DNA of 64,000 nucleotides from Lepidodermella squamata (Eukaryota; Animalia; Gastrotricha), in assembly GCA_047495785.1 (NCBI GenBank), contig JBLDXI010000032.1, forward strand, positions 2,914,001 through 2,978,000. Direction: 5' to 3'. The position numbers were made by a program, and so were the translations under genes. Under the pieces are notes generated by a model. That model ran no database searches, had not been told where the DNA came from, and saw nothing but the letters and a program-made list of their open reading frames with translations. This document shows, in pieces, positions 1-64,000 of this stretch; position 1 is the stretch's first letter, and each line of letters begins with the position of its first letter.

Positions 1-598
1 ATAAGTGAGTCGTCGACGTAGATGTTCGTAATTCCAAAGAATATTATATTTAGAATTAAAATTCCGAGGAAAAATTTCCAAGCACTCGATGCCGAGCGAG
101 TACTACTTGTATCGACACAATCTTCCATTAGCTTCAAAGTAATATTTCATAAAAAAAAATAACAACTCTCAGAATTTTCGCCCACACGAAATATAGTAGC
201 GTAAGCAAAAAAATACAATCGCAAAAACATACAATTTCAGGTTTCAGGACTTCATTTCGCGTGAAATGCGCGATTATTCCTTATTCCTGCCCCCGCACGT
301 AGTTTTACTTAATCTGGATGAAACTCGTTGTCGGAACCGACCAAGCAAGCCACAGAACCTAGGTTTGACCAACTGGCAGCCAATACGAATTGAAATACGC
401 ATTTTACTTTGAGGTATAGCCATTATGAGATTTTGCTGCGGAGTTGTCAAAATATCTTCTGTGTAATTAAGCTTTATTTCAGAGTGAACTCAGAGTTAGT
501 GTCAAGTGTTGCCTACTTAAAGCATCTGAAAATATTTAGATTTCAGAGATACCAAAAATTTCTGGCAATAAATGTTTTAACAGATTTTCACTTTTCAC

Positions 599-2614
599 TT
601 ATTTTCGGCCACATGTCATGCCGGATAATAAGCATTGCTGCATCATAGGGCAGTATGTGGCTGTTCCCTTGCAAGCTGTGCAATTCTGCTCCTCCTCTCC
701 ATAGCGACAGTCTTGGATGCCATCGCACACCTTCTCATCAGGGATGCATCGCCCGCTAGGGCATCGATATTCAGAACCAGTGCAAGGCCGGCAAATTTCA
801 TCGGATTTGTCATTTTCACCGCAATCCTAAAGTGTTTGAAAAAATATAAAAAATGAGCGAATTGCTCTCCTGTTTTCAACTTACGATATCTCCATCGCAT
901 ACGTATCTATTGGAATATTTTGGATTTACTTAGAATATCGTAGTAAGTCTGGAAAACTCACGATTGTGGAATGCATGTAGGACTGTTCAGACACTTGAAA
1001 GGTCGATCAGCAGGGCATTTCGAGCATTGTTGGTCGTCGCCAAATGGGCAGTCGTTAGTTCTATCGCAAACTGCCGAAGGAGGCACGCAAAGGGTGGAGT
1101 TCATGCACTTGTAATAGCCTTCAATGGGGCACTGAAAAATAAATGGTTTGGGGGAAAGTCTCACATGAAAGTTGGTATTACAGTTGTGCAGTTTGACTCA
1201 TCCCAGCCGTTATCGCAATCATTTTCACCGTCGCAAAACGAAGAGGAGCTGAGGCACAACCCGGTGTCAGGGCATTTAACTTGATCGAAAGCACAGGTGC
1301 AGTTTTGCAGCTCATCGTTCGGACAATTTCTCGTGCCGTCGCAAACTCTGTAACTCGACAAGCAAATGCCATCACTGCAGCGGAATTTATCCGCTGGGCA
1401 GGGTGTGTCCTGGCAGTTCTTTTCATCAGAGCCATCCGCACAGTCTTTGTAGCCGTCGCATCGATTAGTAAGAGGATCAATGCATTTCGTTGAATTCGGG
1501 CAATTGAAAGTTTTAACGTCAAGGCCCCGGCACGAAGTACTGCAGTCGACTTCGTCATCTCCAGATGGGCAATCAGCTGTTCCGTCGCACTGGTACCTAA
1601 GAAACATAAGACTTCAGCTGATAGATTTCATGGTCGGAAATCGAGAGCAAACCCTGCAGGGACGCATTTTGTCGTCCCTTTGCATAGGTAAGAGCGATCT
1701 GCAGGACATTCCGTCGAGCATTTGCTCTCCTCTGATCCGTCGTCGCAGTCTTTGTCGCCGTCGCAAATTTCGCTCGAAGAACTCAGGCATACTCCATCGC
1801 TGGCACATTTGAACGTGAGGCATGGGCAGTTCTCTTCGTCATTCGAGCATTGCTTGATCCCATCGCATCGCCGGCTTATCGAGAGACACTTGCCATCAGA
1901 GCACTTGAACTTTGAATCACCTTCACAGGGTACATTCGCGCAGTTTCCCTCGTCGGATCCATCGCCGCAATCATCGTCTCCATCGCAAACGAAGTCCTTT
2001 TTGATGCAGAAGCCACCTTTGCTGCACAAAAATGCGTCAGACGAGCATGCTGTTGGTCATACGAGATAAAGTAGGTTAAACGCATTTAATTGCTGTGGCC
2101 TGACCTGTGCAATTAAGCTCATCAGCTCTGTCGGGGCAGTCGTTGTTAATATCACAGCGCTGGGTCATATTGATACACTTCGTAATCGAGCAGCGCATCT
2201 GGTCGGCGCGACAGGGCGGGCAGTTCTCCTCGTCGCTATTATCGCCGCAATCGTCGTTGCCGTCGCACCGGTAGCTAGATATAAACAAACTATTTAACGC
2301 ATCTAATCAATCGTGAGGTAACTCACTCTTTGCTCTTGCAAATGGAGTTGGCGCATCTGAAACTGTCATCCTTGCACGTGCAGTTCTTCTCGTCAGCGAA
2401 GTCAGAGCAATCTTTGTAGCCATCGCAGATGTCGCTCGCCTGAATTTTCTTTCCGTCCGAGCACAGAAATGCGCCATCGCTGGTCTGTGGTTTAACAGGT
2501 AACAGGAGGGAACATTTGGTATTGAAGGATACGCACCTCTTTCAACTGCCCCTCGACGATACATGTTAACAGGGCAGCAGCAGCCAACAAGCGGCAAAAC
2601 TCGATTAAAGCCAT
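599..2614 (-). CDS. Secreted multi-exon protein made of ~13 LDL-receptor class A (LDLa) repeats
   Basis: Signal-peptide-like start [22 protein letters not shown]. Repeated C-x-F-x-C-x-G-x-C-I-x-CDG-x-DC-x-x-SDE-x-C modules run across ORFs 2076-2288, 1628-2029, 1161-1607 and 958-1164, joined by short GT-AG introns including a 22-nt micro-exon (885-906). Ends ...CGRK* with no TM segment. Confidence 0.85.
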
Positions 2615-4875
2615 GTTATTTTTCCAACCCGAAAACTGCGTAATGAAAGAAAGGTATCTCGAAAAGCCCCTTGTTGCAGGCTGCTCATCACGCCGGTGTG
2701 GAATGTTCACAAATATTCATCCAATTTATGAAAAAAAGAGTTGCAAACGACGAAAGGGCACGTAAAAGTTTTTGCGATCATGCGTTTTTCTGAACCTCAT
2801 CCACGCCTACCTAAACTAACCCCTCGAAAAAACATCAAAATAAGCAGGTCACTGCTGTTTTTAGCAGAAGGGCTTTTTCTTATTTTTAGGCAGAATGTCG
2901 CACCAAACTATATTGCTTGCTATTTAATCATAGCACCTTATCTGTAGTGTAGGCGCAGGTAACTCATCAGAAATTCTCGCATTAAAAATCAAACCACTGG
3001 CGTGGTGGTTTCATCCTTGCATTGAACAGAATTCACCAGGTGAATCCGAGGTGAACGAATCGAACTCGCCAAAACTCGCCGTCAAACTGCATCAAGCTCC
3101 CAGATCGAATCGCCTATCACTAACCTAAACCACTAACGCTTGACATTGTGCCGAAAGTTCTTATCATGTCTGCAGATCCAATCCCAGTCAGCTAAATTAG
3201 ATGCCGGTGTAACAGTTTATTTTTATCTTACCTGAAACATTACCTCCCCAGTTAAAATTTCCGGGGAAAATTGACTTTCCAATTAAAAAATACCATACGC
3301 AAAAGGCCAGCTGATTTCAGGCGATCTTTCGAGCATCCTAATTTCTGTGTCAGGTGTCTTCAGCTTTGGAATTTGGAATATATTCTAAATTACTCCCATG
3401 AATGTCCCTAAGATTCTCTCTCACTTATATTATCACCGAAAAAATCTAGTTTAAAAAAGGTTGTAGAGGCTCAGCTTTCAGATCTGAATTCAGCTTTTCC
3501 AGTTTTTCCTCGCGACAGTTTTTGCAGCGCACTCCGCCTGCATAAGTCTGGGCGGATAGGCCGAATTCAGCCAGTTTTTGTATAGCCTTTTGCGTATGGC
3601 ATTTATTAATTGGGAAGTCGTTTTTCATTTCCATTTCGAAAAAATTTACACAGAGGTCAACGAGACTATGGCGGCATGGTGGTATTTTTTGTTGGATCAA
3701 AAAAATGATCGTCAGAAACCAATGAAATTTTATGTTGAAATAAATCGAAATTTCAATCTCACGTTGACAATTTTCAAATTGAAAGTATGTCCTGGCCATG
3801 CAAGATAACGGTGTCCTGGTCTCAGATCCTTGTAGCCAACGTCGAAGAGCAATATTCCTCAAAAGGGCTCAAAAAGGCGATCTAGAATTCATCAACTTCA
3901 ATTTTCTGCGAATTTTCAAAGTCGAAATTCCGAAATCGTCCTTCCCGCCGTGAAAGGGTTAACAATTGGTAAATGTTCGCATTTTCAAAGCCAGTGTCGC
4001 ATTACTTCGGTTAAATGAAAAACTCAAGCTATTTATTTGTTAATAAAATGATCTGTTTGTGGTGGCTGGTTTCACTAGTCCTTTCCGGGCATTGTGATTC
4101 CTACTCCAGATGCAGTTTTAAGGTTCAAATTATGCACAAATAAATGCAAAATCCAAATTTTTCTGGTCACTACGCTCGCACGAATATAGACTACCTGTTC
4201 TGATTCGCTTCAAGCATCTGTGAAACCATACTTTTACTGTGAAACAGCTTTAACCCAAAATGGCTACTTCTGTGAAACATAAATCGCGGGGCACAGGATT
4301 GTAAATATTTCTGTAAATATTGCGGTTGAACGGCGATTTCCTCGGTAAAAAAGGTTGTAAGAGCTGTCTTTCGAATCAGTTTTAGGCTATTTCCAGCACA
4401 AATTTCAGCGAAAAAAATGAAAAATATGTAAACTCGCTTAGCTCGCACATTTTGAAATCTCAGCTTCAGCACTCATCTTCAATAGCTGGGGAAAATGCAT
4501 AGAATTTTCGGGATATTTATGCAAAAATAGTACTAGTTTACAGAAAAATCCAGCTACATAACATGCAATGCGCGGATGGGTTCGAATACTGCAATTTTCT
4601 ATTAAAAACACTGAAATACACCCTTAAAAATCTGTTTTGTTAACTGTTAACTGTTTTGGAAAAAACAACTAGCAAACCGAAATCCTGGCTGCGCCCCGGA
4701 CTTTTTTATAACTTTTTCACAGTTAACATTAGACACTCTAAAGTTCTCATCAAACTGACGCCGAAAAATCTCCGCTATTAAAAAATCGTCAGTTATATCC
4801 ACACCATTATGAACGAGAAGAGGAAATTGCTTGCTTATTCAAAAGCTTCATTTAAGAATTAGTGAAGGCAAACAT

Positions 4876-6161
4876 CACTCTAAGACCTGACACGGTTTTC
4901 GCCTATATTAGAAACCTAGTCCGTAACCCGTGTCATTTTTCGCACGAGACCCGTTATGTAAGGTGAGACTATCTGAACCGGGACGCCCGGCTTTCGACCC
5001 GGCTGTGGCGTATCGCCATACGTAACGGGTCTCGTGCGAAAAATGACACGGGTTTGCCCCGGCTTTGGCCAGACCCGGTTTTGGTTCCACCATTCCGGTT
5101 TTCACCCCGATTTTCGTATCCTTTCATCCTTTTCATCTTTTTATCATTTCCAACTTGGAACTTATACGCCAATAAGCCGCGGTCAACAAGTGCAAGTCTT
5201 TAGTTAGACGGAGAGCCAGAGTAACGCAGAGCTACGTAAAACAAGTGGAAACAAGAGAAAAGCTTTGGAGAGAAAAACTGCTTAGGTTTGATGCGCGGGT
5301 GGGAGAGCTATTCGGTTCGATTAAAACAAAATTATGAATACCTCTTGTAAAATACAAATAAATTAGACAATAAGCATTGAATAAAAACGATTTGTGGAGA
5401 ACTTTTCTCAATTAGAAAGGCGTTTAGGCCCTCTCGCAGCCATCCATCGCAGACTAATACAAGCAAAACAAGACAAATTAGGCACAAAATGATTAGTTGA
5501 AGGTTGAAATTAGGTTGAATTCAGGTAGAGTTGCCCCATTGACGGCTGAGAATTTTCGAAAGAGATGAGCATCTAAGAAAGCGATTGTTTGCTAAAATTA
5601 AATTCTAAAAGTCTATATAATACCTATTAGCCTAGACTGAGGAAAATTGAGTCGCCCAAGTTCTGAAAGCATCAAATTCCTACCTACGTGCATGGGCTCT
5701 CACCTTAATCATCACAAATAAAACTCATAAGTCGAAAAAAATGCAAGTCAGTTAATCTCTCGTCGAGGTCCGATATAATTTGAATTTTTGAAAAACCGGA
5801 CCTCGCCGAGGGAATAGTCGACGGCACCCCGGGTTACTACCCGGATTTATCGCGCGCGTAATCCCCACTTAGTGGGGAGAGTCACTGGTTACAGCCGCAT
5901 CCCGGTTCATGTTCCAGGTTTTCCCGGTTCGACTAAATTTGAATGAAAAGGCCAAGCCGGGCCGGAAACCGGCTCACGCTAGTATCGGTTCTCGGGCTAG
6001 GCTTTCCAATATTGTATCGGGTTTGCACTGGTTTTTGGATTGGTTTGCCGTTGCGAGACCCGCTACTTCTGGCGTAACGATTCGAGGACTAGGTTTTCTA
6101 ACATTGTCCCGGGCTTCGCTCGGCTTTCGTAAAAACGAAAACCATGTAAAGTTTTAGAGTG
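4876..6161. mobile_element. Non-autonomous CACTA/EnSpm-like TIR element
   Basis: Left end CACTCTAAGACC..ACGGTTTTCG and right end CGAAAACCATG..TTTTAGAGTG are imperfect inverted repeats. AT flanks both sides (4874-4875, 6162-6163), consistent with a 2-bp TSD. Subterminal CCGG/CCCG-rich short repeats, no ORF. Confidence 0.65.
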
Positions 6162-6675
6162 ATCTTTGACGGATTATTCACCGAAGCCAATTTCTCCTCG
6201 AATTTCAGCCTTGCTGATTTCACTGACTTCAAATATTCCCGCTCTACTTTTTATAAGCATCACGAGAAATATATCCATCACAAAATAACCTGAACTTCCT
6301 GTTTTTGACGTTCGCCAGATGCCGCACTGACCTATCATGCCTATGTACATAGCCCAGCTTATGGGGTGCGAAGGAAGATCTTTTGGGAGAAAACCTCGTT
6401 ATTCGTTAAGAACCGCGCGTACATGAGATCGACATTGCATCCGTAGAAAGCCCTATCCCAATCAATCGATGATATACAAGTATTAAAAGAATGGAAATCC
6501 GTCTCCGCAATCTCGAAGACTCGATTTAGTTTATTCTCACAGACATTTGCAGAAGAGAAAATACTGCAAAATGTTAAAGAATAACTAAAAATGTCAGCAG
6601 TGACTCAACGGCGCCTCAATACTCAGGCTTTGAACCACCCCAGACTCAATACTCAGGTTTTGAACCACCCCAGAC

Positions 6676-7165
6676 GACGAAGTTGTTTCAAATGAAACCT
6701 TTATTCACTGGAATGGTCCGAATCCTGCAAACGAAAAATCAACAGCATACATAGAATCAGCTTTGAACCATCACTTCAAAGGGAAGGCGTGGCACTTATT
6801 CAAGAACCGGTCGGAAGAAAGACGGCTGAAATTGCATCGCGTCAGCAAAGTTGTTGATCGACTTGCCAAGCAGAAGGGCAAAATCGATAATTTTAATCTC
6901 TCTTGTTTTCACATTTTTCATCAAATAAACTGTGTGAAATGCTCGATCCTTTCCCGCGTGTAATTTATATTCTTAATTGTTCCCATTGTAACGCTGAATT
7001 CCTATACTTATTCCGGTTAATTTCAGTTTGGGAAACTCCATACCTAATCTTCACACAAGCTTCCCAAAGGAGGCTTCCCGAAGGTTCCCACGATTTGTGA
7101 AGTGATCAACGCCAGCTGAAACTAGTTTCCCGATTAAAAAGAATATTTTCCTAAATCTTCCCGAT
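6676..7165 (+). mobile_element. 3' remnant of a DNA transposon (hAT-like C-terminus), copy 1
   Basis: Near-identical to 11940-12430 and 38863-39335. Encodes ...FIHWNGPNP...RLKLHRVSKVVDRL. TTCCC-rich subterminal repeats. Confidence 0.5.
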
Positions 7166-7758
7166 GGATCTTCCCGAATATGGAATATGGTCGGGTGGCT
7201 ACTTCACCTCAATTTATCTCAAAACACACCCCCTTCGATTTTCTCGAAAAAAATAGGGCAAGTAGATCTCACCTTCAACTCAACGCTTGTCAAACCAGAA
7301 TTTCCGGCCAGGGAATGGTTGTTGGTAGAAAAATTCTGAAAGAAGCACGTTTCTGCGCAGTGATTATTATTGCTTTTTCTAGCTTAGTGCAAAAAATCGC
7401 CTGATGAATCACGCCGTCAACTGCAATAATAATGATTCACGCCACCAAAAAAAACTAGCAAGTGCTGAGATGTCGCCTTATTACTTGGAATTCATTATTA
7501 CATCATTATTACATCATTCCGAGTTGAATTTTACAACATGGTTGAATCCCTTGTCGCGGCGTTTCACAGCATACTGATGACTCTCATTTTCGTCAACGAC
7601 CGTTTTCCTCCCTATATGTACATGTTTACAGACATTCGCGTCAGATTTTCTCCATATCGTGATATGATTTAATATGATTTAGTATTAATAGAATTTAGCA
7701 TTGCCTACACATGGTATATATTCCGCCTTCTTTTTCGTAACTATATATTTTGAAAAAA

Positions 7759-8706
7759 ATGATTACTTCTAAAATGTGTTTCATCGCTTCGGCGATCCTA
7801 GCTATTATTGCTGCTACAGATGCATTGCGATGCTATTCAGGACTGTCAAGAACTTCGAGCCTGCCTTATGGTTCTTCTTCCTCCACTTTCCCGTCAACTG
7901 GTTTCCTGTGTGCAAAGACCTTCGTTCAAATCGATATTCAAGGATCGTTCGGGTTGAGAATGTCAACAATTTCCTACGTTTGGAACGCAACTGACGTCAG
8001 CCTCATACCAAACGCGCCAGATTGTGATGGAATTTACGAGAATTCAGTTGCAACTAGCGAAGCCGGCACTGTTGTAAAGGCCTACACGCGAACATGCGTC
8101 TGCTGTGGGGATAACTGCAACGACGCGCGAATGGACCAGCGCTGCAACGACCCACCGGTGTTCACGCATCAATGTAAGAGTTACGTATCAACTGGCGCCT
8201 CGATGTCGCCAAATTTGCCGTCCTACAGCGCGATTGATGTCGGCTGTACAAAGACACAGCTTTGCATCAAGGCCTACGGCGATGTTTCTGCGAATTTCAG
8301 CGGAATTTCAGCCTCAAGGGGACCTGCCTCATCTTACGTGTGGGGTTGTAGCACGCTGGGCAATATTACCTGTGGGACGAATATTGCGAAGCGGGCAGAC
8401 AGCCGTGGCTATGAGTCACAAACTACTTGCACGTGCTGCGGTAATTTGTGCAATGACGCGCGAATGGACTCGGCACTTGCAAACAAGGTAGACTGCGGAA
8501 CTACAACCACCACTACAACGGCAACTACAACGACAACCACCACTACAACGGCAACTACAACCACAGCTACCAAAACAACTTCTGTGAAAGCATCTGCTGC
8601 AACATCACCTACGTTAGATCGAGCTGCAAAATCTTCTTCGTCCCATGTATCAGGGTCGTTAATTGCAGCAGCTCTTCTGAATTTGTCTATTCGATTCGGA
8701 ATTTGA
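7759..8706 (+). CDS. Intronless GPI-anchored protein with two Ly6/uPAR (three-finger)-like domains and a Thr-rich stalk, copy 1
   Basis: Signal peptide followed by LRCY. Two Cys-rich domains end in CCGDNCN and CCGNLCN. Poly-Thr mucin-like stalk and hydrophobic GPI-type tail. First ATG at 7759. Confidence 0.8.
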   Translation: MITSKMCFIASAILAIIAATDALRCYSGLSRTSSLPYGSSSSTFPSTGFLCAKTFVQIDIQGSFGLRMSTISYVWNATDVSLIPNAPDCDGIYENSVATSEAGTVVKAYTRTCVCCGDNCNDARMDQRCNDPPVFTHQCKSYVSTGASMSPNLPSYSAIDVGCTKTQLCIKAYGDVSANFSGISASRGPASSYVWGCSTLGNITCGTNIAKRADSRGYESQTTCTCCGNLCNDARMDSALANKVDCGTTTTTTTATTTTTTTTTATTTTATKTTSVKASAATSPTLDRAAKSSSSHVSGSLIAAALLNLSIRFGI

Positions 8707-9241
8707 AAATACATAACACCATGGAAATAAATATATTCTCTTGATTTTTTTATCACTATCATTCATAAACATGGTCTATCGAACCATCGCTAAATTGAAA
8801 GTATGACCTGGTATGAAGTAAGCGATGACATTAATGAAAAGTGTTCATGTTTATTGTTTAAATATTGTCTCTACATGTCGCTCTGCTATGCATTTTTCTG
8901 ATCATTGGCATTCGTCTCCTTCGGTTTAAACTCTTGCCAGCATTTGTGTAAATTTTGATGAAAGTCCCGTGCATGTTTCGATCAAAATACTCAGTCTTAA
9001 TTTTTCATTTCGCTATCATGGCGATTTTCTTGATTGGAGAGCAATGAAGCTAAAACCGTTCATCTAATTAAATAATAACTGTTGAATTTCGAATCTGTTC
9101 AACTTGAGGCCACTTTGAATATCCATCATTTTTAGGAACAGGGTCCGGCAATAATCCTTCTTGTGCGCAATTATGAGTTGTAGTCGCATGAATCCCATGA
9201 TTCTGCGATTTTAATGTTTGATTATCTCAATGCGTTTTCAA

Positions 9242-9290
9242 TACCGTAATTTTCAGTATAAAGGCCGCTACCCGAATAAAGGCCGCACCT
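9242..9290 (+). mobile_element. Possible Tc1/mariner-pogo MITE terminus
   Basis: TA-CCGTAATTTTCAGTATAAAGGCCGC followed by a repeated TAAAGGCCGC. The partner end was not found. Confidence 0.3.
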
Positions 9291-9919
9291 GATGCAATTG
9301 TAGAAAGTCCAACAACAGAATCAGTCACAACAAAACTACAAAATATTATTATTGACTATGGTTGTGTGGCTTTTCTGGCGTAAAAATGTGCGTTGGCAGC
9401 TTCGCGACACGCCTTTGCAGACTGCGCGTCGTGAACGACCGAGGGCATTTCATTTCACAGATGTGGGCCTCTGTAAGACAGGCTTAGCTGGCCGCGCTCG
9501 GTCGTGAAAGTTGGTTTGAGCATTGGCTCGAAATTGCGACAGTTATAGCCGTGGCTGCGATCGTTCAGTTTGAACATTGACTTGAAGTCGTCCGGCGCCA
9601 TCTCGTGCAGGCTCTTCCATATGAATGTGCTTAGGTGTAACGCATGTTTCTGGTTGACAGAAAGCCATCCGAGTCGATGCCGAAGCGGAGCCGCATCCGC
9701 AAAAGGATGAGCGCCGTAGATGATTTTGATGGCTCGATCTTGAGACGATTGCAGAGCTTGTCGCGGGTCGATTTTGAGGCTTGCCCAAGGGTAATGCCCC
9801 CATAATTCAGGTGGCTGACAACGAGACTGACAACGAAGTCGACAGGAAAAATCCTATATACTTAGCAGTCGACAGGAAAAATCCTATATACTTAGCGGGT
9901 TTCATTAGCCCAGCGGCGA

Positions 9920-10290
9920 GATGGACCTTCTGTGTTGCCAAGCAGCGCTCAAATGTACGAGCCAGCGGTGAGGTGATCGAAATTGGCCTGAAATTGCAAA
10001 GCTCAGCTTTAGAACCGGACTTATGCAACGGAGTAACGATGGCCGTTTTCCAATCGTCGATGAATACGCCATCTCGAATAGCCAAGTTGAAGAGCACTGT
10101 GAGGTGCCGAGCGATCGAAGGCTTGGCCATCTTGACGATGCATTCGGGAATGCCGTCATATCCTGTCGTCTTAGCTTATAGCTTATCTATCGCCGCTTCG
10201 ACGTCGGCGACCGATACAGAACGAAACGTAAACGGTGTTGAGCTGCGCTTGCGCCTACCGAAGTTCAAACAACCTCCGAGACTTTCTTGC
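9920..10290 (-). pseudogene. Non-LTR retrotransposon (CR1/L2/Jockey-type) reverse transcriptase fragment
   Basis: KTTGYDGIP...LTVLFNLAIRDGVFIDDWKTAIVTPLHKSG...NFRPISITSPLARTFER is the conserved pre-RT/RT domain-0/1 signature. Truncated, with an adjacent 30-bp tandem duplication at 9838-9897. Confidence 0.85.
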
Positions 10291-10291
10291 A

Positions 10292-12430
10292 CGATTTTGC
10301 CTGCTTGCGAGAAGATCACTCTGATGATAATCATGTGACTGGGCAATTTTCCTCTCCATTCATTTTTTCAGTTATTTCACGTTAATTTCAAGTTTTGAGA
10401 ATAAGTTTAAACTAATTTTTAGTTGAATGGATATAAGTAGCTTCGAGATGCAGGAAAACTGATAAGTACAAATTCCACGAAATTTCAAACGGTACCGTTG
10501 ACAACCTGATAAGCTGATGAGTTGTATTCAACATCGCGATGATCAAATCAGGCGGGCCCGATTGCAGAGCAGTGCTGACGGAGATGGTGGCGGAGGCTAA
10601 CGAAGCTGGCCAAATCTTTGCACAGGATAAATTGATGCGTCAGTATTCCAGTTCTATTTGGCGCGAGCGAGTTCGAGGTCTTCCAGCTGAGTGCAAAGAC
10701 CCAGTTCAAGTTTTTTTACAAGTTTATGAACGAGCCTACGTTGTACGAGGGTCTGGCTGATTTCATGGACTTTTGGATTTTCCTAAAAATTACACCTGGA
10801 GATAGATCACAATGAGATGAGAATTATGCATATTTTCTTGGAATTTTTGTATTCATAATTTTGAAATTTACCGTCCCGGCAAATGTCAAAAAATGTCAAT
10901 TTCGAAATTTTGCGACCGCTTTTGTCTAACAATAGCGCGGCTTCCCTATTTTGGGGCCCGACGAGCTGTGATTCATTTGAAAGCCAGCAAAAGTTGCTAT
11001 CAGTCGTATCATTTTCATTCATTTTGGAGGAGACAGTTCTCATAGAAATGAGAGAAAAAATTACCTTTTTTAATGCTTTGGTCTAGCCACGCGTTGCTTT
11101 AATAAAAGCACGTTTTTGTTTACTTAGCGGATGGTGACCTTTGCATCGCGAGATTTTGACAACATTTCGATGCTTGGAGCGATGATTTTTTACTGATTTT
11201 CTAGGAATTTTCAAAATATCACCAAGCGGAATTGGCATTATATTTAATGAAAAGCCCAACTACAATCTTTTTCCAGCTACGCCATGTGGGTGTGGCGCAC
11301 GTGCTGTCAACAAAGATTCCAACTCCAAACCTCCAGTTTTTGTGTAGCTGGAGGTTGAGATTTCGTCTCTAAAATTCCTGGAAAATCAGTAAAAAAACAT
11401 CGAAGTTCGCTCCAAGCATCGAAATGTTGACCACGATGGGGCCATTAAAAACCGCTTCAATTTCAATTTAAATGATCATGAAAATTATATTTATTTGTAA
11501 CTGTAAAACCATTTTTCGTCAATAACTCCAGCTAAATGCCTTTAAAAATTTCGAAAAAATAACCAACGTGTTCCTCGTGATTTCCTCTGTCTGGATCCAT
11601 CAACCAAAACCTTGGCAAAATCGAAACCGAACGCAAGTCAGGCTTAACGTAGTCTGGCTTATCGCAACTGTTTACATGTAAAACGCTAGTCCGCGGCACG
11701 AGCCAAGCAAAACGGTCCGGCTAAGCGCAGGTCCGGCTTATGATCGTCCGGCTTAACGCAAAACAACTGTATAAGTATTAAAAGAATGGAAATCCGTCTC
11801 CGCAATCTTGAAGACTCGATTTAAATTATTCTCACAGACATCTGCAGAAGAGAAAACACTGAAAATGTTAAAGGATAACAAAAAATGTCCGCAGTGACTC
11901 AACGGCGCCTCAATACTCAGGTTTTGAACCACCCCAGACGGCGAAGTTGTTTCAAATGAAACCTTTATTCACTGGAATGGTCCGAATCCTGCAAACGAAA
12001 AATCAACAGCATACATAGAATCAGCTTTGAACCATCACTTCAAAGGGAAGGCGTGGCACTTATTCAAGAACCGGTCGGAAGAAAGACGGCTGAAATTGCA
12101 TCGCGTCAGCAAAGTTGTTGATCGACTTGCCAAGCAGAAGGGCAAAATCGATAATTTTAATCTCTCTTGTTTTCACATTTTTCATCAAATAAACTGTGTG
12201 AAATGCTCGATCCTTTCCCGCGTGTAATTTATATTCTTAATTGTTCCCATTGTAACGCTGAATTCCTATACTTATTCCGGTTAATTTCAGTTTGGGAAAC
12301 TCCATACCTAATCTTCACACAAGCTTCCCAAAGGAGGCTTCCCGAAGGTTCCCACGATTTGTGAAGTGATCAACGCCAGCTGAAACTAGTTTCCCGATTA
12401 AAAAAAATATTTTCCCAAATCTTCCCGAAT
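10292..12430 (+). mobile_element. Interrupted hAT-like transposon remnant, copy 2, with nested MITEs
   Basis: 10292-10320 and 10539-10775 match 38495-38768, and 11940-12430 matches 38863-39335. Intervening DNA includes a fold-back and 15-bp GTCCGGCTTA-type repeats (11630-11760). Confidence 0.5.
11160..11429. repeat. Fold-back inverted repeat (MITE-like)
   Basis: CAACATTTCGATGCTTGGAGCGA (11160-11182) has its exact reverse complement at 11407-11429. Inner arms TTTTTTACTGATTTTCTAGGAATTTT and AAAATTCCTGGAAAATCAGTAAAAAA also pair. Confidence 0.75.
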
Positions 12431-12863
12431 ATTTGTGCTCAATGGAGAATTGGGAAAACGCGTTTCCCACGAATCTTAAGAACAGATAATCAATGTCTAA
12501 ACCTGAAACATGTCATTTTAGCTCATTTCCAAGTGCTGAGATGTCGCCTTATTACTTGGAATAATGTAATAATTATTCATCTTCCAACTTGGTAGATGAA
12601 TCATTATTACATCATTCCGATTTGAATTTGACAATATCGTTGGCAGCGCAGCAGAAGGAACCCCTAGACTTGTTTATATGACATCAGGCGATAAAAGTTA
12701 ATGCGGTCGAAAACAATTGCCCGATCCATATCCAAATGTTCAGGTATGAATACAGGTATGAATACATGAATACAGGTACATACTGGCAATACAGGTGCAA
12801 TAAAAATGCAGCAATTTAACGTCAACTAACATGCGGAAAGTATATTTTCCCTCCTATTATATA

Positions 12864-13000
12864 ATATACGGAAGACAAGAAGGGTATATGGGTTTATAAT
12901 CGCCTGAAGGATTATATTTCGGCCTGAGGCGCAGCCGAAGGACGAAATATCAGCCTGAAGGCGATATTAAACCCATATAACCTGATTGGCTTCCGTATAT
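12864..13000. repeat. Long imperfect palindrome (hairpin)
   Basis: TATACGGAAG..TATATGGGTTTA..ATCGCC..ATATTTCG [GAGGCGCAGCCGAAG] CGAAATAT..GGCGAT..TAAACCCATATA..CTTCCGTATA. Its right arm also pairs imperfectly with 13901-13943. Confidence 0.7.
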
Positions 13001-14013
13001 GTGTGTTATCCGGGTCGTATCGTAACATTTTCAGGGTTACTAGTATTGTATGGTACACTCTTGCTGAATTTCTATTGCTATAATTTAAAATTGAAAAATC
13101 CAACTTAAAAAAATCATAAAATTTGTTGCTTGCCCATTTTATTCTCGCATTCTTCATTTTGCGAGTTTTTGGTTTGTTTTCCACATCGAATTTCCCGCAT
13201 TTCTCGCATGCTCAACAAATTGCTGCTACTGAATCACAAAATTGGGCTGTCGGACGCTAGATCGTTCTGCTCGGTTGGCTTCGGATGGCTATCAATGCGA
13301 CTTTCAAACGACGACCCTTCGACTTTCGAACGAAAGGCTGCTATTTGCCATGGTGTCAGGAATCGCTCGATTTTCGAACCATGCCGTTCTGTATCTTCTT
13401 GCTTTCAATGTCGCAGTCGATGCCCTGTTGCGATTTGGATTCTGGTCTTCGATTTCATCGAAAGCTGGCCGATTGTTGCTTGATGCCCACGACATTCGGG
13501 ACGAATTCTGCTCTTTTGTCGCGAATTTTCGCGAAATTCTGGACGAGTTCTGCCCAATTTTCACGAGCTCATGGCCAAGTGCTGTTCGATGGGGTTGAAT
13601 GCTGCCCGATTTGATACCGATCTCGCGCGTTTTCTTCCGGAGTTCTGCCCAATTTTCACCCCATTTTTGTGATTTTCAATAAAATCGTTTTGAAGTGTTG
13701 CTTGAACTTTTTCGGGTTTCTCTTGTGTGTTTGACAAGTGGGGTTTTTGGTGATATTTTCTGGACAAGCGGGCATTTTTTGATATAAAAATATCAAAAAA
13801 TCCCTGCCTGTTTAGAAAATATTAAAAAATCCCTGCTTGGAAGAAGGTTTTATGAGTTTATGAGCTTGGAAGTGGTCTTAATTCGGCCATTAAGAAGGCA
13901 TATTTTACGATACGATCCGGATAACGTGTCATATAATACGAAGTGCATACCAATGTTATAATGATAAAAAATGATAACATAAGAAGTTGAAGTTGAATTA
14001 AGTTGAATAAAAC

Positions 14014-14321
14014 GACCTTTAACAAGTGAAAAATGGGGTTTTGCGTATTTTCTGTAGTGTGTTCTGTAGTGCGACTTTAGGTAGGACGATTTCTACATTT
14101 TCTCACTTGATTTGATTTTCTTGACGATTTTGAATTAAAAAAGAAATAAGACCCCTGGGTCCCATCCTTCTCAAAGACGCGAGATCCCGAAGTTTCGCCG
14201 AATCGGCTTATCGATTTCGACTGACGTGCATTACTTTGATTCCATCAAAATCTTGGAGCGGCTGCAAAATCTCAGGATGTCAAAGATTTCACCAAACCCC
14301 ACTTTTCACTTGTCAGCGGTC
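14014..14321. mobile_element. Small MITE
   Basis: GACCTTTAACAAGTGAAAAATGGGGTTT and AAACCCCACTTTTCACTTGTCAGCGGTC form imperfect terminal inverted repeats. Confidence 0.5.
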
Positions 14322-14813
14322 AATGCTTTGTTGATGATTAATCATTGAATTATACGGATTCATGGCAATAAATTTTACTGCAGTCTATGATGATAAGAAA
14401 TCTACTTAGTCTATAATGCACACGTTTCTTCAACAAGTTGTGATTGTGGAAAGCGGAAAGCGTCTTGCCCGCGTGTATAGTGAAAGTTTTTTGAATAAAC
14501 AAAATATAAAAAATTAGTTCTGACTGGGTAACACGACGTCGTTGGCGGTAAAATTGACAATAAAATAAAACAAGCCTAGAGGTTCCTTCTGCCGTGCTGC
14601 CAACGAATGGTTGAATCCCTTGTCGCGGCGTTTCACAGCATACTGATGACTCTCATTTTCGTCAACGCCCGTTTTTCTCCCCATATGTACATGTTTACAG
14701 ACATTCGTGTCAGGTTTTCTCCATCGCGACAGATTTAATATTAATAGAATTTAGCATTGCCTACACATGCTATATATTACGCCTCGTTTTTCGTAACTAT
14801 ATCTTTGAAAAAA

Positions 14814-15674
14814 ATGATTACTTCTAAAATAATCATTGCTTCTGCGATCCTAGCTATTATTCCTGCTACAGATGCATTGCGATGCTATACAGGAGAGTCA
14901 AAAACTTCGAGCCTGCCTTATGGTTCTTCTTCCTCCACTTTCCCGTCAACTGGTTTCCTGTGTGCAAAGGCCTTCATTCAAGTCGATGTTCAAGCATCGT
15001 CCGGGTTGAGAATTTCACAAATTTCCTACGTTTGGAACGCAACTGACGTCAGCACCGTGCCAAACGCGCCAGATTGTGACGGAATTTACGAAACTTCAGT
15101 TGCAACTAGCGAAGCCGGCATTGTTGGTAAGGGCTACACGCGAATATGCTTCTGCTGTGGGGATAACTGCAACGACGCGCGGATGGACCAGCGCTGCAAC
15201 GACCCACCGGTGTTCACGCATCAATGTAAGAGTTACGTATCAACTGGCGCCTCGATGTCGCCAAAATTGCCGTCCTACAAAGCGATTGATGTCGACTGTA
15301 CAAAGACACAGCTTTGCATCAAGGCCTACGGCGGTGTTTCTGCGAATTACAGTGCAGCCTTAAGGGAACCTGCCCCAATGTACGTGTGGGGTTGTAGCAC
15401 GTTGGGCAATATTACCTGTGGGACGAATATTGCGAAGCGGGCAGACAGCCGTGGCTATTCGTCAGAAACTACTTGCACGTGCTGCGGTAATTTGTGCAAT
15501 GACGCGCGAATGGACTCGGCACTTGCAAACAAGGTAGATTGCGGAGCATATGCTGCAACATCTGCTGCAACATCACCAACGTCAGATCGAGCTGCAAAAT
15601 CTTTTTCGTCCCATGTCTCATGGTCATTGATTGCAACAGCTCTTCTGATTTTGTCTATTCAATTCGGAATTTGA
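14814..15674 (+). CDS. Intronless GPI-anchored two-domain Ly6-like protein, copy 2
   Basis: Paralogue of 7759-8706 with the same Cys framework and a short stalk. ATG at 14814. Confidence 0.8.
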   Translation: MITSKIIIASAILAIIPATDALRCYTGESKTSSLPYGSSSSTFPSTGFLCAKAFIQVDVQASSGLRISQISYVWNATDVSTVPNAPDCDGIYETSVATSEAGIVGKGYTRICFCCGDNCNDARMDQRCNDPPVFTHQCKSYVSTGASMSPKLPSYKAIDVDCTKTQLCIKAYGGVSANYSAALREPAPMYVWGCSTLGNITCGTNIAKRADSRGYSSETTCTCCGNLCNDARMDSALANKVDCGAYAATSAATSPTSDRAAKSFSSHVSWSLIATALLILSIQFGI

Positions 15675-15777
15675 AAATACATAACACCATGGAAATAAAT
15701 ATATTCTCTTGATTTTTTTATCACTATCATTCATAAACATGGTCTATCGAACCATCGCTAAATTGAACGTATGACCT

Positions 15778-15950
15778 ATTTATTTATTTATTTATTTATT
15801 TATGAGCCATACATCCAGGTGACGTCGTTGGAAAGCTCAGCTGAAATAGAAATGAGTTTGGGAAAATTCTGTACAAAATGTTTCGTGAAAATGCTCAAGT
15901 TCAACAACAAAGAAATAAAGATGATGATTGTTAGTTTGTAGGATCAGTAT
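15778..15950 (-). mobile_element. Probable 3' end of a non-LTR retrotransposon with a (TAAA)n tail
   Basis: A (TTTA)6 run begins exactly where homology with the other Ly6-like 3' flanks stops (…GTATGACCT|). Confidence 0.35.
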
Positions 15951-16327
15951 AAAAATAATATAACAATATAGAAGCTTGCCTTAAGGTTTCAGGCGACGGT
16001 GCTCGAGTTGAGTTCTTTTTGTTGTAATATTAGAATCAAAACTCGGTGTTCTAACATATACTAGGCCAAGTATATGTTAGGACTATATGTAATTATAAGT
16101 TTACATAATTTTACATATTGGACAGTTGATTTTCACATATATTGGACACTAGATTTTTTAAGGAGGAGCACATATTGGTCAGTTGTCTATTGTTCAGACC
16201 CGTAAAACTCATGAAACCCAAGAAACCTGAGGAACCCAAAATAGCTTTATTATTCAAAATCAAACAATCTCTTGGAAAAGCTGGGGGGCTTGGGGCTCGA
16301 AAATCTGGCAGCATTCACCCCTGATAC

Positions 16328-16540
16328 CGAGAAAATCGAGCAGCATTCGGCCCCAATTTCGAGAAAATCGAGCAGCATTCGGCCACAATTTCGAGAAAAT
16401 CGAGCAGCATTCGGCCACAATTCAGTGAAAATCGAGCAGCAGTCAGCTCCGATGTCGATAAAACCCAGAACTCCACCGGGACAATTGCGAAATCCGAGCA
16501 GCAGTCGCCCTCAATATTGAGAAAATCGCGCAGCATTCCT
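16328..16540 (+). repeat. 32-bp minisatellite
   Basis: CGAGAAAATCGAGCAGCATTCGGCC(C/A)CAATTT occurs three times near-perfectly, then degenerates. A related unit occurs in reverse at ~13495-13660. Confidence 0.85.
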
Positions 16541-16798
16541 CTTGGATCCTGGAAATTGTCAAAACGGCGCCGTATTCGTCTTGCATTTCGTACCATTCCA
16601 TCAGCCTTCGTTCCTGGCTCGAACTGGTTCGACGACACGCTTCCTCGTACGGGATCGAAACCTTGATTGAGCTTGAGATCGACAATAACCAGATCGGCGA
16701 ACTAGTTGCCATGAGCCGAATTCACTCGCCTGGCTGATTTGATGAGCCGACAGTTCAAATAGCTCGAGCCATTGTGCGATTCTTTATCGTAGCAGCGT

Positions 16799-17047
16799 CA
16801 TGCTGTCGGCAGCGTCATCGGTGCCCATATTGCAAGCCGAAAATCCGCAACGACTGTCACGTTTATTTTTAATTGTTTATTAAATATATTATATTAAATA
16901 ATAATATTGTTAATCGGAATACAATGAAAATATTAAATAGCAACCCCTTCAACGTTCAACACGTTGCTAGGGGGCTCGGATGCGGTTTTTTTTCCCTAAA
17001 GCGGCAGCTGCTTCTAACCACTTGACGTCGTTATTCGCGCCAATCTG
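16799..17047 (+). repeat. Left TIR, outer element
   Basis: Reverse complement of 35435-35679. Direct repeat of 24741-24983. Confidence 0.95.
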
Positions 17048-17325
17048 AATATCCCTGTATTGTGACTGCTGATAGCATTGCTTTCGCTTTGCTTAAGGAA
17101 TGACTAATTATGTTGATATACCTCGCCCTGCTGTTACGCTAGTTTCGCCAGTTCAGAGTTAGTTCTGCCATGAAGCATTTTCTTATCGGATGGTTGCTTA
17201 TAGGTGTTACAAATTAATCACAGATCAAAGTTAATCACAGAACCATACATGATGCATTTCAAGCGGGCATGATGTGTTTACCTCTTTGTTTCAACTTTTT
17301 AAATGTATCTCTAGATTTTTACTTG

Positions 17326-20032
17326 ATGTCAAATCACAGTCTTGGGTCGGCAGGTTTGTTGAAGAAGTTAATGCTTCCAACTGCAACTACTGACGATGCA
17401 AGTACCCCTCGTGTTCTTGGAGGTTTCCTTCGATTTCTTTGAAAAAAACTGTGAGTCTCCTTCCTATATTATTTTTCAGTCCTCAATGGTGCCTCTGCGA
17501 TTCGGAGATCTCCTATGTTGCCTCTTTCGCCTTTGGTTTTGTCTATTGTCTCTACTCCGAAAGCTGTATTGTCGCCGTATATCGGTATTCTTGCCATCGA
17601 TAAAAAAATAGTTGCAATTTACAACTTTATTTCTTACTGGTATTAGCAAACTCTGCTAGTTCAGTTTTGACTGCAGTCACACCGCCTAGAATCGCCCCCA
17701 AGCGGTCGTTAGGCGCAGAAGCTGCTCCTCCTATTGGGCTAACACCGGCTAAAACCGTCCCCAAGCGATTGCTAGAAGGGAAAGCTTTGGAAGACTACAA
17801 AACAATCCGTTCATTAGGTGAGCATTTTATCTATTATGCCAGAATTTCCCTAATAATTGATTCTCAGAAGCTCAACTTGCTGCTACCAAGAGCAATCTTG
17901 ACGAATGTCGCCGTGAGAGGGACATTTTTAAGACTTTTGTACCTCAAGGATTGGCCCTCAACGTCAAGGAACAAAATCCATTAGCTTTATTGAGTCGCCA
18001 AAAACGATGCGATCGGCACAAAGGGCAGCTAATCAAGCCCTTGAATGCGCTGTTCGGGAGACTATCGAGCTTCGGTAGTTTCTATCCTGTCACCTCCCTG
18101 TCTGTACAAGTTAGTTTTTTAATTATTGCTCAGAATTCATCTACACCTCACTCGTTGTCTAGGTGAACTTTAGCCATGGTGTTGCTGCAAAGAAAATTTG
18201 GGTTGGTGACGATGAGGCTAGGAAAACAGCCCTTAGAAGGTAAGATTTAAACTATTGCTAGCAATTAGTAGCAACTGATGACTTGTTTTAATCTAGTCTC
18301 GTGCGAGATTACTCCACGAAGTATTGGTCCATGAGGACGGTGTTTAAAATACTAAAAACCTCAACATATCAAATAACTCAGCGCGAATTCGAACAAGAAA
18401 AGAAAATCCTAGCAAACATCCTGCCCATCCAGGTTGTTGTCGTTCCGGAGGGTAAAGACGTGACCAGTGCTGCTTTCGTGCTTCCTAGTCGTCAGATACC
18501 TTACCTTTTTCGCAATGGAATCGTTCCGAAGCCCGTGGCTCCAACTGTCAACATCCGTATTCAAGGCAAATACATTTTAAACTGAAATTTCCAATATTTA
18601 TTTTTATTTCTTTTCTAGGCGATGGTACGATTTTCCGGACGGGCAAATTTCCTCATTACCGACTCAATTACGGCTTTTTTCATCAGAAAGTCGCCGTCTC
18701 AACTGTAACCGAATACACTGCGGGCGTGTTTTTCGGCAAGGAATCGCGAGAAAACCTGGAATATTTATTGCCAGTATTCGATGATTTTAACGAGCTGAAA
18801 GTTACAGGCCTCACACTTGATGATGGTGTCAAATTAGATGTTACACTGTAAGTTGCCTCAGGCTTTTTCCAGAAGTCATTTATTTCAATATTCTTTAAAT
18901 ATAGTTCCATTTGCGCTGATCTACCGGCTATTGGCAAGCTGGTTGGAACTAGCCACACCGACGCGCTTGGCTGCCCATGTTGCGTCTTCAATTTTGTTGA
19001 CGACGCAAAGCCTTTGAATGTTCTCATCGACGAAAACGATCGCAAGCCGAAGCGCGATCTGCCTTCCAGCCTCGTTAAAATCGACGCTGACGACATTTAC
19101 TGGTGCTCTCTTCACTGTGCCTTGCGTATCGCGTTCCTTGTTCTTCGAGCGGTAAGATCGTCATATCTATTCTCATTGCTCTTATTATATTTTATTTTTT
19201 TTTATAGTTTTTTCTGTTTATGAAGGAGTCCGTGGTGGATTATGAGCTACGCATCTCCCAACTCGTCCAAAGTTACGACCGAAAGGCAGTTGTCAGCTTT
19301 GAAAAGAGCGAGGTGAAAATCAGCAACATGAATCACCACACGCTTTTCAAGCTGCTATTCGATGCTGACGAACTGTGGTCGCCGATGTCGGTCTGCAGGG
19401 GTGGTTGGGAAGTCGATTACGTCCTGAAGCAGCATCGCGGCTCGAAACCATTTAGCGACTTCCTCGCGCAAAAGCAGATTTCCGCCAAGTCTCTCACTCG
19501 CAAGGAGCTTGCTAGCGCAGCCGTTGACCACGGCTTTTTGGTCGAAGGGTCCCCGATTCAGGCCAAGTTGGTCCAGTTCGCTGAAGCCAAGAAGCTCTAC
19601 AAAAAGCTATTCGCTCTAATTCGCTGTAAAGATCAGTCTATTCCGATTCCCGATTCCGACGCAGATTTTCACGCTTTCGCGAACCTCGTCCGTCGGCTTT
19701 CGGGATGCTATACCCCCTACCTTCACATATTTCAATTCCACACTTGGGATAGACTTGAACGTCTTCGCCTCGCTGGAACCTATCTTGCCGCCATTTCGGG
19801 TGAAAATGTCGAAATCCTGCACAAGATCGGGAAAGAACAGCTTGCGCATCAAGTCTGTCTTATAGGCGGTCATGAGAGTCAGCAGATTATGGAATTGTGC
19901 AATGTCCGTTTGGCCTCGGATATTGGTGCGAATAATGCTTACATCGAATCTCAGCCAACTGTAGTTACATCAGCTGTCAACTTCAGCGATTCTAATGATT
20001 TCGAGCCATTCGATTTCACGTGCGATTGTTGA
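17326..20032 (+). CDS. RAG1/Transib/CMC-type DDE transposase, ~753 aa, 9 exons (outer copy)
   Basis: Exons 17326-17422, 17480-17584, 17647-17817, 17868-18109, 18163-18239, 18297-18565, 18619-18847, 18905-19151 and 19208-20032 join in frame (2262 nt). Motifs in RAG1-core order: IRIQGDGT (D1), GKESRENL, ICADLPA (D2), GCPCC, WCSLHCALRI, TPYLHIFQFH, SGENVEILHK (E). The start codon is uncertain. Confidence 0.85.
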
Positions 20033-21267
20033 TTTTTCTTATTTCAATACGACTAATATTTTGAGTATTAATCTGAGTCTTTCAATGGATGTTTTGCATG
20101 GCTTTGTTGACTAAAAATGAGTATTCGTTCATTACTTTCATTTTTCGATGGCGATCTCGTTGTAGTTATAATTCGCAAAAAATCTTGTTTTCAATCTTGA
20201 CTGAATGATAATTATTTGTGGTCTTAGCTAGTCCCACTAATCGATGGGCAATATATTTGTTTAATGCCGCCTTAATAATTGCTTGTATTACTGATTAGAG
20301 GATACGTCTCTGAAAATACGTTTTTCAAATAGGAATAATTGTGGTTTCATATATTCATTTTGTATAAAATTGACTACGCCGCTTTTCAATCAACACTATG
20401 TCTCAGCCGATTAATTCCTCTTTTCTTCGTGACTATTGATCGTTCCATATGTTGTTAACCCGTGCAAACCGACATCGGTGATCAGTTCATCATCATCGAA
20501 TAGCTGTTTGAAAATCGTGTGTTTTATTCTATTTTAATTATCACGTTCTGAGACGTCAACCGCCTTAATGATTTGGGGTCTTACCCAGTCCTACCGGTAT
20601 TTCGATAATTCTCCACCTTAAATAATTACAAAAATTATAATTATATTATTGGAAAAATCTATCCGGTGGAATGTCGGTTTTATGGCCATATAAAACCGCC
20701 TTGATATTGTTTAATAATGTATATTTTCTTCTCTGAGTTCGTTTTTTATAACGAAATCTCGTGCTTGATTAATATGGCGAATTCATTATTTTATTATCAT
20801 CGGCTGGTTTCATTGATATACGCTTTCCGATTTTCGATGAATTCGTATTAATTTAGCTCGACTTTCGTTTTCAGCTATCTCAATATTTTTTGTGATATTA
20901 TTCGATAATTTCAAAGTTTTACGCCGATAATGTATAGCGGTATACAAAGCCACCTTAATAATATTTATGAGCTCCTAATTGGAATTATCTCCTGATTTGC
21001 TATAAAATAGCATCCTCTCATTGAAACTCAGCTCTTTCTAAGCCGTTCTGTTATCTCTGCACCGACCTATTAATGGTATTGTTCGATCTTCCGAGCTAAA
21101 AATCTTCACTAATTTGCCATTCGGTAATAAATAAACAGGAAACAAATAAAAAGCATGCCATGCGTGTGTTTTATTACGTGTTAAAAATTGCGATTGTACA
21201 ATATTGCGTTGAAGCAGCCATCATTCATTAGACAAAAAGCAACGAGAAAATCGGACAATTAAATGTA

Positions 21268-21705
21268 TCACTTCTTGAACAAGCGCTTAGGTTTCGGCGC
21301 TGGTTGTATTTTGCCCAGCCTCGAACAAAAGAGCCGAAATAAGATCCGGCGTTCCTGCTTGGCAGCACTGCTGTTGCGATCGTGATCGGGGTAAAGTCGG
21401 TATCGATTGCTCATAAGCACGCGAGGCTCGAGATCGAAATAGGCCGCCACCTCCTCGTCGGTTGTAGGTGTTGTAGGGTGGATACGATTATCAGGATGCT
21501 AAAATATAATATAACATAGAGCCAAATAACAAAAATGAAATTAGACTAAAATTACCTCTTCAGCGGTTTTGCTTGGCGTCGTCTTCTGACGATCAGCCAC
21601 GATTCGGGGTTGACGCCGTTGTTTCGGGGTACTGGGAGTAGCCTTAACTTTTCGCTCCATGATATCTACCTTACGACAGGGGCGCTTATGACTTGTTGAT
21701 GACAT
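21268..21705 (-). CDS. Element-borne orphan A: 126 aa basic, Thr-Pro-rich protein, 2 exons
   Basis: Exons 21705-21556 and 21498-21268 are joined by a 57-bp GT-AG intron and stay in frame: MSSTSHKRPCRK...ATPSTPKQRR...TTPSKTAEE|HPDNR...PKPKRLFKK*. Confidence 0.65.
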
Positions 21706-21746
21706 GTTAAATAAAATGAGGTTCTAAAATAAATAAAAAACAGATT

Positions 21747-22337
21747 TTAGAATCGAACTGAATTTATACGAATTATAGCCTTGCAAATGGCTTGCGGCGA
21801 GTTTTCAATAATAGGTTTTTTCATAGAAAACGAGACGTTATTTACAAGGCTAGTTCTAGTGTTTCTTTTCACGGCAAACAGCGAAACGGCAAAGTCGAAA
21901 CGGCTGAAAATTTCGGCGAGATGTTCGGCCGATAGTTGAATGTAGCGCTTTTTCTCGCTACAAAATTCAAACATTTTACTCGATATCACATATTAGTCAC
22001 TGTTTACCCACCTTTTAAAAATTTCCAGCTGAGCCAACTTACCTACGGGAAAAACGCAATGACGGGCTACGACCTTGAGCTGATTCAGCATTGGCTTAGC
22101 TGCATCGCGATTAAGCTGGGTTTCGAGTGCTAGAGCCACTTGGTTAGCCAGAAATAGCATTTCTTTTCGGCGATCAAAAACAGCAAAAGGATCGAACAGC
22201 TTGAGTTCAAGGACGCGTACTAGCCGCACTTGTTGCTGTTTCTTTAAGTAATCGTCGACGCGCCGAAATTCAGTCACGGCAGAGCCATAAATCACAGGCT
22301 TCTTCAAAGTTGCGCGCTCTCGCAAACAATAGGCCAT
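21747..22337 (-). CDS. Element-borne orphan B: 178 aa protein, 2 exons
   Basis: ORFs 21993-22337 and 21747-21989 are joined in frame by a 54-bp GT-AG intron (22011-21958). Confidence 0.6.
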
Positions 22338-22339
22338 AA

Positions 22340-23148
22340 TTAAGGTGTATAATTAGTTAATGACAAAACTAAGGATCAAAAATATTCAATAGTATTAAAT
22401 AGGTAGATATATACAGAAATATCGAACAAATTAAGGTGGCTAACTGATGCCCAAACAAAATGAGCAATTAATGAGCGCGCAGCTGGATCAATGCGTAGAA
22501 TATAGAAACGCTTGGATGAGAAAAAACTAATGCCGCAATAATTATTATAATAATAGCACCAAGCCGCGGAATAGGCGCACTTTCCGCCTTAAGTAAAAAG
22601 ATTTTTAAGGTGGAGAGCGCAATATATGATAAGTCTTATAATAAGTGGTAGAGTTGTAACTGGGCCAAAGTAAAATATTTCGCGAATTTTTGATATATGT
22701 CACTCAAACCGACCGATGCCGCGAACACATGGAAGATTGAGATCGCTATTTCGACCGATCGTACATCAGAGAGACACACCGTGAATTCACGCCGCCTTAA
22801 TAAACGCCGGGCGGCGGGCGCGTTACTGCTTGGAGCGCGCGCACGCATATATAGCTTTACCAGGCACCTTCTAGGCACCAACAGGTGCGCTATACAACCT
22901 GAATTTCGACCCTTCCGACCACGGAATGACCACGGAATGACCACGGAAAGGTGTCAATATTTGAGAATAAAAGAATTCAATACGCGCGCAGAAGAATGGC
23001 ATACGATCGAACAATCGCACACCTTTCAATGCGCTGCGCGCGCGCATTCGAGTGGATAGGCGCTAATATTATTACGAATTGAAGCAAGTGGGAAGAGGAT
23101 GAAAAAAATTAAATACGCCTAAACCGCATAACTGAAAAGTAGCAAAAA
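22340..23148. promoter_or_regulatory. Putative bidirectional promoter region of the element
   Basis: Lies between the divergent starts of orphans B and C. Many GCGC(GC) tracts and an 11-bp ACCACGGAATG repeat x~3 (22918-22948). Confidence 0.4.
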
Positions 23149-23760
23149 ATGGGCAGGCGCAGAAATGCAGAGCAACTGGCTCAACATCGCGAACAAATGC
23201 GGTTGATACGCGCAAATAGGACTCCTGACGAAATAGAGAAAGTTCGTGAGCGCGATCGGCGCCGCAAACAAGCCAAAACTGCGCTAATTCAGTCCGTCAA
23301 ATCGCAAGGTAATTTTTGGTGAATTTTTAAGGCTGTTATAAATATATGAATAAAAATGCAGATCAGTGTGGCGCGGTAGCATACTTGCCAACGGGATGCA
23401 ACTACTCAGCGCGGACAATAAGCGAACGCGACTTCTTGCGAAAACAAGCATTGATGGCAGAAACGTTCGAGGCGGATAAAATTATTGGTAAATTCAAGTT
23501 TATTATATTTCCAGCCATATTCATCGCATTAATTTTCAGGGCTGTGCGATTTATCGCCGCTCATCGCCAACACACTGCCTCCACTCTCACCTGGCGAAAT
23601 CACGCCACTGCTGGCACCGGACGATGCCGCGCAAACGTGGTGGCAAGAAATTAAAGACGATATGAGAAGCAGCTACCTTTCGCCGCCACTGGCACGTTTT
23701 CGCATAGCGATTCTACCTAACTGTACTCAAAGCAAAATTCCGGCCATTGAATTTCCATAG
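23149..23760 (+). CDS. Element-borne orphan C: 168 aa, N-terminal basic helix (STPR-like), 3 exons
   Basis: Exons 23149-23308, 23362-23487 and 23540-23760 are in frame. MGRRRNAEQLAQHREQMRLIRANRTPDEIEKVRERDRRRK... followed by a Pro/acidic/Trp tail. Confidence 0.65.
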
Positions 23761-24011
23761 AAATAAAACAGAGATATAATAACGCCTTCTTTTATTTCAA
23801 CCGCGCTTTTTCAATCGATCATGAAAATATACCAAAGTTTGAGAAAAATTAAAGATATCGAAATTGCAGCAAGCCATTTGAGGATCAATTCAATTCTACT
23901 TTGCGAATAAGATCATTCATTATTATACATAATTATTACAAAAATCAGTTCAGACTTTTTCGGCTGTTTCGAACATAGAGAATAATTAGAAAAAGAAATG
24001 CAGTATAATCA

Positions 24012-24740
24012 CTACTGCTGAATATTGCCACGACCAGTCAACATGAGATCACCATTAGCAACAGTGGTTATATTAATTTTATCATTTTTTACAGCCAACA
24101 ACAGGCCAAAAAAAGCTTTAGAAACGTCCTTACGGTCTAAATTTTCTACAACGTGACTGAAGCAAACATCCTGATTTCTACACAAAACGCTGAGCTGATT
24201 TTGACAAAAGCGATCGTTGTCATCGACAAAACTTAAAATTGAAGAGCTAATTAAATGAATAGGCTGAGATGAGCTATCTAATACAACATCTACCGCACCT
24301 ACACTAATTTCTTCAGATTGGGCATCGGCTGATGATGATTCAACACAACACATGAGACTCTTCTTGGCGATCGGGGTGTATTTGTCCAAAATCGAGGTTG
24401 CTTTTCGCTTTGGTGCTGACAGACGGTCAAGAGGAACTCGCGATATCGGTATTTCTTCGTCAATCTGTTCCGGCTGCAAAGCAGGCTGCTGAAGGCGGCT
24501 TATCGAAAACTGAGTTGTCGGAATGATATCGCATCCGTCTCGATCTATAAATGAATACCGATATTTTCAATTCAAAAATTAGTCGTTGTAAATACTTACG
24601 GGGGTAATTTATCAGCCGAACTTCCTTGGAATATGCAAGACCATGAATCGCTGTATATAAAAATAAATATCGATAAGAAGTGAGACCAAATAATTATAAA
24701 ACTAACCTTCGCAGTCAGGGTAGGCAGACGAATCATCCAA
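24012..24740 (-). pseudogene. 3' half of the outer element's Rad21/Rec8 kleisin gene, split by the inner insertion
   Basis: Matches 31931-32659 and includes the C-terminal winged helix. Broken in exon 3 at ...CATCCAA|CATGCTG. Confidence 0.85.
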
Positions 24741-25257
24741 CATGCTGTCGGCAGCGTCATCGGTGCCCATATTGCAAGCCGAAAATCCGCAACGACTGTC
24801 ACGTTTATTTTTAATTGTTTATTAAATATATTATATTAAATAATAATATTGTTAATCGGAATACAATGAAAATATTAAATAGCAACCCCTTCAACGTTCA
24901 ACGTTGCTAGGGGGCTCGGATGCGGTTTTCCCTAAAGCGGCAGCTGCTTCTAACCACTTGACGTCGTTATTCGCGCCAATCTGAATATCCCTGTATTGTG
25001 ACTGCTGATAGCATTGCTTTCGCTTTGCTTAAGGGTAAATTATGTTGATATACCTCGCCCTGCTGTTACGCTAGTTTCGCCAGTTCAGAGTTAGTTCTGC
25101 CATGAAGCATTTTCTTATCGGATGGTTGCTTATAGGTGTTACAAATTAATCACAGATCAAAGTTAATCACAGAACCATACATGATGCATTTCAAGCGGGC
25201 ATGATGTATTTACCTCTTTGTTTCAACTTTTTAAATGTATCTCTAGATTTTTACTTG

Positions 25258-27967
25258 ATGTCAAATCACAGTCTTGGGTCGGCAGGTTTGTTGAAGAAGT
25301 TAATGCTTCCAACTGCAACTACTGACGATGCAAGTACCCCTCGTGTTCTTGGAGGTTTCCTTCGATTTCTTTGAAAAAAACTGTGAGTCTCCTTCCTATA
25401 TTATTTTTCAGTCCTCAATGGTGCCTCTGCGATTCGGAGATCTCCTATGTTGCCTCTTTCGCCTTTGGTTTTGTCTATTGTCTCTACTCCGAAAGCTGTA
25501 TTGTCGCCGTATATCGGTATTCTTGCCATCGATAAAAAAATAGTTGCAATTTACAATTTTATTTCTTACTGGTATTAGCAAACTCTGCTAGTTCAGTTTT
25601 GACTGCAGTCACACCGTCTAGAATCGCCCCCAAGCGGTCGTTAGGCGCAGAAGCTGCTCCTCCTATTGGGCTAACACCGGCTAAAACCGTCCCCAAGCGA
25701 TTGCTAGAAGGGAAAGCTTTGGAAGACTACAAAACAATCCGTTCATTAGGTGAGCATTTTATCTATTATGCCAGAATTTCCCTAATAATTGATTCTCAGA
25801 AGCTCAACTTGCTGCTACCAAGAGCAATCTTGACGAATGTCGCCGTGAGAGGGACATTTTTAAGACTTTTGTACCTCAAGGATTGGCCCTCAACGTCAAG
25901 GAACAAAATCCATTAGCTTTATTGAGTCGCCAAAAACGATGCGATCGGCACAAAGGGCAGCTAATCAAGCCCTTGAATGCGCTGTTCGGGAGACTATCGA
26001 GCTTCGGTAGTTTCTATCCTGTCACCTCCCTGTCTGTACAAGTTAGTTTTTTTAATTATCGCTCAGAATTCATCTACACCTCACTCGTTGTCTAGGTGAA
26101 CTTTAGCCATGGTGTTGCTGCAAAGAAAATTTGGGTTGGTGACGATGAGGCTAGGAAAACAGCCCTTAGAAGGTAAGGTTTAAACTATTGCTAGCAATTA
26201 GTAGCAACTGATGACTTGTTTTAATCTAGTCTCGTGCGAGATTACTCCACGAAGTATTGGTCCATGAGGACGGTGTTTAAAATACTAAAAACCTCAACAT
26301 ATCAAATAACTCAGCGCGAATTCGAACAAGAAAAGAAAATCCTAGCAAACATCCTGCCCATCCAGGTTGTTGTCGTTCCAGAGGGTAAAGACGTGACCAG
26401 TGCTGCTTTCGTGCTTCCTAGTCGTCAGATACCTTACCTTTTTCGCAATGGAATCGTTCCGAAGCCCATGGCTCCAACTGTCAACATCCGTATTCAAGGC
26501 AAATACATTTTAAACTGAAATTTCCAATATTTAATTTTTATTTCTTTTCTAGGCGATGGTACGATTTTCCGGACGGGCAAATTTCCTCATTACCGACTCA
26601 ATTACGGCTTTTTTCATCAGAAAGTCGCCGTCTCAACTGTAACCGAATACACTGCGGGCGTGTTTTTCGGCAAGGAATCGCGAGAAAACCTGGAATATTT
26701 ATTGCCAGTATTCGATGATTTTAACGAGCTGAAAGTTACAGGCCTCACACTTGATGATGGTGTCAAATTAGATGTTACACTGTAAGTTGCCTCAGGCTTT
26801 TTCCAGAAGTCATTTATTTCAATATTCTTTAAATATAGTTCCATTTGCGCTGATCTACCGGCTATTGGCAAGCTGGTTGGAACTAGCCACACCGACGCGC
26901 TTGGCTGCCCATGTTGCGTCTTCAATTTTGTTGACGACGCAAAGCCTTTGAATGTTCTCATCGACGAAAACGATCGCAAGCCGAAGCGCGATCTGCCTTC
27001 CAGCCTCGTTAAAATCGACGCTGACGACATTTACTGGTGCTCTCTTCACTGTGCCTTGCGTATCGCGTTCCTTGTTCTTCGAGCGGTAAGATCGTCATAT
27101 CTATTCTCATTGCTCTTAATATATTTTATTTTTTTTTTATAGTTTTTTCTGTTTATGAAGGAGTCCGTGGTGGATTATGAGCTACGCATCTCCCAACTCG
27201 TCCAAAGTTACGACCGAAAGGCAGTTGTCAGCTTTGAAAAGAGCGAGGTGAAAATCAGCAACATGAATCACCACACGCTTTTCAAGCTGCTATTCGATGC
27301 TGACGAACTGTGGTCGCCGATGTCGGTCTGCAGGGGTGGTTGGGAAGTCGATTACGTCCTGAAGCAGCATCGCGGCTCGAAACCATTTAGCGACTTCCTC
27401 GCGCAAAAGCAGATTTCCGCCAAGTCTCTCACTCGCAAGGAGCTTGCTAGCGCAGCCGTTGACCACGGCTTTTTGGTCGAAGGGTCCCCGATTCAGGCCA
27501 AGTTGGTCCAGTTCGCTGAAGCCAAGAAGCTCTACAAAAAGCTATTCGCTCTAATTCGCTGTAAAGATCAGTCTATTCCGATTCCCGATTCCGACGCAGA
27601 TTTTCACGCTTTCGCGAACCTCGTCCGTCGGCTTTCGGGATGCTATACCCCCTACCTTCATATCTTTCAATTCCACACTTGGGATAGACTTGAACGTCTT
27701 CGCCTCGCTGGAACCTATCTTGCCGCCATTTCGGGTGAAAATGTCGAAATCCTGCACAAGATCGGGAAAGAACAGCTTGCGCATCAAGTCTGTCTTATAG
27801 GCGGTCATGAGAGTCAGCAGATTATGGAATTGTGCAATGTCCGTTTGGCCTCGGATATTGGTGCGAATAATGCTTACATCGAATCTCAGCCAACTGTAGT
27901 TACATCAGCTGTCAACTTCAGCGATTCTAATGACTTCGAGCCATTCGATTTCACGTGCGATTGTTGA
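25258..27967 (+). CDS. RAG1/Transib/CMC-type DDE transposase (inner copy)
   Basis: Same exon structure and motifs as 17326-20032. The last-exon 270 aa are identical at protein level. Confidence 0.85.
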
Positions 27968-29186
27968 TTTTTCTTATTTCAATACGACTAATATTCTGAG
28001 TATTAATCTGAGTCTTTCAATGGATGTTTTGCATGGTTTTGTTGACTAAAAATGAGTATTCGTTCATTACTTTCATTTTTCGATGGCGATCTCGTTGTAG
28101 TTATAATTCGCAAAAAATCTTGTTTTCAATCTTGACTGAATGATAATTATTTGTGGTCTTAGCTAGTCCCACTAATCGATGGGCAATATATTTGTTTAAC
28201 GCCGCCTTAATAATTGCTTGTATTACTGATTAGAGGATACGTCTCTGAGAATACGTTTTTCAAATAGGAATAATTGTGGTTTCATATATTCATTTTGTAT
28301 AAAATTGACTACGCCGCTTTTCAATCAACACTATGTATTAATTCCTCTTTTCTTCGTGACTATTGATCGTTCCATATGTTGTTAACCCGTGCAAACCGAC
28401 ATCGGTGATCAGTTCATCATCATCGAATAGCTGTTTGAAAAGCGTGTGTTTTATTCTATTTTAATTATCACGTTCTGAGACGTCAACCGCCTTAATGATT
28501 TGGGGTCTTACCCAGTCCTACCGGTATTTCGATAATTCTCCACCTTAAATAATTTCAAAAATTATAATTATATTATTGGAAAAATCTATCCGGTGGAATG
28601 TCGGTTTTATGGCCATATAAAACCGCCTTGATATTGTTTAATAATGTATATTTTCTTCTCTGAGTTCGTTTTTTATAACGAAATCTCGTGCTTGATTAAT
28701 ATGGCGAATTCATTATTTTATTATCATCGGCTGGTTTCATTGATATACGCTTTCCGATTATCGATGAATTCGTATTAATTTAGCTCGACTTTCGTTTTCA
28801 GCTATCTCAATATTTTTTGTGATATTATTCGATAATTTCAAAGTTTTACGCCGATAATGTATACAAAGCCACCTTAATAATATTTATGAGCTCCTAATTG
28901 GAATTATCTCCTGATTTGCTATAAAATAGCATCCTCTCATTGAAACTCAGCTCTTTCTAAGCCGTTCTGTTATCTCTGCACCGACCTATTAATGGTATTG
29001 TTCGATCTTCCGAGCTAAAAATCTTCACTAATTTGCCATTCGGTAATAAATAAACAGGAAACAAATAAAAAGCATGCCATGCGTGTGTTTTATTACGTGT
29101 TAAAAATTGCGATTGTACAATATTGCGTTGAAGCAGCCATCATTCATTAGACAAAAAGCAACGAGAAAATCGGACAATTAAATGTA

Positions 29187-29624
29187 TCACTTCTTGAACA
29201 AGCGCTTAGGTTTCGGCGCTGGTTGTATTTTGCCCAGCCTCGAACAAAAGAGCCGAAATAAGATCCGGCGTTCCTGCTTGGCAGCACTGCTGTTGCGATC
29301 GTGATCGGGGTAAAGTCGGTATCGATTGCTCATAAGCACGCGAGGCTCGAGATCGAAATAGGCCGCCACCTCCTCGTCGGTTGTAGGTGTTGTAGGGTGG
29401 ATACGATTATCAGGATGCTAAAATATAATATAACATAGAGCCAAATAACAAAAATGAAATTAGACTAAAATTACCTCTTCAGCGGTTTTGCTTGGCGTCG
29501 TCTTCTGACGATCAGCCACGATTCGGGGTTGTCGCCGTTGTTTCGGGGTACTGGGAGTAGCCTTAACTTTTCGCTCCATGATATCTACCTTACGACAGGG
29601 GCGCTTATGACTTGTTGATGACAT
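29187..29624 (-). CDS. Orphan A (inner copy)
   Basis: Duplicate of 21268-21705, intact. Confidence 0.65.
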
Positions 29625-29665
29625 GTTAAATAAAATGAGGTTCTAAAATAAATAAAAAACAGATT

Positions 29666-30256
29666 TTAGAATCGAACTGAATTTATACGAATTATAGCCT
29701 TGCAAATGGCTTGCGGCGAGTTTTCAATAATAGGTTTTTTCATAGAAAACGAGACGTTATTTACAAGGCTAGTTCTAGTGTTTCTTTTCACGGCAAACAG
29801 CGAAACGGCAAAGTCGAAACGGCTGAAAATTTCGGCGAGATGTTCGGCCGATAGTTGAATGTAGCGCTTTTTCTCGCTACAAAATTCAAACATTTTACTC
29901 GATATCACATATTAGTCACTGTTTACCCACCTTTTAAAAATTTCCAGCTGAGCCAACTTACCTACGGGAAAAACGCAATGACGGGCTACGACCTTGAGCT
30001 GATTCAGCATTGGCTTAGCTGCATCGCGATTAAGCTGGGTTTCGAGTGCTAGAGCCACTTGGTTAGCCAGAAATAGCATTTCTTTTCGGCGATCAAAAAC
30101 AGCTAAAGGATCGAACAGCTTGAGTTCAAGGACGCGTACTAGCCGCACTTGTTGCTGTTTCTTTAAGTAATCGTCGACGCGCCGAAATTCAGTCACGGCA
30201 GAGCCATAAATCACAGGCTTCTTCAAAGTTGCGCGCTCTCGCAAACAATAGGCCAT
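29666..30256 (-). CDS. Orphan B (inner copy)
   Basis: Duplicate of 21747-22337 with one F>L change. Confidence 0.6.
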
Positions 30257-31067
30257 AATTAAGGTGTATAATTAGTTAATGACAAAACTAAGGATCAAAA
30301 ATATTCAATAGTATTAAATAGGTAGATATATACAGAAATATCGAACAAATTAAGGTGGCTAACTGATGCCCAAACAAAATGAGCAATTAATGAGCGCGCA
30401 GCTGGATCAATGCGTAGAATATAGAAACGCTTGGATGAGAAAAAACTAATGCCGCAATAATTATTATAATAATAGCACCAAGCCGCGGAATAGGCGCACT
30501 TTCCGCCTTAAGTAAAAAGATTTTTAAGGTGGAGAGCGCAATATATGATAAGTCTTATAATAAGTGGTAGAGTTGTAACTGGGCCAAAGTAAAATATTTC
30601 GCGAATTTTTGATATATGTCACTCAAACCGACCGATGCCGCGAACACATGGAAGATTGAGATCGCTATTTCGACCGATCGTACATCAGAGAGACACACCG
30701 TGAATTCACGCCGCCTTAATAAACGCCGGGCGGCGGGCGCGTTACTGCTTGGAGCGCGCGCACGCATATATAGCTTTACCAGGCACCTTCTAGGCACCAA
30801 CAGGTGCGCTATACAACCTGAATTTCGACCCTTCCGACCACGGAATGACCACGGAATGACCACGGAAAGGTGTCAATATTTGAGAATAAAAGAATTCAAT
30901 ACGCGCGCAGAAGAATGGCATACGATCGAACAATCGCACACCTTTCAATGCGCTGCGCGCGCGCATTCGAGTGGATAGGCGCTAATATTATTACGAATTG
31001 AAGCAAGTGGGAAGAGGATGAAAAAAATTAAATACGCCTAAACCGCATAACTGAAAAGTAGCAAAAA

Positions 31068-31679
31068 ATGGGCAGGCGCAGAAATGCAGAGCAACTGGCT
31101 CAACATCGCGAACAAATGCGGTTGATACGCGCAAATAGGACTCCTGACGAAATAGAGAAAGTTCGTGAGCGCGATCGGCGCCGCAAACAAGCCAAAACTG
31201 CGCTAATTCAGTCCGTCAAATCGCAAGGTAATTTTTGGTGAATTTTTAAGGCTGTTATAAATATATGAATAAAAATGCAGATCAGTGTGGCGCGGTAGCA
31301 TACTTGCCAACGGGATGCAACTACTCAGCGCGGACAATAAGCGAACGCGACTTCTTGCGAAAACAAGCATTGATGGCAGAAACGTTCGAGGCGGATAAAA
31401 TTATTGGTAAATTCAAGTTTATTATATTTTCAGCCATATTCATCGCATTAATTTTCAGGGCTGTGCGATTTATCGCCGCTCATCGCCAACACACTGCCTC
31501 CACTCTCACCTGGCGAAATCACGCCACTGCTGGCACCGGACGATGCCGCGCAAACGTGGTGGCAAGAAATTAAAGACGATATGAGAAGCAGCTACCTTTC
31601 GCCGCCACTGGCACGTTTTCGCATAGCGATTCTACCTAACTGTACTCAAAGCAAAATTCCGGCCATTGAATTTCCATAG
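31068..31679 (+). CDS. Orphan C (inner copy)
   Basis: Duplicate of 23149-23760, intact. Confidence 0.65.
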
Positions 31680-31930
31680 CAATAAAACAGAGATATAATA
31701 ACGCCTTCTTTTATTTCAACCGCGCTTTTTCAATCGATCATGAAAATATACCAAAGTTTGAGAAAAATTAAAGATATCGAAATTGCAGCAAGCCATTTGG
31801 GGATCAATTCAATTCTACTTTGCGAATAAGATCATTCATTATTATACATAATTATTACAAAAATCAGTTCAGACTTTTTCGGCTGTTTCGAACATAGAGA
31901 ATAATTAGAAAAAGAAATGCAGTATAATCA

Positions 31931-33605
31931 CTACTGCTGAATATTGCCACGACCAGTCAACATGAGATCACCATTAGCAACAGTGGTTATATTAATTTTA
32001 TCATTTTTTACAGCCAACAACAGGCCAAAAAAAGCTTTAGAAACGTCCTTACGGTCTAAATTTTCTACAACGTGACTGAAGCAAACATCCTGATTTCTAC
32101 ACAAAACGCTGAGCTGATTTTGACAAAAGCGATCGTTGTCATCGACAAAACTTAAAATTGAAGAGCTAATTAAATGAATAGGCTGAGATGAGCTATCTAA
32201 TACAACATCTACCGCACCTACACTAATTTCTTCAGATTGGGCATCGGCTGATGATGATTCAACACAACACATGAGACTCTTCTTGGCGATCGGGGTGTAT
32301 TTGTCCAAAATCGAGGTTGCTTTTCGCTTTGGTGCTGACAGACGGTCAAGAGGAACTCGCGATATCGGTATTTCTTCGTCAATCTGTTCCGGCTGCAAAG
32401 CAGGCTGCTGAAGGCGGCTTATCGAAAACTGAGTTGTCGGAATGATATCGCATCCGTCTCGATCTATAAATGAATACCGATATTTTCAATTCAAAAATTA
32501 GTCGTTGTAAATACTTACGGGGGTAATTTATCAGCCGAACTTCCTTGGAATATGCAAGACCATGAATCGCTGTATATAAAAATAAATATCGATAAGAAGT
32601 GAGACCAAATAATTATAAAACTAACCTTCGCAGTCAGGGTAGGCAGACGAATCATCCAAGATATTCGTGAATGGTAAAGTATCTAAACAAATATAGTAGA
32701 TAACGCTAACGAATTAATGAAAATCCCAACCTAGAATGCTGAAAATGTTAGTCCTTAAACGAGAAGAAACTTCGATAGCAGGCCTTCTGATGAGAACGTC
32801 AGCTGGGATGATGTGATCACTTCTTAGGCCACCAATGCGATCCAAAGCTATTGAGCGACTGAAGAGTGGGGCAAACCAGAAGTCGAATTCCTTCTCTTCA
32901 TACTCCAGCGTCGTGGCGGAGTTGAGGTGCTTTGCGGTATCGAAAATAGCAGCACGATCATCCCATTCAGGCACGTCTTTCAAAGTCAAGTACGACGCAT
33001 GCTCTTCTTTCATCTCCTGAGTTAACAGATCAAAGATCGGGATGGTTGAATCGATGTCTCCGTTAACCAAGAGTCCAAAGCCATCGTCAACGATGGGTTC
33101 AGAATCCACATCAAAGTTGCAATTAGTACCGATCAACGGGGCACAAGGCAGCTCAAGCTGGTGCGAAGCTGACTCCAAGTAGACCACATCGCATAGCTGA
33201 AAGCAACATCATAGTTGAAAAAAACAAAAATAACAATCTTGGGTATATAATTACCGAACGAATAATGGGCACATCACAGGATGGCAAGCGGCACCCCAGC
33301 TGCTCGAGAGCTTTCGACACGTAGGTGTTGGTATCGATAGTCTCGACGCGCTTAACAATATCAACCTGCAAAATGCAAAGGGAGTCATTAGCATCATGAA
33401 ACAGCCTGCTGACTTTCAGGCTGTAAATAGTACTAAGAACATAAATTAGCTGGCCGTAAGTTCGAAGCTCGAGCGTAACTGCGGAACGAGCAAGATCACA
33501 AAACTGCTTAACGTCAACGGTGGCAACGATCGACGACAGCAGCGGCTGATTCGCGATAACACGGCGATAAACATTGCTACGGATAAAAGTCGTCAAACTC
33601 TCCAT
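31931..33605 (-). CDS. Rad21/Rec8-family cohesin alpha-kleisin, ~485 aa, 5 exons, transposon-encoded
   Basis: Exons 33605-33255, 33196-32731, 32682-32626, 32569-32519 and 32463-31931 are joined by four 48-58 bp GT-AG introns into a 1458-nt open frame. N-terminal LELRTYGQLIYVLSTIYSLKVSRLFHDANDSL resembles the Rad21_Rec8_N motif (human RAD21 [31 protein letters not shown]). C-terminal FSHVVENLDRKDVSKAFFGLLLAVKNDKINITTVANGDLML resembles the kleisin winged helix (RAD21 [25 protein letters not shown]). Confidence 0.85.
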
Positions 33606-34168
33606 CTAATAATGACAAAGCGGACTTTCAGGTGAGATTAAAATTGCAAGCCGGTGAGTATAAACTATAAACCAAGCGTTGCCTTAAAGTGATAGACGCA
33701 ATAAAATCTAACAGCACCAAGGAAGTCGTAAATAGCTGGCATGTAATCAAACATCAGTTACTTAAAATGCGGTTTGCGTTCTACCCTCGAGCTAACCTAT
33801 ATCTCCGACAATTATATGAGACATCGCAAGCAAGCACCAAGAAGCACCATAAGGGACAAAGTTTCTAAGTGTTTGCTATCAACAACATATTAGGGCATTT
33901 AGCAGTCTCAAATCCAACACGGGCAGATTGGCGCGCGAATAACGACGTCAAGTGGTTAGAAGCAGCTGCCGCTTTAGGGAAAACCACATCCGAGCCCCCT
34001 AGCAACGTTGAACGTTGAAGGGGTTGCTATTTAATATTTTCATTGTATTCCGATTAACAATATTATTATTTAATATAATATATTTAATAAACAATTAAAA
34101 ATAAACGTGACAGTCGTTGCGGATTTTCGGCTTGCAATATGGGCACCGATGACGCTGCCGACAGCATG

Positions 34169-35116
34169 AAGATATTCGTGAATGGTAAAGTATCTAAACA
34201 AATATAGTAGATAACGCTAACGAATTAATGAAAATCCCAACCTAGAATGCTGAAAATGTTAGTCCTTAAACGAGAAGAAACTTCGATAGCAGGCCTTCTG
34301 ATGAGAACGTCAGCTGGGATGATGTGATCACTTCTTAGGCCACCAATGCGATCCAAAGCTATTGAGCGACTGAAGAGTGGGGCAAACCAGAAGTCGAATT
34401 CCTTCTCTTCATACTCCAGCGTCGTGGCGGAGTTGAGGTGCTTTGCGGTATCGAAAATAGCAGCACGATCATCCCATTCAGGCACGTCTTTCAAAGTCAA
34501 GTACGACGCATGCTCTTCTTTCATCTCCTGAGTTAACAGATCAAAGATCGGGATGGTTGAATCGATGTCTCCGTTAACCAAGAGTCCAAAGCCATCGTCA
34601 ACGATGGGTTCAGAATCCACATCAAAGTTGCAATTAGTACCGATCAACGGGGCACAAGGCAGCTCAAGCTGGTGCGAAGCTGACTCCAAGTAGACCACAT
34701 CGCATAGCTGAAAGCAACATCATAGTTGAAAAAAACAAAAATAACAATCTTGGGTATATAATTACCGAACGAATAATGGGCACATCACAGGATGGCAAGC
34801 GGCACCCCAGCTGCTCGAGAGCTTTCGACACGTAGGTGTTGGTATCGATAGTCTCGACGCGCTTAACAATATCAACCTGCAAAATGCAAAGGGAGTCATT
34901 AGCATCATGAAACAGCCTGCTGACTTTCAGGCTGTAAATAGTACTAAGAACATAAATTAGCTGGCCGTAAGTTCGAAGCTCGAGCGTAACTGCGGAACGA
35001 GCAAGATCACAAAACTGCTTAACGTCAACGGTGGCAACGATCGACGACAGCAGCGGCTGATTCGCGATAACACGGCGATAAACATTGCTACGGATAAAAG
35101 TCGTCAAACTCTCCAT
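34169..35116 (-). pseudogene. 5' half of the outer element's kleisin gene
   Basis: Matches 32658-33605 (exons 1, 2 and the start of exon 3). Confidence 0.85.
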
Positions 35117-35434
35117 CTAATAATGACAAAGCGGACTTTCAGGTGAGATTAAAATTGCAAGCCGGTGAGTACAAACTATAAACCAAGCGTTGCCTTAAAG
35201 TGATAGACGCAATAAAATCTAACAGCACCAAGGAAGTCGTAAATAGCTGGCATGTAATCAAACATCAGTTACTTAAAATGCGGTTTGCGTTCTACCCTCG
35301 AGCTAACCTATATCTCCGACAATTATATGAGACATCGCAAGCAAGCACCAAGAAGCACCATAAGGGACAAAGTTTCTAAGTGTTTGCTATCAACAACATA
35401 TTAGGGCATTTAGCAGTCTCAAATCCAACACGGG

Positions 35435-35679
35435 CAGATTGGCGCGCGAATAACGACGTCAAGTGGTTAGAAGCAGCTGCCGCTTTAGGGAAAACCGCAT
35501 CCGAGCCCCCTAGCAACGTTGAACGTTGAAGGGGTTGCTATTTAATATTTTCATTGTATTCCGATTAACAATATTATTATTTAATATAATATATTTAATA
35601 AACAATTAAAAATAAACGTGACAGTCGTTGCGGATTTTCGGCTTGCAATATGGGCACCGATGACGCTGCCGACAGCATG
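35435..35679 (-). repeat. Right TIR, outer element
   Basis: Reverse complement of 16799-17047. Direct repeat of 33924-34168. Confidence 0.95.
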
Positions 35680-36234
35680 GTGCCAGCTTGACGCGGAGAT
35701 CCGGCGGCAAAAAAGCGAGTGAAAATCAAAATGAAAATCGACATGGTTTTACGCTTCCTGTCAACCATTCCTGTCAGCTTGATAAACGCCGCATTCAATG
35801 CATGGATGATTGATGTTGCGGTTATTGGGCTGGAACACGGTGATTTTGAGATGCCTAGGCCGCTCGATCACATGCTACTCACGTGCTAGGGTCAGCTTTT
35901 ATACGACTGGGATAACCCCATCCCAAGTTTCTGCTGCAGTTAAATCTAACGCGATTTATTGGAATTTATGGTTTATGTTTTGGCTGTGAACCTATCGCTT
36001 TGTTACTCCCGATTACTGGCCACTTTAACTTCCATCTTTACTTAGTTGGGCAATCCTTCATCGGTAGCTGTAAATCTGAGGTCATACAGCCTTAGGTCAA
36101 GAACAGAACTTCTCAGATTGGCAATTCGGCTTTCGACAACTCCCCTGTTTACTATCCTTGACATTTTAATTTATGACGCTTGTCATTTAGGACTAAAGCA
36201 TTCAACGTTTCATTTTTAACAACGATTTGAGCTG

Positions 36235-38132
36235 ATGACTGATAACGACCATTGGCTGAAACAGTTTCCTCCGAGGATAATGGATTCTAGACACCGCCCA
36301 TCCAAACAAGCGATGGAAAGAAAACTCAAGCGCAACTCTGGGAAACCCTACCGTCAGTCAGATAAATGGGTTAGCGCTAAGTTTAATTCCGGTCGTAAGC
36401 CTGTTTACTTCAAGTGAGGTTGCTGGCCTAAATGCTCCTTGAAATTCAATGAAAATTCAGTCAAACAATGCTTTAACACTTACTGGTCCCGAGCATCTAT
36501 CGACGCTAGACGAGCATTCATCAACCGTTACGTCAGTTATAAACAGAAACGAGAGAATGGTCCTCGAATATTTGATTATTACTTACCAGGCAACTACTTA
36601 GCAACCCCTTCGCCTTCACAATCTAGGGACTCAATCGAAGTATGCAGGTCTTTCTTTCTGAAGGCGCTCAATGAAACTCGCCCTTTTATAAACACAACTG
36701 TTGAGAAAAAAGTCGAAGACGGCTTCTACATCATACCAGATCAACGCGGTCGCCATAAGCCGCCGAATACCACCAGCGATAATGCTTACAAATTTGTTCA
36801 TCAGCACATCACTTCTTTCGAGCGATTAGACAGTCATTATGCGAGAAGTCAAACTAGCAAGCAATATCTCGGGTCCGCGCTCAATCTGAAGGAAATGCAT
36901 CGAATCTACTGCATAGCACACCAAAACTGGGCTCTGCGTACTGATGAGAAACCCGTCAAATACGCTACTTACCGATCCATATTCAAGAGATCTTTTCCCA
37001 ATCTCGCTTTCAGTCATCCCCAGAAGGACACCTGCAAGAAATGCACACGATTTGCGACTTTGCCGGATGAACTGTTCACTCATGAAGTGATCGTGGAGAA
37101 ACGGAACCACGAATCCAAAAGACATGCTGCAAGAGATGCCAAGAATGCTGACAAAATTCTAGCAAAACAGGCGAAAGGATTGATCTTGTGCATCCAGTTT
37201 GATATGCAGTCAATCCTCGAAAGCCCTGGCTGCTCGATAATGTACAAAAAAAGTTCCACACCTTAAACCTGACTATCTACGATACTTCATCAAAAGATGT
37301 TTACTGTTTCATGTGGGATCAAACAGAAGAGGGTCGTGGGACGGATGAAGTTGGTTCATGTCTCTATAAATTCATCACTGAAATGATTCCTGGAGAAGTT
37401 GAGCAGTTGATTTTATGGAGCGACAGCACTGGAAGCCAAAACAAATCTCAGTACATTGTCAACGCTTTATTCGCGGCCTTGTCCAATTGCAAAGGTAATC
37501 TCAAAGTCATCGATTACAAGTTTTTCGAACCGGGCCACTCGCAAACGGAATGTGATTCGGTGCATGCCACTATTGAAAGGGAAGCTAAGAATAAACGAGT
37601 CAACATCAGCTATTCAAAGGAATGGAGAGAAATCGTGGCCGCGTCGCGGAAGGCTCCGATTGATGCTGATCTGAGACTCGAAGTGTAAGGCGAGGAAACA
37701 CCAAACCGCTTGAAAGTGAAACCATACAGCATAACTGAAATGCAATTTTCAAGCTTCTTCAGCTTTGACAAGTCACCAAAGTTCGCTCAGTATTGTCAAG
37801 ACGAACAGAAAAATGATGTTAAATGATCGGAGCCATGTTGGTTCAGATACGAGAAAGACTACCCTAATCATCTCCAAACCAAGAAAACTTTCGACTTGGC
37901 TTTTCATACTTTCGTCGCCAAGCGCTACAACAAAGACGTCATTTTGTTTCCTTTCCAACTTGTTCAAAAATACGAAAAGCGATTGCCGATCGAATTCAGT
38001 CTTAAGAAGGATCTCATCGAAATGGTCAACAAAGGCACCATTCCAGAAGCTTATCGCTCAGTCATAATGGCTTACGAAGAAGACGCAGACAAACCTACTG
38101 CTTGCAGCATTGACGCTAAACCTCCGCCGTGA
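36235..38132 (+). pseudogene. Degenerate Sola1-type DDD transposase
   Basis: Motifs VCRSFFLKAL, DQRGRH, SHYAR, PQKDTCKKC, FDMQSILESP, MWDQTEEGRGTDEVGSCL, LWSDSTGSQNK and FEPGHSQTECDSVHATIER. Broken by a stop at 36415, a frameshift in the A-run near 37250, a stop at 37686 and further shifts. Confidence 0.8.
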
Positions 38133-38494
38133 CATTACGCCCTCGAAACTTGAAAGGATATGACTACTTGAAAGCGTTTCAAAATTATTAAAACAAGCTT
38201 ATTGTTTGAACTGTGTTTTACTCGAGCTGTCTAAGAACGATTTCTGAAGTTTCTGAAACGTTTCCTGCATGATTATCTCGGAATTCCCAGCGCAGATACC
38301 TCAGACCTCAGAATGACCGCAATATCGAAGATATTTGTTGGTCATTATTTGTCCAGTACATATATTATTTTCACACAGAATACAATGGGCTATATCTTAC
38401 TACATGTGTGCGTAGTGCTATTTATAGTGCGTAGTACTCTGGATAGGAATTTTTTCATTGGCTCCTTATAGCGCAAAATCATCGACTTTCTGCC

Positions 38495-39335
38495 ACGATT
38501 TTGCCTGCTTGCGAAAAGATCACTCATCAAAGATCACTGATCAAATCAGGCGGGCCCGATTGCAGAGCAGTGCTGACGGAGATGGTGGCTGAGGCTAACG
38601 AAGCTGGCCAAACCTTTGAACTGAATAAATGGATGCGTCAGTATTCTATTTGGCGCGAGCGAGTTCGAGGTATTCCAGCTGAGTGCAAATAAGACCCAGT
38701 TCAAGTTTTTTACAAGTTTATGAACGAGCCTACGTTGTACGAGGGTCTGGCTGATTTCATGGACTTTTATTTAAAGTGCGCCTTAAAATCGCACTGCGAG
38801 TCAATCGTGGAGTCGATGGGGTCGGTTTTAGATCGACATGCGAGCCACGATCGACCCGTTAGCGACGAAGTTGTTTCAAATAAAACCTTTATTCACTGGA
38901 ATGGTCCGAATCCTGCAAACGAAAAATCAACAGCATACATAGAATCAGCTTTGAACCATCACGTCAAAGGGAAGGCGTGGCACTTATTCAAGAACCGGTC
39001 GGAAGAAAGACGGCTGAAATTGCATCGCGTCAGCAAAGATGTTGATCGTTGATCGACTTGCCAAGCAGAAGGGCAAAATGGAATTTTGATCTCTCTTGTG
39101 TTCACATTTTTCATCAAATAAACTGTGTGAAATGCGCGATTCTTTTCCGCGTTTAATTTATTGTCTTAATTTTTCCCATTGTAACGCTCAATTTCAGTTA
39201 GGGAAGCTCCATACCTAATCTTCACACAAGCTTCCCAAAGGAGGCTTCCCGAAGGTTCCCACGATTTGTGAAGTGATCAACGCCAGCTGAAACTAGTTTC
39301 CCGATTAAAAAAAATATTTTCCCAAATCTTCCCGA
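38495..39335 (+). mobile_element. hAT-like transposon 3' remnant, copy 3 (most complete)
   Basis: ORF 38720-39052 (LKSHCESIVESMGSVL...DRPVSDEVVSNKTFIHWNGP) resembles a hAT C-terminal dimerisation motif. Frameshifted, with a TTCCC-rich end. Confidence 0.5.
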
Positions 39336-39932
39336 ATATTTGTGCTCAATGGAGAATTGGGAAAACGCGTTTCCCACGAATCTTAAGAACAGATAATCAA
39401 TGTCTAAACCTGAAACATGTCATTTTTAGCTCATTTCCAAGTGCTGAGATGTCGCCTTATTACTCGGAATAATGTAATAATGATTCATCTTCCAACTTGG
39501 TAGATAAATCATTATTGTTAACCCTGGTCTATGCCTTGAAGTCAAAGAGACCACCAATCATACGCAACTCAACGAATGGTTTTATTCATGGTATTAAATG
39601 CCTTATATACGATGCTCCCAGACAACGATATCAATAGATGAATAGATAGTCATTAGTTGAATGTCGTTGCTTGGTGCATCCCAGGTCTACATTATTACAT
39701 CATTCCGAGTTGAATTTTACAACATGGTTGAATCCCTTGTCGCGGCGTTTCACAGCATACTGATGACTCTCATATTCGTCAACGACCGTTTTCTCCCCAT
39801 ATGTACATGTTTACAGACATTCGTGTCAGGTTTTCTCCATATCGTGACAGATTTAATATTAATAGAATTTAGCATTGCCTTCACATGGTATGTATTCCGC
39901 CTTCTTTTACGTAACTATATATTTTGAAAAAA

Positions 39933-40796
39933 ATGACTACTTCTAAAATGTGTTTCATCGCTTCTGCGATCCTAGCTGTTATTCCTGCTACAGATGCATT
40001 GCAATGCTATACAGGAGAGTCAACAAGTTCAAGCCTGTCTTATTTTTCTTCTTCCGCCACTTTCCCGTCAACTGGTTTCCTGTGTGCAAAAACCTTCGTT
40101 CAACTCGATATTCAAGGATCGTTCGGGTTGAGAACGTCAACAATTTCCTACGTTTGGAACGCAACTGACGTCAGCGCCGTGCCAAACGCGCCAGATTGTG
40201 ACGGAATTTACGAAACTTCAGTTGCAACTAGCGAAGCCGGCATTGTTGGTAAGGTCTACATGCGAATATGCTTCTGCTGTGGGGATAACTGCAACGACGC
40301 GCGGGTGGACCAGCGCTGCAACGACCCACCGGTGTTCACGCATCAATGTAAGAGTTACGTATCAACTGGCGCCTCGATGTCGCCAAAATTGCCGTCCTAC
40401 AAAGCGATTGATGTCGACTGTACAAAGACACAGCTTTGCATCAAGGCCTACGGCGGTGTTTCTGCGAATTACAGTGCAGCCTTAAGGGAACCTGCCCCAA
40501 TGTACGTGTGGGGTTGTAGCACGTTGGGCAATATTACCTGTGGGACGAATATTGCGAAGCGGGCAGACAGCCGTGGCTATGCGTCACAAACTACTTGCAC
40601 GTGCTGCGGTAATTTGTGCAATGACGCGCGAATGGACTCGGCACTTGCAAACAAGGTAGATTGCGGAGCATATGCTGCAACATCTGCTGCAACATCACCT
40701 ACGTCAGATCGAGCTGCAAAATCTTTTTCGTCCCATGTCTCATGGTCATTGATTGCAGCAGCTCTTCTGAATTTGTCTATTCAATTCGGAATTTGA
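39933..40796 (+). CDS. Intronless GPI-anchored two-domain Ly6-like protein, copy 3
   Basis: Paralogue of copies 1 and 2. ATG at 39933. Confidence 0.8.
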   Translation: MTTSKMCFIASAILAVIPATDALQCYTGESTSSSLSYFSSSATFPSTGFLCAKTFVQLDIQGSFGLRTSTISYVWNATDVSAVPNAPDCDGIYETSVATSEAGIVGKVYMRICFCCGDNCNDARVDQRCNDPPVFTHQCKSYVSTGASMSPKLPSYKAIDVDCTKTQLCIKAYGGVSANYSAALREPAPMYVWGCSTLGNITCGTNIAKRADSRGYASQTTCTCCGNLCNDARMDSALANKVDCGAYAATSAATSPTSDRAAKSFSSHVSWSLIAAALLNLSIQFGI

Positions 40797-41069
40797 AAAT
40801 ACATAACACCATGGAAATGAATATATTCTCTTGATTTTTTTTATCACTATCATTCATTAACATGGTCTATCGAACCATCGCTAAATTGAACGTATGACCT
40901 GGTATCAATTAAGCAATGACATTAATGAAAAGTGTTCATGTTTATTGTTTAAATATTTTCTCTACATGTCGCTCTGCTATGCATTTTTCTGATCATTGGC
41001 ATTCGTCTCCTTCGGTTTAAAATCTTGCCAGCATTTGTGTAAATTTTAATAAAAGTTCCATGCCTACTT

Positions 41070-41312
41070 CGAATAGGAATTCGAATATGCCGCGAAAGCA
41101 TTGACATTATGGACTCATACGAGAAATCACTCTCAGAGTATGGCATAGCCGACCTGATGGAGCTTCTTAAAAGTTCCGCAGAGTTTCTCGGTTGTAGAGT
41201 GTTCACAAATTCTGTTAAGCTGCAAGGTGACCAGTCTGAAGTGTGCGGCTACTACACATTATATTTTCATAGGCTGCTGTCTATGAACATCAATTTTTTC
41301 GAAGTTAAATAA
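41070..41312 (+). pseudogene. Adenain-like (Polinton/Maverick) cysteine protease fragment
   Basis: IDIMDSYE...TNSVKLQGDQSEVCGYYTLYF matches the adenain FDSYG...N...Q...S..CG.Y/F signature. The N-terminal His region is missing. Confidence 0.55.
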
Positions 41313-41407
41313 ACCAATCGGAGATCAGCCGAAAATTGGCCACAGCTTTATTAGGCAAAAGGATTTTAATGTTAATATGAGGATGTGCACCGTTTCCAAT
41401 TGCCCCT

Positions 41408-41595
41408 CGACTTGCGCGCCAGAACAGAGTGCCGGAAATAGAAACACATGGCGTAATGCATTTGATGCGCAGAAAAAACTGGCGTTCAACTTTTTTTCTA
41501 GCGATCAGGCACGCGACTGACTTGGCGAAGATGCAAAAAGTTAGTTTTACGCCATTTGTTTCTATTTGCGGCACACTGTTCTGGCGCGCAAGTCG
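41408..41595. repeat. 49-bp inverted repeat pair (MITE-like fold-back)
   Basis: 41408-41456 and 41547-41595 are reverse complements with 3 mismatches. Confidence 0.8.
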
Positions 41596-41942
41596 CGACA
41601 TGAAACCAGTGGAAAAACTTGATAGTTGCCAACACGAAAGCTGCGTAATGAGAGATAATAATCCTCACAAAAGCCCCCAGCAGGCTGCTCATCATTTCGG
41701 TGTGGAATTTTCCACAACTGTTCAGCTACAAAATCCCGCCATGAGCTGCAAAAAACTCGAGAGCGCGTGAGTTATTGTGCATCTTGAATATCCCCCAAAT
41801 GGCTGCCTCTACATATCAAAATAAGCAGGTTGAATGTTGGCAAAAATTGATATTTTTAAAGAAAGTTGTACAAAATTCGACTGAATGATGTGTCCTCGAT
41901 TTTCCATTCTATTGCAAATTTATTTTCAAAATTAATAAATAA

Positions 41943-42870
41943 TCAAGGCTTTTCGACAATAAGCACGTTACTGTTTTGTTTACCCCAATAGTCATTCGAC
42001 GGCGTCCCCGCAATTACGCCATTCAGCGACTTATTTTCCTCCAGCAGCTTGAGATAATCAGCAACCATCGTCCGGTCAATGTCTTCAATCAAAAACATGC
42101 CACCGGGTCTCAGGTGATCGAAGGCAATCAACAGAAAGTCACGATTCGGCTCAAATTCGTGAATTCCATCCATGACAACTACGTCGAATTTTCCGAGTTC
42201 TTTAAACACAAGTTCTATGTCATTCTTTTCGCGTTGATCGCAGTAGATTGTTTGAATTCGCGTCTCATTGAACAGAACGTCCTTGTCAATATCGGCACCG
42301 AAAATTCGAGCGTTAGGGAAGTAATCCCGCCAGGCTCGAAGCGACGCGCCCGGCTTGTAGTCTGGTCCCATATTGGCCGGTATGTCAGGATTGTTCGTAC
42401 CAACGCCGACTTCCAGCATTTTGAACGTGTCTTCTCGAATATCGCTGAAGAGGGCCTCGAAAAGAACCGTGTAATGATGAACAGAACATTTATCGCTGCC
42501 GTATTTGTCCATCAGTTCGCATAGCTTGGACGGCCTTTCTAAATACGGTTGTCCCTTGTTGAATTCGTTATCCAACGACTTGCAAAGCTCTTTGTTAGGG
42601 CCTTTACAATAATAGCTCGACCATTCCGGATCAGGTGTTGTCTGGAAAATTCCGGTTATAAAATTTGGATAACATTAAGGTATAAGTCTTAACCTCAGGC
42701 GGCTCGGGGACGGCTACTTCGGAGACTACGGTGTGGCCAGCAATTAGCGAGGCCGCTGAAGCCGCCTCATTATCCGCATTATCTCGTTGGCGGATGTGGC
42801 AAATGGTAAAAATTAGGTATCCAAACGTAAACGCTGTCAATAGGTAAGTATTTCGTGTATAGGCCTGCAT
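41943..42870 (-). CDS. Type II membrane class I SAM-dependent (sugar O-)methyltransferase, 291 aa, 2 exons
   Basis: Exon 1 (42870-42694) encodes a signal anchor and stem. After a 52-bp GT-AG intron (42693-42642), exon 2 (42641-41943) continues in frame: GSDK..HHY, MLEVGVG, GASLRAWRDYFPNARIFGADID, CDQ, FDVVVMDGIH, LRPGGMFLIED. Confidence 0.85.
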
Positions 42871-43454
42871 GACCTTGGTCTCTGAAAATTCTTTTTACAA
42901 CCAGCAAAAGTGTTTTCAAAATAGGAACGAGCACTTTTTTCATTAATTGCAATGGGCACGTGCCTTTATCTGCTACGTCACCTATTCTTCTTTCTTCAAT
43001 TTCATTCAGTAAAATTTATTAGGAAACCCCAAATTGAAAAATGATTGGAAACAATAATTTACTCCGATTTTAATCCAAAACAAATTATTTGCTTATATCC
43101 TGTGGGAGTTACATTGCCTCATTTGTTGCAGATGGTGGCTGAATGGCTAAAAAATCTCAAACTTGGCGTGCAGGTGAAGAGGCGTGTTCTCATGAGTATT
43201 TTTATTAGCCGGTGCTCTTTTATTTAGCCGTGGCTCCTGGCAACACTTATCGATTAAAATTGAGGCGGAAAAGAATGCTGACTTACTTCTCTCGCTCAAG
43301 GACCTTCCGCGGCTCACCTGAGCGAGCAAAAAAACATAATACGGATTATTTTATTGCCAGCTATCTTGAATTTATACAATGCTTATGATTTTCACTAGTT
43401 TCGAGCCAAAATAATAAAACAAAACTCGGTTATATCGATGATTAATAACCCAGA

Positions 43455-46400
43455 ATGATGAGCGATAAATCTAGATCAGACAGTATTGCTGATTGGAATC
43501 CTAATGAGGTATAACAATTTTCTTACTTGAGATAAAGTTCGAGTTCAATCAATTTACTCAATAGCCTTATGCGGAACGATTAGCTCGTTATATTTCCGAG
43601 TCCTTTGAACTTCGACGATGCACTCGTTATGTGAAGGTTGACCTAGATCAGGACAGAGCTGTTCTCAGTCGGTTCTTTAAGCCGTAGGTTTTTGCAATTT
43701 CACAAAGTATTGCGAATTTCTGGGCAAATTTTATTTTAGAGATGACTGTATTTGCGGCCATTCGATCGACTGGCACTTGAAGCACAACGCCTTCCCTGCC
43801 CATAAATCAGCAACTGCAACTCAAAAATCGGGCGAAAAATGGTCGCCAAAAGCTGATGCTGTTCCTTACCCGTGCAACACCTATGGCAAGTTGTATTTCT
43901 CACCAGGCGACGGCTACGGCGCTTCGAACATTCTACCCGGAGCCTCGGCAAATTTCATTCGGTTGGCGGGGAAAATTGATGACTCACCTTATATGGAGAA
44001 AGTCTATCGGCTCATGACCGAATTATGGCGAGTGCCACGGCCGCAGTTAATTATTGAGGTTACAGGTGAGGTTCAAATTTTGATTGAAAAATAACTAGAA
44101 TTTTAGTGAAATTTGAAAATTAAGGTATGGCCTCAAAAATGGCGCGGGTTGATCCAGATGTTCTCGAGCGTTTCAACAATGGTCTGATTAACGCAGCTCG
44201 AACAGCCAATGCCTGGCTAGTCACAGGTGGGACGAATTGCGGTGTAATGAAGCTGATTGGCGATGCTGTTGCCAAATCGCGCATGACCTTGGGTGATCAC
44301 TCCAGCGTGACCTGTCTCGGAATAGCATCCTGGGGCGTTGTAAACCGACGCGATGACCTGGTCAATGGCGACTTAATCAAGAGAAATAACATTTTCACCG
44401 TCGCGACAAATCTCAGCTCAGCAAATCCTGTGAGAAATTAAAATTAATTTTTTCTTCAATCGAATTATTCGAATTTAAACAGGCGCCAAGTGTTGCAGTT
44501 GACCTAGGTGGAGGTAATAGCTCGAACCCTTGGAAAACTAGGTCATTCGCGCCTGGTTCGAGTAATAATAATGAGGACGCTTGGGCGCCGACTTACGTGG
44601 TTGAAACAGCCGAAAATTGCTACGATGGTGTTTCCCTGAACCCGGGCCACAATTGCTTCTTACTAGTCGACAACGCGAAGGACAAACGATTCGGCGAAGA
44701 AATCTCGTTTCGAGCTCAATTTCTACACTACATCTCGCAGAAGACGCTACGAGGCCCTGGCGGGGCGAATGTAGCTCGAACTCCTTTAGTTTTGCTAGTC
44801 GTTGGCGGTGGGACAAATACTTTGAAAACCGTCGAGATATCAATTGCGAGCAATTCGGCGGATTTGACGGATTCTGCTAGGTTCGGCGGATCGAATTCAA
44901 CCCTGAATAGCTCGAAGCCGAATGTAGACGAACAGTGGCCTAGACCGGTGATTTGCCTACCCGGCTTTGGAGGAGCAGCTGATCTCATCGCTTATGCAAT
45001 GACAATTTCTCTCCCAAAATTAAAATCAAAAGGGACCCTAAATTCCAATGGAATGAGGTAATGAAATTCTCGTCCCAATTTTCAAAAAATTTCAATTTTT
45101 TTCCCAAGTGATGACAGTGAAACTAGCGACGTACCGTTAGATTTTGACGAGCGGATGATTCGACAGTCAGCTTTTAACGAAATGCTGAGAAAAATACCCG
45201 ACAATCGCAAAGAGGAAGAGAGCCGAATAATTCTGGCCAGATTGAGGAACTGCCTCAAGAATAGATCCATGGTAAAATTTTGAATATATAATCCGCCTTA
45301 ATATTTCTAAAATATATTCTTAGATAACCATTGTCGATCTACATGATGCTAACGATTGCGTTCCGTTGGATCAAGCGATTTTAAACGCTATTTTTCGATC
45401 GAATTTCGGTTCGCCCGAGACAACTTTCTGCCTAGCCCAGATGTGGAACCGGAGCGAAATTGCGAAACAGTTGTTGGAGAAATACGAGCAGGATTTGAGG
45501 ATAAATGTCGACATGACCGCCGCCTTAACTAGAGCTCTTATTTACGGTCAAACCGAATTTGTTGACCTAATTAACGAGTTCAATTTGGTCGATATTTACA
45601 GCTACCTAACTTTGTCCCAAATTAGGTCACTTTATTCTGAGGTGAGTGAATTTTTCCGATTTTTTTTGTATTTATCTACGATTTTTCCAGATTTTTATCC
45701 GGCGAAAAGGAAAGCCGGGAAAGTCGGCCTGTTTATGGCTTTTCCGAAGTTTTATCATGAACTTAACCGGGGACGAATCGCTGTCGTTGGACCCGACTAA
45801 TCCGAGATTTTTCCATTTAATCGGAAATGTTTTAAGCCGGCTTCTCGGCTGTTACCTCGACAACGTTTTCACCGGCGAGAAGTGCTACTTAACCCCGGCT
45901 GATGGTGACGATTTGATACAAATAGGCGGATTTCAAACAACAACAGATCAACGCTCATTTTCGCTATCTTCAACTGGGTCGAGATTGACGCGGCCTTATG
46001 AAACCAGCTTAAGGGATTTGTTCATCCTCCAGTTGCTGCTCTACCGCGACGACATGGCAATATGGGTGTGGAAACAGGGCCGCGATCACATCGGAACGGC
46101 TCTTATGGCTTCGATTTTCCTGAATTCGCTGGCTAAAGAGGCGAATCGTTTGGACATGACCGATCTTAGCTCAGACTTTGAGCAACAATCAAAGTGAATA
46201 TTCAGGTTTTTTATCGATTTTATTATCGATTATTTTTTAGTGAATGGCTTGAGAGGGCTGTTTTGATGCTTGCTGCCTGCTATGAGCAGGAACCTATGAC
46301 GATAAGTGATGTCCTAACTCGAAGCCTTCACACATGGCAAGGCATGAGTCTGCTTGAAATGGCATTTTATGGCCAGAAAATGCATTTCATGGAACAGCCA

Positions 46401-48647
46401 GCTGTAATTTTATGAAAAATTACTCAACATATTTTTAAAATGTTTCTACTCAAGGTGCAAACAACGCTGGCTCAGATTTGGTTCGGGGATATAGCAACCT
46501 ATACCCAACACTGGCTGATCTACTCGTCATTGGTCCCTTTACTTACGCCTTTCCTCATTTTCCGACTTCGATTCCAGGAAGAATCGGCGATTGATAGCAA
46601 TAAATCATCGCTAGCCAATATGCTAGTCAACTTTGCCCGCAATCCGAGCTCAAAAGTGACAGCCTTGATGGGCGATGACGACCCTAAAAAGCAGGAAGCG
46701 ACGGTTAAAAAATCGACCAATGAAATCCCAAGTGATAATGCGCGCAATAATTCGAACAAAAGTAGGTCATATCGATCGAAACATGATGTTAAACTGGTCA
46801 AAGCGGCTGTTTTTAACTACAACCGGGACGATCGGATCCCGGTTTTTCGAGCAATTTTCTTGCTTTTCTCTTCACCATTGGCAAAATACACGATTCACTC
46901 GGTAGGAATAAAATTTAAAAATTAGCGAATTTTTTTAATTAATTTTTCAGGTGTTCTCTGTTGCTTTCCTGATTTTATTTTCGTTTTTTGTCCTCGACGG
47001 AATTTACGCCGATAAAGTAACCATCGTCGAAATGGTCATCTGGATTTGTTGTGTCGTTTATTTTCTGGACGTTCTACGCGATTCTTTTGGAAATATCAAT
47101 TTATCAAAAGGCGAGCGAATCCTCGATTTTATCACCGATTATTTTACCCTAGCCGAACTCGTTTGCCTCGCCATTGTCCTGGTAGCCGTGATTCTTCGCT
47201 GTGTTTTGCCCGAAAAGGACATGTCATACCCGCTAACTCTGTATTCAGTCGCTTGTGTCCTGTATTGGCTCAAAGCCTTGCAAATATTTTTCGTCACTGA
47301 ATCGATCGGACCTAAAGTTTTCACGCTAATTCAAATGGTATAGTTTATTTTGTTGTCCCTATTTTAATTATTTAAAAAATTCGATTAGATTCGAGATGTG
47401 ATATTTTTCATCATCATCTACGTCATTTTGCTGTTCGCATTTTCAATACCGATTTACGCGCTCATGTACCCGAATCAACATTTCCGAGACGCGGAGAGTT
47501 TTTTCGACCTAGTTCTGGACATTTTGTACTACCGAATGTGGAACATTTTCGTTATGGCTATGGACGATTCGCGTAACTACGTCGAAGGAACTTGCCGCAA
47601 AATTGCGCCAAATTCGCGCCAATCATCAACGAATGATCCGATCATTTTCGTCTCTTCAAACCCGAGACATCGGACGAAACGAGAGCCCCTGCCGATGGGC
47701 GGCTTCAACGAAACATGGCTTCAATATTTTCTATCGTCGACAGCTTCATCCCCAACAGATGAAATAAACGCATCGAATGATTCTGGTCGATTCAGGTCAG
47801 GGTATCGGTATAATATTAACAATTTACGGCCTGATTATACTGATTTGCCGAATGAATATGCGGAAACAACCATGGTTTTCCACCAATTACCTAAGCCGCT
47901 AAATCAACAGTCGTCTTCAATAATGCCGCTGGCATGTTCGTCCCGAAATATAGTGGCAATTATCCTGTTTGTTATTTTCATCTTATTGACTAATATCGTG
48001 CTGTTAAACATGTTGATCGCGATGTTTTGTGAGTTCATTTAATTTTTTTATTTAATTTTTTTTTAATTATTGAATCTTTCAGCGCACACTGTTGATAAGA
48101 CGAGACAAGCTGCGACTCAGTTGTGGAGGTTCAATCTTTATAGATGCCTCTGCGACTACTACAACCGACCTGTCTTACCGGGTCCATTCATGATTTTCGA
48201 ACTAATTTTCCGATTTTTTGCCTGGGTTCGACGTCTATGTTCCGGGGCTGACAATTTCACTAACACTGCTCTGAGTAATTTATAGAAAAATTTGAAAGCT
48301 ACGTCTAACTTTGTTTTATCTAGAGCGCTATTACCCGAGTTTGGACGATTATGAATATCGAAAGTTGGAAATGTTCGAACGTAGCGCTATTGAAGTAGCC
48401 CTGTCAGACCCTAAGACAAACAAAAAGGGTGATAAATCGCAAGAAATGATAATCGCTAAGCTACGATATATTCAAGAGAGGTAATTTCTTATACATTTCT
48501 TTCGATTTTTTAAATTTTTTTTAAATTTTCAGAATGCAAGGAAAGATGGATCAAGTTGAAACAAAGGTTGCGGATGCATTGGAAGAAATGTTCCAGGTCG
48601 TACTCGGTCATTCAAAAGCTCTACTGAGAAAGCAATCGAGAAGCTAA
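43455..48647 (+). CDS. TRPM-like cation channel, paralogue 1 (multi-exon)
   Basis: MHR/SLOG motifs (PQLIIEVTG, AWLVTGGTNCGVMKLIGDAV, LNPGHNCFLLVDN), six TM segments, S6 LLNMLIAMF, TRP helix LWRFNLY...RPVLPGPF and a short coiled-coil C-terminus. No NUDIX or kinase domain. Confidence 0.9.
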
Positions 48648-49257
48648 ATTGAAACAAAATACCCGGTTTTTAAGCCTAAATTATGAGCTAAAATAAAGAC
48701 GGAACAAATGGACTTCTTTATAAAAATTAGGACGGTTAATGGCTGATGTCAAAAATTTCTATCTGCATTAGATCGAATCAAAATCGATTCGATATCTATG
48801 TGTTTGCTTTGGAATAGGTAATTACAGTTCAAGTCGATTTGTGACACAACCAAACACCGCTAAAAACCCCTAACACGCCCATCGTTTGAACGAAAATCAA
48901 TACGCAACCTGATCTAAAACCCTTTGCGCCTTAACTTAAGTGCGGTTTTATTCCCGTGTTGCTAGGCAAAGTCCACTCTTGACAGAATCGAGCGGTGCTA
49001 CTATAATATTCCAATTATCAACAGCTTCGTCGCTAAATTAGCGCATCCCTGTGCAATGTATGTGCAGCGTACTTTCTGGTCGCAGCAATTTTTTCAGATG
49101 CCTCGGGGCACAGGAACGGCTATAGAAGCAAAAAGCGCAATTATCTGCAAATTTACATCTGCTATTATTATTATTTTTCTATCATCATCGCCGCAGGGTT
49201 GTTTCAATTAAAAATTAATAAGGCCTGACATTGATCCTTCGCCGAGATTGCGTTGCG

Positions 49258-52200
49258 ATGAGTTTCCACGAAGACGATGTGAGTTTCTGACCTAAAAAGA
49301 AATATTAAGGCGCTTTTTCACATAATTTATACCAAAAAAATGCCGACCTATTTCATGTTTCATCCGAAGGCTGTTGTGGTCGAACGCATCGCCAGATTTG
49401 TCATGGATTGCTTCGCGGTTCGGCAATGCACGCGATACGTTAAGGTGGATTTGAATGCCGAGAGTCCATCAGATAAAGCTGTGCTTAAAGAGTGAGACAT
49501 TACATCTACCTTAATTTAAATCAAAATTTTAAACTTAGTACTGACTGTGTTTGCGGTCGATCAATCAAGTGGCATGCGAAACGCTTCGGAAAGCGATTCA
49601 GCCGAATGGTGGATGAAATTTCTGAGGAATCGCTGGCACCCTGGAGTTTGAACGACGACACCGCCCTCTTTCAAACCAACAGTTTCGGGCAGTTATTTTT
49701 CGTCGCCGGGGAGGGCGTTGATTCCTCGTCGATCTTCCCCGGCGCCTCGGCTAACTACGTCCGAGTTCCTAATACCAGTAATATGGACGATATTTACCGG
49801 CTTCTGACATCGAAACAGCTATGGGCCTTACCCTCGCCTCAGTTGATTATCGAAGTCGCTGGCACGAAGCCAAGCGCATTCACCTACGTCGATCGAGAAC
49901 TGCTGGAGAAGTTCAACCAGGGAATAATCAAGGCGGCTGAGGCTGCTAACGCGTGGTTCGTTACAGGCGGATCGAATCTAGGCGTGATGGCCCTTGTCGG
50001 CAATGCTGTCGCAAAATCGCGAATCACCCAGGGTGACTCGAAGGGCATCACCTGTTTAGGGATCATGCCATTCGGCGTGGTCAACCACCGTGAAGAACTG
50101 GTCAATTTCGACGATGACTCATCACCGTCAAGCGTGTCCATCGACGTAACGCCCCATCGTAATAATAATGGAAACGGAATTTTAGCGAACGGGCATAGTA
50201 AAAGTAAATCCGTTCGAATTTTCCCGCCTATCGAGCATCTAATGGCAAATTGGACAACGGCCTACACGGTCGAAGGGCATGGTCGAGATGGGGTAGCTTT
50301 AAACCCGGGTCATAATTGTTTCCTATTCGTCGACTCTGGCCGTGAAAAACGATTTGGAGACGAGACTGCATTCCGGAATAAATTCCTACTTCACATGTCC
50401 CAAAAAACGTTGAACACTGCGACGGAGGGTTACACGTCAAGTAACCCTAGTCAGACACCTGTTGTTCTTCTAGTCGTCGGCGGGGCGATTAATACCCTGG
50501 CTATGATAGATGAGGCGACAGACAACTCGCCGTCAGATCATGCTACCCTGAGACGGCCGGTTGTTTTGATGTCGGGAATGTTCGGCGGGGCGTCTGATTT
50601 GCTGTCATTTGCCTTTAAAATAACGGCACCAGTCGCTGAAAGGACAGCGGTGAAAGTGAAGGCTGAATCTGTTTTCCCGAATGACTTCGACGAAAAGATT
50701 CGAAGCCACCCGTCATTTCGGCAAATTTTAGCCGGCATCAGCGATGAGTCGAAAATCCGGGCCGAGGAGGCTAGAGCAGTTGCGCTGGTTCGGAAAATTC
50801 TTCGAAATCGAACCATGCTAACAGTGGTTGATTTGCTAGACGACCACGCAGCGCCGCTAGACCAGGCGATTCTGGATTCAATCTTCAAAGCGGCGAGTTT
50901 CGGCTCGCCGGCGTCCGCGTTCGAGCTGGCGCAACTTTGGGATCGAATCGACACGGCGAAAGATGTTTTAAGGCAGCATGGGGATGAAGTGAGGCAAAAT
51001 GTGGACACGCAACGGGCGTTAACCGAGGCGCTACTTTTCGGTCAGGTCGACTTTGTGAAGCTTTACACCGAAGACGGGCATGTCGATCTTCATTCCTACC
51101 TGACAATCTCACAAATAAAGGACATCTATACCGATGTAAAAAAATAACTTGAAAAATGATTTAAAATTTATGAGATTATTTTAGATGTTCATAAAACGTC
51201 GAGGTCTACCCGGAAAAGCTGCGAGTATTCGTTTATTTCGAAGCCTTTTAATGCGGAAAACAATGGAAGATGTCCTCATCGCCTCGACGCCTTACGAATT
51301 TATGGAAAAAATCGGAGCCATTCTGCAGCGACTTGTCGGTTGTTACATGGACAACGTATTTGTCGAGGAGAAGGCGTTCAAAGCCTACGGGAAGCGATCT
51401 CTATCGCCTGAGACCATCGATCAGCTGTTCAACCAGCCGTATGAGACTGGAATTAGGGACATTTTCCTACTCCAACTGTTGCTTCATCGGCATGAATTGG
51501 CGGTTTATTTCTTCAAAGTTGGCCATGATCACATCGGGACGGCTTTGATGGCTGGGATTTTCTTGAAATCGCTGGCTAAGGAGGCGGAGAGACTCGATAT
51601 GACTGACTTGGCGATAGCCTACGATGAGAATTCGATGTAATTATAGAAATTAATTTTTTTTATAATTTTTTATTAAATTAAAATTAAAATTAATTAATTA
51701 ATTATTATTTTTGATTTTTTAATTTATAACCTAATTTAGAGAATGGCAAGACACAGCAATTGACCTACTTGCGAATTGCTACGAACATGACCCAGTTATT
51801 TGCGGACAATTATTGCGGCGTCGACTTCAATGTTGGCAGGGTCTAACCGTGCTCGAAATGGCGTACTACGGCGATCGAAAAAAATTCATGGAACAACCAG
51901 CTGTTCAAACGACCCTTGCCCAAACCTGGCTAGGCCGTATGGCTTCGTTCAACCCACCCTCCTTAATCTACTCAAGCTTATTTCCGCCGTTGTTACCAAT
52001 TTTGATATTCCGAATTCGATTCGAAGATCAAACCTCTTGGCAGGTGCATTACAACGTTGGCAAGAAAGATTGGAAGCTTAGTAAGAAAAAGACAACAGCT
52101 CGAGTTGCTGATCTACTGTCTACCGAGCGCGTTAAGCGGCAGAGGTCGAATGACATTGCAGAAATTGCTCGAGAGACATCGATAACCGTGAAAAGAATGC

Positions 52201-53981
52201 GGCCTTTCTCAGCTTTGGCGAAGCGTAATCGCGACTTCAGCCTAGCCAGACCGACGCTAATCGGCGCTGATAAGCCGGGTCGAATTTCGGTTTTTCGAGC
52301 GATTTACCTTCTGTATTCATCCCCGATCGGTAAACACATCACCCACACGGCAATGCTGGCAATATTCCTGTTGCTTTTCCTATTTTTTGTTGTCGATGGT
52401 CCGCATCGTTTTGAGGTTGGGCCGGTTGAAGTTATCATTTGGTTCACGTGTTTGGTGTACTTTCTCGAAAATATGCGCCAAGTTTTTGCGCAGACGAATT
52501 TATCAGTAGCAGAACGAATAGAAGACTATTTTACGAATATGTGGATGATGGCTGATTTGGTTGGATTCCTTCTTGTTTTCATATCGGCCGTGATGCGATT
52601 CACCCTGGATCAGAAAGAATTCATCTACCCCCGATCGACTTACTCCTTGGCATGTGTTGTCTACTGGCTGAAATCTTTGCGAGTTTTTTTCGTCAGCGAG
52701 TCGATGGGACCGAAAGTGTTCACCCTACTATCAATGGTATAATTAAAAGTTGATAAGCCACCTTAATGTAAATTTTTCTCTCCCTAGATGCGTGATGTCA
52801 TGTTTTTTCTGGTGATTTACATGATAATTATGCTGTCTTTTTCGAGTCCGATTTACGCCCTCTTGTATCCGGATCAAAATATCGACAGCCCAAGAGCTTA
52901 TTTCGCGCTGCTACTTGAAATTTCCTATCAACGAATGTGTTTGTTTTTTCGGAAAAATTCGGAAAATTGGAATTCGAAGTTCGCTCTTTTTTAGGGAATA
53001 TTTTTGTGGTGACTATGGACGATTCTCGTGCTATTATCGAAGGGACGTGTAATTCGCCGAATGCTGGCCATCCGAGCTTGGACATCAACATTCAGCGGAA
53101 CGTTCTCGTTACAGAAACTTTGGCGTCAAACCTTTCGACCTTGGCTACGACACTTATGAACGCAGATTCGGTTGAGAATGTGACGGAAGGGGTAACAACC
53201 AGTCATCCGGTTACCATGGCGACGAAAATTGTAGAGACCAACATGCACATATCGACGTCGGACAATCAAAATTTCGGGGTCAACTCGTGTTCGCATCGAA
53301 ACATCATCGCAATCATCCTTTATCTGATTTATCTTATCATCACAAATATCGTAAAATTTATTTCGAGAAATGTGCGACTTTTATTACAGCAATAATTGCT
53401 TTAGAGCCTCCTTAACATGCTTATTGCCATGTTTGCGCACACTGTCGATAAAACTAGGTCATCGGCCACTCGATTATGGCGCTTCAACCTGTACCGATTC
53501 CTGCAAGAATACTACTTCCGGCCTATTTTGCCTGGCCCGTTCATGATATTCGAACTTTCGTACCGATTCACGTTGTTTTTGGGACAAAAACTTGCCGGTG
53601 CAACTGCTACTGAAAACACTGATCTCAGTAAGCCTCTTCAATTCGGCAATTGCTCAAGTTGAGAATTTTTGTTCACTTTCAGGCTTCAATGTGGTGACAT
53701 TCGCTGAGGATAATTACCCTGGCATTGATGATTACGATTATCGACGCATGGAATTGTTCGAAAAAAGTGCGGTGGAGCTGTCACTGAATAGAAAAAGCGC
53801 ATCTACCAACGACCATAACCGACGCGTAATGCGCAAACTTCACTCTGTTCACGACAGGTTTTTGTCTCATGTTTCAATTATTTCCTTGAAAATAACTTTT
53901 TTTTACTTTAGATTGCATGCGAAAATGGAAGTTTTAGAGGTCAAGCTCGGTGAAGCAATTGATCGACTGAATAAACGTTGA
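49258..53981 (+). CDS. TRPM-like cation channel, paralogue 2
   Basis: Same motifs in ORFs 49492-51147, 51185-51640, 51813-52742, 52937-53395 and 53417-53662. Confidence 0.9.
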
Positions 53982-54337
53982 TGACAACCTTTATTACTGG
54001 TCATTTGATGACCCTGATCTTCTGAGCTTTCAATTTTATCGGTGAAAGCAGTGACAAGTAATCGCTAATAAAATATAATTAGGTAGTGCAATTGGTTTTT
54101 TTTGGACTGCCGGCCCTCATGATTAATTAAAGAGCTGAAAAAGACGAATGATGTTTTCCAGAAATTGTCACGAAACGCCCATTCATGTCCATATCAGTCA
54201 GCCTGTGATTCTAAATCCCTTGCTAGTCGTAAATTATATCAAGATCCGAAACAAATTGATCGGAAAACGTTTCAGAAATTCATGTTTTTGAGACAATTTC
54301 CTAAAAATACCTAACTAATAATTTTGAGGCTGAAAAA

Positions 54338-57300
54338 ATGAAATCCCAGAAAGAGGAGGTGGGCCTTAACTATATATTATTCATTCGCCAATAATTTTTA
54401 GCAATTTTTGTCATAGTCGGCCATGGTTGAACGTATCGCGAATTTTCTAGCCGAGAAATTTGAACTCAGGCAATGCAACCGATACGTTAAATTCGTACCA
54501 CACGCCCTCAATCCTAACGGCCAATATCTTCGATATAAACCGTATATAAATTAAAAAAATGCCACCTTAATATTAAACAAGTTTTTGTTTCAGGACTGAT
54601 TGCATGTGTGGGCGGTCGTTCGATTGGCACTTGAAGCACAAATGTTTGATAAATTTACCATCAGAAGTGAACAAACAGCCGGCGGAAACTGCATTCCGAC
54701 CTTGGACGGTAACAGCAGATACGCTTCCGATACCTTGCGACAGTTTCGGCCAGTTGTTTTTCACGCCCGGCGAGGGTGTCGATTCGTCATCAATCATACC
54801 TGGCGCCTCGGCCAACTACGTTAAATTGCCAGGAAAGGCGAATTTAGAGGACGTCTATCAACTGATGACGTCGAAAGATTTGTGGGGCTTCAACCCGCCC
54901 CAATTGATAATCGAAGTTTCTGGAACTAAAAGGAGCAAATTTGTTTACGTGGACCGCGATAATCTGGAAAAGTTCAATCAGGTAACAAATTTAATTAAAA
55001 ATTGAATAAATTAATGTCAAATTTTTTTCAGGGCATCATAAAAGCGGCTCAGGCTGCGAATGCTTGGTTTATTACCAGTGGCTCCAATATCGGAATAATG
55101 GGACTGGTAGGTGATGCCGTAGCCAAGTCTCGAATCACCCAAGCCGACACAACTGGGATCACCTGTGTCGGAATTCTACCATACGGGGTTGTTTATCATC
55201 GCGAATTACTCGCGAATTTCGAAGGCAAAATCAAATTTGTTCAAGAAAATGGCCAGAGTGAACGAAACAACTACCAACAACAGCAACAATGGTACCAATA
55301 TCAACAGCCTAACCAGACCACCATACCATCTAGGGAGTATCTCCTCGAGAATTGGACCACCTGCTATTCGGTAGATCGCGATTCCGGTGAAGGCGTGGTC
55401 TTAAATGCGGGGCATAGTTGTTTCCTGCTTGTGGATAACGGCCGCGAGAAGAATTTCGCAGATGAGAAGACGTTCAAAAACGATTTCATACAATTTTTGT
55501 CGCAAAAGGCGCTGAATGGGTTCGCCGAGGGTCGGCCAGCTAACGCGAATCGAACCCCTGCTGTTCTGCTGGTAGTTGGCGGGTCTCTTAACACCCTATT
55601 CAACGTCACCCAGGCAGTTTCCGGCCGGAAATGTGCCGATTTAGCGCAAGGGGGCCAGGGTGGAACGAGAATTTTACGATTTGATGACGACACGGAAGAA
55701 GAGGCAGTTTTCTCTCGCCCTGTCGTACTGCTTTCGGGTATATTCTGGGGCGCTTCGGATTTGCTAGCCTTCGCCTACCGTATTACGGCGCCTATTTCGG
55801 AAAAGGAGCGGTTTTTGTCGAAAACGTTGAAACGAGACGAAAGCATCTTCCCGGCTGATTTCGAGGACAAAATTCGACACCAGCCTTCATTTCATCACAT
55901 CATGTACGATGTTCTTGATGCGAAACGCGTTTCAGAGGAATATCGGGTTATCAATATGATACGAAAGTGTTTAAGGTAAGATTTGAAATTCCTTAATTTC
56001 GAATTTTAAATTCAATTTTAAATTTTTTGAAATTTTGATTTTAAATTTGGCCGAAAGTGATTTTTCAATATTTCTATATTTTAATGATAGCAGCCATATT
56101 TTTGGTTTTTTTGAAATTCGAATTTAAAATTTGAAAATTTCGAAATTTTTCAAATATTTTATCACTGGTTCCTGGCTTTTATTTTTCCGAAGCCATGGTT
56201 TTTCCTCTCGTGATCGATTCTGAAGCTTCCACTTGACACCTAATTTTGATGTTCCAGGTACAGGTCAATGATCACTGTGGTCGATGTCAACGATGACCAT
56301 ACAGCCCCATTGGAAACTGCGATACTCGACGCTGTTTTCAAGTCGAACTTCGCCTCGCCAGCCGCTGCTCTTGAACTGTCCCAGATGTGGGACAGAGTCG
56401 ACATTGCGAAGGACCTACTACGGCAACACGGTGATGAAGTTCGCCAGATTGTAGACACCCGTCGCGCGCTAACCCGGGCGATTCTCGATGGCCAGGCCGA
56501 GTTTGTGAAACTCTTCACCGAAGATGGCCACGTTGATTTGAATCGATACTTGACCCCACTTCAAATTCGAAATATTTACATCGAAATGTTCCTGAGTGTC
56601 CGGGGTCGAACTTCAAAGTTGTCCAGTGTCCGGCTATTCCGTTCCTTACTCATGAGAAGTTCGATGGAAGACGCAATTCTAGCAGCATCGCCTTATGAAT
56701 TTCTCAAAAATCTCGGTTCTATCCTATCTAAGTTGGTCGGCTGCTATATGGACAACATTTTCGTCGACGAAAAGAACTTCAAGGCCCTTGGAAGCTCGGT
56801 GGAAGACCCAATTGCGGTCGTTCAAGTGATTAACCAGCCTTTCGTGACCAGCCTGAGGGACATGTTCATCTTACAGTTGCTGCTACAACGCCATAATTTG
56901 GCGAGTTTTTTCTTCAAAGTCGGCCACGATCACGTCGGAAGCGCGTTAATGGCTAGTATCTTCCTAAAAGCCTTATCTAAAGAGGCAGCTAGACTCGATA
57001 TGACCGATTTAGCGATAACATATTCTGATAACTCGACAGAATGGCAGAATCGATCGGTTGCTTTGCTATCCATGTGCTACGAGCAGGATCCTATCATTTG
57101 TAGCCAGTTGCTGAAGAGACGCTTGCAATGTTGGCAGGGCCTTACCTTGTTAGAAATGGCTTTCTATGGCGATAATAAGGAATTCATGGAACAGCCGGCA
57201 GTTCAAACCGTACTAACTCAAACTTGGTTAGGAAAAATGGCCTCGTTTAGCCGGACATCGCTGATATACGCGTCATTATTCCCACCTTTCTTGCCCTTCC

Positions 57301-59772
57301 TAATTTTCCGGCTAAGATTTGAAGAAAGGAATGCGGCTATTGTTAAAAGTTCAGAGAAAGCCCCGGAAAAGGAGGAATCCGACGGCGATGTGGAAAAGGG
57401 ACATTTAGCCAGTAACAAAGTTTCGGATTTAGCTCCGTTGACTAAAAAGGTCCAGCGCCTCTATGAAGAGACGGCTGAAAAGCAATCGGTTAAACGAATG
57501 AGGCCTTTTTCAGCCCTATCGAAAACAAGCCGCGAGGTCAATTTATCCAAGGCCTCGTTGAGCTTCAAGGAAACACCTGGAAGAATTCCTGTTTATAAAG
57601 CGGTTTACTTTTTGTACTCGTCACCGATCGGGAAATACATCACTCACTCTGTGACCTTGGCCTTGTTCCTATTCCTATTTTCCTTTTTCATTCTGAACGG
57701 AATCCGTAGTCAGAAAGTTGATATTGTCGAGGTTTTGATCCTGTTTTGTTGCATCGTTTATTTCATGGAAAATTTGAGGCAGTTGTTCTCGCAAACTAAT
57801 CTGACGTTCGCCGAGAGATTGCAAGATTTTTTCTCCGATTTTTGGCTTACATCTGACGTCCTTTGCTTCTTGATCATCGTCCTATCCGTCGTTATTCGAT
57901 ACTACTCGCCGTCCAGTGAGTACGTATATTGTCATACTCTCTACGCCGTCGCCTGTGTTGGCTATTGGTTGAAGTCGCTGAGAATTTTTTTCGTCAGCGA
58001 AACCATGGGACCTAAAGTCTTCACCTTGTTCAAAATGGTTAGTTAATTTTTTAAAACTCCTCCTTAAAAAAATCAAATATTATTTCAGATTTTGGATGTG
58101 ATGTTTTTCCTCATAATTTACATGATCCTCAATTTCTCATTTTCGAGCCCGATTTATGCACTTTTGTATCCTGACCGAGAAATCAATCATCCTAGAGTGT
58201 TTTTCACCCTTCTTTTGGACATTACATATCAACGAATGTGTAAGTCTCGGAAATTGATATCCGATGGAAATGTTTATAATATGCTAAACTAAATTTAGGG
58301 AATATTTTCGCTGTCACAATGGACAACTCGCGAGCCATTATAGAAGGGACATGCCGTGCGAAACAACGAGAACTTAAAACGGACGCATCCCTGTTAAACA
58401 TGCTGACGTTCAGGGTGTTGGAAAATTTGTCCAACGGCAATGAAACGCAAAGCCAGGAGCTGGATTACGACCGAATAAATTCGACTGATTTTGAAGTTTC
58501 ACTCAACAACACTTTGAGCAGCATGTATGAAATCAACCCGTGCTCGAAAAGGAACGTCGTTGCCATCATCCTATACATGGTCTATTTGGTGTTGACTAAT
58601 ATCGTAAGTTGCTGAATCATCCGTGATCGGACTTGAAACCCAACGGCATCTTTTTCTGCCACCCTATATTGAAAAAATCCTGTAGGGTGACTACAACCCC
58701 AGGCTGTCTAAAAGGCATATCTCCGCGCTGGGAAATCGTATAAATTCGGGGAAAACGGATAAATGACCAGTGTCTCGTAGACTTGGTGATGAGCTAGGAG
58801 CCGTTTTTTGGGACTGTCACCAAACTGCACTAAAAGTCATCAAAATCGATTTTGCCCGAAGTATTACCTATGACCCAACTGAATGCATTTCTAGATGGAT
58901 CTCATAACGCTGATGAACTTTTTCTTTGAGAGCGGCTTCCTAGCTATCGCCGTTCTTGAAATAATCTTCCAGGTGTGACAACAGGTAAGGTCACGTGACA
59001 ACTTGACACTGGAATATCTCAATAACGGTGGATGATAAAAATGTGCGGTTTTCAGATTCTTAATCCCAGAATTTTTCTCTATCGGAAAAGCACGTGTCAA
59101 TAGGGAAAGAAAAATAATCATATTTTCCGAAAACATTCTGGGTTTTAATGGGCTTTAATGTTTTTTCCAGAGCTTGTTGAACATGCTAGTGGGCATGTTT
59201 TCGCACACAGTCAGCGAAACTCGGCTGACAGCGACGCGGCTTTGGCGGTTCAATATCTACCGATTTTTAACCGAATATTACTGCCGACCCGTCCTGCCCG
59301 GGCCTTTAATGGTTTTCGAACTCTTCTACCGATTCGGTCAAACTATCTATTGCCAAATTACCGGCGAAGTGATAGAAGATGATTCAGACCTAAGTAAAAG
59401 CTAGAATTTTCGCAGAATTTTTCTAAAAATTTCGATTTTCAGAGGAGGAGTTTGACGGGATCGATGACTACGACTATCGTCGGATGGAAATGTTCGAAAA
59501 AAGTGCCGTCGAGTTGCAGGCGACTAACGCGCTCGCAAACGGCGATTCTTCTCATCGCGAAATGAACGGCCGAGTGATGAGCAAGCTTAACAACGTTCAC
59601 GAAAGGTCATCTATTATAATTAAACCAGAAATCTTATTAAAATTTTTATTATAGATTGAATGCAAAGATGGAAGTACTTGAGTGCCGTGTCGGGGAAGCA
59701 GTCGAAAAAATTGTGGTTGACCGGTATCAAAAGGTTCGGCATCATATCGTCAATCCAAACTACCCTAATTAA
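54338..59772 (+). CDS. TRPM-like cation channel, paralogue 3
   Basis: Same motifs in ORFs 54604-55005, 55002-55979, 56268-58046, 58319-58615 and 59174-59404. Confidence 0.9.
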
Positions 59773-59998
59773 AACCCTGATTTTATTTGATTTGAATTTT
59801 AAATGAAAACGTGCGACTTCATTCAATGAGACGATATAGTTTATTCAAGCGTGAGCTGTTTTTTGTTTACCTTTTTTTATAGAGTGCGCGCCTGCAGGTC
59901 TCTCTCGCTTATGTGTAATCAAAAATAAATTAGTTCTAAAATGAGCCGTGAATATGCTGCAGCTTTTTTTCACATTAGGATATGCTTATAGTAAATAA

Positions 59999-60843
59999 AT
60001 GAATGATAACATTCTGGTGCTGCTTTTTTTATGCTTGGTTCATTTAAATGCGACAACAGGTGATCTCGGAGCCTATGTTGTCCCTTTAGGTAGAATATAT
60101 ATATTTTCTAGAATTATTTCAAGAATTTTATACAATCAACAGAGTATGAGAATTACGACATCCATCAACCGAGTTCATCAACACCAAGCCAGGTATCCAA
60201 GTTTGGTCAAGTTAGGGCCAAAATAGGAGATCATGTCATGCCTTTGGGTAATTATTTTGCAAATTTCTGAAGCTCCGATCCAATTCAAATTTTTCGCAGA
60301 CTATGATCTTGAGCTGACGAGTTCAGCAAAACGTGAGCTTAATTACTGTCCTAACGGCAAAAATTACGAAATCATGCGGTTTTTTAAGCGGAATTGCAGA
60401 CGAGACAGCCCGATGATTCACAAAGACGCAGTTCATTGTCGAAATTTGCGTGGAAAAAAGCACGAACAATCAAACCAGGTTAGATTATCGTATTGTCGAA
60501 TTTTTCTATTAGGAATTTCTTTATTTTTTACAGCCGATTATGAGTATTACTATGATGTAATCATCGACGATACGACCACGACCTCCTTTCCACAGGTTGT
60601 CAAGCGAGTTGAAATTCAAACGAGTAAGTTTTTGGTTGAACTTCGACCTAACACCCAAACAATTTTTTCTCTTCAAAAGGTACTTCCCCCGTCCAGAATC
60701 GAGTGACAAATCCATTCGAGGGTGAAAGTCCCGATACAGGAAACGTTATTGGAATCATAATCGGCGTGCTGTCAGCAGTCATCATCATCTCGCTAGCTTT
60801 AGTAACTTTTTTCCAACTATATCCTCACAAACTTTGCTGCTGA
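59999..60843 (+). CDS. Small type I membrane protein of unknown function (multi-exon)
   Basis: Signal peptide MNDNILVLLFLCLVHLNATTG, a Cys-containing ectodomain, and C-terminal TM VIGIIIGVLSAVIIISLALVTFF ending KLCC*. Confidence 0.55.
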
Positions 60844-60959
60844 AATGAGCGAAAAATCACAAATTAAAAATGTCAATTTTCTTTGAATTTATTTGAATCT
60901 AAATTCAAGAGGCAGCTATAACTTGAAGAGTTTCAAACTGATTCTTTCGTCCCGAAATT

Positions 60960-63074
60960 TCATGTTTCCTTCCGCTCGGCGACAACCAGGAAAGCTTTCT
61001 GGCAGAAAAGCGTGCATTTAGCGACTAGCATTTTGAAACTTCTCGGCTTATTCTGCCAAACAACGCCGAATAGATACGCTGGAATGCCAGTCATAACCAT
61101 AAGGAAGCCCATGAAAGCTTCTTGCGGCTTCTCGTAGATCGGCACCAGCGTTATAGCGATGGTGAAGATGACGTAGATGATGGGAATTCCGAGCCAGACT
61201 TTGAACGGGCGCTTCAAGTCGGGTCGAGTGTATCGCATGACGATTAGGCCGAGGACAGACGCGCCGATGGCGATCCAAACGATGAAGCTGCAGTAGAGGA
61301 TGAGAATGCCAATGTCACTTGAAAAGGCGAGCATTAGGGCAGATAGCAGGCCCATGACTAGAACGGCGGGAATAGGAGTTTTACGGCTATAGGACACCAT
61401 GTTAAGGAGGATGGGCATGTGGCCCTCTCGAGCGCTAACGAAAAACAATCTGCGAAAATTGCGTAAAAATTAGAGAAAATTCATTCAAACATTTTGGAAT
61501 AAAAAGAAATTAAAAATTAATTAATTAAAAATTAAAAATTGAAAATTAAATACGAAAGGGTGTGCTACGAGTAAGAAATTAGTTATCAATATTTAAAAAG
61601 AAAATTAAGACGAGGACAATAAAGACAAGGACAAATAAGGTGGGACAAATTAGGTCCTGATCCTAACCTGACCATAACCATAAATTAACCCTAACCCTAA
61701 CCCTAACCCTAATCCTAACCCTGAGCCTAACCCTAGTCTGATCCTATCCATAGCCCTAGCCCTAATCCTACCTAACCACCTTAACCTAACCTAACCTAAC
61801 CTAATCCTGATCATATCCCTAACTCTAACCCTAACCCTAACCCTAACCCTAACAACAAACCCCAATAATATCATTTATATTTATTTTATTTTTCCTATTT
61901 GTCCCGTCTTAGTTGTCCCATTATAAAATCAAAAATTAATTAATTATCTTAATTACCTGGTCTTAGGTCTTATTTGTCCTATCTTAAATGTCCCGTCGTA
62001 TTTATCTTCGTCTTATTTTTCGATTAAAAATTAAAAATTACCTTGAGCTAGTGAACAGAACTCCGTTGACAGTTCCGAAGCAAGAAAGGGAGACAAAAAC
62101 CGGCATAATCCACCACATAACGCCGTAAAGCTGTTCGCCGAACATCAGGCCAACAGCTCGCGAAAATTTAATATCCTCAGGCGAGACAGTTGTCAAATAG
62201 GCGACATTGGTGAGGACATAGATGATGATGCAGCCAACCAAACTGATGCTGATCGCCTTGGTGAGGTTCTTCTGCGGCTCTTTCAGCTCTTCAATGACGA
62301 AATTGAGGAAATTCCAGCCGTTGTAGGCGAAAAGGCCTTCGTAAATCGCGAGGGAAATTTTAGTCGGGCTTGTTTTCTCGATGCCATCCCACGGGTTAAG
62401 GAAGTACTGGTAGTGGCCGAAGCAAAGTTGAACAATGCCGGTAATAATAATCAGAATAAGCGCTAGAACTTTGGCATAGGTGAAAATGTCCTGAATTCTA
62501 GCCGTCAATCGAATGCTCCAGCAATTGACAAAGGTAATGACCAAAATACAAGCTGCGGCTAGTAGCGTGATATGGATCTGAAGGTCTGCCGTCGTAATAT
62601 CTTTCTCGCAGGAGAAAAGCGGCCGAATAACGTATTGGGCGAATGTCAGCGAGACAATAGCGATTAGGCAAGGTCGGATGACAATGACTTCGACCCACAT
62701 TCGAAGAAAGGCGAGGAAAGGACCGAAAGCCTCCATAATATAGGCATAATCGGCCCCGGATCGGGTAATTGTCATGCCAAGCTCGGCGTAGCAGTAAGCG
62801 CCCAGCATTGAAATAAATCCGCAAAATGCCCATATTATCAAGCTTAGGCCAACACTTTCCGCATTCGTCAGAACACCGCCAGGGGTGATGAAAATTCCGG
62901 ATCCTATAATTTTTTATTTAAAAAAACCAGGTCAATTTTTTACAGCTTACCGATAATGCAGCCAACGATGACAGTGCAGCCGTTGATGAGGCCCAATTTA
63001 GGCTTTAAGGTGGCTGACTCTTCATTGCTCGACTTCTCGGCGGCCGCCTTTTCAGCGTCTTTATCCGCTGTCAT
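60960..63074 (-). CDS. SLC7 L-type (LAT/y+LAT) amino-acid transporter light chain, 3 exons
   Basis: LGLINGCTVIVGCII|GSGIFITP, GAYCYAELG, SGADYAYI, GLFAYNGWNFLNFVIEELKEP, SR|LFFVSAREGH, RYTRPDLKRPFKV. Confidence 0.92.
61601..62020. mobile_element. Intronic MITE-like insertion with a core of telomere-like (CCCTAA)n/(CCTAA)n repeats
   Basis: GGACAA(A)TAA-type repeats at 61601-61657 are mirrored by TTGTCC-type repeats at 61898-62020, enclosing CCCTAA/CCTAA arrays at 61662-61852. Confidence 0.7.
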
Positions 63075-64000
63075 TCAAATTGCGGTTTGTAAATAAAATC
63101 TGTTCACGTGATATACTGCATACAACAAATCCGGTTTTATATATATTGAAAGTGAGTGAAATTCCTCTTGATATATTACTTATCAATGTTCCAGCTTATA
63201 AAGAGATAAGAAATTCAGATTAATAATACTTTCTACTGTTATCTTTCGCCGGCGTCGCCTGAGTGAGAGTGGGTTTGAAGTCTCTAGGGAAATCTTTTTG
63301 CATTAAATTAAAACAATGCATTTCGCATAAGGACGTAAATAAATCTATAAGGGTATCAATCAACTCCAAGATTTTCTTGTCATAAAGCTCAACGTGAAGG
63401 TAATAAAACGTGAACTATCGACTATAATAGTGGTTGTGTAATTGATAGGCAACCTCATTTTTCATTATACTTATTTATGTGACCTAAATGATGCAATATT
63501 ATTTTGATATAAAACGTGATAGATGGAGTAGTTCGCACTTGAATTTGGCATGCAATTAAGCTATACACGCTCTACAAGGCGTTTGCCATTGATAAAATTT
63601 TTTTACAAACTTTTAAGGTCGTTGGGGTCATGCTTTTTCCTCTCATTTCGTTATTTTGTTTTATTTCGAACATAGCTCAACAAGTGATGGGAATTACACA
63701 CGAAGAAAGCATGAAGATGGATTAAAGTAAAAAACAGAATTTTCAATATAAACAATAGGTATTCTTGTGAAAATGTGAGTAAGTAATTAGGAATATTGAC
63801 TGTCAAATTTCTCGCCTGCGAAAGACAGCTATGTTTTAGTGCCCCAGCCAGACTGAGCGGTGTAAAACAATATTTATACAGCGGCGAAGTATTTTCGCTC
63901 CAAAATTACTCGCATTACTTGAAACCACGTGGCTTGGTTCTTTCTTGGAGAAGAGCTTGATGATATTGGACGGTTTTTCATTCAACTTTCCCAATGCAAG

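Follow-up and report, generated by a model that had tools for sequence, protein, structure and literature searches.

A young cut-and-paste transposon of Lepidodermella squamata with a putative CMCT-clade transposase and a convergent kleisin-like gene

Besides their transposase, DNA transposons are known to carry extra host-type genes, e.g. those for RAG2-like partners, Myb-like partners and TET/JBP dioxygenases. Kleisins are the subunits that close the rings of cohesin and condensin; alpha-kleisins (Rad21/Scc1/Rec8) connect the heads of SMC1 and SMC3 and recruit HEAT subunits. The ancestor of RAG1 is also placed in the CMCT (CACTA/Mirage/Chapaev/Transib) clade of transposons; for Transib and RAG, Kapitonov and Jurka are said to have described in 2005 a 5-bp TSD and termini resembling the heptamer CAC(A/T)(A/G)TG. 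The marks of the CMCT clade are the transposase signature D..D..C(2)C..H(4)H..E, CA..TG termini and a TSD of 2-5 bp (PMC12730594). TET/JBP dioxygenase genes are carried by fungal DNA transposons of the Kyakuja/Dileera/Zisupton, Plavaka, EnSpm, Harbinger and Helitron lineages (PMC12730594). In Paramecium, developmental condensin I assists the domesticated transposase PiggyMac (10.1101/2025.10.03.680307), and the integrase of Ty1 binds separase, while removal of cohesin favours this element (PMC4378997). A literature search revealed no report of a transposon with kleisin cargo, in agreement with an initial annotation of the locus whose author knew of none.

The element described here lies in the window, i.e. 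the whole analyzed stretch of 64,000 nt of Lepidodermella squamata DNA. It shares with the CMCT members the 5'-CA..TG-3' termini, a TSD within the range of 2-5 bp (2 bp here), long TIRs, a multi-exon transposase and the second gene that is often present in them. It differs from them in that there is no detectable sequence match to curated families or solved structures and in that its second gene is kleisin-like, which has been reported for no member. The order TIR, transposase, convergent partner, TIR is the same as in ProtoRAG/Transib elements with a RAG2-like partner, and the putative transposase has the zinc-motif architecture of the RAG1 core as well as comparable distances from D to D (80 aa here) and from D to E (276 aa here). 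On the other hand, the element does not fit Transib/RAG proper in its TSD of 2 instead of 5 bp, in its CATGCTG ends, which are not heptamer-like, or in its kleisin-like partner, which takes the place of a kelch/PHD protein of the RAG2 type; nor was any RAG1 match obtained in Pfam or the PDB. Thus, the term "RAG1-like" used in the initial annotation holds at the level of the wide CMCT clade but not for Transib/RAG itself. The fungal TET/JBP transposons, some of which belong to the same wide clade, likewise harbor an intact host-type chromatin gene inside the TIRs of cut-and-paste elements. In those fungal hosts, however, the cargo is an enzyme that acts on the methylation of DNA, whereas a structural SMC-complex subunit is probably encoded here and the host is L. 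squamata, in which TRPM-type channels are encoded. The Paramecium system resembles the locus in that a specialised SMC-kleisin complex is tied functionally and physically to transposase-type cleavage. There, the complex is a condensin that works with a domesticated transposase, both being encoded by the host, while the kleisin-like protein reported here is encoded by an active transposon.

Element anatomy and a nested second copy

The unit is a DNA transposon of the cut-and-paste type and of very recent origin. Its inner copy comprises 9,428 bp (window 24741-34168) and is bounded by TIRs of approximately 245 nt which are 98.8% identical (BLAST) and both of which begin with 5'-CATG. A shorter first call of the inverted arms had given 236 nt (24741-24976 and 33933-34168). 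Inside the TIRs, two convergent genes are located, the transposase on the plus strand and the kleisin-like gene on the minus strand (Table 1). The TSD of the inner copy is 2 bp, since the equivalent of the empty target site is visible without interruption in the copy's own kleisin gene (32648-32670, with AA at 32658-32659).

The inner copy sits within an outer copy of the same element (16799-24740 and 34171-35679), to which it is 99.3% and 99.9% identical across the two outer segments (BLAST). The insertion point is exon 3 of the outer copy's kleisin gene, which is split by the insertion, and therefore it is the complete unit with its kleisin gene that transposes. At the outer copy, the same ends are present, with GT on both flanks (16797-98 and 35680-81), which constitutes a 2-bp TSD. 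The TIRs, the CATG ends, the TSD and the empty site in the paralogous copy confirmed the initially proposed TIR/TSD-bounded unit of 9.4 kb. Its convergent layout was likewise as described initially; the nesting had not been recognized. No bridging of the nested junction was visible in short-read contigs, and the nested layout comes from one assembly. Overall, the anatomy of the element as described can be regarded as highly probable.

The spacer between the two genes contains an inverted piece of a transposase exon (28341-28460, minus strand), and its stretch 29196-30267 has a diverged paralogue whose depth in DNA run X1 is similar. A domain search of the spacer ORFs yielded no further domain and no RAG2-like (kelch/PHD) partner. 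RNA-like contigs were few at 28.2-29.2 kb, with none at 29.4-31.0 kb.

Table 1. Features of the inner and outer copies (window coordinates)
Feature	Position	Strand	Remarks
TSD AA, inner copy	24739-24740 (left), 34169-34170 (right)		2 bp
Left TIR, inner copy	24741-24983	+	begins 5'-CATGCTGTCGG
DDE transposase gene	25579-27967	+	at least 7 exons, predicted; boundaries putative
Transposase exons, approximate	25579-25749, 25800-26041, 26096-26172, 26230-26498, 26553-26781, 26839-27085, 27143-27964 + stop	+
Proposed first catalytic D	26555-26557	+	in GDGT; read directly, putative role
Proposed second catalytic D	26852-26854	+	CAD (334); read directly, putative role
C(2)C zinc motif	26906-26917	+	CPCC (352-355), 18 residues past the proposed second D
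H(4)H motif	27659-27676	+	HIFQFH (584-589), within 27659-27748
Proposed catalytic E	27737-27739 or 27746-27748	+	SGENVE (GENVE 609-613); putative role
Spacer between the two stop codons	27968-31930	.	approximately 4 kb, without recognisable gene
Kleisin 3' untranslated region	31706-31930	-	covered by RNA-like contig, run X2
Kleisin-like gene	31931-33605	-	485 aa, 5 exons: 33605-33255, 33196-32731, 32682-32626, 32569-32519, 32463-31931 (including stop)
Kleisin upstream region, within the element	33606-33923	-	no RNA coverage; AG acceptor (TTATTAG) immediately before ATG
Right TIR, inner copy	33924-34168	-	finishes CCGACAGCATG-3'
Outer copy, left 7.9 kb	16799-24740	+	left TIR 16799-17047; intact transposase, last exon 19220-20032
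Outer-copy kleisin, 3' part	24740-24012		exon 3 remainder 24740-24707, exon 4 24650-24600, exon 5 24544-24012
Outer copy, right 1.5 kb	34171-35679	+	right TIR 35435-35679
Outer-copy kleisin, 5' part	35116-34171		exon 1 35116-34766, exon 2 34707-34242, exon 3 start 34193-34171

Transposase and clade assignment

After removal of six putative introns of 50-57 nt, the transposase model is open for 685 aa and contains the motifs D..D..C(2)C..H(4)H..E in this order, which bears out the spliced plus-strand DDE transposase of the initial annotation. Within the catalytic-core exons, four of the five inter-copy differences are synonymous, and all three single-base indels in the transposase stretch lie in predicted introns. 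The motif definition applied was that of the CMCT clade (PMC12730594). Among 1.84 billion representative proteins, only two homologues were detected, both of them partial and showing 42-46% identity; the H(4)H and S.EN.E motifs are conserved in both. Neither the transposase exons nor a profile of three sequences matched a Pfam family (including RAG1), a solved RAG1/Transib chain or any other PDB sequence, and the AlphaFold model had a pLDDT of 42, too low for a fold comparison. The termini CATG...CATG and the TSDs (AA for the inner and GT for the outer copy) agree with the ends described for the clade. Judging by its motifs and ends, the element thus appears to fit into the CMCT clade.

Structure, expression and family identity of the kleisin-like gene

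The five-exon model of the 485-aa gene proposed in the initial annotation proved to be exact. In run X2, an RNA-like run taken from another study, a single contig of 1,035 nt (depth 74) was found in which all four introns were spliced out exactly at the predicted GT..AG junctions. The depth of this contig exceeded that found downstream of the transposase, and the same run did not cover the spacer (29.4-31.0 kb) or the TIR. RNA coverage ended at the ATG, upstream of which no in-frame coding exon was detected. The linker is acidic, as had been stated before, because residues 111-400 comprise 49 D/E versus 25 K/R. A Pack-type or transduplicated fragment, which had already been disfavoured, is ruled out by the full-length ORF carrying an N-terminal and a putative C-terminal kleisin domain, by the four correctly spliced introns and by the upstream region lying within the element.

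Profile searches and protein-language-model features suggest that the 485-aa protein is very likely a member of the kleisin family. Residues 27-93 matched positions 32-100 of the 110 positions of the N-terminal Rad21_Rec8_N profile (PF04825) with 28.2 bits (cut-off 23.1, E 2.3e-6). This domain matches the Rad21/Rec8 family, not Nse4 or Cnd2, and its language-model features gave a value of 0.94 to Rad21_Rec8_N clusters (205 of 256 features in common). At the extreme C-terminus (approximately residues 433-466), the Rad21_Rec8 profile (PF04824) reached 12.7 bits, which is below the cut-off of 22.7 (E 0.08), while the features gave 0.95 to mixed kleisin wHTH clusters (Cnd2, CNDH2_C, Rad21_Rec8; 203 of 256 in common) and resembled condensin kleisins no less than cohesin kleisins. 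Two kleisin hallmarks had been postulated together with a profile check. The N-terminal domain stood this check, but the C-terminal winged helix remained below the cut-off, and the first canonical N-terminal helix (profile positions 1-31, "MFY...WLAA" region) is absent, the first 26 residues being left unaligned by Pfam. The separase motif ExxR is typical of the alpha-kleisin linker, though not universal; none was found in the whole 485 aa. PDB sequence searches with the C-terminus gave no match, searches of protein and metagenome data revealed no kleisin relative, and the AlphaFold model (pLDDT 46) was again too low for a fold comparison.

What the protein has in common with the alpha-kleisins Rad21/Scc1 and Rec8 is the Rad21_Rec8_N domain, a length in the kleisin range and a long linker that is acidic and probably disordered; a putative winged helix, matched weakly, lies at the C-terminal end as in these proteins. 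What separates it from them is its very strong divergence (28 bits at the N-terminus, in line with the high divergence from RAD21 noticed initially, and 13 bits at the C-terminus), the lack of the first N-terminal helix and of ExxR, and the fact that it is encoded by, and mobile with, a transposon.

Possible roles of the kleisin

The explanation that best accounts for the data as a whole, a CMCT-clade transposon with a retained kleisin aiding the element via host SMCs, is regarded as moderately probable, its functional part as tentative. According to this explanation, the element would have retained the kleisin as a gene of its own instead of carrying it as a passive passenger. The N-terminal helices of the protein may dock to the neck of host SMC3 and its C-terminal winged helix to the head of SMC1, which would give rise to an element-made cohesin-like complex without a separase (ExxR) site. 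The likeliest benefit would arise in the germ line, where the donor site might be kept beside a template, sister or homologous, from which the excision gap is refilled with a new copy. Alternatively, the complex might bring together the two ends of the element, which are 9 kb apart. A bias of meiotic segregation had also been put forward in the initial annotation as something the kleisin might bring about. It is possible, albeit with considerable reservation, that the kleisin is in this sense an adaptive transposon gene, forming with the host SMC ATPases an element-specific cohesin-like complex that promotes transposition or copy gain by template holding or end pairing. If so, a core SMC-complex subunit would for the first time be known from a eukaryotic mobile element, which would also connect a RAG1-clade transposase with the SMC machinery in a natural way. 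Should the protein engage host SMCs, a selfish element would manipulate loop extrusion or the cohesion of chromosomes in order to achieve its own repair or synapsis, which would bear on copy gain by cut-and-paste elements and on how RAG-clade recombinases are linked to cohesin during V(D)J recombination of vertebrates. The system lends itself to direct testing: the element is young, both of its genes have an intact frame, and the kleisin is expressed.

A rather unlikely alternative is that a host kleisin paralogue, e.g. a fast-evolving meiotic one, was captured along with its introns and promoter and is now expressed as passive cargo that plays no role in transposition. Host-like genes do get acquired by DNA transposons, as exemplified by TET/JBP in several fungal lineages (PMC12730594), and given how young the copies are, an intact frame requires no selection. 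However, the kleisin gene is complete and not a fragment, possesses four precise introns and is transcribed from within the element at the contig depth mentioned above. A fresh copy of canonical RAD21 is disfavoured because a score of 28 bits places the protein far from the kleisin consensus. Moreover, the kleisin span of 1,675 bp is free of the 28 point differences that separate the copies, although about five would be expected there (P about 0.007). Even as passive cargo, the gene would represent a clean case of an entire multi-exon gene spread by a DNA transposon.

It is improbable that the kleisin acts as a decoy or antagonist which binds one host SMC partner unproductively and thereby blunts an SMC process restraining the element (cohesin, condensin or SMC5/6-type silencing of excised DNA). 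Such an activity would be consistent with an N-terminal Pfam match limited to profile positions 32-100, with the missing ExxR motif and with C-terminal features that are as condensin-like as cohesin-like; furthermore, cohesin status affects the integration of another element (Ty1; PMC4378997). Yet the two putative docking ends follow each other in the order that a bridging kleisin requires, the N-domain points to Rad21/Rec8 and not to Nse4 or Cnd2, and there is no direct evidence of inhibition. Very improbable is an artefact, in which the nested duplication would be a repeat misassembly and the "element" a host kleisin locus situated by chance between inverted repeats. Several differences specific for the second copy are homopolymer-length changes, which are typical long-read errors, and contigs of the DNA run show the variants of the first copy at 28555, 28760, 28858 and 31800. 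By contrast, a mis-join would not yield exact junctions of TIR and target together with 2-bp duplications, as seen for the inner as well as for the outer copy, and the two copies are distinct sequences, since 28 substitutions and two 8-bp indels separate them.

Nested insertion of the element

The initial annotation had placed a transposon with terminal inverted repeats (TIRs) here, and the bounds proposed for the inner copy (Table) were borne out. Inverted arms were detected at its ends (24741-24976 and 33933-34168), and BLAST delimited TIRs of ~245 nt with 98.8% identity (24741-24983 and 33924-34168); the termini read CATGCTGTCGG...CCGACAGCATG. Going beyond the initial annotation, self-comparison of the window revealed that 16799-24740 matches 24741-32659 (99.3% across 7.9 kb) and that 32658-34168 matches 34169-35679 (99.9% across 1.5 kb), while further occurrences of the TIR lie at 16799-17047 and 35435-35679. 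This repeat order (A-A'-B-B') is the pattern to be expected when one copy of an element jumps into a second copy. Since the inner copy itself retains the uninterrupted target (ATCATCCAAGATATT, ~32650-32665), its target-site duplication (TSD) can be read directly. It is AA, and a TSD longer than 2 bp was ruled out by the empty site. The outer copy is flanked by GT on each side. A mis-assembly is contradicted by the exact TIR-to-target junctions and the duplication at both levels, and also by the 28 substitutions and several indels that separate the two copies. The nested insertion proves that the unit bearing the kleisin-like gene moves as a whole, and sets the TSD at 2 bp.

The target of the outer copy (16785-16830, 35670-35695) reads GCAGCGT / GTGCCAGC and loosely resembles the subterminal TIR sequence GCAGCGTCATCGGTGCCC, a likeness that may be fortuitous or may point to a target preference. 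At positions 28555, 28760, 28858 and 31800, public DNA and RNA contigs show the variant of the outer copy and not that of the inner one. The inner copy may thus represent a minority variant within this genome's set of copies, or else be missing from the sampled runs, a possible insertion polymorphism.

Table. Positions of the two element copies and of the features within the inner copy
Feature	Position	Strand	Remark
Inner copy	24741-34168
Outer copy	16799-24740 + 34171-35679
Predicted transposase introns	25750-99, 26042-95, 26173-229, ~26499-552, 26782-838, 27086-142	+	splice signals
Spacer	27968-31930		~4 kb, stop codon to stop codon
Kleisin-like exons	33605-33255, 33196-32731, 32682-32626, 32569-32519, 32463-31931	-	GT..AG junctions

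An intact and transcribed kleisin-like gene

The five exons of the minus-strand gene join to a product of 485 aa, as the initial annotation had described. Contigs from three public runs were aligned to positions 28201-34200. In X2, a run whose RNA label is a guess and whose study and organism label differ from those of the window, a single contig (1,035 nt, depth 74) omits exactly 33254-33197, 32730-32683, 32625-32570 and 32518-32464. On the plus strand each of these gaps has CT..AC ends, corresponding to GT..AG on the kleisin strand, and none of the four joints occurred in the DNA run X1 over the aligned region. Coverage by X2 extends over 31.6-33.6 kb and is absent at 29.4-31.0 kb and across 33.6-34.2 kb. 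From the joints and the coverage limits it follows that the kleisin-like gene is transcribed within the element and spliced according to the model, and because the contig contains an unbroken exon 3, the transcript derives from an uninterrupted copy. The mobile unit includes an expressed, intact kleisin-like gene. On the same strand, a good 3' splice acceptor (TTATTAG, 33606-33612) abuts the ATG at the point where the RNA coverage ends; it would fit spliced-leader trans-splicing, the leader itself not being seen.

Judged by its sequence, the encoded protein very probably belongs to the kleisin family. Exon 1 matched the Pfam profile Rad21_Rec8_N with 28.2 bits (E 2.3e-6; curated cut-off 23.1 bits), residues 27-93 corresponding to profile positions 32-100. 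Of the two kleisin hallmarks originally assigned to the protein, the N-terminal one was upheld above the cut-off but without a Pfam match to the first canonical helix, whereas the C-terminal one gave a weak match of the last exon to Rad21_Rec8 at the extreme C-terminus (12.7 bits, E 0.08), below the cut-off of 22.7 bits. An upstream exon providing the missing first helix was rejected, as neither an in-frame donor nor RNA coverage was found. Independent support for kleisin identity is given by language-model features, by which exon 1 scored 0.94 to Rad21_Rec8_N clusters (205/256 common) and the last 95 residues 0.95 to clusters of the kleisin C-terminal winged helix (203 common). Since the latter are a mixture of Cnd2, CNDH2_C and Rad21_Rec8, the C-terminus indicates a kleisin, and the cohesin type is indicated by the N-terminus only. 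As noted before, the linker is acidic, residues 111-400 containing 49 D/E compared to 25 K/R. The kleisin exons had no match among solved-structure (PDB) sequences, and exon 1 none in the word-indexed protein search or the metagenome locus scan. A single-sequence AlphaFold model of the C-terminal 95 aa (pLDDT 46) was unusable.

All 28 point differences that separate the copies lie outside the kleisin span (1,675 bp), in which ~5 were expected (P ~0.007, assuming that differences are spread uniformly), and the X1 and X2 contigs revealed no variant in its coding sequence. Such identity is compatible with constraint or with a very recent homogenisation, and the lack of any substitution makes dN/dS incalculable. 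In the transposase stretch, all three single-base indels between the copies fall within predicted introns, and four of the five substitutions in the catalytic-core exons are synonymous.

Affiliation of the transposase and the spacer

The six predicted transposase introns (50-57 nt) are similar in length to the four confirmed kleisin introns. Their removal gives a model of 685 aa without a stop, whose start codon lies further upstream. The order of GDGT (253-256), CAD (332-334), CPCC (352-355), HIFQFH (584-589) and GENVE (609-613) in this model yields the signature D..D..C(2)C..H(4)H..E. Transposons of the CACTA/Mirage/Chapaev/Transib (CMCT) clade share this signature and mostly possess 5'-CA..TG-3' termini and TSDs of 2-5 bp (PMC12730594). 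The element shares the motif signature, these termini and a TSD within that range. Members of the Transib/RAG group have a 5-bp TSD, heptamer-like ends and a RAG2-like partner, whereas here the TSD is 2 bp, the ends read CATGCTG and the partner is not RAG2-like. The earlier label "RAG1-like" therefore holds for the broad CMCT features and not for those specific to Transib/RAG, and the transposase exons, also when searched as a three-sequence profile, had no match in Pfam or among solved chains.

When the last exon was searched exhaustively against 1.84 billion representatives, it yielded only two partial homologues (42-46% identity), both on contigs of 0.6-1.5 kb without context. Both are conserved in the region that comprises H(4)H and S.EN.E. 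One of them (Logan contig L001, SRR21620664, 86-1141, 42% identical) has extra introns where the element has a single exon and retains the H(4)H, S.EN.E..H and C-terminal EPFDF.CD motifs. The word-indexed protein search with the last exon and the metagenome locus scan with the transposase profile gave no match, the language-model atlas gave values of at most 0.86, to unrelated clusters only, and a structure model of the last exon from the three-sequence alignment (pLDDT 42) was unusable. These data suggest that the transposon is a rare lineage within the CMCT clade.

Pfam revealed no recognisable gene in the spacer; of 15 ORFs searched, drawn from the spacer and from the N-terminal exons of the transposase, none matched any profile. 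At 28341-28460 (-) lies an inverted, diverged piece of the last transposase exon, 85-90% identical to 27272-27337 (+), possibly left over from a rearrangement or from a related element. For 29196-30267, run X1 contains a second, diverged version at about the depth of the element itself; this stretch of the spacer is thus common to another repeat family. Its minus-strand ORFs (30271-29915 and 29911-29669) had no RNA in X2. RNA-like contigs are sparse at 28.2-29.2 kb and may represent the 3' UTR of the transposase.

Possible role and genomic neighbourhood

Cargo-bearing CMCT transposons are a known type; a kleisin cargo is unprecedented, and in agreement with the initial annotation no paper describing it was found among the full texts searched for kleisins or Rad21/Rec8 together with transposons. 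The observation made in the initial annotation was confirmed, and its interpretation is supported in part. The element kleisin would dock on host SMC proteins. Plausibly, it would keep the donor site tethered to its sister or homologue and thereby let a copy-bearing template serve in repair of the excision gap, or it would draw together the element ends 9 kb apart. Precedents linking SMC complexes to transposition machines are the developmental condensin I of Paramecium, which binds the PiggyMac machinery and is required by it (10.1101/2025.10.03.680307), and the Ty1 integrase, which acts with separase and cohesin removal (PMC4378997). The main rival to such a role is passive capture of a host kleisin paralogue. 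Comparing the kleisin with the transposase and with host genes by codon usage and GC3 was not informative. A decoy role is possible as well, in view of the missing first helix and the absence of a separase site, no ExxR motif being present in the protein.

A three-copy repeat family (6475-8972, 11770-15777 and 38538-41063; 91-99% identical) flanks the nested pair on both sides, marking a neighbourhood rich in mobile DNA. Its ORFs of ~300 aa (7750-8706, 14757-15674 and 39924-40796) had no Pfam match, and Rfam gave no match in the whole window. To the left of the outer copy, 300 bp from its left end, ~7 units of a 32-bp tandem repeat occupy 16267-16490. A tandem array with a period of ~5.4 kb (45600-58100, +) harbors genes for TRPM-like channels in which the exons are very long; the ORFs 49492-51147, 55002-55979 and 56268-58046 matched the Pfam LSDAT_euk and TRPM2-like domains; the closest public relative of one of these genes, its sole match, is 37% identical. 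At 61662-61850 lies a degenerate interstitial telomere-like (CCCTAA)n tract.
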